Shown piece after piece: positions 1 to 64,000 of a stretch of 64,000 nt of DNA; within the stretch, counting starts at the first letter, position 1, and every line of letters starts with the position of its first letter. The notes under the pieces were generated by a model, which was given only the letters and a program-made list of their open reading frames with translations, was not told the DNA's origin and searched no databases. The position numbers and the translations under genes are program-made. Origin of the DNA: Mizuhopecten yessoensis (Eukaryota); the NCBI RefSeq assembly GCF_002113885.1, contig NW_018408881.1:1-64000 (forward strand), given 5' to 3'.

Positions 1-289
1 TAACGCTGGCGCACGATTTATCTGATCTTCATTTAAGACATCAGACTGGTCTACTTGTATCAACCACAAGGTGCCGCATAAAGTCTTCGATTTTGAAAAG
101 ATATATTGCAGGGGTACAGAAAAAATAAACGTATCGACAGCTGAACCCTTTGATTTCGAGGATGTCAAAACGTAGGAATGTGAAATAAAAATAGGAACCC
201 ACATATACTGCCATTAAATAAACAGATATTTGCTTACTAATAGACATTGATCTATTTTTCATAGGGAGATTCTTTCTACAGACCAATAT

Positions 290-670
290 ATGCTTGAATC
301 AAATACACTTAATGAAAGGAAAGGAGAAACTGTAGAATTCATTACTCCCGGGTTACACATCCTCGTCCCCTCCAGGAGCGGAGGTTAGGTTTACTATAGT
401 GTATATTTGGGGGGAAACACTTTGTTGTATATTTTGTTATATTCAATGGGAAAGAGTTCACACTTGGTTGGAATGATTATCAAGGATTGCAGTCTTAAGG
501 TATGAAAGCTAACACCATGATTCACCCATCGTGCTTGAGGGGCGGGGCACCAGTAGGGTTAAATTGACTTAAATGACAACATCGAACCAAATTCTCTTCA
601 TGAATTCAAAGAACTTAAGGTGCTGTATCAAATTTGTGAATTTCATAACCTCTTGGGAGAGAATAGAACG
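290..670 (+). mobile_element. Fragment of Helentron/HINE-type internal repeat
   Basis: Shares blocks with 4310-5504 (gaatcaaatac, cttaaggtgct, ttgtgaatttcat, gaggggcggggc, aaattgact). Confidence 0.55.
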
Positions 671-1331
671 TCCTATATCATGATGAATTACATTATTATT
701 TCAGTTTTTCCAAAAGAATCCCGGCTACACATGTAAGTCAACCCCCAATATCATTATGTCAGGGAAACCGTCATCAAAATGACAAATGAGGCCTGTATGG
801 GCTATTTGTTTATGTCACATCATCACAACAAAAACACTATCATATTACACCCCAGGTAACCTTTATGGCCAATCGGTCTCTTTTTACGTCTAACTACAAC
901 ACAAACATACGAATGCTAACAGAAATATGATATTGTATATTCTCATCAATACATGGAGTCATTTTCAAATAATATAATTTCGTCATTACACTAACACTTT
1001 TAATTTATTTTTGTAACATACCCATGGAGATGAAAAAATCAACCAGGGATATCAGTTGATAAACGCTTACTTTTTCAAGTCTCGCAGACATCTCCAGATA
1101 GTTATTTAAATAACGTTACAATAATGTGTCGTAATCTAATCAATAATATGATATCGGGTATAAGGGGAGGTAATGACATTAAAAAGTTATATCTAAAATA
1201 TGTTTCTTTTATACCCTTTATCCCTTTAGATAAATAGTTTTTTTGCACGGTCAAGTTTACCGTGTCTTTCATTTATTTTATTCCAGTTGATTACGCACGG
1301 TAAAATATTTATTTTGGATATGTGCTTATCT

Positions 1332-1369
1332 AAAACCGAAAACGAAAGTACAAAATTAAGGGTATTTCC
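1332..1369 (+). promoter_or_regulatory. ISRE/IRF-element plus adjacent NF-kB-like site upstream of the putative first exon of the STAND-ankyrin gene
   Basis: AAAACCGAAAACGAAAGTA (1332-1350) matches the IRF consensus AANNGAAANNGAAA. GGGTATTTCC (1360-1369) is a near-consensus kappaB site. A strong donor AG|GTGAGT follows at 1488/1489. Confidence 0.55.
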
Positions 1370-1399
1370 GAGTAACGCAAATGTAACCTTGACCCTTCA

Positions 1400-1488
1400 C
1401 CAAGTCACATACCTTCATTAATGGATATCGACAAAAGTATGTATAATCTGCTGGCCAGATTTCAAGGCGGGGGGAGCTAGCCCGTAAG
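1400..1488 (+). other. Putative non-coding first exon (contains a 19-codon uORF, 1421-1480)
   Basis: Perfect 5' splice site AAG|GTGAGT at 1488/1489 could join the acceptor TTTAAG| at 2091/2092. The transcription start is not known, so the start coordinate is approximate. Confidence 0.4.
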
Positions 1489-2097
1489 GTGAGTATGACA
1501 ACATTATGATTTTTAGAACTTCAGTATGTCTGAGAGCGTTGCAAGACTTAATACATTTGTATACAGTCCTAAATTGTGTCCAATTACAGAATAAATATGA
1601 CAATACCTTATAGGGCTTGGCTATGCGGAAATGATTTTTGTAATACAATTGTTTCTAACGTATATCAAAGGGACAACTTCTGATTATATACATATATTAT
1701 ACTATATATATACATGTATATATATATACTGATATCAGATATGAATCTCTTAAATAAACTAGAAAAATATATAATGGTTCAATATAAACATAAATTGAAA
1801 AGCAGTATTTGCCTGCAACTGAATCGTTTTTTCTCTTCTATAGCAAATGTAAAATTATGTACGTATTTTACTAAAAGTTTCATTATGATTGTTTTCCTCA
1901 TATAGGACATAATCGGTAAACAAATTATTTCAATGCCCGGTTAACTATTGTGTTCAGTTAAGGAAAGCCAAACTGAACATTTTTACAGCTCAACATAATT
2001 CATATTGCTCACTTTCATACACATTATTTCGAGTAATTACCATGAAACCTTGACATTTGTTTATCGTATAGTATGATATGTTTCATTTAAGGTGACA

Positions 2098-2334
2098 ATG
2101 GGCGTGGATTTGGCAGTGTATCGTTCACGGGTCGGTCAGTTTGTGCCTCGACCAGTGAAGGGTATTGTGTCAAACATTGACTACCTTTGTAAAGCTATCG
2201 CCAGTGTTCGGGGTGGCCTGATACGACAAGATGGATTAAACAGCAAGGGAGCTGTTACATTCATTGGTCTCCTCCTGCGTGCACAGGGCATAGAGTCGAA
2301 CCCAGGTCCAGGACCAGGAAAGGGAGATGAACAT
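2098..2334 (+). CDS. First coding exon with 2A-like (StopGo-like) motif LLLRAQGIESNPG/P
   Basis: Translation MGVDLAVYRSRVGQFVPRP...AVTFIGLLLRAQGIESNPGPGPGKGDEH. Acceptor at 2090-2091, donor GTACGT at 2335. The canonical 2A is D(V/I)ExNPGP; here the D is replaced by G. Confidence 0.65.
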
Positions 2335-5300
2335 GTACGTTTAATTTCATAACTTAAATTACGAAACGTGTGGTATTTGTTCATACAAAACTGAATGAAT
2401 TTTGGTGAAGTCTGCTATCTGCAGGTGTTATTGGATTGCAGATGTACAAATATAATGAACAGTCATTCTCATTCTCTATTGACTTGGTCTAAACAATGCA
2501 AAATATTAGGCTTTAAACAGCATTGAAACCAGTCATATTGTTACCCGTAATTTCTTTATATATTTTTGTTGACATGTACTTGTTTCTACATTTTCAGTTT
2601 TTTTTAATAAAAAGCTTTCCCTTACAGTCATTTGCAGACGCACAGACGGAAGACAATGACGATATCAACATCACACTCGGTACGTTCGACACCACCCTTC
2701 GGATTTTAAAACAGTAATAAGACATTAGACCAGCTGATAAATGTTGTGAAAAACTTCTTGATTTTTTTTCTTTTCTCCCAAATACACGCTCAGTTTGATG
2801 TTTCTAAAGTATCAGTAATGCAGGGGTTTCATTACACAGACAGGAGAATATTTCTGGAGAAAAAAACATCGGTATTATAGGATTAATTCTCAGCCTCTCT
2901 GGACCTAGACTACACGATGACAAAATTGAGATGTGAAACGGTATGTTATCGGAGTTTAAGTAATATGATTAATACACATATAATAAATAATACATTATAC
3001 AAGTAAGTTATATTTTTGCAACTTTTAAAAGCAACCTTCACGGACGAATGTTGTAAAATTTATAAATATATAGATACCAGTCAGCTGGTATCATTAGCAA
3101 CAACGAAATTAAATTTAAAATCGTTACCAAAGATATACACTCAGTATAATTCACGCTCACGATGTGTACGTTTGTTGCGATATATATTCTATATATTGTT
3201 TGTCTTAAAAGTTCTCAATGGAGTTTTTGGTTAAATGTCTTTATTTTCCTAGACTAAATGCTCTCTGGGCTGCATTTATACAGCGAATAAAGCTAGTATG
3301 TAAAAAGGATTACCAAGAGCTAAGTTCTATTTTTGAAAATTCCCTAAATCAACATCGTTATAGGTATTATGTTATTTATACCCGACTCCAACAGTGTTGT
3401 AGCAAAGTAAATAATCCACGCGTTACAAGTAAAAATGTATACTGCATTATACTTCAGTACTGTGTTTATCATGGTTTTAAAGTAAAATATGTTGAGATAT
3501 TCTTAAGAATCTCTACCCTTTTTAAAAGACTCTTATGTACATCAAGTAACAAAACATAGAACATGTCAAGTGAAAATTAATGTAATTTGATCGTAGGCCT
3601 TGCAATACATCTTAAACAGTTTTTGAATGTGTTCAGTTATTCCATTACAGACAGTAACACTGACCCAAACATGGCTGACAGGATTAGCCAGTTTATGGAA
3701 TCTGTTCTACCTGTCAACAATCCCACCAATAATGGAAGTAGTCAAACAGACGAGTACGAAGGCGCAGTAGCAATACCTGGTCCTTCTTCCGGAGCAATTG
3801 CCAAAACAACCATTGTACCTCAAGGTAAAGTAATGAAACACTTTTGCAAAACAGTAGATAATGTGGATTCAACATTGGATATTTAATATCAGAACTGAAT
3901 TGTTCCATATAACCTTTATGTATATATAACAATAAATATCATGCTGTGCTAATTGTCGAATATTTAAGATAATGAGCTTTTCAAGTTGAGATTGTATCCT
4001 ATTTTCTTTTAATATATATATATATTGGACATATCTTTCAGTGGTGGTCAATTACCATGACAACAGAAAATATAATGAAGAGATTCGCGTAGAAAATATG
4101 AAAGTGAAAAACGCTGAAAATGTATGCACAGGACAGACTATCATCCATACTGGTTTGTATAGATTCAATCTTGTTACTGTTTTTTTTCCTAATTGTCCCT
4201 TGATATTTTATTCGTGAACACTTTATTTCGTGGTGAAGTGATTATCTTTTACAATGTTGATAGTTAATATTTATGTGTGGAATTAATATTCAAGAATAAT
4301 TAAAACTTGCAAGTGAGCTCCTTTTCGCCTTTTGGCCGGCGTCGTGCGTCCGTAAACAATTTATTTCGACCTCCTCTCCAAAACCCCTGCAGAAACCTGC
4401 CATGGCCAAAGATCAGCCAAACATGTCCAAAGGGGCCTGAGGGGCGGGGCCAAAAAGGGTCAAATTGACTAAAATTTCAAAAATCTTCTTCTCAAGATCC
4501 AGACATGGTAGAATCAAATACTCTTCATAGATGGAAGCATCTTAAGGTGCTTTACCAAAATTGTGAATTTCATGACCCTGGGGTCTCACGTTTCTCCCTT
4601 ACTGGGGAGGGGGTAAACTTTACTATAGTTTATATAAGGAAATCACATTTTGGACCAGTATTTGTTTAATTTTCATTGGAATTAATGCAAACTTGGATAG
4701 CATTATCCATATTCGATAGCAGTTTGATGATATGCACATATCAGCCCTGACTGGCCACCAGGGGCTGATGGTGGGACAAAAAAGGGTTGAATTGACTGAA
4801 ATTTCTAAAATCTTCTTCTCAAGACCCAGATATGGTAGAATATAATACTCTTCATAGATGGAAGCGTCTTAAGATGCTTTACCAAAATTGTGAATTTCAT
4901 GACCCTGGGGTCTCACGTGTCCCCCTATGGAGGGGTTAAACTTTGGTTTATATAAGGAAATCACGTTTTGGATCAGCATTTGTTTAATTTTCAATTGAAT
5001 TAATTCAAACATGGATAGCATTATCAATAATCGATAGCAGTTTGATGATATGCACATATCAGCCCTGACTGGCCACCAGGGGCTGATGGGAGGGGCCAAA
5101 AAGTGTTAAGTTTCCATTGGAATTAATTCAAACTTGGTAAGCATTATCAGTATTTGATAGCAGTTTGCTGATATGCACATATCAGCTCTGACTGACCCCC
5201 AGGGGCTGATGGTCGGGGCAAACAAGTGTTAAATTGACTAAAAATTGAAAAACTTCTTCTCAAGATCCAGATATGGAAGAATCAAATACTCTTCATAGAT

Positions 5301-8300
5301 CGATGGTCTTAAGGTGCTTTACCAAAATTCTGCTGACTGACAGAACCACTATTTGAACTACCCAGATCTTTCACACTACTTTTGCATTACATGTAGTTCA
5401 AGTTACCTTTTGTTACAAAATTATTTTCTTTTTCATTTGGCAACATCGATAACATCAGTTTTTACATAACTCAGGTGACCGTTAAGGCCCATGGACCTCC
5501 TGTTTATATTTCTTGGTGATGGATTATCATTATATCTTCAACATTGTTGTTGATTGAAAATGAAATGACAGTGTCAAATTTGCATTATTAGTTTTTAGAA
5601 CATACCAATACGATTATAGATTATTTCAAAGTTTTACTTAATACACGAACAATGTACATATCAAACGTGTCGCGACGTTTCAAGACCGTCTGCTATAACT
5701 GAGTGAGCGATTTGCATTGTTTATATGTACAACTATAAAACTACGTACTATATTCCATATGTCTCTGGACACGGGACGTTTCGCCTATCGATAGATAATA
5801 TATACACACTTTGTCGAACAGGTTACATATAAAATATATACAATCTCTTCACTCACTCAGTCATAACTTCACAAAGGGAGCAGTCGGTCTTGAAACTTTG
5901 CAACACGTTTAAAACTTTGATATGACATATTTCCAAACTGATGAATCTTATTGAAAATGATCTTAAATGAGTTTTCGGTTTTTATTCACTAGCGCCAACT
6001 GGCAATGAGGACGATGACGTTCCCAAACCAAAAAAGAAAAAGGAAGAGGAAAAAGAAGTTCCGAAAAGTGCCAAAAGAAATGCGTCTGAAGGTAAAATAT
6101 TTAAAAAGTTCCAATTACTGTGCATAACAAACGTTTATCCTGATAGCGATAAAATTACTATACAAACATGTTTAATGACAGTAGTGGTCACCATGTATGT
6201 ATAGCAAACTTGTATCCTGGTGTATTAGTTAGCATGTGATGGATGAAAGAAAAAATATTTTACATAACGAACACGTACATTAGTGAAAACAGGCAGCTTT
6301 TTAATTAACTGGGCGGTTTTCCCATGGGTTTCCCGGTAAAATAAGATAGAGAGTCATATAATGAACTCTTCCTCTACTTTCAACAGGATAGTGAACAATT
6401 GTGACAACCCCCAAGCTCTTCATATAGTACCACAGCCTTGCATCCTGTTGGCAGTTTGAATTAAAATTTAATCACCGTTACTCAAAAATGTGTATCCTGA
6501 TAACAACATAATGTCTTGAGTATAGGCACTTGAAGGAAGTCCGTTTTTCTTGTTGATGTAAACCATATAAAGGAAACCGCAAAAGTGACCGCTATAACAA
6601 AACTGAAAAGAAAATTTATGAACACCATTGAAAATATTACGATGACTGTAAATAGTGTTTTTTTTCAGCAACAGGGGAAGAGGATGAAAGCATTCCGGAA
6701 CCGAAGAAAATGAAACAGGCGAAGGAAGCAATTCTGAAAAGTCCCAAAAGAATAACTCTTGAAGGTAACATCCCGATGTTAGTTTGAACAGATGACATGC
6801 ATAAGCCAATTTGTCTGTACAACTCCCATTCTGCCAACTTCACCAGATGAAATATCAGTCGAGAATAATGCCGAGGTAGAACCAGTATCACATGACTTCA
6901 TTAATTTCCGCATATGTTAAATAATCCATTACTTTGCAATTGATAATAGACATATAACAATATGCACATAGTAATCTCTCGGGTAAGCATCCTGTGCACT
7001 CCAGAATCTGTGTTCAAATATATTTTTATCTGCGGTCTTGTAAGATCTTGAACTCTGACAGGTTAACCTTTGACCGTTCATTTTTCCGTTAAGGTTAACG
7101 TTGACTTCTAACATTTTTCCGACGGTCTTCAAATCAAACCCTAAAGTCGTTTGCCTCTCTCTGCCTTATATAATGGGACACATCTATCGTCTGCGATTTA
7201 TCTTTCAAGTGTGTAGGGATGTTTAAGAAAGTCTTATTGGGATACCTTGCCTTACTATGCCATTTCTTAAATTGGTTCGTTTCCGGCACAATTTTGATCA
7301 TACAAAAAAATGTAGCCCTACATTTCTTTATCGGAGTGTGAATTCGACTGTTTTAATTCAATGATGGAGATAGTTATTGTTAAATCCTGCTGCAATCCTC
7401 TTTTTTGATCTCTAGTGTATCATCAATATAGCTTTATACAATACCTAGACTTTTAGTCTGTACGGTCAATGTCTATGGTTTCTACATAAGACGTACTTCC
7501 CTTGCACCAATTGGCTAACACTTGATATACCTTGTTCCCCATAGCTGTGTCACAGCGTTGCTAATATTATTTGTTTAAAAAGATGAAGACCGTTGTCAAA
7601 CCATGTTGGCATAGACTTGCTTTCTTATGCCAGAAGTTTGAAATTTTAAGCAGTTCTGGATGTTACTGAGCGCTCGTGTGGAGGATATATTTGTGGAACT
7701 ACACACAACATCGTGTGCGGTAAGCTCTTCATCATCCAGGAGATGGTTAATGGAAGACACGCTTTCAGCCAAACCTTCTAGTTTTGAAACTATTGTAGTT
7801 AACAACCAACACAGTAGAAAAAGAAATACACCAAGTAAGGGCAAGGTTATCCATCTCCCCAAAAGATCTGTCTAAGAATTGCATCCAATACTCTTGAAAC
7901 ATTACATGAAAAACACGTTTATAATCAGTGTCCGACATGACATTTACACCTTTGTGCATTCGTGAAAGCATATCGTGATCTGGTTCTATTTGGGCATAGT
8001 TATTAAGATCTGATTGTTCGTCTTGTGAAGTTGACATCTTGCCTAAACACCTTTCGCGACAAAGTTACAAGCTTATATATTTTGCTGTGTTACATCAATT
8101 AATTTTACATCCTTTGTCACCCAGACAGAAAGAGCTTCAAAAATATTCTGAAATGATTGATTTCTATATCTTGTAACACGCAGAATAAAACCTTTTTTTA
8201 AATGCTTGCGTAATGCATCCATCTTTTCAATATCTTTTGTGCATTTAATTTGTCTAAAGCCACAACAGGATTTTTACTTTAATTTAATCTGTTTCCCAGA

Positions 8301-11300
8301 CAATGCTGAAACAATGTTAAAACGACACATCGAGGAAACAGACAATATTCTGGTGACTAGGAGGGAAGCTGTAACGGCAGTGGCCAATCGTCTGAAAGAN
8401 NNNNNNNNNNNNNNNNNNNNNNNNNNNNNNNNNNNNNNNNNNNNNNNNNNNNNNNNNNNNNNNNNNNNNNNNNNNNNNNNNNNNNNNNNNNNNNNNNNNN
8501 NNNNNNNNNNNNNNNNNNNNNNNNNNNNNNNNNNNNNNNNNNNNNNNNNNNNNNNNNNNNNNNNNNNNNNNNNNNNNNNNNNNNNNNNNNNNNNNNNNNN
8601 NNNNNNNNNNNNNNNNNNNNNNNNNNNNNNNNNNNNNNNNNNNNNNNNNNNNNNNNNNNNNNNNNNNNNNNNNNNNNNNNNGGTGTTTACATTTGGGCAT
8701 CAGTCAACTGCAGACAGTGTTTGTATTGTGTTTGGAAAAGAAAATCCAGAAATTATTTTAGAAAAATGTAGCAACCGTGTGATATTGGAACTGCTGGATG
8801 TTTCTGAAACTGATCAAACCGATATTTGCACCTTACATGTTCCTAAGAATTGCTTTGAACACCTTGTAAAGCGAATTTACAAGATGATTATTGAAGGGGA
8901 TGGAATAACACTAGAATCATTCCCCCGGTTCAAAAATCAAGAGCTTGCAGATTGTCTCTTAAAGTATATCACCACAATTGGAGACATACGAGCTTTCCAT
9001 CGAGCTCATTTAGGTTACTTTTCCACCAGAAGTCTATTAGAATCTTGTGCGAACAATGTTTTTTTCTTGAAAGCTCTTTTCAATTTCAAAGTTGATGAGT
9101 TCATTGTCAAAGAAAGCGGTATTTTGTTCTTTTCGAGAACATTACAGGGAACATTACTACGATCCCTAGAACATAAAAACAAGGCATCCATGTCTTTTCT
9201 GATTGCAAAGGGAGCGTTCTTAACGGAAAAATGTCTTCATGAAGCAATTAGTTCCAATGACGTGGACTTGACAGAGTTCGTATTATCAAGGAATATCTGG
9301 ATAAGATCAGAAATCAGAAGGTGCACCAAACTTGACACGCCAGATAATATACGTGGTGTCCTAGAGAGGGGAACCAGCATGTGCAAGGTACAGGAGATAA
9401 GGAATCTGTATCGCAATCAGAATTCATACCAAGCATCTACAAAACTATCACATATGAGTGCCAAAGATATGTCGACAGCCGTTGAAGCAATGGATTTTAA
9501 CACGCTACAAACGATTTTTCAGTCCCCGGGGTTGAAAAATCAGCATAATTGTCTTATAAAAGCAATCCTGGACAAAAAACACAAGCAATTAAATGATGCT
9601 ATCGCCATTAAAAGAATAGCTGGACAAATCGACGGAACAGTTGTCCAGTATGCGTTACATCATTGTGACTTGGACATGTTTCGTTTCTTACTTTTGTCAT
9701 CAAACATCAGTGCTTCACATCTGAACTCAGTGCTTTCTGAAGCCATTCATCTGAACAAAACTGACGAAATAGAAGTTCTGATCAAGGCAGGTGGACAACC
9801 GACTCTGGAAGATTTTGTGAACAAAGCAGGGACAACGTGTATGGGTGTGGAGTGTGTTGTTGAAACTATCATGAAAACCACATCATGGACACGTGAACAG
9901 CTTGATCGTGCTCTTGACGCAGCCGTGCGCTCCGGTACACATGCTTCAATGAAATTCCTTATCAAAGGTGGAGCAAAGTTTCTAGAAGATGCGTTGGTAA
10001 ATGTATCTAAAAGGCATTATGGTCCGGAAGTGGAGTATAAATACAAATTGACTGCTTCCTCTACAAAAGCAGATGATAAGCTGAGGGAACTTTTAGAAGA
10101 AGTTCCGGCAATAAAAATAGTAGCACAAGTTCACGCTACAGTTCAATATGTATTTTCGGAACACGAATGGTCGCAAAAGCAACTGGATGATGCACTTGAT
10201 GCTGCATTAGTATCGGGGTCAAGGGCAACCTTACAATTGCTGAGGCTCAGTGGAGGCACGTTTCACAGCAATGCTTTGTTAGCCGCTGTAAGAAACCTGC
10301 GTTATGCACTACCCATTGTTAGGTTTGTGCGAGAGTATGGGGAATGGTCAGTTGACCAGCTGAGCAATGCATTACACGAGGCTTTAGTCATTTGCAGGCC
10401 GGACTTTATTATTTACTTGAATGAAGAAGGAGCATTGTTCAATGATTCGAGTTTAAAAAATGTTCTTCGGTGGAAGGTTGAACAACATGTTCAGATCAAA
10501 CACATAAAACACATTCTTAAAGCTCGAACCTGGTCACCATTTCTGCTAGATGAAGCCATTGATTTTGCATGTGAAACAGAAGGACTTGCAATTCTTGCAA
10601 GTCTACCAATTGCAGAGGCTAGGTCAGAATCACTCACTAGAAATGTTCTTCTAAAATTACGAGCGGTTGGAAAGAAGAAAAAATGGATTATTCAGACGTT
10701 AAAAAGCAGAGGCATGGATGCTGATCTTGCTTTAGTTTTGAATTATGAAATTCAAGAAGGTTGCACAGACATTGTTGAACATCTTATTGGTGAGCTGGGG
10801 ATTTCCTGTGACAACGATGGCTTATCAAATGCCATGGACAACACCCGGAACTATCAAAGCTATGAGAGACTGAAAATGGTCCGTCTGGTGCGTGAATCGC
10901 AAAACTGGTCTGATGAGTTGCTGACGAGGGCGTTAGACAAAGCTGTTGGACTCGGGTACAGTGAGGTGATATTGTACCTACATACCCAAGGGGCCAAGTT
11001 CAGTGACAACAGCCTGGAGTACGCAATGATGCATAAAAATATAGGATACGAGCCATATGATTTTGTTACTTATATAATGGAATCACGCCATTTCAACAAA
11101 GAACAAATGAACAGTGCACTGACAAAATCTTTAGAGATTGGCCATTATAAACTCGTGACCATGTTTCATGAAAAGGGAGCAGAGTTCGCCGAAAAAAGCC
11201 TACAAAACGCAATCCGCAAAGAGTGGATACTCTCAGATCGACTCCCAGCAGTCCAGTTCATACTTAATGCAAGACGATGGGACACTGATGAAAAGAATGA

Positions 11301-11559
11301 CGCGCTGCACAAGGCTGTAAAGTTAGGGGATGTAAGTTTAATTGCTTGTCTTCTCAAATGTGGAGGAGAGGTGTCGAAACAATGCTTGTCCGAAATTCTG
11401 GAGAAGAAATGCAAACCGTCACATCGCCTCTGTATCGTAAGGCTTCTGCTCTCTAGTTCCCATTTTTTGGCACGAGAGCTAATTGAAGAGGCAGGGGTAA
11501 AAGCTAGGCAACTGTCAGAGCCTAAACTCGAGGCGTACATCCAGCAATGTATCAAGTAG
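2098..11559 (+). CDS. Spliced gene: 2A-like N-terminus + linker exons + putative nSTAND3-like STAND NTPase (core in gap) + ankyrin-like repeat region
   Basis: Exons 2098-2334 (phase 0), 2628-2679, 3651-3824, 4042-4152, 5993-6091, 6669-6764 and 8300-11559 are all GT-AG and give one open frame. ILVTRREAVTAVANRLK before the gap resembles the segment just upstream of Walker A in nSTAND3. FTFGHQSTADSVCIVFGKENPEIILEKCS...FEHLVKRI after the gap resembles the winged-helix/post-NTPase segment. Ankyrin-like repeats follow. Confidence 0.7.
4308..5504 (+). mobile_element. Non-autonomous Helentron/HINE-like element with internal tandem repeats
   Basis: 5' gtgagct...gtcgtgcgtccgtaaac microsatellite-like head, repeated internal blocks (cttcttctcaagatccaga...cttaaggtgctttaccaaaattgtgaatttcatgaccctgggg), and 3' end ctcaggtgaccgttaaggcccatggacctcctgtt (subTIR plus hairpin). 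Confidence 0.75.
5657..5923. mobile_element. MITE-like element with imperfect terminal inverted repeats
   Basis: catatcaaacgtgtcgcgacgtttcaagaccg...ctgagtgag on the left versus ctcactcag...cggtcttgaaactttgcaacacgttt...tttgatatg on the right. Confidence 0.55.
8300..11559 (+). CDS. Large terminal exon: STAND NTPase-associated region and degenerate ankyrin repeats
   Basis: Long ORF of ~958 codons after the gap with acceptor TTTCCCAG| at 8299/8300. Repeated motif W(S/T)xxQLDxALDxAxxxGxxxxxxxLxxxGAxF. Confidence 0.85.
8400..8681. other. Assembly gap (N run) inside a coding exon
   Basis: Run of n characters. Confidence 0.99.
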
Positions 11560-12146
11560 GGAAACGTCATAAACCTGGCGCCTATTCGATCTTGAAAATG
11601 GTTTCTTTTGGGAACAAAACCAGTCTATAATTCAGCATGCATGATATGATGAATATCATAGGATCACATGTATTATAAGAATGACAAGTTCATCTGTTTT
11701 AATAGAATAACATAACATGTTGATGCAGACGTCATTTATCCGGTTGCTGTAGTTTAGGAAACCCTGCCTTTCCAAAGCACAATTGTCCGAGCTATCCAGC
11801 CGTTTGTCATAGGAACGTCAGCGGCAGCAGACAGAAATGTTCTGTTGTGTCATGATCGCCAGGCAATAATTATGCTTAAGATGCAAAAACATAATGATTT
11901 ATGAGGATGACAGTGAAAAATCTTTAATAAACATTTCATAAGTCTTGCATTAAAGATGCAATTATTATTATGAATGAATGGTTTTGGTGGCAGAACACCA
12001 TGCAATTATTAGTATTGATCGACAATAGGTAAAAAAAAGAGATAATTAGACGAAAGGTGAAACATAAGGATTGTTTGACAAGAGGTAAAGCATGAGGATT
12101 GATTGACATTAGTTAAAGTATTAGGATTGTTTTTACAATGGGTTCA

Positions 12147-12583
12147 GCATAAGGATGGTACATGTATGACAATAGGTAAGGCAGTGAGATGGTTTGACAA
12201 TAGGTACAGCATTGAGATGGTACATGTATGACAATAGGTACAGCATTGGGATGGTACATGAATGACAATAGGTACAGCATTAAGATGGTACATGTATGAC
12301 AATAGGTACAGCATTGAGATGGTCCATGTATGACAATAGGTACAGTATTGGGATAGTACATGTATGACAATAGGTACAGCATTGGGATGGTACATGTATG
12401 GCAATAGGTACAGCATTAAAATGGTACATCTATGACAATAGGTACAGCATTGGGATGGTACATGTATGACAATAGGTACAGCATTGGGATGGTACATGTA
12501 TGACAATAGGTACAGCATTGGGATGGTACATGTATGACAATAGGTACAGCATTAAGATGGTACATGTATGACAATAGGTAAGG
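12147..12583. repeat. 34-bp minisatellite (~13 copies)
   Basis: Unit atgacaataggtacagcattgggatggtacatgt. Confidence 0.95.
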
Positions 12584-12640
12584 CATTAGTATTTATGATG
12601 CAGTGTAAATTGATGTTTGTGTATTACGTTCATCTCTGAG

Positions 12641-12817
12641 AATACATAAACATAATGTCTATTTGACAACATAAACATAGTGTTAAGAAGTACCTGACAA
12701 TACATAAACATAATCTCTATTTGACAACAAAAACATAGTGTTAAGGAGTACCCGACAATACATAAACATAATGTCTATTTAACAACGTAAACATAGTGTT
12801 AAGGAGTACCTGACAAC
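12641..12817. repeat. 58-bp tandem repeat (3 copies)
   Basis: Unit aatacataaacataatgtctatttgacaacataaacatagtgttaaggagtacctgac. Confidence 0.9.
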
Positions 12818-13957
12818 ATTCGTGCCAATATTGCATACACTGAATTTCTGGGATGAGGTACAGCATAAAGTTATGTCATTATTAGCATACCATAGAATAC
12901 GTAGTGTAAATATTGATTTTTTTAAGAGTGTTTGTATGTCGAGGTCATATTGGGAATCATCTGATCGCTCGGAATGAAAGTTAATATGAAGTAATTGGTA
13001 CTATACTGATGTGTAAATAGAAGTTACAGTGTTATTTTTTTGACCCTGCTACGTGTTTTTGGTATACATAACATTGATGCAGGCATGCTTTGTTTATGGG
13101 ATGTAGCTAATCCTATACACGAGACACAAGACAACTGTGTTTGATTATTGTTTGGAGTGTGGTCAAAGAACGGATGAAAGCAGGATGGAGGGAACACGGC
13201 AGGTTTTATGGTAACAAAATATGTTTTAATATTTTACATGAGATAAACCGGCATTTTAAATGTCAATGAGTATGGTATCTAACTGTTGTGTACACTCGTG
13301 AAAAGATTGCGTGAGAAACGATGTATTTACTAAAAATACACTCTTCTAAGTGTACTCGCTACATGCGTGGTCATTTACAATTTGGAATCTAGTATGTTTT
13401 AGTGTTATAGCTGTCTAGAACATGCATTAATTGTACATACATTTTGTATAACATGAATTCAATATAATGGTAATTGTAATTCATCATGCTTTGAAAAAAA
13501 AGGACGAAAAGACCTAATATAGTATTACTGTTTAAATATGTTCGTTTACAGTATATAAATGTACTTAGAAATATTGTAAACGCTATTAAGATATCTCTTC
13601 TTGGTATACGTACATGGCTTATGGTATATGGCTTACACATGTTTTTAATCAATTTTCACTATTATGTTACGAGAGTACAAATACGTCCTAAATTTACATT
13701 GTTTTGATGTGTGTATAAGTGGGTACTAGCTGTGCATTTGAATTTACACTTGGCTTGATTCTCTTTTAAAAGCGAAAACCTATGTTTTACTAGATATGTA
13801 TGATACGCAGTAATAAGTGGCTGTGTTACCTCTCGGTGACGTCGTTAGTGTCTGAAATAAGAGCACTTGATCTACCACTTTTGGTTATAATAGTTCTAGA
13901 AATAAAACAACACGAGCTCTAACGTTAAAGTCGTGAGAAGCTGGCTTATTGATATGT

Positions 13958-14093
13958 GAGGCGCGGATGTCTAGTGGTAGGACTCAGGGCTTGTGACCGA
14001 AGGGTTGCGGGTTCGAGTCACGTGATAAAACTGTGTTGATGAGTATTAGACTCAATATGTCATCAAGTTGAAATAAAGACTATTATTATTATT
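13958..14093 (+). mobile_element. Short tRNA-derived SINE / tRNA pseudogene with (TAT)n tail
   Basis: A-box-like tgtctagtgg, B-box ggttcgagtc, then aaataaa and a tattattattatta tail. There is no complete acceptor stem. Confidence 0.55.
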
Positions 14094-15016
14094 AAACTCG
14101 TTCAATAAATTCAATATGACATGGACACGAACGTAAGATCATCTATTTAAGCATCGTTTGATGTATTTGAGAGAACTCATTATATAATGGATTTCAATAA
14201 TATTGATCTGTTAATGTACTCTGGATCCAATATATCGAGATTTGAAAGTATTTTTTATTTTAAAAAAGCATACTTTAAAAAGTGTTGTTTGGCATGTCCT
14301 AATATATTTAATAGGCATGTTATTTTTATAATTTTTGCAAATGCAATTTTGTAATAATATTTTGGGGTTAAAAATAAAATTTCCAATTAGGAGTTTTACT
14401 ACAATTTTTGTTGTTTGTTCATGAGAATATGATTCAGTCTAACATTGCAATACACTTCAATATTGCAAATTTGTCGCAACAGTAAATATGTAAAATAAAT
14501 GAATAAATATCAAGAAAATTATATAGAAAATAAAGGATAATTAGTTATAGCATATCGTAATCGTCAGAGATCAAGACCACGGAATTATCTAAGTCCGTGT
14601 CAGGACCAAACAATGTGTTATATAAAATATGCCACAAAGCCAAAATTAGAAATTATGATACGAATAGACAACTCAGGACTCGAGGATGCACCCAACCAAA
14701 AAGGAAAAGATTCATACACAACACCATCTACAGATGAGAAACCATATGATCCAGAAAGGTTAGCGTCTGCTTCAGCAGATATAGCAGTCATCATTTCTAG
14801 GGAATAAACGTACATAAGCTCTTAAATATTGGTAAAGGTCAAGGATGTCACGAGATTATAGTTGGGAATCGAAACCGACGACAATTATTGAGCTTAATAA
14901 ATGTAAATTAAAGTACAACGAGTCCCTGTTATCTACAAGGCCTACATTTATATTACAGATTGTAGAGAAATACGTCTTTCCATCTCGTTATCTTATATAT
15001 CACTATCACTATATCA

Positions 15017-15208
15017 CTATTCCGTCTTTTCGTATTGCAGAGTTATCTGCTCTTGTGAGCAGGTATTGGTTGTTACGTCATTAGTTTGTGTGAGAAAATT
15101 ACGTCGTTTTCTCAAAGATCGATGACGTTACTCTCACAAACAAATGACGTAACAATCAATACCCGCTCACAAGACCAAATAACTCTGCAATACGAAAAGA
15201 CGGAATAG
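15017..15208. mobile_element. Foldback MITE (~190-bp near-perfect palindrome)
   Basis: ctattccgtcttttcgtattgcagagttat... versus ...ataactctgcaatacgaaaagacggaatag. Confidence 0.85.
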
Positions 15209-16308
15209 GTGTCTTCACTCCGGACTCATTGTATAAATCAACTAGGAGTTGGTGACCTACTATTTGGCAACACTCTGGACATTATTTCATTGGTCAATGC
15301 TTTGCAACGTCATCTGCCATTATGACGTCATAATTAATGGTGATTGTTTCCCCAATCGAAAACATGAATAATGTACATGTGCATTCCCAAGAGAAACTTA
15401 TGGTTTTCTAGATATACTACCAGAATGTTGTGGGATGGTTGAGTATCATGTTTATTTAACTCTCCATAGTTAATTTTCAAATTGTAAAAGTCACTAGGTA
15501 AACCTCGTGCCTTTTTACACAATTTTAAAATTCACGAGCTCCGAGTTGGATAAACATGAAGTTAGGTTGTCAATGGCATTACATATCCTAGCAAGCTTCG
15601 AGCTTAATGTTATTAATCTAGACCTTAATGAGTTGTATAACGTTTTCACTCCAAGCCAACAAACTTCTGGTCAAATGACATGACTGCAGGCATAATGGTT
15701 CTTCAGGAGAAGTTGTTTGACTATATCTTTACGAATTTGAATCTTGCAGACGTTATTTTAGGTCAAGGTTATTTCTGTTTTCCTGTTTTGCAAAAATACC
15801 ACAATTTTAAGCCGGTTGATTCTTCAGAAAAATTGGTGCAAATTTATATTTATCATTTCTTAGGTACATCTTCGATGCCTCAGACTTTTAAAATTGGTAA
15901 AGTTTTTTTTTCACAAATTTGAAAGGCTTCATTTCAGAAGGCAATTTACCCAAGACTTTACTCATAAAAATTCTTTCCGAGAGGTTGATGAAATAAAAAG
16001 GTGACAGACAACGAATGAGTGACGCTGCACAACGTCATCAGCATACTTAGCCCTTCAGGACAGGTGATCTTAAAAAACAGCTACTCTTCAACATCTACTT
16101 TACCATTTAAAGAGGAGAGACACTTCAATTTAGTTTTTTGAATTTTATTTTATTCATTGGGTAAGTTACACAAACCGTTAAGCATTATTGAATTAATCAA
16201 CGGTTCTTTGAAAGCTTTAGATCATGTTACAAAAGAGTTCTGTATGTGTACATCAAAACAAACATAAAGACATAAGACAAATGGCAACATATAAATATAA
16301 ACAGAAAC

Positions 16309-16651
16309 ACAGTAAAACCTTGATATAGTGCCCCTTGTTTGATCTGCCAAATTCTGTACCACCAATATACTTCAATGTCCCTTTTTCTTGCTATCTTAAC
16401 CCTTTTACCAATGTAGACCATAATGGACTCATCCAGATCAATGCATGATAGACTATAATGGACTCATCCATATCAATGCATGATAGAGTCAACTAAAGTT
16501 ACCTAGGGGTGAAAGGATTAAGATTCCTGTATACATCTCCCTCAGTTTTTTTCAATTCCTTTATAAATGTCTCTCAATTTATAATCAAACCCCATTTTAA
16601 CACCGAAATTTATCTGGACCAACGGTGACAGTATAATGAGGTTTCACTGTA
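16309..16651. mobile_element. Tc1/mariner-type MITE with a nested small TTAA-flanked element (~16396-16521)
   Basis: Ends acagtaaaaccttgatata / tataatgaggtttcactgta. Internal ttaaccctttt...gaaaggattaa. Confidence 0.5.
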
Positions 16652-19600
16652 TGATGTCGTAAGTTCAGATCAATTCAAGGTGTAATTTCATTATAATGAC
16701 ACTACGTTCATTACACTGGCACTCTTAAATGATTTTGTGATAAATATCAAGGTCCCATTGTATACTGGCTCTGTCTAATTTAAACTGGGAACTTCTGTCT
16801 CTCTTCATGTTTAGCCTTTACATTAGCTCAACAATTAACGTTGGAGTAAAGAAAGTTTGCACCACAACTTTGATACTTCTTGTACACATAATTCATTTTG
16901 CTTGGTCCATAAAGCTTTAAAAGTGTGCGTGATTTGTGCAAACTTTGGTTTAACTCTGGAGAAACTCATGACCAAACTGGTATTACCAGGAATGAATAAA
17001 TCAAAGACTTTAACTCATTCACTCCTGAAGACACATTTAAACACTTCCAATTCAAAATTTGGAATAGTTCATTATGAAATTTCAAGGGGTGAATGAGTTG
17101 AGCGATCCCTGTTATATAATTTTTGTATAAAACAGTCTGTATGGTCCGATTAGCAATTTTACAAGGTATTCAAATGACAACAAGCGCTAGCGTCGCTAGA
17201 CAAACTCTATAAAAATACTAAATAAAGTAAGCGACATCAGAAGATCAAGTGATCTCACAGTTTTGCATCAGAAAGTTATGGCAATTATGTTATACGGTAT
17301 TTTACTAGCTTCTCACAAATATTAGCATATCTCTCGCCTGAAACAGCAAGCACTAATCACGTTGATTCCATACCATTATTGAAAGGAAGTACAATTTTTA
17401 GGTCAAATAAGAAATTAACACATTTCTTTGATATAATGCATTGTAAATATATTGATATATAATATAATAACACAGTAATTATATACTATAACAGGGTTCA
17501 ACTCTGAGATTGTATTAAATACAAATTCCCTATAAACATGATTCAGGGTCATGTTTGTCACCAAGATAGTCATCCTTTCAAATTCAGGGGTTACACTCAC
17601 TCATTTTCTCTGAATCCCTGAAAATGTCATGAAAACATCGACAGCACACTGTTCGCTATTTGATTAGTTTTAAGGGTAAAAATCTGACCAATTCCTAGAC
17701 TGATACCTGTCCTTTGAAGATTTCAGAGAAGTGACATGGGACTTCAAATCCTGTCAATTCTACCGTTACACTGCCACAAGATTCATTTGATGTTCATCTA
17801 GTCCACTAGTATTATCCATTAGTTGGCGCATACAGAGCCCTAGATTTTGTCATGTATACTGTAAACCGGGAAATTGTTGCCCAGTCAAACTTTCGCCCTT
17901 CACCATGAAACCATTTTTTTTATCCCAGTGTAATTTTTACCCTTCACATTTAATTGTTATGTATATTTTGCTGTTTACCTATATTCACTGTAGTGATAAA
18001 TTATGCCCTCATTACAGAGGATGAAAAAGGTGAAAATTTAATTGCATCAAAAATTTTCCAATACCGATATACAGTTTTCTAGAAGAGGAAAGAATGGTAT
18101 TGAACGTAGCACCTGGAATTTCAAGCATGCGACATTATCAGTTCTGTCATGTATTTCGCTAAATCGAGTTATAAAATCGGTGTTACGGACAGTATTATCA
18201 CATGAGCAAGGAGGCAGGCTTTAGATATATCACAGAAGGGTTTAAAGAGTTTATATCAATGTAGGATATTTATAGACAGAAAAAGTCAACAAATATATCC
18301 AACTTGATTTGAATAATTATAAATCTCACATTGGTACAAAATTAATATATTTTTTGACAAATATACATATTTTTTTTTATCATCATACACGAAATACAGA
18401 AATAACTTTGTAGCTCTAAATATACGTATGAAAAATATGGATATGTACAAATTATGCATAATCACATGAAAATTAAAATAAAAAGATTTACATAATTTCA
18501 TACATAAAATATGAAAAAAGGAATTACAGAGATCAGAGGAAGAATAAATAAAGAATAACAACGAAGACAAATAGTACATCACAATATATAACTACAGTAG
18601 AAATGAAATGTTTGAATAATTTAATTTATATGGATTTTCAATTTTTTCAATGTAAACAAAAGCGAGCAATTTTTGAAATAGGGATGCATTCCTGTAATAC
18701 ATGTTATCATTCAAGATCAAATGTAAGCACTTGTCTGTGATATGGAGTGTTCTGCATGTGCGATACAGTTAGCTAAGCATAGGCCATTTCCCAGTGTCAC
18801 ATGGGCCATATCTGTCTGGCATACACCAAATTTGTCATGTCAAATTTGATTCACTTCCAGTAAAACACATTTCGGAAAAGAATTCACACCTCAGTTACAC
18901 TCTTTTTGAACCATATTTAATAAATTTTATGTTTTATGATAAAAAGTTAATACAACAATTTCTATATCCAACCCCGTATGAACCCTCGACACGTATCAGC
19001 CCTCAGGCCTCCGGACCCTCGGGTTGATATGGAGGTCGCAGGCTGATATGGGGTAGGACATGAAAAGGGTCATTTTTAAGATATTATAAACTCAAATGTT
19101 TATAGACGCAATGGAAAGTCCGAGTCGAACGAATGTTTGTGTACAACATCCGACCAGTGACCAATTTCTGACCGATTTATTGTAACTGACCTTAGTGAAC
19201 CTTAGAAGATTGTCGTACATTTAAAAATGTCATCACTCTCTAGTCACGTTGGGTATAATCATTTTAAAACTTTAGTGTTTGAAAACAGTTGAGTATATGC
19301 AGAAGAAAATCTTCCAGGTAAACTACGGTTTGTAGAAAGACATGGTTTAGATGTATCAAGAACAATAAATTTGAAACATAAAAATACACAAAATTCAAAT
19401 ATGATATGATAATGTACTAGTTAAGGTACCATTACTATACATTGTACATGTTTTAGTGAAAATACTTTTTTTTAAGTAAGAAAGTTATTTTGTCATGCTA
19501 AGCTTCGTGGAGGTAAGTAAAATAGATTATTTCACATATAATATAAATAATTAAAAACAAAATTGTTATAAAACTTTCACCAGGAAAAAAAAGTAATTAC

Positions 19601-19976
19601 ACAATTTAATATACTACTTAATTAAAACATTGCACATCATAAAATGATTAGATTATAAAACAATACATAAACAATCAAAACGAATCATTATGGATAAAGA
19701 CACTACCAGAATTTCTTCGAAACAAGCACTATTTATCTATAGATAAAATCCCCAACAGAGCATTCAACACATTCAGAAATGCATGATTGCCTTGTGATAA
19801 ACTGGTATGTATTTTTAAGGTTCATTTATTTATAAACATTTAAGATATAATGTGACTTTATGATCATTTTTAATGCTGGGATAATCTGTACAAATGCAGG
19901 AAATTCAAAAATACATTACAATCTGCACATGTCATTTCCAAGTCATTTGCAGGTTGATCTGCTCTTGGCAAGTATG

Positions 19977-20468
19977 GGCGGATTGGTCGAGTGGTTAACA
20001 CTCTGGCCTACCAAGCAGGCGGCCGGGGTTCGATCCCCGAAGTCGCCGTACGCATGGAATATTAGAGAAAGTGTTTTTCTCCTGCCCACACAACTCCAAC
20101 AACCCAGATGGAGTATAAAATGGTCTGGGGTGGGTGTTGCGGTATCTGTGCTGCAGCATTCAAGTGAGGTGGCACTATAAATGATACCGTTGGAAGCACG
20201 GTCCCACTACAAACAGAACACAATACATCTCCAGCACACACACAGACATACACACATTTGGAGATATTAGCCAGGTGGCATAGGACTAGTAGTTAGCGCC
20301 TGATAAGGCAGCTCCTGCGAATTCCTCAATATTGTATAGATTAATATATATATGCTAATTGGATTGACTGTATAGAATTGTATATCTATGTACTGTAAAG
20401 CGCTTTAGAGTGGCTTATCTTAGCTAGATAGGGCGCTATATCAAATGTTGTATATTATTATTATTATT
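19977..20468 (+). mobile_element. Full-length tRNA-derived SINE with LINE-like 3' tail and 7-bp TSD
   Basis: tRNA head ggcggattggtcgagtggttaa...ggggttcgatcccc, 3' ctgtaaagcgctttagag...gggcgctatatcaaat plus (TAT)n. TSD aagtatg at 19970-19976 and 20469-20475. Confidence 0.85.
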
Positions 20469-23244
20469 AAGTATGACAGAATGTTGAATAAATGTATACA
20501 CTTGTAAATAATCTGTCACACAGACACAACATAGAAAAGCTAGAACATCAACCTAAACATTTGTCTTTAATATACATGTATAAGCTATGCTTGTATTAGC
20601 ACTGACCCAAATTGGAATTCTTACAAAATTCTGATAGGAAGGTTTGCATGCGAAAAACATTCAAAACTGATGAGTCTACGTGAATTTCTTTGTAGAATGA
20701 TCTTGTTTACCTTAATTCATCAGAGGAACTTGCCTATGATATTACTTAAGGATCCCTGTCCCACTACATTGTGGTATATTGTATATACAGTTACCTCCCC
20801 TTAATTTCGCTTTGTATATAAGTGAAACCAGTTAAGCCAGGATACTTCCAATGACCATGTAGCTCCGTCGGTAAGAGAGATAGTTTAACAATCTGAAGCC
20901 CCATCAAGACATGCTGAATTTGTTTACACTTGAACACCTGTTGTTGATTATGTTTTGTTTATTTCAACTTCATTCTTTTTTCGCAAAAAGTGCCACTAGG
21001 TATGGTTATCTTTGCAAAAATGATTGATGAAAATAATACAATATTCATGGCAGATTTCTTTTTAATGCATAGTTACATTTTTGGCAGTGGTCAGAGACCC
21101 TTTTTTTTAACCTCATTGTCACCATGGTAAACTATCTGGTTAGTGACTTAGCTAGCAGGAATTTCCCTTCAACTCAATTGTAAACGTACTAAACTAACAA
21201 ACTGTAGTACTGGTTCTGACTAGTGAATTACATGTCTGCAATCATATGATAACTATACTTTCTTATATTTCCCGAAACCTGAAGTTCATATTTTTGTTTC
21301 CAAGCAATACCATGTGTTTTCACATTGGTATAACCATATTGGAATAAAATTATTAGAGAATATATTCCTAAACCAACAGTTCTGTTCCTTAAAATCTACA
21401 CAAACGCTGTTCAATATGGAACAGATGGTCTCTGCAGACAAGGCATTCAAATCCAAAGTATACATAGCTCAACCTACAATTCATGATCTTGAATGCACCC
21501 CAAATGGCAAATGGTAGCAAATTAAGAATATTGAAATTTCTCCTATTTACAACATAAACATATTTCAGGCTTTTTAAACATTATAAATGTTCCTGACCTG
21601 ACATCCAACATTTTACTCTCTCACTAATTATGTGTCCAAGATACTTTAATTCTCGTTGTGTTGACAAACTGCTTCATCTTTCTCACACCTCAGACAGGGA
21701 TATCCAAAGTGATACCCTGTGCTAGATTTTTGTATCTCATCCTATCTGTCTGGCACCTTTCTGCGATGCCATTTCGTGGAATTTTCACAAACCGATGTAT
21801 TCATTCATAGGCTAACATTCAAAATCTGCATTGTAAATATTCTGTTTGTCATTATATGTATTATTTTGATGTTGTAAGATTCCTGATGTTGTAGATCAAA
21901 AAAAATCTGAACAATGAAATATGTTTTCTTCCTTGTACGGACAGACTACATTTTTTACGCGGAACATTCAAATTAGCTTTAGTAGTGAAGAGGTTACATT
22001 TATTTGAGGCCCCGGATGGGATGTTTGGTGCAAGAATATTTGTTTTTATCGATAATTGATTTTATTGGTCGAAACCAGATACCTATAAGTATCTATCATA
22101 ACTTTAGGCCACACTTTATACATTTCTATGTAAAATAAAAAAATGACAACCAAAGAATTAGTTTGTTTTGATGAAAGTATTGGTCCCTAGCTAGTGATGT
22201 GTTGGATATTGGACAACTCTACAGTATCTACACTTGATATTCATTTTCAAACAAAAATAAACAAACTTTATCAGTAAAAAATGTGATGGCATAATTCATA
22301 TGTTACTACATCTGAAAATGATAAGCAAGGGTTGACATAAAATTTGAGCAAGGTTTGCATAACTCTCCAAGTCTTCTATCTGACCCTTATTGTATTTGAT
22401 TCAACTTGTTAATGATTAACATATCAAATAATCTATGAAAGTCAAAACTGAATCTAATGACAACAAAACTTGTTGTACAGAAATTATCCTGATTGGTATT
22501 CATGTTGAGCAGAGTTATCTCCCCCTTTGGTAATTTCCCCCATTTCAGTAGCCTTTTGCCACACTAGGCTATGGGAAGAAAATAAATAGTGGTAAGTTAG
22601 CCCATTCATACTTGGTGGATGATTTTGAAAACTTCATTTGTATCATGAGAGATTGTCTTTAAAACTGAAAATGAAAAAATGGTTCAACAATTTAAAATAA
22701 TAATAAAATTAACATAGTGATAATATTTGTTTGCAATATTGAACAGTTTTTATGAAATTACATACTCTGAGTTTTTGACATACATTTAAATAACATCAGA
22801 GTTACAACTATAAATCTTAAACTGAGTCAACCTAGTATACATTTGAAATGCCCCAAGATAACTTTTAATTTCATGGATCATTAAAGCTAAATGGCATAAA
22901 TGATTTGGAAAACACTTGATTTTTCAAAATCATCCGTTCAAGTTTTCAAAATCATCCATATTACAATGTGTTTTCAGAATCACTCGATTGAGTTTTCAAT
23001 AATGTCCATTTAGAAATACAGCCAGCCCTGTGATATGAAGATATTTTGGGAAGGGCTTTGGTCAAGACTGGTTATGCCAATTTTTTTTATTTTTTTGCCG
23101 ATACACATAGTAATGTTTGCAGGTCCTCCGATTTACTCCCAAAGAGTTCAGAGAGGATATTTTTGCCAAAACACTATTTAACAGAGGTCCTGTTATTTTT
23201 AAATGCATTTGCTACAAGTCAAACCTGGGACCTCTGGTTTACTG

Positions 23245-23490
23245 GTCTGATGCTCTACCGAATACACAATAGGGTATAATGAATCTCTCTCTAGTCTGAT
23301 GCTCTACCGAATACTCAATAGGGTATAAAGAATCTCTCTCTAGTCTGATGCTCTACCGAATCCACAATAGGGTATAATGAATCTCTCTCTAGTCTGAGGC
23401 TCTACCGAATACTCAATAGGGTATAAAGAATCTCTATCTAGTCTGACGCTCTACCGAATACTCAATAGGGTATAAAGAATCTCTCTCTAG
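23245..23490. repeat. 49-bp minisatellite (5 copies) within a tRNA-like dispersed repeat
   Basis: Unit gtctgatgctctaccgaatactcaatagggtataaagaatctctctcta. The flanks match single-copy versions at ~32320-32430 and ~34300-34400. Confidence 0.9.
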
Positions 23491-24613
23491 CCAACTCAGT
23501 AGGATGTGGCTAGTATTTTACCAGGGTGACTGTGACAACCATATCTAATCAATTTTCCTGGACCCTTATCATAACTTAAAGGAATGCATTACTTGAGGTA
23601 TTACGCTATGGCAAGTGATATTTGGTTAGATGTAGATTTTAACGTTAATTAAAAGTTAAGTCGTGACAGATATGGGACAGAGTGAAAATAAAGAGTATGT
23701 TGTCGATGTATACAATCCCTGATCTAATTAATATGCGTAATTTTTTGAGCAATGCTTCAAATCATAACAAACTGACATCTATCAAAAGGTGTTGGTAATA
23801 TCTTGACTTAAGGAATAAATATTCGGGAGGGTTGAACTTGACCTTGTGTATCCTGTTCCATTCGCACAAACATTTATAATTTTGTTACTTAGTAATTCAT
23901 TCATCCCTGAAGACACATTTGAACTCTTCTGATTCAAAGGTTGAAATAGTTCATTATGAAATTTCAGGGGGAAATGAATTAATATAGAATTTTACATTTT
24001 TACATAATAACGAATCTTTACTTGAGGATATATCAAAAATATTAATAATCATAAAAAAATACATATATCATGAAATGTTTGCTGTGTATATGGTACATCA
24101 CGGTTTTCATGGTTGCTATGACACCACGAAAATAAACATAACAGATTTGACTGATATGCTTGACTACTGTGTGTTTATATGGGGTATCCAGGAAAGTTTT
24201 TTTACCACAAAACAATCTAAATGGTTTTAAACCACGAAAGAACAAACCCACAAACATTTTATGTTATCCAATACACTTTTTACATAAGGTATCTTTAATT
24301 GTGGATCTCTAGCGCAAAAAAAATATTTTTCGTATGAAATTATAAATTCTAGAACAAAAAATTAATTGTTGTGTAAAATTAAACATTGTTATAAACATAA
24401 ATTTATGGCAATTGACTTGCAGATCTCTCTATTCTTATCCTTCTGACAGGCATAATAAAATCTTGTATAAAAGTATCTATTTGTATAATTTTCACCTGTG
24501 AGGATCTCTCAGGTGTAAATCTAAAGACACCAGATCTGTTTTACCATTTTGACTGTAACAGTAGGATAGTAGGCACTTTGTTATGACCAGGCCTTCATGA
24601 TGTCATCTGTTTC

Positions 24614-27600
24614 TCATTGGACAATCTGGAACAAAACGTTAAGCATTCATATATCACCGTTTCAATATGTGTATAATTGAATAATATAGTCCAACAATGC
24701 ATTCACTTCAATAAAGGTTGAATCCAGGACACAAACCTTCACTATAATTAACAATTCTGCAGTAATTTAAAAGAAAACAGCACTGACAGTTGCAAGTATA
24801 TTTTCAACATAATAAACTTTATTTAACCCTTTCACCCCTATGTAACTTGAGTGAACTCTACCATGCATTAATTTGGAAGAGTTCATTATGGCCTACTGTG
24901 GTGAAAGGGTTAACATTTTATTTTTTTTACTCATTCTTGATGTTAATGTCTTGCCAAACACCAGTTTCTGTAATGGGAGTGTGGTACACATTTCAGAATA
25001 ACAAATGTTGTCAATTCTAGCACTTACGTTTGTGGTGCAAACTTATGTATCTATATTGTTATATTGTATAGCATCTATCTTGCTTCTGATCTGAAAAATG
25101 ATTTCACCTCATATGTATCTAGCAATAAGCCCATGCCTGATAATAACCCCATCCATATCTATTTCAGTTTAGTGGAAATGCCAACAAATGCTATTTAAAT
25201 GTCCTGTCAATTTGCCCACAAACACACACTTCCAGTCAGAGACAATGTGTTGGCCCCCTGGGCTTATTGCAGGATAAATACGATTCTGAAATCAACCATA
25301 TGCGGACACCTGTACACTTGTATCTATTTATAGATCAACCTACTGTGTACTGAAAATTTCACCTGACATTGCATCCTCATCAACATCATTCTGCTGTGAC
25401 ACCAGCTTACCTGAAATTCGCTTACCTTCTGTCTATCATAAACATTGCATCCTTATAAACATCGTTCTGCTGTGACATCAGCTAAGCTGAAGTTTGCTTA
25501 CCTTCTGTTTATCATAAACATTGCGTCGTCATAAACATCGTTCAGCTGTGACATCAGCTAAGCTGAAGTTTGCTTACCTTCTGTTTATCATAAACATTGC
25601 ATCGTCATAAACATCGTTCAGCTGTGACATCAGCTTAGCTGAAGTTTGCTTACCTTCTGCCTATCATAGACATTGCATCGTCATAAACATCGTTCTGGTC
25701 TGACATCAGCTTAGCTGAAATTCACTTACCTTCTGCCTATCATAAACATTGCATCGTCATAAACATCATTCTGGTGTGACATCAGCTTAGCTGAAATTCA
25801 CTTACCTTCTGTCTATCATAAACATTGCATCTTCATAAACATCATTCTGGTGTGACATCAGCTTAGCTGAAGTTCTCTTACCTTCTGTCTATCATAAACA
25901 AACATCGTTTTGGTGTGACATCAGCTTAGCTGAAGTTCTCCTACCTTCTGTCTATCATAAACAAACATCGTTCTGCTGTGACATCAGCTTACCTGAAACT
26001 CGTTGCTCATTCCCATGAGGATGTTCTTGACCTTGCTTATGTAACACAGAACATATTTTCCCGGGTATGTAGGCATATCTTTTCCCTTCCAGGTCACTGT
26101 GATATTTGGTTGGCCCTTGTCTCCTGTGTTGCTCTCTGCGTACTTGTAGCTGATGTAGTCATTGTACGTTGCAAAGTCAGTCTGGCGTCAGGGAAATAAT
26201 TTTTTTACGAATTGCTTCTATGATTAAATACACATGAAGAGGGGGAATCTCTGAACAGCGTACATGTATCCGTACGTGTAAAATTTGCTATCAACTAAAA
26301 CATCTATCAAAATTGAACCAGTGGTCTTAATATTCCTTGAAAACATTTTATGTGTGGGGTAATTATTTTATCAATAATTAGAAGTTTAATATTAATTTAG
26401 AGATGAAAATGAGGTTATAGGCAAAATATAAAGCTGAGTATTTGATCTTTTAATCCTTGCTATAGGATTTTTTTTGAAGTTGCATTGCAATAAAATTCTG
26501 ATAAAAAGGCTGAAAAACTTCATTTCTGTATAAATAAACTTCATCAGAAGCTTATAGGTTTTATAGCATTAAAATCTCTGTAGTTACCGTATTTTACCAC
26601 AAATAAGTGCCCACCCCTAGTGAAAAAACATAGACAAAAAGTAGGGAGGGGGCTTAATTGCAAGCAACCCCCCTGTTCACAAATGTCCGCCATCTTGGAT
26701 ATATACCACTGTTTTGATCTATGACCACGCATGTATTTATTATACACTGTAGTTGTTCATGTTTGCGAGAGGGGGCTTATTTGCGGTAAAATACGGTAAT
26801 CTAGAGTATCTCAGGCAAAAAACCCCATCAATATCTGTATTCCAGTTAAACATTTATCATTGACACACCCTAGACAATTGGGCTATGAAATAGAGATTTC
26901 TTATAGACCTACAGAATAATTTTATAGACCAGACCTCAACGAAGAAAATTTTCCTTATGTATATGTATTTAGTGTTGATAACATGAATTCAGAAAATACC
27001 AGGATTCAGAAAATACTAGAATTAAAAAAATACCTGTAATAATAAAGGAATTAAAATAATTTAACAGAACGCATTTTCACTAACTGCAATATATTTATCA
27101 TTGAATTATATACACCGTATGAAATATCTTCATAGACAACTTGGTTTATGAAGTGAATGATAACCATGCATAGATCTACATTTTTTTCATGGCAATTGTC
27201 TATCTGTCTACTGTTAAGTTTAACCACTAAATACCAGTGTATATTTGTAAACCTCAGACTTTGGGACAAATATTGCTCACCCTGTAGATGCCTATCCAGT
27301 CCCAGGAAGACGAGGCCAGGTCTGGGTTGGTCCTGTAGGTGTATGTAACATCCACTTCTTTACCCAGCTTCCACACGGAGGGGACCTGGATTGTCACGAC
27401 AGGTGGGTTGGGTGGATGGGGAAACACCTGATGACGGGAATTAACAACTCTATTGGTGGTTTATTACTTACTTGCTTGACCAATACAGGTTCCTGGAAAG
27501 AATAGGGCCTGTTGTATCCTACTGAATGATTGTAAGAGGCGACTAATGTGACCCCCTCCTCCCCTACAGAATTTAGGATGGTTCCTTCCATTCATTCTGT

Positions 27601-30600
27601 TTAGAGGACAATGAAGAAACCAAGAACAGACCTGCTATATCCCACTGCATGTGTATCACAAATGGCTGCAAATAAGGGGCCCCCTGCAGAATAGGGTTTT
27701 TATATTCCATGTCTTCTACTAAGACGGCATGGAGGAGACCAACATTTGATCTGCTGCCCTCCTTTCAACACTTTTTCATTTCTTATCTTTCCTGGCTACT
27801 TTTATTGTTTGTTTTTTTTGTTCTCTCTCTTTCTGGCGGTGTCTCCCTAAGACTAAGAACCCATCCTCATTTTACCCTGAATGTTGCAAGGGCATTAGAT
27901 ATTTCCCAGAACTGTAACATGGCAAATTTCCATCCAGTTTCAATTTTGTCAATTAAATGAGAGGGTTAATTCAAAATGGATCAAAAGATAGTACTATAAA
28001 TACATTACATATATAATACATATTAATACGTCTTAATAATATGTTTGCCTGTCTATCAATCAAAGTATGAAGTCTAGAGTCATACTGAAGCTATTTTGGT
28101 TAAAAAGAATGAGTGAAAGTCAACACAATCCATTTTAAAATGTTGTAGTTTTTATACATAGTCAACAATTTGAATAATTTTAAGGTGCCTCTTCTGAGCA
28201 TTTTGTTCATTTTTGTACATTGCCACTTAGTCCGAATTATTCTGACCTTTTATCGACATTTTTCATATCGGTCTGTCGTCGATTAACGTCAGAACTACGG
28301 CCCTCTATAATATGCGGGAAATATGCCACCCACACCCGGAGCGCACTTCAAACTGATATTTTATAGACAAATCGTCACTTTCACACACATGTCGCACATG
28401 GATCGAAAAAGATCTATTCTTTATGCACAAGATGAACATACATAACATGCTTCAAACAACCAATACAATCACTAAAAACATATTTTTTCAAACTTACTCT
28501 GTTTTACTCTAGTTTTTTGATAGCCCCACCTTCTAATGCCACATGACTAAAATCTCGCCGGCCTACATCATAACGTTGGGAAATACCTTCGGTAACGCGA
28601 GATCTCGTCAAGTCATGTGACATTGCTCATGGCCTAATTTCCATTAAAAACATGGGTTGGTATAGAAATCGTTGGAAAATACCTTTCGTAATGATCTTTG
28701 AAACATGTTATTGATACCACCTAGTGCATAAAGAATAGATCTTTCGATCCATGTGCGACATGTGTGTGAAAGTGACGATTTGTTTCTAAAATATCAGTTT
28801 GAAGTGCGCTTCGGGCGCAGGGCGCATATTTCCCACATATTATAGAGGGCCGGAGTTCTGACGTTAATCGACGACAGACCGATATGAAAAAAGTCGATAA
28901 AATGTCAGAATAATTCGGACTAATTGCCACTGTCCAGGCTTTCAATAGACCCTTGAGACTGAGAGTATGTTCTTTAATCCCTAAAATGAGTTTTGAATCT
29001 TGGTTTTTGAAAGGACAAGTGTGTCTGAAATCGTTAAATGCCAAGGGTTAACAGAAAGCCCCGAGTTTTACCCTCTACTTCCGTAAATACATACCGGGAA
29101 TTGAAACTCTGAGACGACAGGTTTGTGGTCACTTGTCTTGTAGGAGGGTAGAGATTTGTAGTACAACTGTTTCACACTGAGATCAAGGTTCTGGAAGGAG
29201 TCTTCATGAACCATCCACAAGATCCTATCGCACCAGGCCGGCACACGCTGCTTCTCGCTGTATGTAATGTTATCATGTAATGAAATCAGAAGCCAAATCA
29301 CATTGCATCTAAATACATGTAGTGCTATAGATGAAATGGTGCTTTGGTAACTCCAGAAAAATACCATGGAAAGTAAATATAACAAGAATGATGCCAATTT
29401 TTATCAAATTAAACAAATTCTATGCACAGATACTTTTAGACTATCATGCTGTGTTTCAGGGTTTGTTATGAGAACAAATTTCTCATTGCGAGCAGGTCGA
29501 CAAAATCGAGAAGCCATTGCAGGCTGACTCAAAAATTGGCTGTCGTATGATATGTACATATATACCTTGTGTCATAAATGTCTGTGTCCGGGTCAAATTT
29601 GTAGGTCGGGGCAAACGTGATAGGTCCCTCTTCAAAGTCAGTGAATACCAGCCCTTCTTCTTTACATCTCAGGAGCTGAAGTGAATCCCATACCACCACA
29701 AGTTAAAATTTTATTTGTTAGTAAAATATTTTTTTATGTACAAAAGTTTTATTTTCTTATACATGTTTGTATTTAAAACAGATCAATTTTATTTACATAA
29801 CAGGAGAGGCAAATGCAGGGCCAGATCAGGATATGAAGCTGGAACTCTCCAAACTCTAAACTGATGCTCTAACAGATGCAGCCACCTGGTCGCTGTTGAT
29901 TATCCAGAGTCCAGTTCTGCTACATTATTCTCTCCATTAATTGTCAAAGATCAAGTCTTCGACCCCGAAGACACACAGGACCAGGTACCACCTAGACCTT
30001 CTGTGGGTTTATTAAATTGGGTGCAAAATGTAACGGGAGAGGAGTAATACATGGCCACATCAGGATTCGAACCCTTTAGACAGACGCTCTAACCTACTCA
30101 CAGCTACCTGATTGCCAGTGATAATCCCAGTCTAGTTCCACTACATTTATTGTTACATATTTGTATACAAAAGTATGTGATAAATGTATAACACTGAAAG
30201 AATCCTCAATGAAATTTAATCAATAAAATATATAAAAATCCAAAGCACACTACTGTACTACACCAATAATCAAGTTATCTCACTTTTATCATGAATCGCA
30301 TAAATGACTAAAATTAACAGATGGCATAATGCTTGGACACTTTAATAACCAACCTGATCCTTCTTGAGTAAGGCACTGTAATTCTTAGCTTCTATATCTT
30401 TTTCAACCTCTGATCTGCTAAGGTCATCCAGGCGGAAGTTCAGGTCTCCCATCCAAAACACATAGCTGGTTATAAAATATTAATCAAATAGTTACCTTGG
30501 ATTTCTATAGAAGTTCCGTCACGGTCTTATATTACTAAATAAATTCACGTCCGTTACATTTTCTTGATTTTGGCATAATGCCATCTTCCACAGTGTTTCT

Positions 30601-33600
30601 AGAGCAAAAGTGAAGATACTGTAGCTACTTAAAATGGAAATGAACTCAAAATCGTAACATTGTTTTAAATACATAAACAAAATTAAAGTATCAAGTCTGC
30701 TTTTGGCCTGATTCAATAGCCCCAAACTTTATAGATTATTTTCCTAATATCTCAGCCACGTACAACCCTTGCTAATTAAAATTAAACACATGCTGCAGAC
30801 ATTTATTCAACCTTCCTTCAAAAGCAATCATATCATAGGATCATATAGTTTATCTGGAGTTTAATTATCATAGGTTGCCTGTGTTATTTTCATATGGAAA
30901 TCCTTAAAAATGGCCTCACTTGAGATTTCTCAAACAATTAGCCCTCAAGATTTTTCTTTGAGGTTTATACATAGTGCAGTATGCAAATGACTCAACTGTA
31001 GGAGGGTAAAGGTGTGAGGAAAGGGCTGAACAATATTTTGAGTGTCACTGGTAACTTTAAGTGAATGAACTCTAGTATCAACTTACTCATGATCTAGAAT
31101 ATTATCAACGTCCTTGTCCCGAAACTTCTGTGTGTCTAGAATGGTAAAGAAATCCTGCAATATTAAAAACAAATTATTTAAATCATGTTTCAACAAAGCA
31201 GTAAGATTTTTTTAAATAAAATTAATTCTGCTTATTTCCAACTAGGATTAATGACAACCATTTTGGTTTTCTGTTGTTTTTTTTTTACATGATTAAAAAA
31301 TTGAATTCTCTGAAACATTACGTAACTTTAGATAACATGAAGTCTGTCAGCATAGCTTAACCCGTTTCAATTTGCTCCTACAAAGATGTTAGATCAGACA
31401 ATATTTTTAGAAATACCTCGATACGCTCCATAGCATTGTTCATATGAGCTGCCAAGTGGGCGTTGACCATGATGAGGTTGACACCGTTGATATCAAACCT
31501 GGTGCTGACACCTCCTTTGTTGCCCTATATAAGAAAAAAGATGCATTATTAATTATATGAAATAATTATCAAACACCAGTACTTGTGAATTTTCAATACT
31601 TTAATAACTTATTTAGATTTTCAATTTTTTCATAATTTTTCAAACTATTTTTACATGTATGCAAGGCATATATATTCCTGTACTTCTACTGGTATGTAAA
31701 TTTCTCTCATTTCCCTGTGTGTAAGACAAAGCTGTCCAGGGTAAGAATGGGGTGTAGGAAATTTCTATCTTACACCCCATTTCCCTATGGCTCAACAATG
31801 ACGTGACATCACGAGTTTGGAAAAACTCTGCTGCCGAAATGCGGAAAAGGCGAGGTGATGAAATTAAAACCTGTGAAAGTATTTACCTTACACATTAGAA
31901 ATATGAGATTTACTTTTTTTGCGCAAATTTGTTTGCATATATGGGGTATGCTTAATCTTGCTGACACATTCGTTTTTCGTCTAAAAAGCTAAGGGAAAAA
32001 AGTTGATATTTCAAAATGGTAGCCAGTCCAATCGCATTTTTATGGTTTCTGAGCCTATTCTGGTAGTAGGAACGAGAAAACAATACTCTTTCATGCCAAA
32101 AGGTGTAGGATAGGGGAATTTGAAAACCTCTCAGGTGGAATTTTCCTATCCTTCACCCCTGGGCATGAACGAGTCTTATAGTATTGGGAACTGTTTTGCC
32201 TTTATAATAGTTTACCTCTCAACCATTTTGCACACCGTAATAATGCTAAATTCATCAAGAAGGGGAATATCAATATACATGTAGTACAGAGGTAATTATG
32301 TTTTCAATGCCTTCGCCAGGAGTCGAACCCAGGACCTCTGGCTTACTAGTCTTACACTCTACCTAATGAGGTAAAGAGAAATTCTCACTAGTCGAGTCGG
32401 CAGAAAGCGACTAGTATTTTACCAGGGTCATAGCGATTCGAAAATACTGCAATACCATGATGCCAGTTATCAATTTTCCAAGTAGGTCTTCTTGTCTGAA
32501 AAGTTAATATTTGATGTATCAAAGAGAATGCATGTGTAGCCAATAAGATGACTTACCCACCAGCCACCCATACCAGCCTTGGACCTTTCAGACTCGATGT
32601 GTTCGTAGCTCAATAGGTTCTCCCTCTTCACAAAGGCTAACGATAACAGGCCCTGCATTCTTACCACTTTCACCTGGAAGCATAATATGAATGCGCAAAT
32701 GTAGGTGATAAAAGTTTTAACTTAAATGTTTCGTGTTCCTGATTTACTCAACTCGTGAAAAAATAAATACATTTAGGAATTCTTGATATCAATGAAGCAT
32801 TGACAATTACGTACCATAAACACATTGTAGGCAAGCAATTCTCTCTTCAATTAAGTTTGATAATGAAAATATTATACCAAGAATTAAGAATTATACCAAG
32901 AATTAAGAATTATCATTTTTATGTTCATATTGCCCCCCCCCCCCCCCCCATATGTACACCTATCATTTTTACATTGTGACATATTCGCTGAAAATGAAAG
33001 TGTTAATGGACAGGTCTATTTTCAGTAACAGTCACCTTGACCTTGACTTCAAAAACTTTTAAAACCATAGTGCACATTTCTACACATCACAATGTATTTC
33101 CATGTGAAATTTCATAAAGATGAATGAGTTTTTTCTGATTCAGAGGTGATCTCTTTAGTCTTGACATGAAAGTGATTGCTATATACGACACCCACGTCTT
33201 GGATTTGGGGTCCTAATGAGGTTGGGTAGGATCTTTATTAGATCTTTATTAGATCATGAATTATTTTTTATTAGTAATATTTATCCAATATATCACCAAC
33301 GATAAATCAAAATTACATTATAATAAATAAGTGTTGAATCTGAACCCACATAAAGCATTATTTCCTAATAGAAATTATAAATAATTATTCATTTTATTTT
33401 TTAATGAAATATTTGAGCAGGCTACTTTTAATGGGTTGGTTTTGGTCTGATACTAACCCGTACATATCCTGTTTTCCCGAGAATGTTTGTTAAAGTTTTT
33501 GTCCATTTGTTGTCTTCTGCATCTGCATCACCTGTGCTCACTTCCTGTAAACTGTGAAAAAAATGAAATAATGATAACCTAGCTACTTTCACTGGTAAAT

Positions 33601-35098
33601 GTACTGACAAGAATACTCTGTCAATTTAATTCATACCAAAGTCTAGATTGACATTATAGCTGTCAAAACTCCCTCATTAGGAGGGAGACTCCCTCATTTT
33701 GACTAAAATGTACTAATCTCCCTCAAAACTCCCTCATTCAAGTCAGAACCCACACAAACTCAAAATCTACATCCTGTGGTCAAATGATCTCCTAGTTTCT
33801 GCAGATTGTCTGTAATGATCATAAAAGGTGTGTCTGAATCAAATGAATTCTTTTTGGAGTTATTTTGATACATAAAAAGTAGAAAATAAATTGAGCAAAG
33901 CAGTTTCAGTCATGTTTCTCCTTTATTGAAAATGTGGAATGACGGAGATCTTCCTCATTTGAAATGTGGAATGACGGAGATCTCCCTCATTGAAGGTTAC
34001 AGAGGTTGACACGTTTGGATTAAGTATTGTCTTATTTGAGTATAAGTACTATTCAGTTGCTGTGAACTTACACAAATAAGATTGACAATGTTGACTTATA
34101 AATACAACCTACATGAAGCTCTACACATAAAATGTTGGCATCATTATTATTTTTTAAAAGGTACATGGTATGCCAGATCATTCAAGTGACACATTTTAAC
34201 ATGAAACTGATTTGTATGACTAGATATTTTCCATTTTCTCTTTATTTTTTATTGAAACAGAGGTCATAATATTTTGTTCATGCCTCCGCAAAGAGGCATA
34301 CCCTGGACCTCTGGTTTACTTGTCTCCTGCTCTACCGAATTAACTAAACAGAAATTCTCGATAGCTGAGTCAGTAGAAAGCCGCTAGTATTTTCTAGGCC
34401 AACATATATATACTCCCCCTCCAGGAAAGAACTTGTGAGTTTTCAAGAGATCATAGCGATTCTTTTTAAAGTATATTGCTCATATTTGTCAATACTTTCG
34501 GGTCGCGGGTTCGAGCCCCATTGATGGCACTATCTTTATCACAATTCCTCTCCTATTACAGCTACATATATATATTGTAAACAGTTCAGTTTTTAAGTCC
34601 AATAGCTAATCCTCTAAGCATCCAAAGCAGGACTACAATTATCATATATAGTACAAAAATGTATATACTTACCCTATGCCATACATGTCAGGCAGCATTT
34701 TATAAGGTTTATCCAGCCCTAGGAGTTCTGTCATATCACTAGGAGGGTCAGTTGTACCAACGTTCCAGGTACACATGTACAATCTGCATATTAAACAATT
34801 ATAATTGGAAGCAGTTCATTGTACTTGTGTATGGAAAGTATTGTTAGCATACAGATTTATAAATTAAATTTGTAAATATTATAATCTTACCGAATGAAAT
34901 TAAACTAAAACGACGCTTTCTTGATTATAAACTAAAAGACACATTTATGAATGTTGAAAAGCACGTTGTTTGTTTTTAATAATTTTATTAACATGCAAGT
35001 TTAGATCAAACAAATCATCTTTGGAAATATTTTTTCTTTGCTTACCTAACTATCTTTGGTTTTGGCATGACTACACTATTTTTCGTTGAAGACGCCAT
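24614..35098 (-). CDS. INPP5K: Inositol polyphosphate 5-phosphatase K (SKIP)-like, 12 coding exons, ~427 aa
   Basis: Exons 35046-35098, 34673-34783, 33458-33551, 32557-32673, 31417-31524, 31087-31154, 30354-30465, 29566-29675, 29095-29257, 27281-27427, 25993-26181, 24614-24625. Motifs TWNV, GLQEV, GGWWGNKGGV, NAHLAAH, FWMGDLNFR, PTYKFD, RVPAWCDRIL, SDHKPV. C-terminal SKICH domain (SSWDWIGIYR...GMSNEFQI). Confidence 0.92.
24823..24913. mobile_element. Small piggyBac-like (TTAA) MITE
   Basis: ttaaccctttcacc...ggtgaaagggttaa. Related copies at ~17010-17100 and ~23895-23982. Confidence 0.6.
25365..25998. repeat. 76-bp minisatellite (~8 copies) starting at the donor of INPP5K penultimate exon
   Basis: Unit aaacattgcatcgtcataaacatcgttcagctgtgacatcagcttagctgaagtttgcttaccttctgtttatcat. 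Confidence 0.92.
28228..28922. mobile_element. Mutator-like (MULE) non-autonomous element, ~200-bp TIRs, 9-bp TSD
   Basis: tagtccgaattattctgac... / ...gtcagaataattcggacta. TSD attgccact at 28219-28227 and 28923-28931. Confidence 0.88.
29800..30145 (-). mobile_element. Two degenerate tRNA-derived repeat units
   Basis: ggattcgaaccc (reverse B-box) and gctctaac (reverse A-box), repeated twice with ggagagg flanks. Confidence 0.5.
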
Positions 35099-35388
35099 TA
35101 TTCTGTTTCTTTCGACGGAAACGCCAAATATTGCATTAGATCCTTCTGTACTTCACCGACCTCACTACACGAAGTCACAAGTTTCACATTTGTTGAACTA
35201 GATCAGCATCTGAAATACAATTTTTATGAGGCCAAAACCTGTTGCCATCAATGTAAATACACATTGATAACATACTACCATATATATTTAACAATATGCC
35301 ATTTTGCAATTTCAATTTTGTTGCTGTAATTGTATGCAAAACTTATTTAAAACAATCAAAATACTTCCTTGAGCAAGTAAAGTTAAAA

Positions 35389-35476
35389 CCGGAAGTGTGA
35401 GAAACGTTTCAGTTTCTGACGCCAAACTCGTGATGTCATCAATTGCAGTGCTCTCTTTTACTTCCGGTAGGGCAAA
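35389..35476 (+). promoter_or_regulatory. RPL6 promoter and 5'TOP non-coding exon 1 (bidirectional with INPP5K)
   Basis: ETS/GABP site CCGGAAGT at 35389-35396. Pyrimidine tract CTCTCTTTTACTTCC at 35451, then donor |GTGAGT at 35477. A 5'TOP is typical of ribosomal protein mRNAs. Confidence 0.75.
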
Positions 35477-36005
35477 GTGAGTGGATCTTTCTACTGAATC
35501 CTTAAAATAAATCCAAATATATCTGACTTGTAACGAAACATCAGAAACTCAAACTAAACTAGAAGCGTACACTCATATCTAGATTATATTGTTTCGTTAT
35601 GATATTAATCACCAATGATACGATACGTTCTAAATCATTCGAAGAACTTGTGTATTTACCCATGTGAACATGTCGACTTGTGTTGTCTGCTCGTTATTAC
35701 TAACTTATGTAGACCTCCCAACCCATGGTTGATCTTACGGGACAGATATACGAATAAACAGAGAAATCAATTTACTACATGCACTTTAAATGCTTTATAA
35801 ATTAAGCAGTAAGTTGCTTGTCAGTGGCGAAATAGTCGCAGTATCTGGAGTTTGTTTACACGTTCTAAAACCATAACTTGATTGCTACATGCGATGATTT
35901 TCAACTTGCTATTTTTATGAATGATAAAAGTAACTGGAAAATACATCACTAGGGGGAGGGGTGTGTGTGTGTAATATGTCATATACATTATAACATTATT
36001 TGATG

Positions 36006-36930
36006 TAAAGAGTGAAAGGGAAGGGCTGGCAGATATTTGGCTATACCTTGATTTAAGTCAGATGTTTTACTTAACCACTACAGTGAAACCTGTCTTTTAT
36101 ATATATATAATATGTGTCCAATGGGACATGCACACAACGTAGTATTGATCATATTATATTGGAAGTTGCAATATCTTTTTACCAATGATGTATGATAGCT
36201 AGGTTTCATGATATGTTGGAAGACTCGCATCAGATAAGACATCATTATACACTATAACATTAAGAGTGAAAGGGAGGCATCTTCACTAGCCAAGTGTTCG
36301 CTTCGTATACACCCCACTTACCCTTGGCGGATATAGCCGTGTTTACAGAGCATTCAAATATTCGTGCAGTGCCAATCGCTCGCATCCAATGAAATCGCGT
36401 CTTACGTATAGCACTGTTGACAAAGGAAAACAGTAATGGTGACGCCCTGTACGGAAGCACGTTGTCGTTTATGTCGGAGTGTTTTGACCCAAAAAAATAG
36501 GCGCATGATCTTTTGGGGAAACTTATGGTTAAATCAGTTGGTGGAAATGTTTGACTACGTGCCGCATGTAAATGATGACCTGGGAAAATATGTGTGCTGC
36601 CTTTGGATTGGTTAAAAGTTTATTGAGAGAAGAACGATAACTCTGTATATCCGCTAAGTGGCAGTGGAGGGAATTATGAAAACACTGCAATATCCGCCAA
36701 GGGAAAGTGGAGTATATATACGAAGCGAACACTTGGCTAGCGAAGATGAAGGGAGGGGGCTGGCAGATATATACCTTAACATCAAATCAGATGTGTACTT
36801 AACCACTACAGTGAAACCTGTCATATACATACATAAACGTCCAATGGGACACGCACACATTGTAGTATTGGTCATATTATATTGGAAGTTGCATATACCG
36901 ATGATGTGTTGGTAGACTCGCATCAGATAA
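36006..36930. repeat. ~255-bp local tandem duplication in RPL6 intron 1 (second copy interrupted by a MITE)
   Basis: aagagtgaaaggg...gggctggcagatat...cttaaccactacagtgaaacctgtc...agactcgcatcagataag occurs twice. Confidence 0.8.
36278..36748. mobile_element. MITE with 32-bp TIR starting CAT and 8-bp TSD (P-element-like or hAT)
   Basis: TIR catcttc(a/g)ctagccaagtgttcgcttcgtata. TSD aagggagg at 36270-36277 and 36749-36756. Confidence 0.88.
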
Positions 36931-37037
36931 GGCAGGATTTACTGTGTGTGTATTTTATAAATGTCTTCAGTTTTAGCACAAATAAAAACATACGAAATAC
37001 ATTTTGCAGCTTCAATATTGTTCTGTTCTATTTGTAG

Positions 37038-40000
37038 ATGGCTGCTCGTAAGAAGGTTACCAAGGCCCCCTCCCGTATGATCACCAAGGACATTGGTGGT
37101 GATAAAAATGGCGGGAAAAGAACAGTTCGGATCAACCGCATGGTATGAGTTCTAATTTTGACTCGTTTTACGATATGAGTTCGTTCTGACTGCCGTTAAA
37201 AGATTAGGTCCTTATTCCAAAGGGGAATGTTTTCTTCAAAACACATATTTGTACAATAATTATATATATATATATGCATGTTGACTAGTCTACAAATTCT
37301 TCAGACTAGTTATTTTTTTAACCTCAAGGGGCCTGTGCCTGTTGATTTTGGAAAATATCACTTACAAAAAATCATGATTTTGGAAATAAAATGATTTTTT
37401 GGCAATGATTTTAAGAATAAACAGCAAACAATATCAGGGGGAAGTATAAAAGGCCCCAAATTAACCTTAAAAAATCACTGCTGTCAGTACCTGTGCTGTA
37501 TTCTCTTAATTAAAAACACCAAATAAAAAATATGCTATGTTGTGTTCTTAATGCAGTCAAGGTACTACCCAACTGAGGACAGACCAAGAAAGTTGAGGAC
37601 TACCAAGACTGCCTTCTCCTCTCACAAGCACACAATCAGGCCCACCATCACACCGGGAACTATCCTGATCATTGTAGCTGGACGTCACAAGGGAAAGGTA
37701 CAAATAGCAATCTCAGGATCACTGGATTAACAAGATCACAATATGTGGATTTATCATTACTCTAAATAACGTCCTAAGCTAATGTTCACATATTGTTTTT
37801 AGTCTCTGAAAAATTATCTTTTAAACTGTAATTGACACCATTGTCGGTTCAAACCGATTATATGTGTCCCTGTGAGTTCCTGCCGGTCAATAGTATCACA
37901 CGACCTTGACTCTTTGCAATACACACAACAGGCGAACTTTGCAACTTTCCATGTGTCATTTTGGCACAATTGAAAATTGAATATTGAAGCATAAGTTTCA
38001 ACAAGAACAGCATTTTCCAACTCCGAGTACTAAAATTGTCATGAATTACACCGATATATTATCCAAATAGCTGTACTTGTCAGTTCAAATTGTTCGAGAG
38101 ACCTACATTTTTTTCGTATTTTACTGTGTAATATAGCCTTCAATTACAACTTGTTGTGATGGTAAAATGAGGCGTACATTCTGGAATTATTATGTGAAAT
38201 TTTACAAGTCTATTGCCGATAACTTGTTGCAATACAGGACTGGTAACCAGTCTAAAAGAGCAGTTGGCCCTATACAACTTTTTAAAAGTATCGTGATACT
38301 ATCGGTGAATTGTTTCGCCTCTATTAATTAATATGATAGTACACCTCTATTAATTGATAAAATAGTAATTGAATTAAAAAATAGTAATTGAATTAATAAA
38401 TAGTAATTGAATTAATATAATATCACAAATTTCATTTTTAAGTCAATATCATTGATTTAATTGGTTATATTTTTATTTCAGAGGGTTGTGTTTCTTAAAC
38501 AGCTTTCCTCTGGCCTTCTTTTGGTAACAGGTGAGTTAGATTTACTGTAATTGTGCAGCACCTTGTTGTTCCCCTGCCCACAGACTTCTCTGGGTCACCA
38601 CTACAGTAATCTGGAAGTCCAAGGTTACTGACAATCTTACAAAATTGCATCTGTATAGCTTATGAAAGAATGTCTAACCAAGAAAGTGGAAATGGCATGC
38701 ATATCTAGTGCTGTCATAATATATCTGAAAACAGGTATATCGCAATACATGGGTAAATCGTATCGTAAGCATATTTTTATGTATCTGCTTGGTGTTTTAA
38801 CTTTGCAAATTGCTACAAATTCTAACAGATACGCCAATAAGCATAAAACAGGCTTTTTTAATGGTTTAAATTTTGTAATCGATGGTTGGTTTGACAAAAA
38901 ATCTTTTAATCTATGTAATCCATATTATATATGATTAAGTTTGATAACATTCTGACAACAACTTATTATAAAATTGAACACATCCTTCCTATGACAATAT
39001 ATCTAGGATACGTATCGCAATATATTCATTCTCTATTGCAATATATCGTGATACACTTTTGGCGTATTGTGACACCCCTATGCATATCCGAGTGGAATAC
39101 CTAAGAAATGTTAACAGTAGCTCTTCCTAGTGCCAAGTGCTTCTGAAGTTGTGACAGAGGTTACAGTATAAAAACAAGTCAAACGCATAGAATTGTCTGT
39201 ATCTTGTTTAACAATAGGAGTAATTTTGGGACATGAAAGGTGAAATTATTGCAATATGGGAGGACTGTTTGGGAGGGGAAAAAAATACTGGCAGTTTGGT
39301 CTAAATTGCGTGTACACGCAAGTTTATGGATTAAATTAAGAAAATGCTACATAAACAAAACTTGAGATTATCTGAAAGTCAGTAATGCCTACCATTTATT
39401 GATCAACAAACTCTTAAACTAGATAATAGATTTGTAAACATCTTTTCGAAATAAATTGCTAATTATGTGATCTATGTAGAAATCGATGAAATGTATGGAT
39501 GAATAAGAATGTGTATTCAATTATAAAGAAACATCTTCATGGAAGGTTATTTCAAACTAGAGACGGTTAATGACATTATAAAACGTCTTCTGTGCAGTTC
39601 ACATATTATTGATTCAAATTGTGGTTGCTTTAATTTTAGTCTGGCCAATAATAGTTAATTGGTGACACAATGACCTTTGGGCAAGTGCAATTAGTGATAT
39701 CGATAAGAACCACTTGTAAAACATACATTATTTTCACTAAGCACTGTTAATCAAAACTACATGTATATTGCAACATAAAAGAAAAACCTTATTGAATGCT
39801 TAAAGTGGGGGAAAAAAAAATTTGTTTGACGGAGGGACAAGTGTAATTAGTGATATTGAAGATAAGACTCCCTTGTAAAAAAAATCTTCAGTTACATTCT
39901 GAAACATCTCTATATTGGCTTAATAGTGGAGATATATTACAAAATAAAAATTTAAAAATTGAATACTGAAAGTTGAAACACAAAAATTACCATGTTAGCC

Positions 40001-42146
40001 ATATGTCCACTCAGTTTTATCATCATCTGAGACTACCATGGCTGTATGTATACCAAGCTACTGATATTATCCTGTTTAAATCTCTTATCTGGATAACCTC
40101 AAAAACATAACTAAATTGATTATTTGTTCCCAGATGTGTTGTGATTTACATATACAGCACTCCATTGTATATTAAGTTCAGATTTGTCCCTGGCTTCAGA
40201 ATCAATTTTAACATTTCGGTTCCAGGCCTGTATTTATAGAACTGTTATGCTCAATCATGTGTTCTTTGCCTTAAACCAATTTTAAGTAAGCGGACTTCAT
40301 GAGCTTGCTATAATCATGCATCATAGTCAAATAGTCAACAGTAAATCATTATAAGGGAATTGGGCTTGAAGTCTCTAAATTTATTTTCTAAATCATTGAC
40401 AAAATATGATTTTTCTTTTATCACAAGAACAGGAAATTGTACTTGGATAGGGATCTGAGTTTGAGAACCATTTCTGAATACCTGTCTGTCTGTTGATGAC
40501 ACAGTGAAATATTCAGATGTTGATTTCTGATTTAAGTTTCATGAAACATATTGGTTTATTTACCTCTAGGTCCCTTCCATCTCAATGGGTGCCCTCTGCG
40601 CAGAATCAACGAGATATACGTGATCGCAACAAAGACAAAGGTTGACATCAGCGGTGTGAAACTGCCAGACAGACTGAATGATGCCTACTTTAAGAGACAA
40701 AAGCTCAGGCGCCCTAGACACACAGAGGGAGAAATCTTCGATACCAAGAAAGAGGTAAATGTAATAGCCAGAAATATGCAAAAAAAAAAACAGTATTAAA
40801 ATATGTATTAAGAAAACATGGACATTCATTCTACTGTCACTAAGTGAACTTAAATCGGGTACATATTTCAGACGGCTTTTTCCATGATAATTTCTTACAA
40901 GTTTACATTTCTGCGAAATATATGTTGCCATTATCTGAAGATTTTTTTTATTTTTTTTATATTAGAAATATTTCTAATCCAAGCTTTAATTGAAATATTC
41001 ATCACACAAAATTTCTCATCACATAACATGGATAAAGTTCTTAGGCCAAAATAATAATGTGTGTTTCTGGTGTCCCAATGGACCCTAGATTTTTGTGACT
41101 ACACTAAAGGTTTTATTGGCATTTAGTGTTAAGAACTGTTCAAGTCAGAACTCCTGCTATAAATAAGCATAGCATAAACCTACCGACACTTATTTTTTCA
41201 AGCAGAAACAGGAAACCTGCAATTTTTTGTTTTTTGCCCTTGAGTGTCATTCCTACTTTTTTAAGGATTTGAAATTTGAACGGCAACTTCAAAATTCTAC
41301 CGAAATTTGTCAGCAGTAGCGCGATGATAATTGTGCATGTTATAACTTGCACTGTGACGCAGCGTCTGACGACTGTTCCTAGTCCACTTTCCATTTTAAA
41401 AACTTCGTCTGAATAGTTGAAAGGCCTAGAGTCATGCTATTTGGCTGTTAAATTCTAACAAAATCACGACCTACATTCAATGTCACAGAGGTCAAATATT
41501 TAAAATGAAATGAAAATAATTTCTCTAAGAACCGAAAGACCTAGGATCATGTTATTTGGTTAGTAGCGTCTTTGGTTGGAGCCTTACAGAATTACAAATA
41601 AAAAAGACCATGTCATACTTTCAAGGTCATAGAGGTCATGTCAGACAAAAACTCTGAAGAACTGAAAGTCATGTTATTTGGCTGTTAGCTCCCTTGCAAA
41701 AGCCTGACAATAGTTTGCCAAAAAAAAAAAAAAAAAAACTTGATATTTTTTTTTAGGTCAAATATATATTGTCAAATACTGCAAACAACTTCTTTTGAAG
41801 AACCTATATATTTGATGACAGTGTATAGCATTCTGTAGATTTTTGATTAAAATAAAGAATTGCATGTGAGCTATTAAGACCCCTTGGCCTCTTGTGTGTG
41901 TGTATCTTCGCTTTACTTCTGAGTTGCTTTAACTAATGCTTCATACAAATATTGTGACACATTTATATGATTGCTACCTTGCAGGTTTATCAAGTCAGTG
42001 ACGAGCGTAAAGAAGACCAGTTGAATGTAGATAAACAAGTCCTTGATGTTATCCGAAAGAACAAGGAGAAGAAATTGCTGTTTGGTTACATCGGTGCGAT
42101 GTTCTCTCTAGGGAACAAACAGTTTCCTCATGAAATGATCTTCTAA
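37038..42146 (+). CDS. RPL6: 60S ribosomal protein L6 (eL6), 5 coding exons, 213 aa
   Basis: Exons 37038-37142, 37557-37697, 38482-38530, 40570-40754, 41985-42146. Motifs [76 protein letters not shown]. Confidence 0.96.
38706..39080. mobile_element. hAT-type MITE with 8-bp TSD
   Basis: TIRs TAGTGCTGTCATAATA / TATTGTGACACCCCTA. TSD tgcatatc at 38698-38705 and 39081-39088. Confidence 0.85.
41330..41894 (+). mobile_element. Degenerate HINE/Helentron-like element
   Basis: Internal ~140-bp-like repeats (tcatgttatttggc, tcaaggtcatagaggtca) and 3' end gtgagctattaagaccccttggcctcttgt. Confidence 0.55.
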
Positions 42147-42277
42147 ATTATATGTGTAAAGTTCTTCACGCCAGATAAAGAAATTACAAGAAGTAGAAGT
42201 GGTTTGTTTATTATTTTGCATGAAGTTTAAATCATTACTGCAAGGATGCCTCTAAAAGTAACGAGGTAACAACATCA

Positions 42278-42500
42278 GGGCCCATATTCATGAAACCGTT
42301 TTCATGTTCTAATTTCTTGTCCCAGTTATAAATTGTTAAAGGTTTTGGAGAAAAATTGAAGAAAAATTAAGCCGAATACTGTATTCAATATTTAAATTTG
42401 ACTTTTTGAACGTTGACATGATTTAGATGGGTTACAAGAAAGCTGGCTTGAGCACAGAATCTATGCTTGAGCATGAGAACGGTTTCACGAATACGGGCCC
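42278..42500. mobile_element. PIF/Harbinger-like MITE
   Basis: TIRs gggcccatattcatgaaaccgtt / aacggtttcacgaatacgggccc, flanked by tca / tga. Confidence 0.7.
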
Positions 42501-43448
42501 TGATCCCCTCACTGTGGAACAAGATTTCATATTTAACAGAACCTTGTTATGTCCCACTAGCAACAGCATGGAAATTGTTTGAGATAATTTTCATATTCCA
42601 CCACTACATGAAGCTTGACGAAAAATTGATGTAGAAACATGGACTTGTTTATTTGAGGCATTGTCAAACTTGACCAAAGAATGATTTTCAATCAAAATCA
42701 ATGCAGGAATAAATTTGCTATATAAATTATGAAGATTTTCAATAAATAGTAATGGTAACATTACTTTCCCAAATCCATTCGGGAATGGAGTCGCTAGAGC
42801 AATGGGGGGGAAAAACAATGTTAAAAAATAATCTCTTTGAAATGTTACCTCGACATTAATGGACTGCTGTAAACATGACGTCATTCAAGGTATTCTGAAT
42901 TTCTCTGTATGGACAATAAAAGTTTGATCAAAATGAAGCTGCTAGAGTAATGAATAGTATGTAACCTTGGCCATGTATCAAAATCTAAAGGAATGAAGTC
43001 GCTAGAGTGATAACAAAAAAATCTATAACAATGGTGACGACCTTGACCATGGAGTGCTGAATCAATAAGGTCACATTCGCGTATCCCAGTTGAAAAGGTA
43101 CAGGTGGGCAGAACTGTTTCACGATAAACAAACGCACTTGGACCGTTCTATAAGCAGAGCTAAAAATGCACATTTTCAGAGAATAAATAACAATGTATCA
43201 AGAATATCATGCCCTTTCTTAATGCGTCCACTGAATTACATAACGCATCTTAAAAACTACACGTGGCTTGAAATTGTTTTCAAAAGTAATAATGCAAACT
43301 AGCAATAGTCAGTATTTAAGTTTTGGTCAGGTACATATTGACCCCTCAATCTACGCATGCCTGAAGATCTGTGCCAGTCGTTTTCTGTCCGGTTTAACTG
43401 GTTGAACCAGATACGCGAAAGGGGCCTAACAGATTTGAGATATTTTCA

Positions 43449-45086
43449 TTTTTAGCTCACCTGGCCTTATGCTGTGGTCTCATCCGGCATCAATATTTCA
43501 CTTTAAACAACTTCTTAATAACCAAAAGGCCTAGGGTGATGATATTTAGCCAGAAGCAAACTGGGATGAAGGGCTACCAAGTTTGTTCAAATAAATGACC
43601 ACCTATTTTCAAGGCCACTGGGGTTAAATATGTTAAAATTTTAAACAGCTTCTTCTGAATAACCAAAATGCCCAGGGTGATGATATTTAGCCAGTAGCAT
43701 GCTTGAATGAAGGGCTACCAAGTTTGTTCAAATAAATGACCCCCTATTTTCAAGGCCACTGGGGTTAAATATGTTAAAATTTTAAACAGCTTCTTCTGAA
43801 TAACCAAAATGCCCAGGGTGATGATATTTAGCCAGTAGCATGCTTGAATGAAGGGCTACCAAGTTTGTTCAAATAAATGACCACCTATTTTCAAGGCCAC
43901 TGGGGGTAAATATGTTAAAATTTTAAACAGCTTCTTCTGAATAACCAAAATGCCCAGGGTGATGATATTTAGCCAGTAGCATGCTTGAATGAAGGGCTAC
44001 CAAGTTTGTTCAAATGAATGACCTTCATCCATTTTCAAGGTCACGGGGTCTTGAAAAATCTTTTTAAACAACTTCTGAACAACTAAGAGGCCTAGGATAA
44101 TGATATTTGGCCAGTAACATGCTAGGATGAAGGGTTACCAAGTTTGTTTTAATGAATGACCTTTACATATATTCAAGGTTACAGGGGTCAAATATGTTTA
44201 AAACCTTTAAACAACTTCTTCTGAATAACCAAGAGGCCTAGGGTTATGATAATTGGCAAGTAGCATGCTGGGATAAAGGGCTACCAAGTTTGTAACCATA
44301 AATGACCTTGACAAACATTCAAGGTCACAATGGTGAAATATGTTTAAAACTTTTCAACAACTTCTCAATAACCGAAAGTCCTAGGATGATGATGTTTGGC
44401 CAGTATCATGCTTGGATAAAGGGCTACCAAGTGTGTTCAATTGAATGACCTTAACTTACATTCAAGGTCACAGGGGTCAAATATGTTAAAAAAACTTGAT
44501 ACAAATTCTTCTGAATAGTCGAGAGGCATAGGATAATGATATTTGGCCAGTAGCATGCTGGGATAAACGACTACCAAGTTTGTTGAAATGAATGATCTTG
44601 AAGTATATCCAAGGTCACAGGGGTCAAATATGTTTAAAAAAATACAAATTCTTCTGAATGGCATAGGTTAATGAAGTTTAACGACTTCTCAATAAGGAAA
44701 AGGCCAAGGGTGATGATATTTGGCCATTAACATGATTGGATGAAGGACTACCAAGTTTGTTCAAATGAATGACCTTCGCCCATATTTAAGGTCACAGTGG
44801 TCAATATATGTTTAAATCTTTAAATTATTTGTTCTGTATAACCAAAAGGTCCAGGGTAATGATATTTTGCCAAAAGCATGCTTGGTTTGAAGCCTATAAA
44901 CTCTGTTCAATCTAACGTCCTTGTTTGACTTTCAAGGTCACAGGTGTCATATGTTTAAATCTTTCAATAGTTTCTAATGAATCAAACACTGATATTCTGC
45001 CTGTAGCTGTATTTTAGTCCACTTTTAAAAATATAAGTGTGAGATTAATACCAGGTAAGCGATTCAGGCCCATTGGGCCTCTTGTT
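43449..45086 (+). mobile_element. Complete HINE/Helentron-like non-autonomous element carrying a ~141-bp tandem array (~10-11 units)
   Basis: 5' ttttagctcacctg, 3' caggtaagcgattcaggcccattgggcctcttgtt. Internal unit ...ataaccaaaatgcccagggtgatgatatttagccagtagcatgcttgaatgaagggctaccaagtttgttcaaat... Confidence 0.88.
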
Positions 45087-46050
45087 GATGATTGCATGAA
45101 GTTTGATTAAAATCAAAGAAGTAGCTAGGATAATTATAACACCTTTCTATAAAACCTTGACCTTCACACTATGAAACGGGAACTTCTTCGAAATATTTTC
45201 GCGCATGACCAGTGTCTAGAAATTACCAAAATCATGCATGCATGAAGTTTCAAGAGTGACAAAAATTCTATAAATAACAGTTTGGGTAGATGCCGTTAGA
45301 TTGAACGTCCTATCAACAGCCAAGGTCGTTTTATGTATACATATATGTCTACATTTGTCGTATTGGATTTCCGGCGATAATGCAGATCAGATGCCGATTT
45401 GCAGTGCTACTTCATTTGAATACAATACCAAAAGCACCCCGTACAGTATTCCAACCGGTCATACTAACAACCGTGATAATTGGTTTTGCATAATCCTAAA
45501 TCCTGAACGTTAATTATATAAGCAGCGAATATTAAGGATTTTTGTATGTCCTGGCCTTGGGGGGCAGAACCCTTTATTCCTTTCTTACTTGGGGAAAGCG
45601 TTCAATTTTTAAAGTTCAAAAGAAAGAGAAAAATTAAAACAAATCCAAATGGGGGCATCAGATCCATTTTGTTTTCTTCTATGACCACTTAGCAGAAAAC
45701 AATAAAAGAAACCCTAGATAATTAGTTGTCTTTTTCGATATTCAGTGGGATAAATCAGGCTTATACTTTCCCCGAACCTGAAGGGGATTAGTAACAACAC
45801 GAACTCGGTCAAATTATTCTCATTCGTATCCAATATATAAAGTTTAATGAGATAAATTGTAACCTTGACCTTGACTGGACTGCTGATTTGCTTGACTTTA
45901 ACGTCCTTTATGCCATTTTATGAAGTTTGATCAAAATCCGTGCAGGAATGAAGTTACTAGAGCGACCATACGTACGAACGGAACGCTATACCCTATTTGT
46001 GACTTTCATGGGAGCCATTGGAAGTGATAAAATATAGTGTTAGTGATATT

Positions 46051-46282
46051 ACATCTTACTGCATGGTTTTACATCTTACTGCATGGGTTAACATCTTACT
46101 GCATGGTTTTACATCTTACTGCATGGGTTAACATCTTACTGCATGGGTTAACATCTTACTGCATGGTTTTACATCTTACTGTATGGTTTTACATCTTACT
46201 GCATGGTTTACATCTTACTGCATGGTTTTACATCTTACTGCATGGTTTTACATCTTACTGCATGGTTTACATCTTACTGCAT
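46051..46282. repeat. 20-bp minisatellite (~12 copies)
   Basis: Unit acatcttactgcatggtttt. Confidence 0.95.
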
Positions 46283-46989
46283 CAGTGGTAACCCAATATC
46301 TTGTGTATTGGTTACAATAGGTTTGCACTCCCTTTGTCTCTCTGTGTGACTATGTTAGGATGTATACATAAAGATGCCTAGTTTTATATGAGTGTACCTC
46401 TTGTGATGGTGGAGGGTTGCATGTTATATTTCAATCAGGTAACGAGGTTATATACATTTGCCCATGACATGTCTCGTTCTATTCGACTACAAAAGCCATG
46501 TATAGCATGTGAAGTACTTCTTGAGATAGCGCAGGCCAGGGTTGCATACTTAAAGTGGGCCATGTCACTTTATGCAGAGTTATTGCCCTCTGTTAATAGG
46601 ACGTAAAACACAAACATTAATCCAGTTGTTCAACAAACAAAAGTTCTTGGGCTTATATTTGACTCATAATTATCCTTTTTACCTCATATAAAATGTTGAA
46701 GAGATAAATAATCCAAAGCTCTAAATATTCTCTGTGTATTATTATCCCATACAGATTGGGGAGCAGACTGTGACGTGCTGTTTATATATCACTCAGTTGT
46801 TCGATTAAAACTGAAGCACATCAACTACAAGATAACAAATACGTACCTAAACGTCAAAACAAAAGGACAATCAAGTCACTTTGTATAAAATATCTCAACA
46901 GTCTTCAATTTTTTCCGCACATTTAGGTATTTCATACAAAGAGTGTCGGAAATCGGTTCGAATAAATTTAAAGCCTTGGATAGCCCGAG

Positions 46990-47199
46990 TTAGATATTTT
47001 GACAGATAAATGTCTCGTGTGGCGTTTCCTCTGGCCCTGACACCAGACTTAGACATTTTGACAGATAAATGTCTCGTGTGGTGTTTCCTCTGGCCCTGAC
47101 ACCAGACTTAGACATTTTGACAGATAAATGTCTCGTGTGGTGATTCCTCTGGTCCTGACACCAGACTTAGACATTTTGACAGATAAATGTCTGGTGTGG
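46990..47199. repeat. 59-bp tandem repeat (~3.5 copies)
   Basis: Unit ttagacattttgacagataaatgtctcgtgtggtgtttcctctggccctgacaccagac. Confidence 0.92.
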
Positions 47200-50174
47200 A
47201 CTGAACGGATTGAACATGCATAGTTGATAGTTCTAAGCTAGTGAAATGTCTTACTAAGCAACATCAAGGCATACTCCGTCCTAACAAGGCATTGCATGGT
47301 CTTAAAATCCATGCATACTCGATGTTGAGAGGCGTAATCTTATTGGACGTTCTATCAAGTGACATTGTGGCAATTTCCAACTCCAATGGGGCGTGGCACA
47401 CTCTAAACGGTATGGACAACGCCGAGATAGACTACTAACCCACTTGATGACATTTTTCGTCATAAGGGGGTGTGACACAAAATCCGGGCCACGTATACTA
47501 TGTATGTTGTATGTAAGCATTGAACTAAAATAAAAAATTAAATTACACTTATTATTATTTTTATTATTATTCAGCATTTAGTTCAAATAATGTATACGTA
47601 TCGTGTATGTTTGTTCAGTGAACAGCAATCGCCTGGGGAGGGTCAGTGGTATCCAACGTAACAATTTTGTCGTCAACAAACGGTCCATGGCATTCATAGC
47701 CTATATGAATGCCAACTGAATTTGGTAGTGTTATATAGTGGAAAGGCCATACAATGGTAAATATAGCTTTATGCACTTGGTACGGACTGTGGATCGTGTA
47801 GGAATCGGTATATGCTACACTGCTCGACCAAAAAGTTATTTTCATCCCGACTGGAATTATAAATACAAAGCTGCATATTTTTTTTTATAAAAATTCTCAG
47901 GAAAGAGACCGATATTTGAACAAAAAGTTACGTTAAGCCATTTTTGAACAAATAATATTGTGTTAAGTACTACATCAGAAGAATTAATTAATCAGATCAC
48001 AAAAAACCCCAATGACTATAGTTAAAGGAGACTATTGTAACGAAACCTTACAATCAGCATGTTGAATTGCAGTTTAATGAACTAGAAAAAACACCAATCG
48101 CGATGAAAATAAGAAACTGAGCGATTAGAATATGATGGTTGACAACGGATCCCTATTTTCCGTCGTGATGTGGGTCTTTCCTATCTTGAATGTTGCTTAT
48201 CTGTTGTTATGATAAAGAAGGTTTTTGAAGAGGATGATAATCCTTGTACTTCACATTCCCAGCGGAACCCTTCTCTCACACTCAACGTCTCCAATGATTA
48301 CACATATTCTACCCCTTTTTATACTCCCTTCTCGACGGCACATAGTATACAGCTTAACACCTTCACATGCAGTTTTGTTTGTGTATCGGAAATATTGATC
48401 CGCTAATTATTTAAAGAGTTATTGCCCCTTGAAATTACAAGCTTGTCCACACAACAATGTACGTACTGGTGGTTTTGACCTTCCATCCATTTGCCTTGAA
48501 AATCGAATTGACCTACAATCACTACATGCAGTGGCAAATATATGTCCGTGTATTGATTCCATGCGCCAATAATTGAGCAAAATATATCACGTAAAATAGT
48601 AGGTAGAAATCACGGAATTAGATTAGATTGCCATATATAAGTCCGTGGTAGCAATACAAGAGCGGCACTTAAATTTGTCAACCGTACTGGTACCTAATCC
48701 TATATCTGGTGAAAATGTGTATTGTATCACAGGGACCTGAGAATTTGTTACAGCTATATTTGGACCTAAACTAAGGTGTTCAGAGTAATATTATACATGT
48801 TTTAGGAGTTAAGATCGATTTTCGGTAAAAATGTCACCCCAAATGATTCGTATATTAATAATTTGATGTGGCATTTTTACCGAAAGTTGATCTAAACCCC
48901 TAAAACATGTAAAATTTCATGAATACGGGCCCGGGTCTTATTTTCCTTGTACGTTTTCAAGGGTATCCATGTCACTCATTCCTTTGTTCATACTTTGACC
49001 TAGTTTCTATCTATTATGAGTTCCAAGTATGGTTTTGTTGACACTTTGGTATTCTCTTTGTTGTTCTCTGAACATATATTGCTCCAAAAATATATCTGCT
49101 ATAACAGATTTTTCAATAGTTACTCGTTCTACATTCATACAAAATTAAATATAGTCATGTTTGGAAAGTAGTAAACGGTGACCCATGTATTAATAACGTT
49201 ATGATACAGAGGTTCGAAAGTATCTCCAAGAGACTCCTATATATCATCAATCATTCTCGAATTTACCAGGGTAAGTTCACTTCCGTTATCTCAAAGGCAT
49301 GCGGTTAGCCAATTTGAATGGTTAACTCAGGTTTATAAAAAAAATTGACCAACCGCTAGGCTGATACCTGTCTAAGCCGGTTAATTTTACCATTACGCTG
49401 CCGGGTGATTTATTTTATGTACACAGATACTCCACCTGTTTTATCCACAAGGTAGCTTGTACAGAAACTTCGACCTCGTCAGGACATACTGAAGGGGTGC
49501 AGAGAACGGCAATGAGCGTTACCCCTTAAATTTTAAGGACGATCGTTAATCTAGCTCGATTTGTAGACGCTGAGTTGTCACTCAATTGGGTTTTCCGGTT
49601 TCCTCCCACATTAAGATCCCCACGCGCTAACATCCGGACCAACATGAAAGATTAATATAAGATGAATTAACTTGTTTTATAATTGCCATAAAACAAATGA
49701 AGTGTATATATAATCGTATAGAAATATTTGGCGTGGTAGCAGTAATCATGTGTTTGTGCGATACATAAACATTGACTTGCCAACTAGGTAATAAATGTTG
49801 CACAGATGTAATGCCTTGCTGGGTGCCATTTCATTAGGGAGGGAACATGCATGCATGTACCGAGTCCACAGCCATCCGTATCTAAACGTCATCTAGAAGT
49901 TTTCATTGGACGGTTATATTGCATGGATTTTTCGTCCACTATGAACTTTTAAAATAAACAAGTTCTCGTCTTATCACTGGCACGATTTCGTCTCGTTTGA
50001 AAATACCTCGTATAATTCGTCGATTGTTGTCCATTGGTCAATAAAGTAGCTTTGTTACTTGTGTTAGACAATCTGAACGGGATCCCGTCAAATGTTGCCT
50101 CAGAAGAGGTTTCCCTTGCTGATAAGAACGATCTAAAACTCGAGTCAATATTGTATTGTGCGTAATGAACCTAA

Positions 50175-53100
50175 CATAACTGAGGAAGCAACCAACTTGG
50201 TTGTACGTTATATATAACTGATGATGCGCCTGACTGAGGTGTACGTTATATATATAACTGAGGATGCGCCTGACTGGGTCGTGCGTTATAACAGAAGCAT
50301 CCGAATAGGTCGTGCGTTATAACTGAAGGAGCATCCGACTGGGCCGTGCGTTATAACTGAAGGAGCATCTGACGGGGTCGTGCGTTATAACAGAAGGAGC
50401 ATCCGACTGGGTCGCGCGTTACAACTGAAGGAACACCCGACTGGGGTGTGCGTTATAGCTGAAGGAGCTCCAGACTGGGTTGTGCGTTATAGATGAAGGA
50501 GCTCCCGACTGGGTCGTGCGTTATAGCTGAAGGAGCTCCCGACTGGGGTGTGCGTTACAGCTGAAGGAGCTCCAGACTGGGTTGTGCGTTATAGATGAAG
50601 GAACACCCGACTGGGTCGTGCGTTATAACAGAAGGAGCATCCGACTGGGGTCGTGCGTTACAGCTGAAGGAGCATCTGACGGGGTCGTGCGTTATAACAG
50701 AAGGAACATCCGACTGGGTCGTGCGTTATAACAGAAGGAGCATCCGACTGGGTCGTGCGTTATAACTGAAGGAGCATCTGACGGGGTCGTGCGTTATAAC
50801 AGAAGGAGCATCCGACTGGGTCGTGCGTTATAACTGAAGGAACACCCGACTGGGGTATGTTATAACAGAAGGAACATCCGAATAGGTCGTGCGTTATAAC
50901 AGAAGGAGCATCCGACTGGGTCGTGCGTTATAACTGAAGGAGCATCTGACGGGGTCGTGCGTTATAACAGAAGGAGCATCCGACTGGGTCGTGCGTTATA
51001 ACTGAAGGAACACCCGACTGGGGTATGTTATAACAGAAGGAACATCCGACTGGGTCGTGCGTTATAACAGAAGGAGCATCCGACTGGGTCGTGCGTTATA
51101 ACTGAAGGAACACCCGACTGGGGTATGTTATAACAGAAGGAACATCCGAATAGGTCGTGCGTTATAACAGAAGGAGCATCCGACTGGGTCGTGCGTTATA
51201 ACTGAAGGAGCATCTGACGGGGTCGTGCGTTATAACAGAAGGAGCATCCGACTGGGTCGTGCGTTATAACTGAAGGAACACCCGACTGGGGTGTGCGTTA
51301 TAGCTGAAGGAGCTCCAGACTGGGTTGTGCGTTATAGATGAAGGAACACCCGACTGGGTCGTGCGTTATAGCTGAAGGAGCTCCCGACTGGGGTGTGCGT
51401 TATACCTGAAGGAGCTCCCGACTGGGGTGTACGTTATAACTGAAGGAACTCCAAACTAGGTCGTGCGTTATAGCTAAAGGAGCTCCCGACTGGGGGGTAC
51501 GTTATAGATGAAGGAGTTTCCGACTGGGGTGTACGTTATAGCTGAAGGAGCTCCCGACTATGTCGTGCGTTACAGCTGAAGGAGCTCCAGACTGGGTCGT
51601 GCGTTATAACTGAAGGAGCTCCTGACTGGACGGGGGTTATAATGGAAGAAGCAATGGACTACATGGGTTGTGCGTTATAGCTGAAGGAGCTCCCGACTGG
51701 GGTGTACGTTAAAACTGAAGGAACTCCCGACTAGGTCGTGCGTTATAACAGAAGGAGCATCCGACTGGGTCGTGCGTTATAACTGAAGGAACTCGACTGG
51801 GTCGTGCGTTACAGCTGAAGGAGCTCCCGACTAGGTCGTGCGTTACAGCTGAAGGAGCTCCCGACTGGGGTGTGCGTTATAGCTGAAGGAGCTCCAGACT
51901 GGGTTATGCGTTATAGATGAAGGAACACCCGACTGGGTCGTGCGTTATAGCTGAAGGAGCTCCCGACTAGGTCGTGCGTTACAGCTGAAGGAGCTCCCGA
52001 CTGGGGTGTGCGTTATAGCTGAAGGAGCTCCCGACTGGGGTGTACGTTATAGCTGAAGGAGCTCCCGACTAGGTCGTGCGTTATAGCTGAAGGAGCTCCC
52101 GACTAGGTCGTGCGTTACAGCTGAAGGAACTCCCGACTGGGGTGTGCGTTATAGCTGAAGGAGCTCCCGACTGGGGTGTACGTTATAACTGAAGGAGCTC
52201 CCGACTATGTCGTGCGTTATAGCTGAAGGAGCTCCCGACTAGGTCGTGCGTTATAGATGAAGGAGCTCCCGACTGGGGTGTGCGTTATAGATGAAGGAGC
52301 TCCCGACTGGGGTGTACGTTATAACTGAAGGAGCTCCCGACTAGGTCGTGCGTTATAGCTGAAGGAGCTCCCGACTAGGTCGTGCGTTATAGATGAAGGA
52401 GCTCCCGACTGGGGTGTACGTTATAACTGAAGGAGCTCCCGACTAGGTCGTGCGTTATAGCTGAAGGAGCTCCCGACTAGGTCGTGCGTTATAGATGAAG
52501 GAGCTCCCGACTGGGGTGTACGTTATAACTGAAGGAGCTCCCGACTAGGTCGTGCGTTATAGCTGAAGGAGCTCCCGACTAGGTCGTGCGTTATAGATGA
52601 AGGAGCTCCCGACTGGGGTGTACGTTATAGCTGAAGGAGCTCCCGACTAGGTCGTGCGTTATAGCTGAAGGAGCTCCCGACTAGGTCGTGCGTTATAGCT
52701 GAAGGAGCTTCCGACTGGGTCGTGCGTTATAGATGAAGGAGTTCCCGACTGGGGTGTACGTTATAGCTGAAGGAGTTCCCGACTGGGGTGTACGTTATAG
52801 CTGAAGGAGCTCCCGACTAGGGCGTGCGTTATAGCTGAAGGAGCTCCCGACTGGGGTGTGCGTTATAGCTGAAGGAACACCCGACTAGGTCGTGCGTTAT
52901 AACTGAAGGAGCTCCCGACTGGAGTCGTGCGTTATAGCTGAAGGAGCTCCAGACTGGGTTGTGCGTTATAGCTGAAGGAACACCCGACTAGGTCGTGCGT
53001 TATAACTGAAGGAGCTCCCGACTGGAGTCGTGCGTTATAGCTGAAGGAGCTCCAGACTTGGTTGTGCGTTATAGCTGAAGGAGCTCCAGACTGGTGCGTT

Positions 53101-54250
53101 ATAGCTGAAGGAGCTCCAGACTGGGTTGTGCGTTATAGCTAAAGGAGCTCCCGACTGGGGTGTGCGTTATAGCTGAAGGAGCTCCCGACTGGGGTGGGCG
53201 TTATAGCTGAAGGAGCTCCCGACTGGGGTGGGCGTTATAGCTGAAGGAGCTCCCGACTGGGGTGTACGTTATAACTGAAGGAGCTCCCGACTAGGTCGTG
53301 CGTTATAGCTAAAGGAGCTCCCGACTGGGGTGTGCGTTATAGCTGAAGGAGCTCCCGACTGGGTGGTGCGTTATAGCTAAAGGAGCTCCCGACTGGGGTG
53401 TACGTTATAGCTGAAAGAGTTCCCGACTGGGTCGTGCGTTACAGCTGAAGGAGCTCCAGACTGGGTTGTGCGTTATAGCTGAAGGAACACCCGCCTAGGT
53501 CGTGCGTTATAACTGAAGGAGCTCCCGACTGGAGTCGTGCGTTATAGCTGAAGGAGCTCCCGACTTGGTTGTGCGTTATAGCTGAAGGAGCTCCAGACTG
53601 GGTTGTGCGTTATAGCTGAAGGAACACCCGCCTAGGTCGTGCGTTATAACTGAAGGAGCTCCCGACTGGGGTCGTGCGTTATAGCTGAAGGAGCTCCCGA
53701 CTGGGGGGTACGTCATAGCTGAAGGAGCTCCCGACTGGGGTGTGCGTTATAGCTGAAGGAGCTCCCGACTGGGTGGTGCGTTATAGCTAAAGGAGCTCCC
53801 GACTGGGGTGTGCGTTATAGCTGAAGGAGCTCCCGACTGGGGGGTACGTCATAGCTGAAGGAGCTCCCGACTGGGGTGTGCGTTATAGATGAAGGAGCTT
53901 CCGACTGGACGGGGGTTAAAATGGAAGAAGCAATGGACTACATGGGTTGTGCGTAAATTATACCTGAGGAACAACCATCCGACTGGGTTGTGTTTTATAA
54001 CTCAATATGCAAACAAATTGGTTGTGCGTTATTTTACCTAAAGAGGCACCCGATTGGATTGTGCCTGAAGAACCATTCATCTGGCTTGTGCATCAGAAGA
54101 ATCACCAGATTTGGTCGCGAGTCATAACTGAAGATCGTCAGACTTGGTTGCACGTTTCAACCGAAGAACGACCTTACTGGGTTGTATATATAACTTAAGA
54201 ACCACCCGACTGGGTTGCGCGTTCCAACAGAATTATCACCAGATTTGGTT
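50175..54250. repeat. ~4-kb satellite array, 34-bp unit (>100 copies), degenerate 33-bp units at the edges
   Basis: Unit cgttatagctgaaggagctcccgactggggtgtg and variants. Confidence 0.97.
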
Positions 54251-55277
54251 GATTATGTGTGTATTCTCTAATTAAGTTCCGAAAGGAACAAGAGTACCGC
54301 AGGGAGGAACTATATACGCCCGTCCCATGCCAATCCGACATATTTAAATCCTTCCGGTGCATTGTTGTATGTAAATGGAAATGTCGAGAAGGAATGAATT
54401 TAATTGTACTATATTACTCGTTGAAATTTGGAACAATTTCTGAAATGTGATGAAAGGAGAAAACACCCTTTTTTAGCCCATCAGAAAGCGGCATCCAATT
54501 ATGGACATGTTTTACTCACATTTAAGCTCAGCCTTTGTCATTGTGTAATATAATCATTGACAAAGTTTAATCAAAATCCGGTCACATTTGACAAAGTTTT
54601 TTTGTGTGTAGAAACCGTCAGCAAATCAAGAGCACAGTATGAGTAGATTTCGCTCAACTTCGAATTTAGCCCCGTCTTCATATAATATACCAAGCTTCAC
54701 AAAAATTGATTTATTTTTAGCAATTTGTCCTGTGCAAACCAGTGTTGACTGACAAAGACACTCACTATACCAATATATACATCATAAATTTGTTGATGGG
54801 CGTATGAAAATCACTTTCCTGGATTTCAATTATAGGGAAATAGCAGCTAACCAGGAACTAAATGTTATGAATATAATTTGGAAAAATACCTATACGTATT
54901 TACGCCTTCATTCAGAAAGCTTCAACCAATGATTGACAAGGGACATAACTCTTTGACAAGCTTACACCACCTTTATTTTTTTACGCATCCTCTTTATTTT
55001 GGGTTCATCTTGTAAACCAAGAAATACTAATATAATCTGAAATGTTTTTTAAATTACTGTTTCCAGTATATATCTATTCAAATTTTTTGTTCATAAATTT
55101 TGATAGTTGCAAGGAGATTGTTTCCAAGGCTAAAACATTAGAACCATATTCCACTTAGAACCCAGATATTACTGCCCAAACGAATGAACCTACATGCAAG
55201 AGCAATTTCCATAAACACATAGAATAGGATTATCCTGAAGAAGCTGAATAAGACAAACACATTCTTACAAAACATCT

Positions 55278-55283
55278 TTTATT
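55278..55283 (-). other. Probable polyadenylation signal of the PP1 gene (~1.4-kb 3' UTR)
   Basis: tttatt on + strand = AATAAA on - strand, followed by a GT/T-rich downstream sequence. Confidence 0.45.
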
Positions 55284-56677
55284 CGGTCATCATCTTTTCT
55301 ATACAACAAATAATGTATTAAATTTACATGATCATTGATCAGTTCACATATCATCTACATTTTTTATACCATAAATTAAGAAAAACAAAGACATATACGC
55401 GACTTAAAAACCTCATTTTTGTGTTGGCTCCCATGTTCCCCATATTTTCTTTGTTACTACCAGTTTATACTGATGTGCTGTTATTCTAGTGTAAATGGTC
55501 TAAGTTTGTTAATGATTTAGTACTCTATGTTGGTGGCCCTGATGTGCCACATTTATTATGGTTTGTGCAATTTAGTAAACACAAAGACAAACTAAAAATA
55601 CAAATGTACAGAATTATATACATGAAATGAGATAAGTTAAGATAAAAATCTCATGTCGGCAAACCATGACGGATATGTACACAACGTATTGAACAATAAG
55701 AAAGAATTTGTCATTTGCGTGTTAATGGTGACCCAGTAAGTATGTCAGGAAAAGATTGTAACATGTACCAGCATGTTATTAAATTTCTGTCTGATCCATT
55801 CCCATTAAAGCTGTACACGGACTAGCTTTCACTTGACTTAGTAGCAGTTTGAAATCAAACCCACCTGTATTACTATAGCGTGGAAGGTGAACTAAATGGG
55901 GAGGACATCAATTGTATAACAGCATGCTTCTTCACATCAAAATCTATATCCTACAATTTCTGTATGACCGTTTAATGACTTTGAATATCAAATATGACAT
56001 TAACACTGTTCAAAAAATATGTTGTTCTACAAAAGCAGAACAAAGCAATGCAAAATTGCACAAGACAAACTTACAATTGTTGCATGAATATTTTGATCTT
56101 GACACAATTTATTGATGTATGTATAAGATTAAATCCGGGTATAGTGTCTCATGATTTTTAGAGGGACAGTAAACAAGGTCTATGAAAACCAGACCAAGTT
56201 GCACAATAGCTGTTTTCTTATTCGACCAAAGCTCCAGTTCTGAACACAGTTCATGTTGTCATGTGCTGGAGCTACATTACATTTACAACAGAATCTTTCA
56301 AATTAAATGTACAACATCAAATGATGTAACAAGACTTGTACACACCAATACTACGTGTCAATAGGTTAAATTAATTATGTTGTCCCTGCAGGATGGAGTT
56401 CCCATGGCAAAAATCATCAAAAGTTATGTGCTCCTTCATTCTACATTTTTAGATCAACTTCATCCTAAAGACAACATATGCACGGTTTGCAGTCCTTCAT
56501 TTCAGTCAATCACATCAGCCGCAACACGCAAGCACGTTATCCACTGGCATTTGTTGAATGTCCAGAGCAATAAATGTCTGAAGAAGTCAAACTATCAATG
56601 TTTGCGACCGATTCATGAATGAACATCGTCAATTTTGTGTCCAATTTTAACTATCCACAAGATTTCTGTAGTGTTAA

Positions 56678-63507
<6,830 letters not shown>

Positions 63508-63622
63508 CACACAAATGCTTGGGGAGTACGTTAGATATGAAATCGGTGTCTAAAATATGAAGAATAAAAGGATGATGACAGATTGAACAGGTACCCCCCT
63601 TCTTTCGTCCGGCTTCTAGATT

Positions 63623-63634
63623 AAGATGGCGGCC
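63623..63634 (+). promoter_or_regulatory. YY1-type motif in the PP1 promoter region
   Basis: AAGATGGCGGCC, ~120 bp upstream of the PP1 ATG. Confidence 0.5.
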
Positions 63635-64000
63635 GTTTCGAAGGCGGAGTAATTTTTGTTCATAATGTAGTGACGAGGTTCATGGATACATCAAATATTA
63701 GGGACTATATTTTGTAATTATAGAGCAAACATATCTCGAGATATTTAAGTACAGTGTGTCAAGAAGAAAACAATTATGAATAATATTTAAGGTTATGTAT
63801 ATTTAATTGAAAGAAAACACTAATCACTGAACTTGCGTTCTTTTTTTTATTTTTACAACAGATTGTTGCATTCTGGGAGAATAAAACTGTAATGGCCGCG
63901 AGTACCTGACATGGAATCAGAATATACTGGCGGCTAGCAAACCCCTTAGAGGGTTTGCAGCATGTGCCGCAAACCGATCACGGATATGTTTAATTTTTTA

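What the first reader, a model, noticed from the sequence alone, without database searches (positions are those of the whole stretch)
1332..11559. Candidate immune sensor: 2A-like leader + cassette linker + STAND NTPase + ankyrin sensor under ISRE/kappaB control
Seen: seven in-phase GT-AG exons join a leader ending in LLLRAQGIESNPGP to a large exon with nSTAND3-like flanks and ankyrin-like repeats, and an ISRE plus a kappaB-like site lie upstream. Known: STAND NTPases with C-terminal repeats are NLR-type sensors, and 2A-like peptides occur in invertebrate non-LTR retrotransposons and in some invertebrate NLR/ankyrin genes. Inference: this is an infection-inducible NLR-like receptor in which co-translational skipping (or a signal-like role of the 2A helix) separates a short leader from the sensor or yields two isoforms. 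No recognisable death-fold effector domain is visible.
Basis: partly seen in the sequence, partly recalled or inferred. Interest (0 to 1): 0.85.

Follow-up and report, generated by a model that had tools for sequence, protein, structure and literature searches.

The report
Scallop STAND-ankyrin gene with 2A leader
This is a real scallop gene of a family that puts a virus-like "2A" ribosome-skipping leader in front of an NLR-like (nSTAND3 NTPase plus ankyrin) protein, behind a conserved interferon-type promoter element, and the same leader heads several other immune-type gene families in bivalves.

Summary
Seven GT-AG exons (2098-2334, 2628-2679, 3651-3824, 4042-4152, 5993-6091, 6669-6764, 8300-11559) are in phase. 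They match, exon for exon, annotated proteins of four scallop genera.

- **Leader:** all full-length relatives but one begin with the same leader ending G-I-E-(P/S)-N-P-G-P. The exception keeps a 25-residue version.
- **NTPase:** the P-loop core is not visible, because it falls wholly inside the assembly gap (8400-8681). Relatives carry about 295 residues there, against 94 codons of N.
- **Gap flanks:** both are collinear, on the same strand, open, and about equally diverged from the nearest paralog. The shared frame is uninformative.
- **C-terminus:** the 958 residues after the gap model as an ankyrin-type solenoid.
- **Promoter:** the ISRE-like element (1337-1348) is conserved upstream of relatives in three other genera and of a distant paralog. 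The kappaB-like site is neither conserved nor beyond chance.

New here: the whole roughly 60-70 residue leader (MGVD..YR.RIG ... FIG.LL..G(I/V)E.NPGP) is a separate exon. It also heads GVIN-like GTPases, Death, LRR and other nSTAND3 proteins in clams and ark shells.

Ribosome skipping, induction by infection and any sensing role remain untested.

The parts
1337..1348 (+). ISRE / IRF-E-like element CGAAAACGAAAG (extended conserved block about 1332-1354)
   Evidence: Occurs once in the window, against 0.13 expected. The same block, (A/T)AA(C/T)CGAAA(AC/GT)GAAAG(T/A)A, lies on the + strand upstream of relatives in Pecten, Ylistrum and Argopecten. A related GAAAGTGAAAGT lies upstream of a distant paralog.
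1360..1369 (+). kappaB-like GGGTATTTCC.
   Evidence: Mismatch to GGGRNWYYCC at position 4. The loose pattern gives 6 matches against 9 expected. Not conserved outside the recent duplicate.
1380..1483 (+). Putative non-coding first exon. The start is not defined. The conserved donor GT is at 1484, with an alternative at 1489.
   Evidence: A donor C|GT(A/G)AG aligns in the window, Pecten and Ylistrum. An AG acceptor lies 5-7 nt before the ATG in all pectinid loci. Inferred; no transcript data.
2092..2334 (+). Leader exon. ATG at 2098; leader M1-G70 = 2098-2307; NPG|P skipping point between 2307 and 2308; donor GT at 2335.
   Evidence: 98.7% identical to residues 1-79 of P0002. Fifteen invariant residues, including QGIE.NPGP, across eight pectinid leaders.
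2628..2679 (+). Exon 3 of the gene (second coding exon), 52 nt, phase 0 to 1
   Evidence: 100% identical to P0002 80-96. The same 17-18 aa exon occurs in four other loci.
3651..3824 (+). Linker exon, 174 nt, phase 1-1
4042..4152 (+). Linker exon, 111 nt, phase 1-1. Encodes the conserved motif Y.D.RKY.EEI.VE.MKVK.AENVCTG(E)QTIIHT.
   Evidence: No Pfam family.
5993..6091 (+). Lys-rich cassette exon A, 99 nt, phase 1-1
   Evidence: Duplicate of cassette B. Relatives have 0-3 such exons.
6669..6764 (+). Lys-rich cassette exon B, 96 nt, phase 1-1
8300..8399 (+). Start of the large exon (left flank of the gap). Equivalent to P0002 residues about 252-285, just reaching the start of the nSTAND3 match.
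8400..8681 (.). Assembly gap (282 N). In relatives this interval holds about 294-295 residues, including the whole P-loop core. Content here is unknown and was not filled.
8683..11559 (+). Rest of the large exon: about 110 residues of helical or winged-helix-like STAND arm, then an ankyrin-type solenoid. Stop codon at 11557-11559.
   Evidence: Open frame of 958 codons. 45-71% identical to the full-length pectinid proteins P0002-P0009. Pfam Ank_2, Ank_3 and Ank_4. AlphaFold pLDDT 81.5. Foldseek top matches are AnkB, ankyrin-1 and DARPins.

Best explanation
The locus is one member, probably in Mizuhopecten yessoensis, of a pectinid family of NLR-like genes.

Shown:
- One non-coding exon plus seven coding exons.
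- The first coding exon encodes a 70-residue leader that ends in a 2A-type motif, FIGLLLRAQGIESNPG|P.
- Next come an acidic or polar linker and two duplicated Lys-rich cassette exons, all phase 1-1.
- A single large exon follows. In every relative it encodes an nSTAND3 P-loop NTPase, a helical arm and a long ankyrin-type solenoid.
- An IRF-type ISRE sits just upstream of the non-coding exon and is conserved across genera.

Inferred mechanism:
- IRF-family factors raise transcription after an antiviral or immune signal.
- During translation the ribosome fails to form the Gly70-Pro71 bond. It releases the leader and continues, so the STAND-ankyrin protein starts at Pro71.
- A fraction of ribosomes may instead read through or drop off. 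In that way the leader would set the amount and the form of the protein.
- The ankyrin solenoid holds the NTPase inactive until a ligand or a modified host target binds. Nucleotide-dependent oligomerisation then signals through the N-terminal linker, whose partner is unknown.
For: - Exon phases and splice sites.
- Exon-by-exon matches to RefSeq proteins of four genera, and the same exon plan in their genomic loci.
- nSTAND3 at E = 1e-24 to 2.5e-26, and Walker A GVTGEGKT, in relatives.
- Ankyrin Pfam hits and an ankyrin-solenoid fold.
- The leader is conserved, with QGIE.NPGP invariant. The 2A part has low non-synonymous change (0.04-0.14) but normal synonymous change (0.22-0.48), so selection acts on the peptide.
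- G-I-E-S-N-P-G-P is a listed viral 2A core. Infectious flacherie virus AGIESNPGP is tabulated at about 99% cleavage (PMC8623073). Grusopivirus 2A3 ends QGIESNPGP (PMC11512398).
- N-terminal 2A-like sequences on sea-urchin NLRs skip and also act as signal sequences (PMC4981915).
- ISRE conservation.
- Oyster IRF2 and IRF8 activate ISRE reporters (PMC5557890).
- The leader also heads 'interferon-induced very large GTPase 1-like', PARP14-type RRM, Death and LRR proteins of other bivalves.
Against: - The P-loop of this copy is unseen, because it lies in the gap. The copy could be truncated or a pseudogene.
- There are no transcript, protein or induction data.
- Skipping was not assayed. A recent screen found that many Leu-rich eukaryotic 2A-like peptides give 'falloff' or reduced protein rather than clean skipping (bioRxiv 10.64898/2026.06.17.732966).
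- The ISRE is absent within 10 kb upstream of one Argopecten relative (L003) and of a Mercenaria nSTAND3 gene (L006).
- No effector domain is recognisable.
- Ligand sensing by the ankyrin region rests purely on analogy with other STAND proteins.
Confidence: 0.6

Rival explanations
1. The leader is mainly a translational brake or a targeting device, not a clean separator. Most ribosomes would stall and terminate at NPG ('falloff'), keeping a dangerous STAND protein scarce. Alternatively they would read through, leaving the leader attached as a hydrophobic membrane or secretory anchor, giving dual localisation as in sea-urchin NLRs.
For: - Eukaryotic Leu-rich 2A-like peptides often give falloff or reduced abundance. 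For example, LLLVLLVLLVIGGVEMNPGP gave only the N-terminal product.
- In most leader-bearing proteins the 16 residues before the motif are strongly hydrophobic (median Kyte-Doolittle 2.0), which is signal- or anchor-like.
- Sea-urchin NLR 2A sequences act as signal sequences when they are not skipped.
Against: - The window's own helix is only mildly hydrophobic (0.55).
- It resembles efficient viral 2As.
- The conserved N-terminal MGVD..YR.RIG part is not needed for a mere stall.
Confidence: 0.25
2. This particular copy is a broken or mis-joined gene. The gap would hide a deletion, or a join between two different paralogs, so no functional NTPase is made here.
For: - The N run is about 600 nt shorter than the equivalent interval in relatives.
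- The 5' half (841-4327) is 92-97% identical to the paralog, while the rest is 77-83%, so the locus is a mosaic.
- The database gene model for this locus (P0001) is a truncated 891-residue protein that starts after the gap.
Against: - The change in identity falls in intron 4 (about 4330-5600), not at the gap. The two gap flanks are about equally diverged, at 83% and 80%.
- All visible exons are open, with intact splice sites.
- Gap lengths in such assemblies are only estimates.
- dN/dS of the post-gap part is about 0.3.
Confidence: 0.12
3. The gene is not an immune sensor. It would be a STAND-ankyrin scaffold with another cellular role, and the GAAA-repeat element would be bound by some other factor or be a neutral relic.
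For: - There are no expression or functional data.
- No death-fold or TIR effector domain.
- The ISRE is missing from some relatives.
Against: - The family shows lineage-specific expansion in tandem clusters.
- The same leader is shared with GVIN-like GTPases, PARP14-type RRM proteins and Death-domain proteins.
- The IRF-type element is conserved while the flanking DNA has diverged.
Confidence: 0.1

Closest known systems
Sea-urchin (Strongylocentrotus purpuratus) NLR proteins with N-terminal 2A-like signal sequences (Roulston et al. 2016, PMC4981915)
   Same: A cellular STAND or NLR-type gene with a 2A-type ..ExNPGP motif at the N-terminus. The helix before the motif is hydrophobic. The proposed result is two products or two localisations.
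   Different: - The sea-urchin element is a 26-residue N-terminal peptide with D(V/I)ExNPGP.
- Here the leader is 70 residues (median 61 in the family), has a conserved N-terminal MGVD..YR.RIG block, uses G(I/V)E, and is a separate exon.
- It sits on nSTAND3-ankyrin proteins rather than NACHT-LRR proteins.
- It is shared with several other architectures in bivalves.
Viral 2A peptides with a GIE core (infectious flacherie virus 2A; grusopivirus 2A3)
   Same: The C-terminal nine residues QGIESNPGP are identical to those of grusopivirus 2A3. The core AGIESNPGP of IFV is tabulated as about 99% active.
   Different: The context is a cellular first coding exon, not a viral polyprotein. No viral or retrotransposon domain lies in or near the gene.
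nSTAND3 NTPases (Pfam PF20720) and other STAND/NLR-like sensors with C-terminal repeats
   Same: Relatives have a P-loop NTPase matching nSTAND3, followed by a helical arm and a long repeat solenoid.
   Different: - The NACHT match is below threshold, at 18 bits against a cut-off of 26.7.
- The repeats are ankyrin, not LRR.
- There is no Death, CARD, PYD or TIR effector domain.
- No solved structure is a close sequence relative.
2A-like peptides in ankyrin-like and death-domain proteins of marine invertebrates (bioRxiv 10.64898/2026.06.17.732966)
   Same: That screen lists ankyrin-like and death-domain proteins as the main non-transposon carriers of 2A-like peptides. It suggests they regulate expression.
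   Different: Its text names no bivalve genus and no GTPase, and it treats only the roughly 20-residue peptide. The long conserved leader exon and its spread across bivalve gene families are not described there.

Membership tests
2A / 2A-like StopGo peptide | C-terminal motif [D/G](V/I)ExNPG|P | tested here: met
   GIESNPGP at 2287-2310. Invariant in eight pectinid leaders. G(I/V)E in 67 of 68 family members.
2A / 2A-like StopGo peptide | Helix-prone, Leu-rich stretch of about 10-14 residues before the motif | tested here: met
   AVTFIGLLLRAQ precedes the motif; F55, I56, L59 and L60 are invariant.
2A / 2A-like StopGo peptide | Open frame continues downstream into a second product | tested here: met
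   In-phase exons. The same continuity is seen in annotated proteins of four genera.
2A / 2A-like StopGo peptide | Demonstrated peptide-bond skipping | not testable with these tools
   Needs in vitro translation or a cell reporter. Only literature on identical viral cores is available.
nSTAND3 STAND NTPase (PF20720) | Profile match above the gathering score | tested here: inconclusive
   The window flanks give no hit, because the domain-equivalent interval lies in the gap. Relatives score 87-93 bits against a cut-off of 27.2.
nSTAND3 STAND NTPase (PF20720) | Walker A GxxxxGK[ST] and Walker B hhhhDD | not testable with these tools
   Hidden in 8400-8681, which was not filled by instruction. Nine relatives have GVTGEGKT, and V99, D100 and D101 are invariant.
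nSTAND3 STAND NTPase (PF20720) | C-terminal repeat (sensor) region after a helical arm | tested here: met
NLR in the strict sense (NACHT + LRR) | NACHT domain above threshold and LRR repeats | tested here: not met
   NACHT scores 18 bits against a cut-off of 26.7 in relatives. The repeats are ankyrin, not LRR.
Ankyrin-repeat protein | Ank profile match and ankyrin solenoid fold | tested here: met
   Ank_2 43.7 bits (cut-off 27.3) and Ank_3 39.2 bits (cut-off 22.3). Foldseek best hits are 4rlv and 8cs9 ankyrins, E = 5e-8.
ISRE / IRF-binding element | GAAANNGAAA(G/C)(T/C) near the transcription start, conserved among relatives | tested here: met
   Absent from L003 and L006.
ISRE / IRF-binding element | IRF binding and induction by an immune stimulus | not testable with these tools
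   Needs EMSA, reporter assays and challenge RNA-seq.
NF-kappaB site | GGGRNWYYCC, more frequent than chance or conserved | tested here: not met
   T at position 4. 6 matches against 9 expected for the loose pattern. Not conserved in Pecten or Argopecten.

The most novel reading that the evidence does not exclude
The roughly 60-70 residue 'MGVD..YR.RIG ... hydrophobic helix ... G(I/V)ExNPGP' leader may be a bivalve-wide N-terminal module encoded by its own exon. Exon shuffling would have placed it in front of at least five unrelated immune-type architectures: nSTAND3-ankyrin, GVIN/URGCP-like GTPases with PARP14-type RRMs, Death, LRR and zinc-finger proteins. On this reading, co-translational 2A recoding is a shared control layer of bivalve innate immunity. 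It would set the dose or the location of potentially self-damaging effectors. The released leader peptide may have a function of its own.
Probability: 0.4. Interest if true: 0.8.

Novelty: new variant of a known kind. Interest (0 to 1): 0.66.

Why it matters
2A recoding is a standard tool taken from viruses, but its natural role in cellular genes is almost unknown. A conserved leader shared by several expanded immune-type families in bivalves would give a tractable natural system for two questions: why a cell splits, or throttles, an immune receptor during translation, and how such a module spreads between genes. Together with the conserved IRF-type element, it also points to a concrete candidate antiviral gene set in commercially important scallops and clams. 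Bivalves lack antibody-based immunity and suffer mass viral mortalities.

Tried and rejected
- **Joined protein:** by instruction I did not build or search the joined spliced protein. Every exon was translated and searched by reference.
- **Gap:** it was not filled. The paralog locus L007 was used only for its flanks, promoter, introns and the length of the interval.
- **Pfam on the gap flanks and on exon 1:** no family.
- **Locus look-ups:** P0002, P0058 and P0007 are not on record, being shorter isoforms. I used P0099 and P0097 instead.
- **Paralog NTPase region:** the PDB sequence search found only generic P-loop hits. The AlphaFold model was unusable, with pLDDT 36, so no fold search was made on it.
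- **Transposon or viral origin of the leader:** none of 30 longer leader-bearing proteins scanned has a reverse transcriptase, endonuclease or capsid domain. Three multi-NPGP hits (P0025, P0054, P0057) match only the 2A part and have no Pfam family.
- **N-myristoylation:** the window's MGVDLA fits the PROSITE rule (recalled from memory), but most family members (MGVDIQ, MGVDIE) do not. I dropped it as a general explanation.
- **Linker:** lenient Pfam scans gave only sub-threshold hits.
- **Bacterial promoter/terminator scan:** irrelevant for an animal gene.
- **Statistics:** a Markov simulation timed out and was replaced by an analytic expectation.
- **Literature:** searches found no description of this bivalve leader. 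The ranking was swamped by unrelated bivalve papers, so absence is not proven.
- **Human sequence:** no contig was taken for human.
Full report
**What is in the sequence**

Reading 1-12500 and computing phases gives seven coding exons with AG acceptors and GT donors.
- Exon 1 is 2098(ATG)-2334, 237 nt, phase 0.
- Exon 2 is 2628-2679, 52 nt.
- Exons 3 to 6 are 3651-3824, 4042-4152, 5993-6091 and 6669-6764. Each is a multiple of three and phase 1-1.
- The last exon starts at 8300. Across the gap it continues to the stop at 11557-11559.

My first guessed borders were off by one base in several places and were corrected. Exon 1 encodes a leader that ends ...KGAVTFIGLLLRAQGIESNPG|P. NPGP occupies 2299-2310, so the leader is M1-G70 and the next product would start at Pro71. 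By instruction I never joined the exons into one protein; each was handled by reference.

**The gap, tested first**

The only N run in the window is 8400-8681, 282 bases.
- The left flank (8300-8399) and the right flank (8683-11556) are both open on the + strand.
- tblastn places them collinearly on the same relatives. The left flank ends at P0002 residue 285 and the right flank starts at 581. On P0004 and P0005 the intervening interval is 294 residues.
- In the relatives' own genomes this whole part is one uninterrupted exon of 3.75-3.9 kb.
- In the closest paralog locus (L007) 879 nt separate the two matching points.

So the gap is about 600 nt too short if this copy is intact. The fact that 282 is a multiple of three says nothing. 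The two flanks are 83% and 80% identical in DNA to L007. The jump from 92-97% to about 80% identity happens earlier, in intron 4. I see no sign that the gap joins two different genes, but I cannot show continuity or frame.

**Relatives**

The post-gap ORF finds RefSeq proteins of Mizuhopecten yessoensis (71% identity), Pecten maximus, Ylistrum balloti and Argopecten irradians. The full-length ones are 1449-1547 residues, and nearly all hits carry PF20720 nSTAND3 plus Ank.
- Six of the seven full-length RefSeq relatives begin MGVDLA(V/L)YR... and reach QGIE(P/S)NPGP at residues 64-71. One isoform, P0003, keeps only a 25-residue version.
- nSTAND3 covers 276-438 in P0002 and 234-399 in P0004, with Walker A GVTGEGKT.
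- The window's gene model in the database (P0001) is an 891-residue fragment that starts after the gap. The annotation was evidently broken by the gap.
- The genomic loci of the relatives share the exon plan: a leader exon, an 18-residue exon, two linker exons, 0-3 short Lys-rich cassette exons, then the big exon.
- The window's two cassette exons are duplicates of each other.

**C-terminal part**

Pfam gives Ank_2 (E = 4.3e-11), Ank_3 and Ank_4 above threshold. An AlphaFold model built on 12 aligned sequences has a mean pLDDT of 81.5. It is an all-helical solenoid with a unit of about 60 residues. Foldseek against the PDB ranks 24-repeat ankyrin-B, ankyrin-1, DARPins, NOMPC and latrotoxin first, at E = 5e-8 and worse. 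TM-scores are low, as expected for long curved solenoids. The first roughly 110 residues after the gap are a helical or small-strand region, not ankyrin.

**Promoter**

CGAAAACGAAAG at 1337-1348 is the only match to CGAAANNGAAAG in the window, against 0.13 expected.
- The same block lies on the + strand upstream of the relatives in Pecten (-748/-742), Ylistrum (-2483) and Argopecten L004 (-2089, -1957). The surrounding DNA there is only 53% identical per column.
- A naive chance estimate for 3 of 4 loci is about 1e-9. Because the loci are homologous, the proper reading is a phylogenetic footprint, not independent hits.
- A distant M. yessoensis paralog (L008) has GAAAGTGAAAGT at -2668.
- L003, and a Mercenaria nSTAND3 gene (L006), have none within 10 kb.
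- A donor C|GT(A/G)AG about 140 nt downstream of the ISRE (1484 in the window) is shared by the window, Pecten and Ylistrum. An AG 5-7 nt before the ATG is conserved in all pectinid loci. Together these fit a non-coding first exon with the ISRE just upstream of it.
- Oyster IRF2 and IRF8 activate ISRE reporters (PMC5557890), so the element has a plausible reader in bivalves.

The kappaB-like site fails the consensus. It is not enriched and not conserved.

**The 5' half is a recent copy**

Window 841-4327 covers the promoter, the non-coding exon, exons 1-4 and their introns. It is 92-97% identical to L007, while everything from intron 4 onward is 77-83% identical. The 98.7% identity of exon 1 to P0002 therefore reflects a recent duplication or gene conversion, with a breakpoint in the repeat-rich intron 4. 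It does not reflect extreme constraint.

Constraint is better judged between genera. dN/dS is 0.26-0.40 for the leader and 0.29-0.30 for the post-gap part. The last 22 codons of the leader show non-synonymous change of 0.04-0.14 with synonymous change of 0.22-0.48. Selection is therefore on the peptide.

**The leader is a wider module**

A profile of eight pectinid leaders, searched against 1.84 billion representative proteins, gave 81 hits.
- 68 hits have both an N-terminal M..D..YR.RIG block and a later NPGP.
- 67 of those 68 use G(I/V)E rather than D(V/I)E.
- The median leader length is 61 residues.
- The 16 residues before the motif are strongly hydrophobic in most members: median Kyte-Doolittle 2.0, against 0.55 for the window.

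Named hits are all bivalves: Mizuhopecten, Argopecten, Pecten, Tegillarca, Mercenaria, Ruditapes and Mya. The following domains come after the leader.

| Downstream architecture | Examples |
|---|---|
| nSTAND3 | P0047 |
| PARP14-type RRMs with URGCP and URGCP_GTPase; two are named 'interferon-induced very large GTPase 1-like' | P0058, P0071 |
| Death | P0026, P0032 |
| LRR | P0078, P0081, P0091 |
| C2H2 zinc fingers | P0073 |

No reverse transcriptase, endonuclease or capsid domain was found. In the Mercenaria GVIN-like gene (L005) and the Mercenaria nSTAND3 gene (L006) the leader is again an exon of its own, ending a few codons after NPGP.

**Comparison with what is known**

- N-terminal 2A-like sequences on sea-urchin NLRs skip and double as signal sequences (PMC4981915).
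- GIESNPGP is a known viral 2A core.
- A 2026 preprint lists ankyrin-like and death-domain proteins among the carriers of eukaryotic 2A-like peptides. It reports that many Leu-rich ones cause falloff or reduced protein.
- I found no description of the long bivalve leader or of its spread across families. The searches cannot prove absence.

**Verdict**

The gene model and most of the observation are right. The NTPase of this copy is unseen. The kappaB claim fails. The ISRE claim is strengthened. Function as an inducible sensor, and the outcome at the 2A site, remain inference. The finding is a new variant of a known kind, and the shared leader module is its most interesting aspect.

Noticed in passing
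window 841-4327 versus L007 4544-8222: The whole 5' half of the gene, introns and promoter included, is 92-97% identical to the paralog LOC110453317, while the 3' half is only about 80% identical. The switch lies in repeat-rich intron 4, which suggests recent gene conversion or a mosaic duplication.
   Followed up: partly
window 4042-4152: Exon 4 encodes the best-conserved part of the linker, Y.D.RKY.EEI.VE.MKVK.AENVCTG(E)QTIIHT, with no Pfam family. From memory only, the TG.Q.I core loosely recalls RHIM-like or amyloid signalling motifs of other NLR systems. This was not tested.
   Followed up: partly
window 4300-5330 and 360-700: Several copies of a repeat of roughly 330 bp (GGGGCGGGGCCAAAAAGGGT..AAATTGACT..TTCATGACCC..) fill intron 4. 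A related copy lies upstream of the gene, and the same element is repeated in the paralog's intron. It is probably a SINE- or MITE-like element.
   Followed up: no
window 6101-8283, minus-strand ORFs 7596-7862 and 7765-8037: Intron 6 has no counterpart in the paralog locus. It carries two overlapping minus-strand ORFs of 88-90 residues with no Pfam family, possibly an inserted element.
   Followed up: partly
window 1422-1481: A short upstream ORF (MDIDKSMYNLLARFQGGGS, then a stop) lies in the putative non-coding first exon. A second annotated gene model in the paralog locus starts at the equivalent place (L007 5142).
   Followed up: no
window 58514-58834 (-) and 60087-60416 (-): Two exons of a PP1-type serine/threonine phosphatase catalytic subunit (Metallophos, E = 9e-12 and 2.5e-20).
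   Followed up: partly
window 29068-29397 (-): An exon with an inositol-polyphosphate 5-phosphatase-like end (Exo_endo_phos2, E = 1.6e-13..PAWCDRILW..DHKPV..).
   Followed up: partly
window 12135-12587, 25366-25963, 43502-44659, 50253-53908: Satellite arrays: 34 bp x 13.5 directly after the gene's 3' end, 76 bp x 7, 141 bp x 8, and a 3.7-kb array of a 34-bp unit (108 copies).
   Followed up: no
L004 1-6067 (-) and 10001-19616 (+); L002 1-2649; L007 20250-21227: Family members sit in clusters. There is a divergent pair in Argopecten and tandem copies in Ylistrum and Mizuhopecten. The window itself holds only one copy in 64 kb.
   Followed up: partly
L005 about 5749 (-4253 from the ATG): The Mercenaria GVIN-like gene that carries the leader has a vertebrate-style GGAAACCGAAACC about 4.2 kb upstream. 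Whether it lies near that gene's start site is unknown.
   Followed up: no

Follow-up and report, generated by a model that had tools for sequence, protein, structure and literature searches.

Introduction

In StopGo (2A) translation, the nascent peptide jams the exit tunnel with Gly in the P site, the peptide is released, and the ribosome either restarts at Pro or drops off. The residues N, P, G and P are required by this ribosome mechanism, and activity is set by the upstream context. In clustered RNA-virus ORFs, Li et al. 2026 (PMC12846837) counted 1,207 octamers with G against 908 with D, and they extended the core to (D/G/C/N)(V/I)ExNPGP, with motifs 1, 3 and 5 associated with G and with Pro at x. 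G(V/I)ExNPGP thus ranks among the main StopGo cores and is no rarer in viruses than its D counterpart. The octamer GIESNPGP occurs 603 times in the text of Dataset S1 of that paper, which includes viral polyproteins with LLLxQ-G(I/V)ExNPGP, a context classed as "Unclassified"; LLRAQ itself is absent from Dataset S1, and motif 5, the nearest class, which is L-rich, was not among the motifs assayed in that paper. The IFV sequence AGIESNPGP skips at ~99% (review table, PMC8623073), and Grusopivirus A1 2A3, which ends in QGIESNPGP, has an in vitro profile like that of FMDV 2A (PMC11512398). When Arg precedes the G, an IFV peptide "does not cleave well" (PMC3508920), so activity with Gln in its place cannot be taken for granted.

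Cellular and transposon-borne 2As are also described. Those of Strongylocentrotus NLRs (Roulston et al. 2016, PMC4981915) are D-type, 26 aa long, placed at the extreme N-terminus of Death-NACHT-LRR proteins, and double as signal peptides. APE-type LINEs carry a 2A 40-80 aa from the N-terminus (PMC3708506), and a preprint (10.64898/2026.06.17.732966) adds ORF1p-linked 2As to the LINE parallels; the same preprint describes N-terminal cellular 2As on Death-domain, ankyrin-like and RapGEF proteins, with a Leu-rich helix at −19 to −10, hosts of immune or cell-death type and a proposed role in abundance control. Earlier publications already cover G-type cores, LINE leaders with 2As and invertebrate immune proteins with 2As, and neither a G-for-D change nor an extra GPG is new in itself.

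We investigated a 2A-like element in the scallop Mizuhopecten yessoensis, within a window that comprises the whole stretch of 64,000 nucleotides analyzed (NW_018408881.1, positions 1 to 64,000, forward strand). It shares with G-type viral StopGo (motif 5, PMC12846837; IFV 2A; grusopivirus 2A1-3, PMC11512398) the octamer GIESNPGP/GIEPNPGP and an L-rich upstream run, and the scallop paralogues and orthologues likewise prefer Pro at x, whereas the scallop gene is cellular, intron-containing and only a predicted skipper, with Gln before G instead of A/G/S. As with the sea-urchin 2As, its location is close to the N-terminus, and the protein that carries it is NLR-like, of the STAND class, and belongs to an expanded family in a marine invertebrate, but its G-type core (residues 64-71) follows a 63-aa leader with a basic-aromatic head, and its host is an nSTAND3-ankyrin protein. 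Its distance from the ORF start falls within the 40-80 aa of 2A-bearing non-LTR retrotransposons; unlike in those, the leader is a single host-gene exon under purifying selection, and ORF1p or APE-RT follows only in a related LINE on contig C515, not in the window gene. The Leu-rich upstream run, the N-terminal position and the host type resemble those of the cellular 2As in the preprint, the main text of which, in the parts consulted, contains no scallop or bivalve, no shared head and no nSTAND3, VLIG or PARP14 host, although its tables may include these peptides.

Results

We found that TFIGLLLRAQGIESNPGPGPG is the exact translation of positions 2257-2319 (+) and that its octamer GIESNPGP (2287-2310) fits the expanded core (D/G/C/N)(V/I)ExNPG↓P (arrow, skip site), so the 2A/StopGo-like element claimed in the preliminary description stands. 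Its treatment of G in place of D as a weakening oddity finds no support, as G marks a large functional class with upstream motifs of its own. The reading frame of the octamer opens at the ATG at 2098, and the core closes a 70-aa leader (Table 1). The motif exceeds chance expectation, because a degenerate G-type octamer pattern has 24 sites in the 988-Mb genome whereas the reversed pattern, used as a control, has 0. The upstream context offers three Leu at −19 to −10 and a modelled helix of low confidence (AlphaFold, residues 49-62; mean pLDDT of the leader 51), which points only weakly to a helix before the core. The 20-mer has no Trp and thus falls outside the Class B 2As (Rao et al. 2025), which are defined by an upstream Trp and an EEGIE-type centre.

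Table 1. Coordinates of the leader, the StopGo core and the exons of the host gene in the window.
Feature	Position	Strand	Remark
Exon 1, 3' part	1439..1488	+	sequence; RNA joint to exon 2
Exon 2	2092..2334	+	whole leader, 2A element and 8 more codons; phase-0 donor 2335
Leader head MGVDLAVYRSRVG, type MG(V/I)Dxx(Y/W)RxRIG	2098..2136	+	85% identity, 4 orthologues
Hydrophobic context upstream of 2A, AVTFIGLLLRAQ	2251..2286	+	three Leu within −19 to −10
G-type StopGo core GIESNPG↓P	2287..2310	+	residues G64-I-E-S-N-P-G70↓P71
Predicted skip site	Gly70 (2305-2307)↓Pro71 (2308-2310)	+	class defined in PMC12846837
Tandem 6-bp unit, CCAGGA x2, extra Pro-Gly	2308..2319	+	codon alignment, 4/8 family copies
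Exon 3, low-complexity linker	2628..2679	+	RNA joints
Exon 4, low-complexity linker	3651..3824	+	RNA joints
Exon 5, conserved short segment (…MKVKNAENVCTG…TIIH)	4042..4152	+	identity 66% vs 42% in linker before
Exon 6, charged linker	5993..6091	+	RNA joints
Exon 7, charged linker	6669..6764	+	RNA joints
Last exon, nSTAND3 NTPase then ankyrin repeats	8300..11559	+	Ank_2 E 3e-10; RNA depth X24

The element is expressed and lies in frame. RNA reads (runs from four studies) link 2334 to 2628 at GT..AG, with 26 reads in run X24 and 1 each in X19, X22 and X23. Further joints at 2679/3651, 3824/4042, 4152/5993, 6091/6669 and 6764/8300 (with small shifts to GT..AG), supported mainly by X23 and X24 and possibly including reads of close paralogues, connect the motif in frame to coding sequence downstream and to the 3.2-kb last exon. 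In reads over the core, x was Pro and not Ser in 51 of 60 cases (X24) and 19 of 19 (X23), to which paralogues may have contributed. A splice donor inside NPG↓P (CCAG/GTCC) was considered and rejected, being absent among the RNA joints listed; the exon reaches 2334. The spliced frame of ~1,340 aa, which spans an assembly gap, encodes the 70-aa leader and the core, after which a low-complexity linker leads to an nSTAND3 NTPase and then to ankyrin repeats; the gene has seven introns and contains neither RT nor endonuclease. Among named proteins, the nearest, at 99%, are those of Mizuhopecten yessoensis. The P-loop of the window's nSTAND3 falls within an N gap (8400-8681) but is intact in paralogues, one of which matches nSTAND3 at E 3e-25, and nSTAND3 with a P-loop plus C-terminal repeats was found in both paralogues and orthologues. 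A 95%-identical copy of the last exon lies on contig C3636, and the window gene may be an allele of that paralogue.

Other features of the locus were also recorded. An upstream ATG (1439) runs to a TAG (1480) as a 13-codon uORF in the window copy; the same ATG provides an 18-aa in-frame leader extension in the annotated paralogue P0004, and RNA reads at the 1439-1480 region have a form shorter by 2 bases. The exon 5 segment 4084-4152, located before the NTPase and 66% identical among orthologues, has no match in Pfam; its sequence is reminiscent of a RHIM-like amyloid motif. Intron 5 holds a dispersed element (4310-5480) to which numerous partial RNA reads map; tandem arrays occupy 12135-12587 (34-bp units), 43502-44659 (141-bp) and 50253-53908 (34-bp, 108 copies).

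A protein search of the genome returned 11 matches, namely eight family leaders (the window, five in tandem on C3636, and those on C29 and C4304), some of which are probably alleles, together with an orphan and two LINE copies. The core is intact in 7 of the 8 family copies and reads NPDP in the other, which belongs to the tandem cluster of five leader-bearing paralogues (G000:C3636:666812-741971); in another member of that cluster the last exon is broken. In Pecten, Ylistrum and Argopecten, the orthologues retain FIxLLLRxQGIE(S/P)NPGP, so ExNPGP is conserved among homologues, a point on which the preliminary description had let its claim depend. Among orthologues of four scallop genera, the 20-mer has a mean identity of 89% (protein median: 62%), a level attained by 3.2% of 1,487 protein windows and by 0.3% of the 1,026 windows outside the leader and NTPase. 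Against a distant paralogue, the head is 77-92% identical and the 20-mer 75%, compared with 52% for the NTPase, 38% for the rest and 23% for the linker, and substitutions between paralogues were largely synonymous, pN/pS over 71 codons being 0.03/0.22 and 0.04/0.26 against two paralogues. This conservation is evidence of selection, not of which function is selected.

The codons of the core G bear on its history. In the family they are GGC, GGA and GGG, with GGA or GGG in 4 of the 8 copies. Elsewhere in the genome, where 437 D-type and 24 G-type octamers were counted (controls: 0), all 13 G matches that are LINE-ORF2-like or broken, a set without the gene family, the orphan and the ORF1 LINE, encode the G as GGT/GGC, which differs from an Asp codon by a single step; a D-type sister was found for 7 of the 13 when 30 of the 437 D loci were compared. 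D-to-G decay thus exists in LINE copies of this genome, and the window motif behaves unlike them. On the grounds of codon use and conservation we rejected a relic through D-to-G decay for this gene, and with the 20-mer in the top 3% of conserved windows and G kept via GGC/GGA/GGG, the earlier suggestion of an inactivated relic could not be upheld.

The extra GPG, singled out in the preliminary description, proved to stem from tandem slippage of 6 bp beyond the skip site, and a meaning for it is not supported. The CCAGGA duplication is missing in the three other scallop genera (P0008-P0010) and appears recent, and NPGPGP recurs in 7 of 88 unrelated head-bearing matches. Since it sits after the skip site, the extra Pro-Gly is likely neutral; as a second skip site it was rejected, as it lacks the ExN register and is absent from the other genera.

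We then asked how widely the leader occurs. We searched 1.84 billion representatives with a profile built from nine leaders and obtained 140 matches, 90 of which bear the head MG(V/I)Dxx(Y/W)RxRIG. An ExNPGP core follows in 88 of these 90, 50-131 residues further on and at a fairly constant head-to-skip distance (median: 60; quartiles: 59-69 residues). Its first residue is G in 74, D in 9, C in 3, N in 1 and S in 1, the G share being inflated by the G-type query profile. N-myristoylation of the MG start was considered and set aside, as it does not hold consistently among homologues. A Pfam scan of 50 of the 140 matches, mostly longer proteins with a full leader match, and of P0011 found a family in 27 proteins, and 23 of these are of types that we label as immune-related: nSTAND3 (2), NACHT with DZIP3-HEPN (1), URGCP/very large inducible GTPase (6), PARP14-type RRM (11), Death (2) and Ig (1). 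The other four are Helitron, OTU, tri-helical and coiled coil. As leader-bearing proteins alone were scanned, immune enrichment among the hosts is suggestive only. Of ten proteins whose identity was looked up, nine are named proteins of bivalves (Mizuhopecten, Argopecten, Ruditapes, Mercenaria, Mactra, Mya). P0015 and P0048 comprise a scallop-type leader on an Argopecten Ig-domain protein and a leader with head and 2A on a Helitron Rep-helicase of 2,250 aa.

When scallop orthologues were added for a tree, the FIxxLL run and G core were present in 28 of 28 immune-labelled leaders, and the FIxxLL run in 0 of 7 transposon-like ones. In the tree, built on 46 columns, 15 of 87 branches were starred and only the 10 scallop leaders formed a clear larger clade; being mostly unresolved, such a tree cannot be expected to show the direction or number of captures. 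In our literature search, neither the head motif nor a 2A leader common to bivalve nSTAND3, VLIG or PARP14-type proteins turned up. Table S2 of Rao et al. (PMC12338488) has no AGIE(S/P)NPGP and no Mizuhopecten among 201 bivalve rows, the first 30 of which are all D-type mussel peptides, and D-anchored surveys can thus miss the G-type class.

The same type of leader occurs in transposons. In the scallop genome, a LINE that encodes RT and endonuclease bears both the head and a G-type core ahead of ORF1, and some ORF2 leaders carry a looser YRxAIG head ahead of the 2A; because of these resemblances, the leader is likely of transposon (LINE-type) origin. The LINE family with head, G-type 2A, ORF1 and then an endonuclease-RT ORF is represented by three copies, L022 (G000:C515:167001-177000), L021 and L052. 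The orphan leader (L009 / L025:9229-9408, G000:C2346) has Ile for Met, and its GIESNPGP is intact and precedes a hydrophobic stretch; this leader drew zero RNA reads in 4 runs, and ORFs near it are presumably Polinton-like. A bare ESNPGP can also come about by chance, as at 32320-32340 of the window, where it lies in a frame with a stop 10 codons upstream. Its DNA resembles what we take to be the reverse strand of a tRNA B-box (tRNA-derived SINE), and ARAGORN found no tRNA gene there; look-alikes of this type are a likely source of false 2A calls.

Discussion

On balance, we favour the reading that a transposon-derived StopGo leader releases itself and throttles the output of the nSTAND3-ankyrin gene, and we hold it with somewhat better than even confidence. 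The ribosome would stall at NPG↓P with Gly70 in the P site and release the leader. On some passes, restart at Pro71 would yield the predicted immune sensor with an N-terminal Pro; on others, drop-off would yield no sensor, and such partial drop-off may serve as a dosage limiter on a potentially harmful protein. Skipping, the limiter, the transposon origin and the immune role are what we infer. In a screen of 3,271 non-viral peptides, activity was associated with at least three Leu at −19 to −10, an L-rich G-type peptide of eukaryotic origin led to drop-off in cells, and 73% of the Death-domain-linked 2As were in the reduced-abundance class (10.64898/2026.06.17.732966). Together with the three Leu in the scallop peptide, these data favour release plus partial throttling, and tunable output is possible. 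The base rates call for caution: a phenotype was seen in only 821 of the 3,271 peptides (10.64898/2026.06.17.732966), only 43 of 580 retroelement peptides were highly active (10.64898/2026.09.24.754024), and several CR1 2As were inactive in Odon et al. (PMC3708506), where both mollusc ones (oyster and limpet) were active. A short mussel peptide had a score of 0.01.

The strongest competitor, which we nevertheless regard as unlikely, is that skipping has been lost and the leader, still fused, is retained either as a helix with a role in structure or interaction or as a signal for pausing or degradation, its 2A look being inherited. Many cellular 2A-like peptides are inactive, one paralogue has NPDP, and true D-to-G decay is present in this genome, as the 13 GGT/GGC matches and the D-type sisters of 7 of them indicate; moreover, the head is conserved as strongly as the 2A, which skipping alone leaves unexplained. 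Against this, 88 of the 90 proteins with the head retain N, P, G and P although their downstream domains are unrelated, and the GGA or GGG codons in half of the family copies argue against a fresh slip from Asp.

The equally conserved head, which skipping does not explain, may mark a function of the released leader. Taken further, the released peptide of ~60-70 aa could itself be what is selected, its YRxRIG head binding RNA, the ribosome or a partner, and the 2A only freeing it. Head identity (85% among orthologues, 77-92% against the distant paralogue), the fairly constant head-to-skip distance and the joint movement of head and 2A across LINE, Helitron and host genes agree with such a role. 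However, the leader has no predicted fold (pLDDT 51), its Pfam scan gave zero families, its top ESM Atlas match was 0.84, with none of at least 0.9, and its middle part varies among relatives. Selection on the leader would add to self-release with throttling more than replace it, and as a substitute we consider it quite improbable.

Still less probable, in our view, is dual targeting as in sea-urchin NLRs, in which unskipped products would enter the secretory pathway via the hydrophobic 2A helix and skipped ones would remain in the cytosol. Most domain types joined to the leader are cytosolic, and the hydrophobic run of the scallop leader is internal, beginning at residue 52, only 11 residues long and often containing Asp and Arg. 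Its best 19-residue hydropathy is 0.88 in the window leader and 0.88-1.16 in scallops, so the targeting element raised in the preliminary description finds little footing in so short a stretch. Clam versions are more hydrophobic (2.0-2.4), one Argopecten leader is joined to an Ig domain, and dual targeting has been shown for SpNLR2A6 (PMC4981915). Finally, a chance match or tRNA-SINE artefact, in which a reverse-strand B-box reads ESNPG, can be dismissed for 2287-2310 despite the look-alike at 32320-32340, given a coding exon with RNA joints, orthologues, synonymous variation and a reversed-pattern control of 0.

Beyond this gene, the putative self-releasing, throttling leader invites a broader proposal, which we put forward tentatively and at less than even odds in our own estimate: bivalves may have domesticated a leader of transposon origin, composed of the YRxRIG head and a G-type 2A, and turned it into a portable first exon for unrelated innate-immune proteins, i.e., nSTAND3 and NACHT sensors, very large inducible GTPases, and proteins of PARP14, Death and Ig type. 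In all of them it would serve as a common throttle or switch that acts during translation, and the same leader peptide would perhaps be released. The selected G-type element in four scallop genera and the shared leader form a natural test set for release, drop-off or targeting, with built-in controls in the NPDP paralogue, the S/P alleles and Q/H/A before G. If the proposal is true, these leaders would constitute a cellular StopGo regulon and not scattered leftovers.
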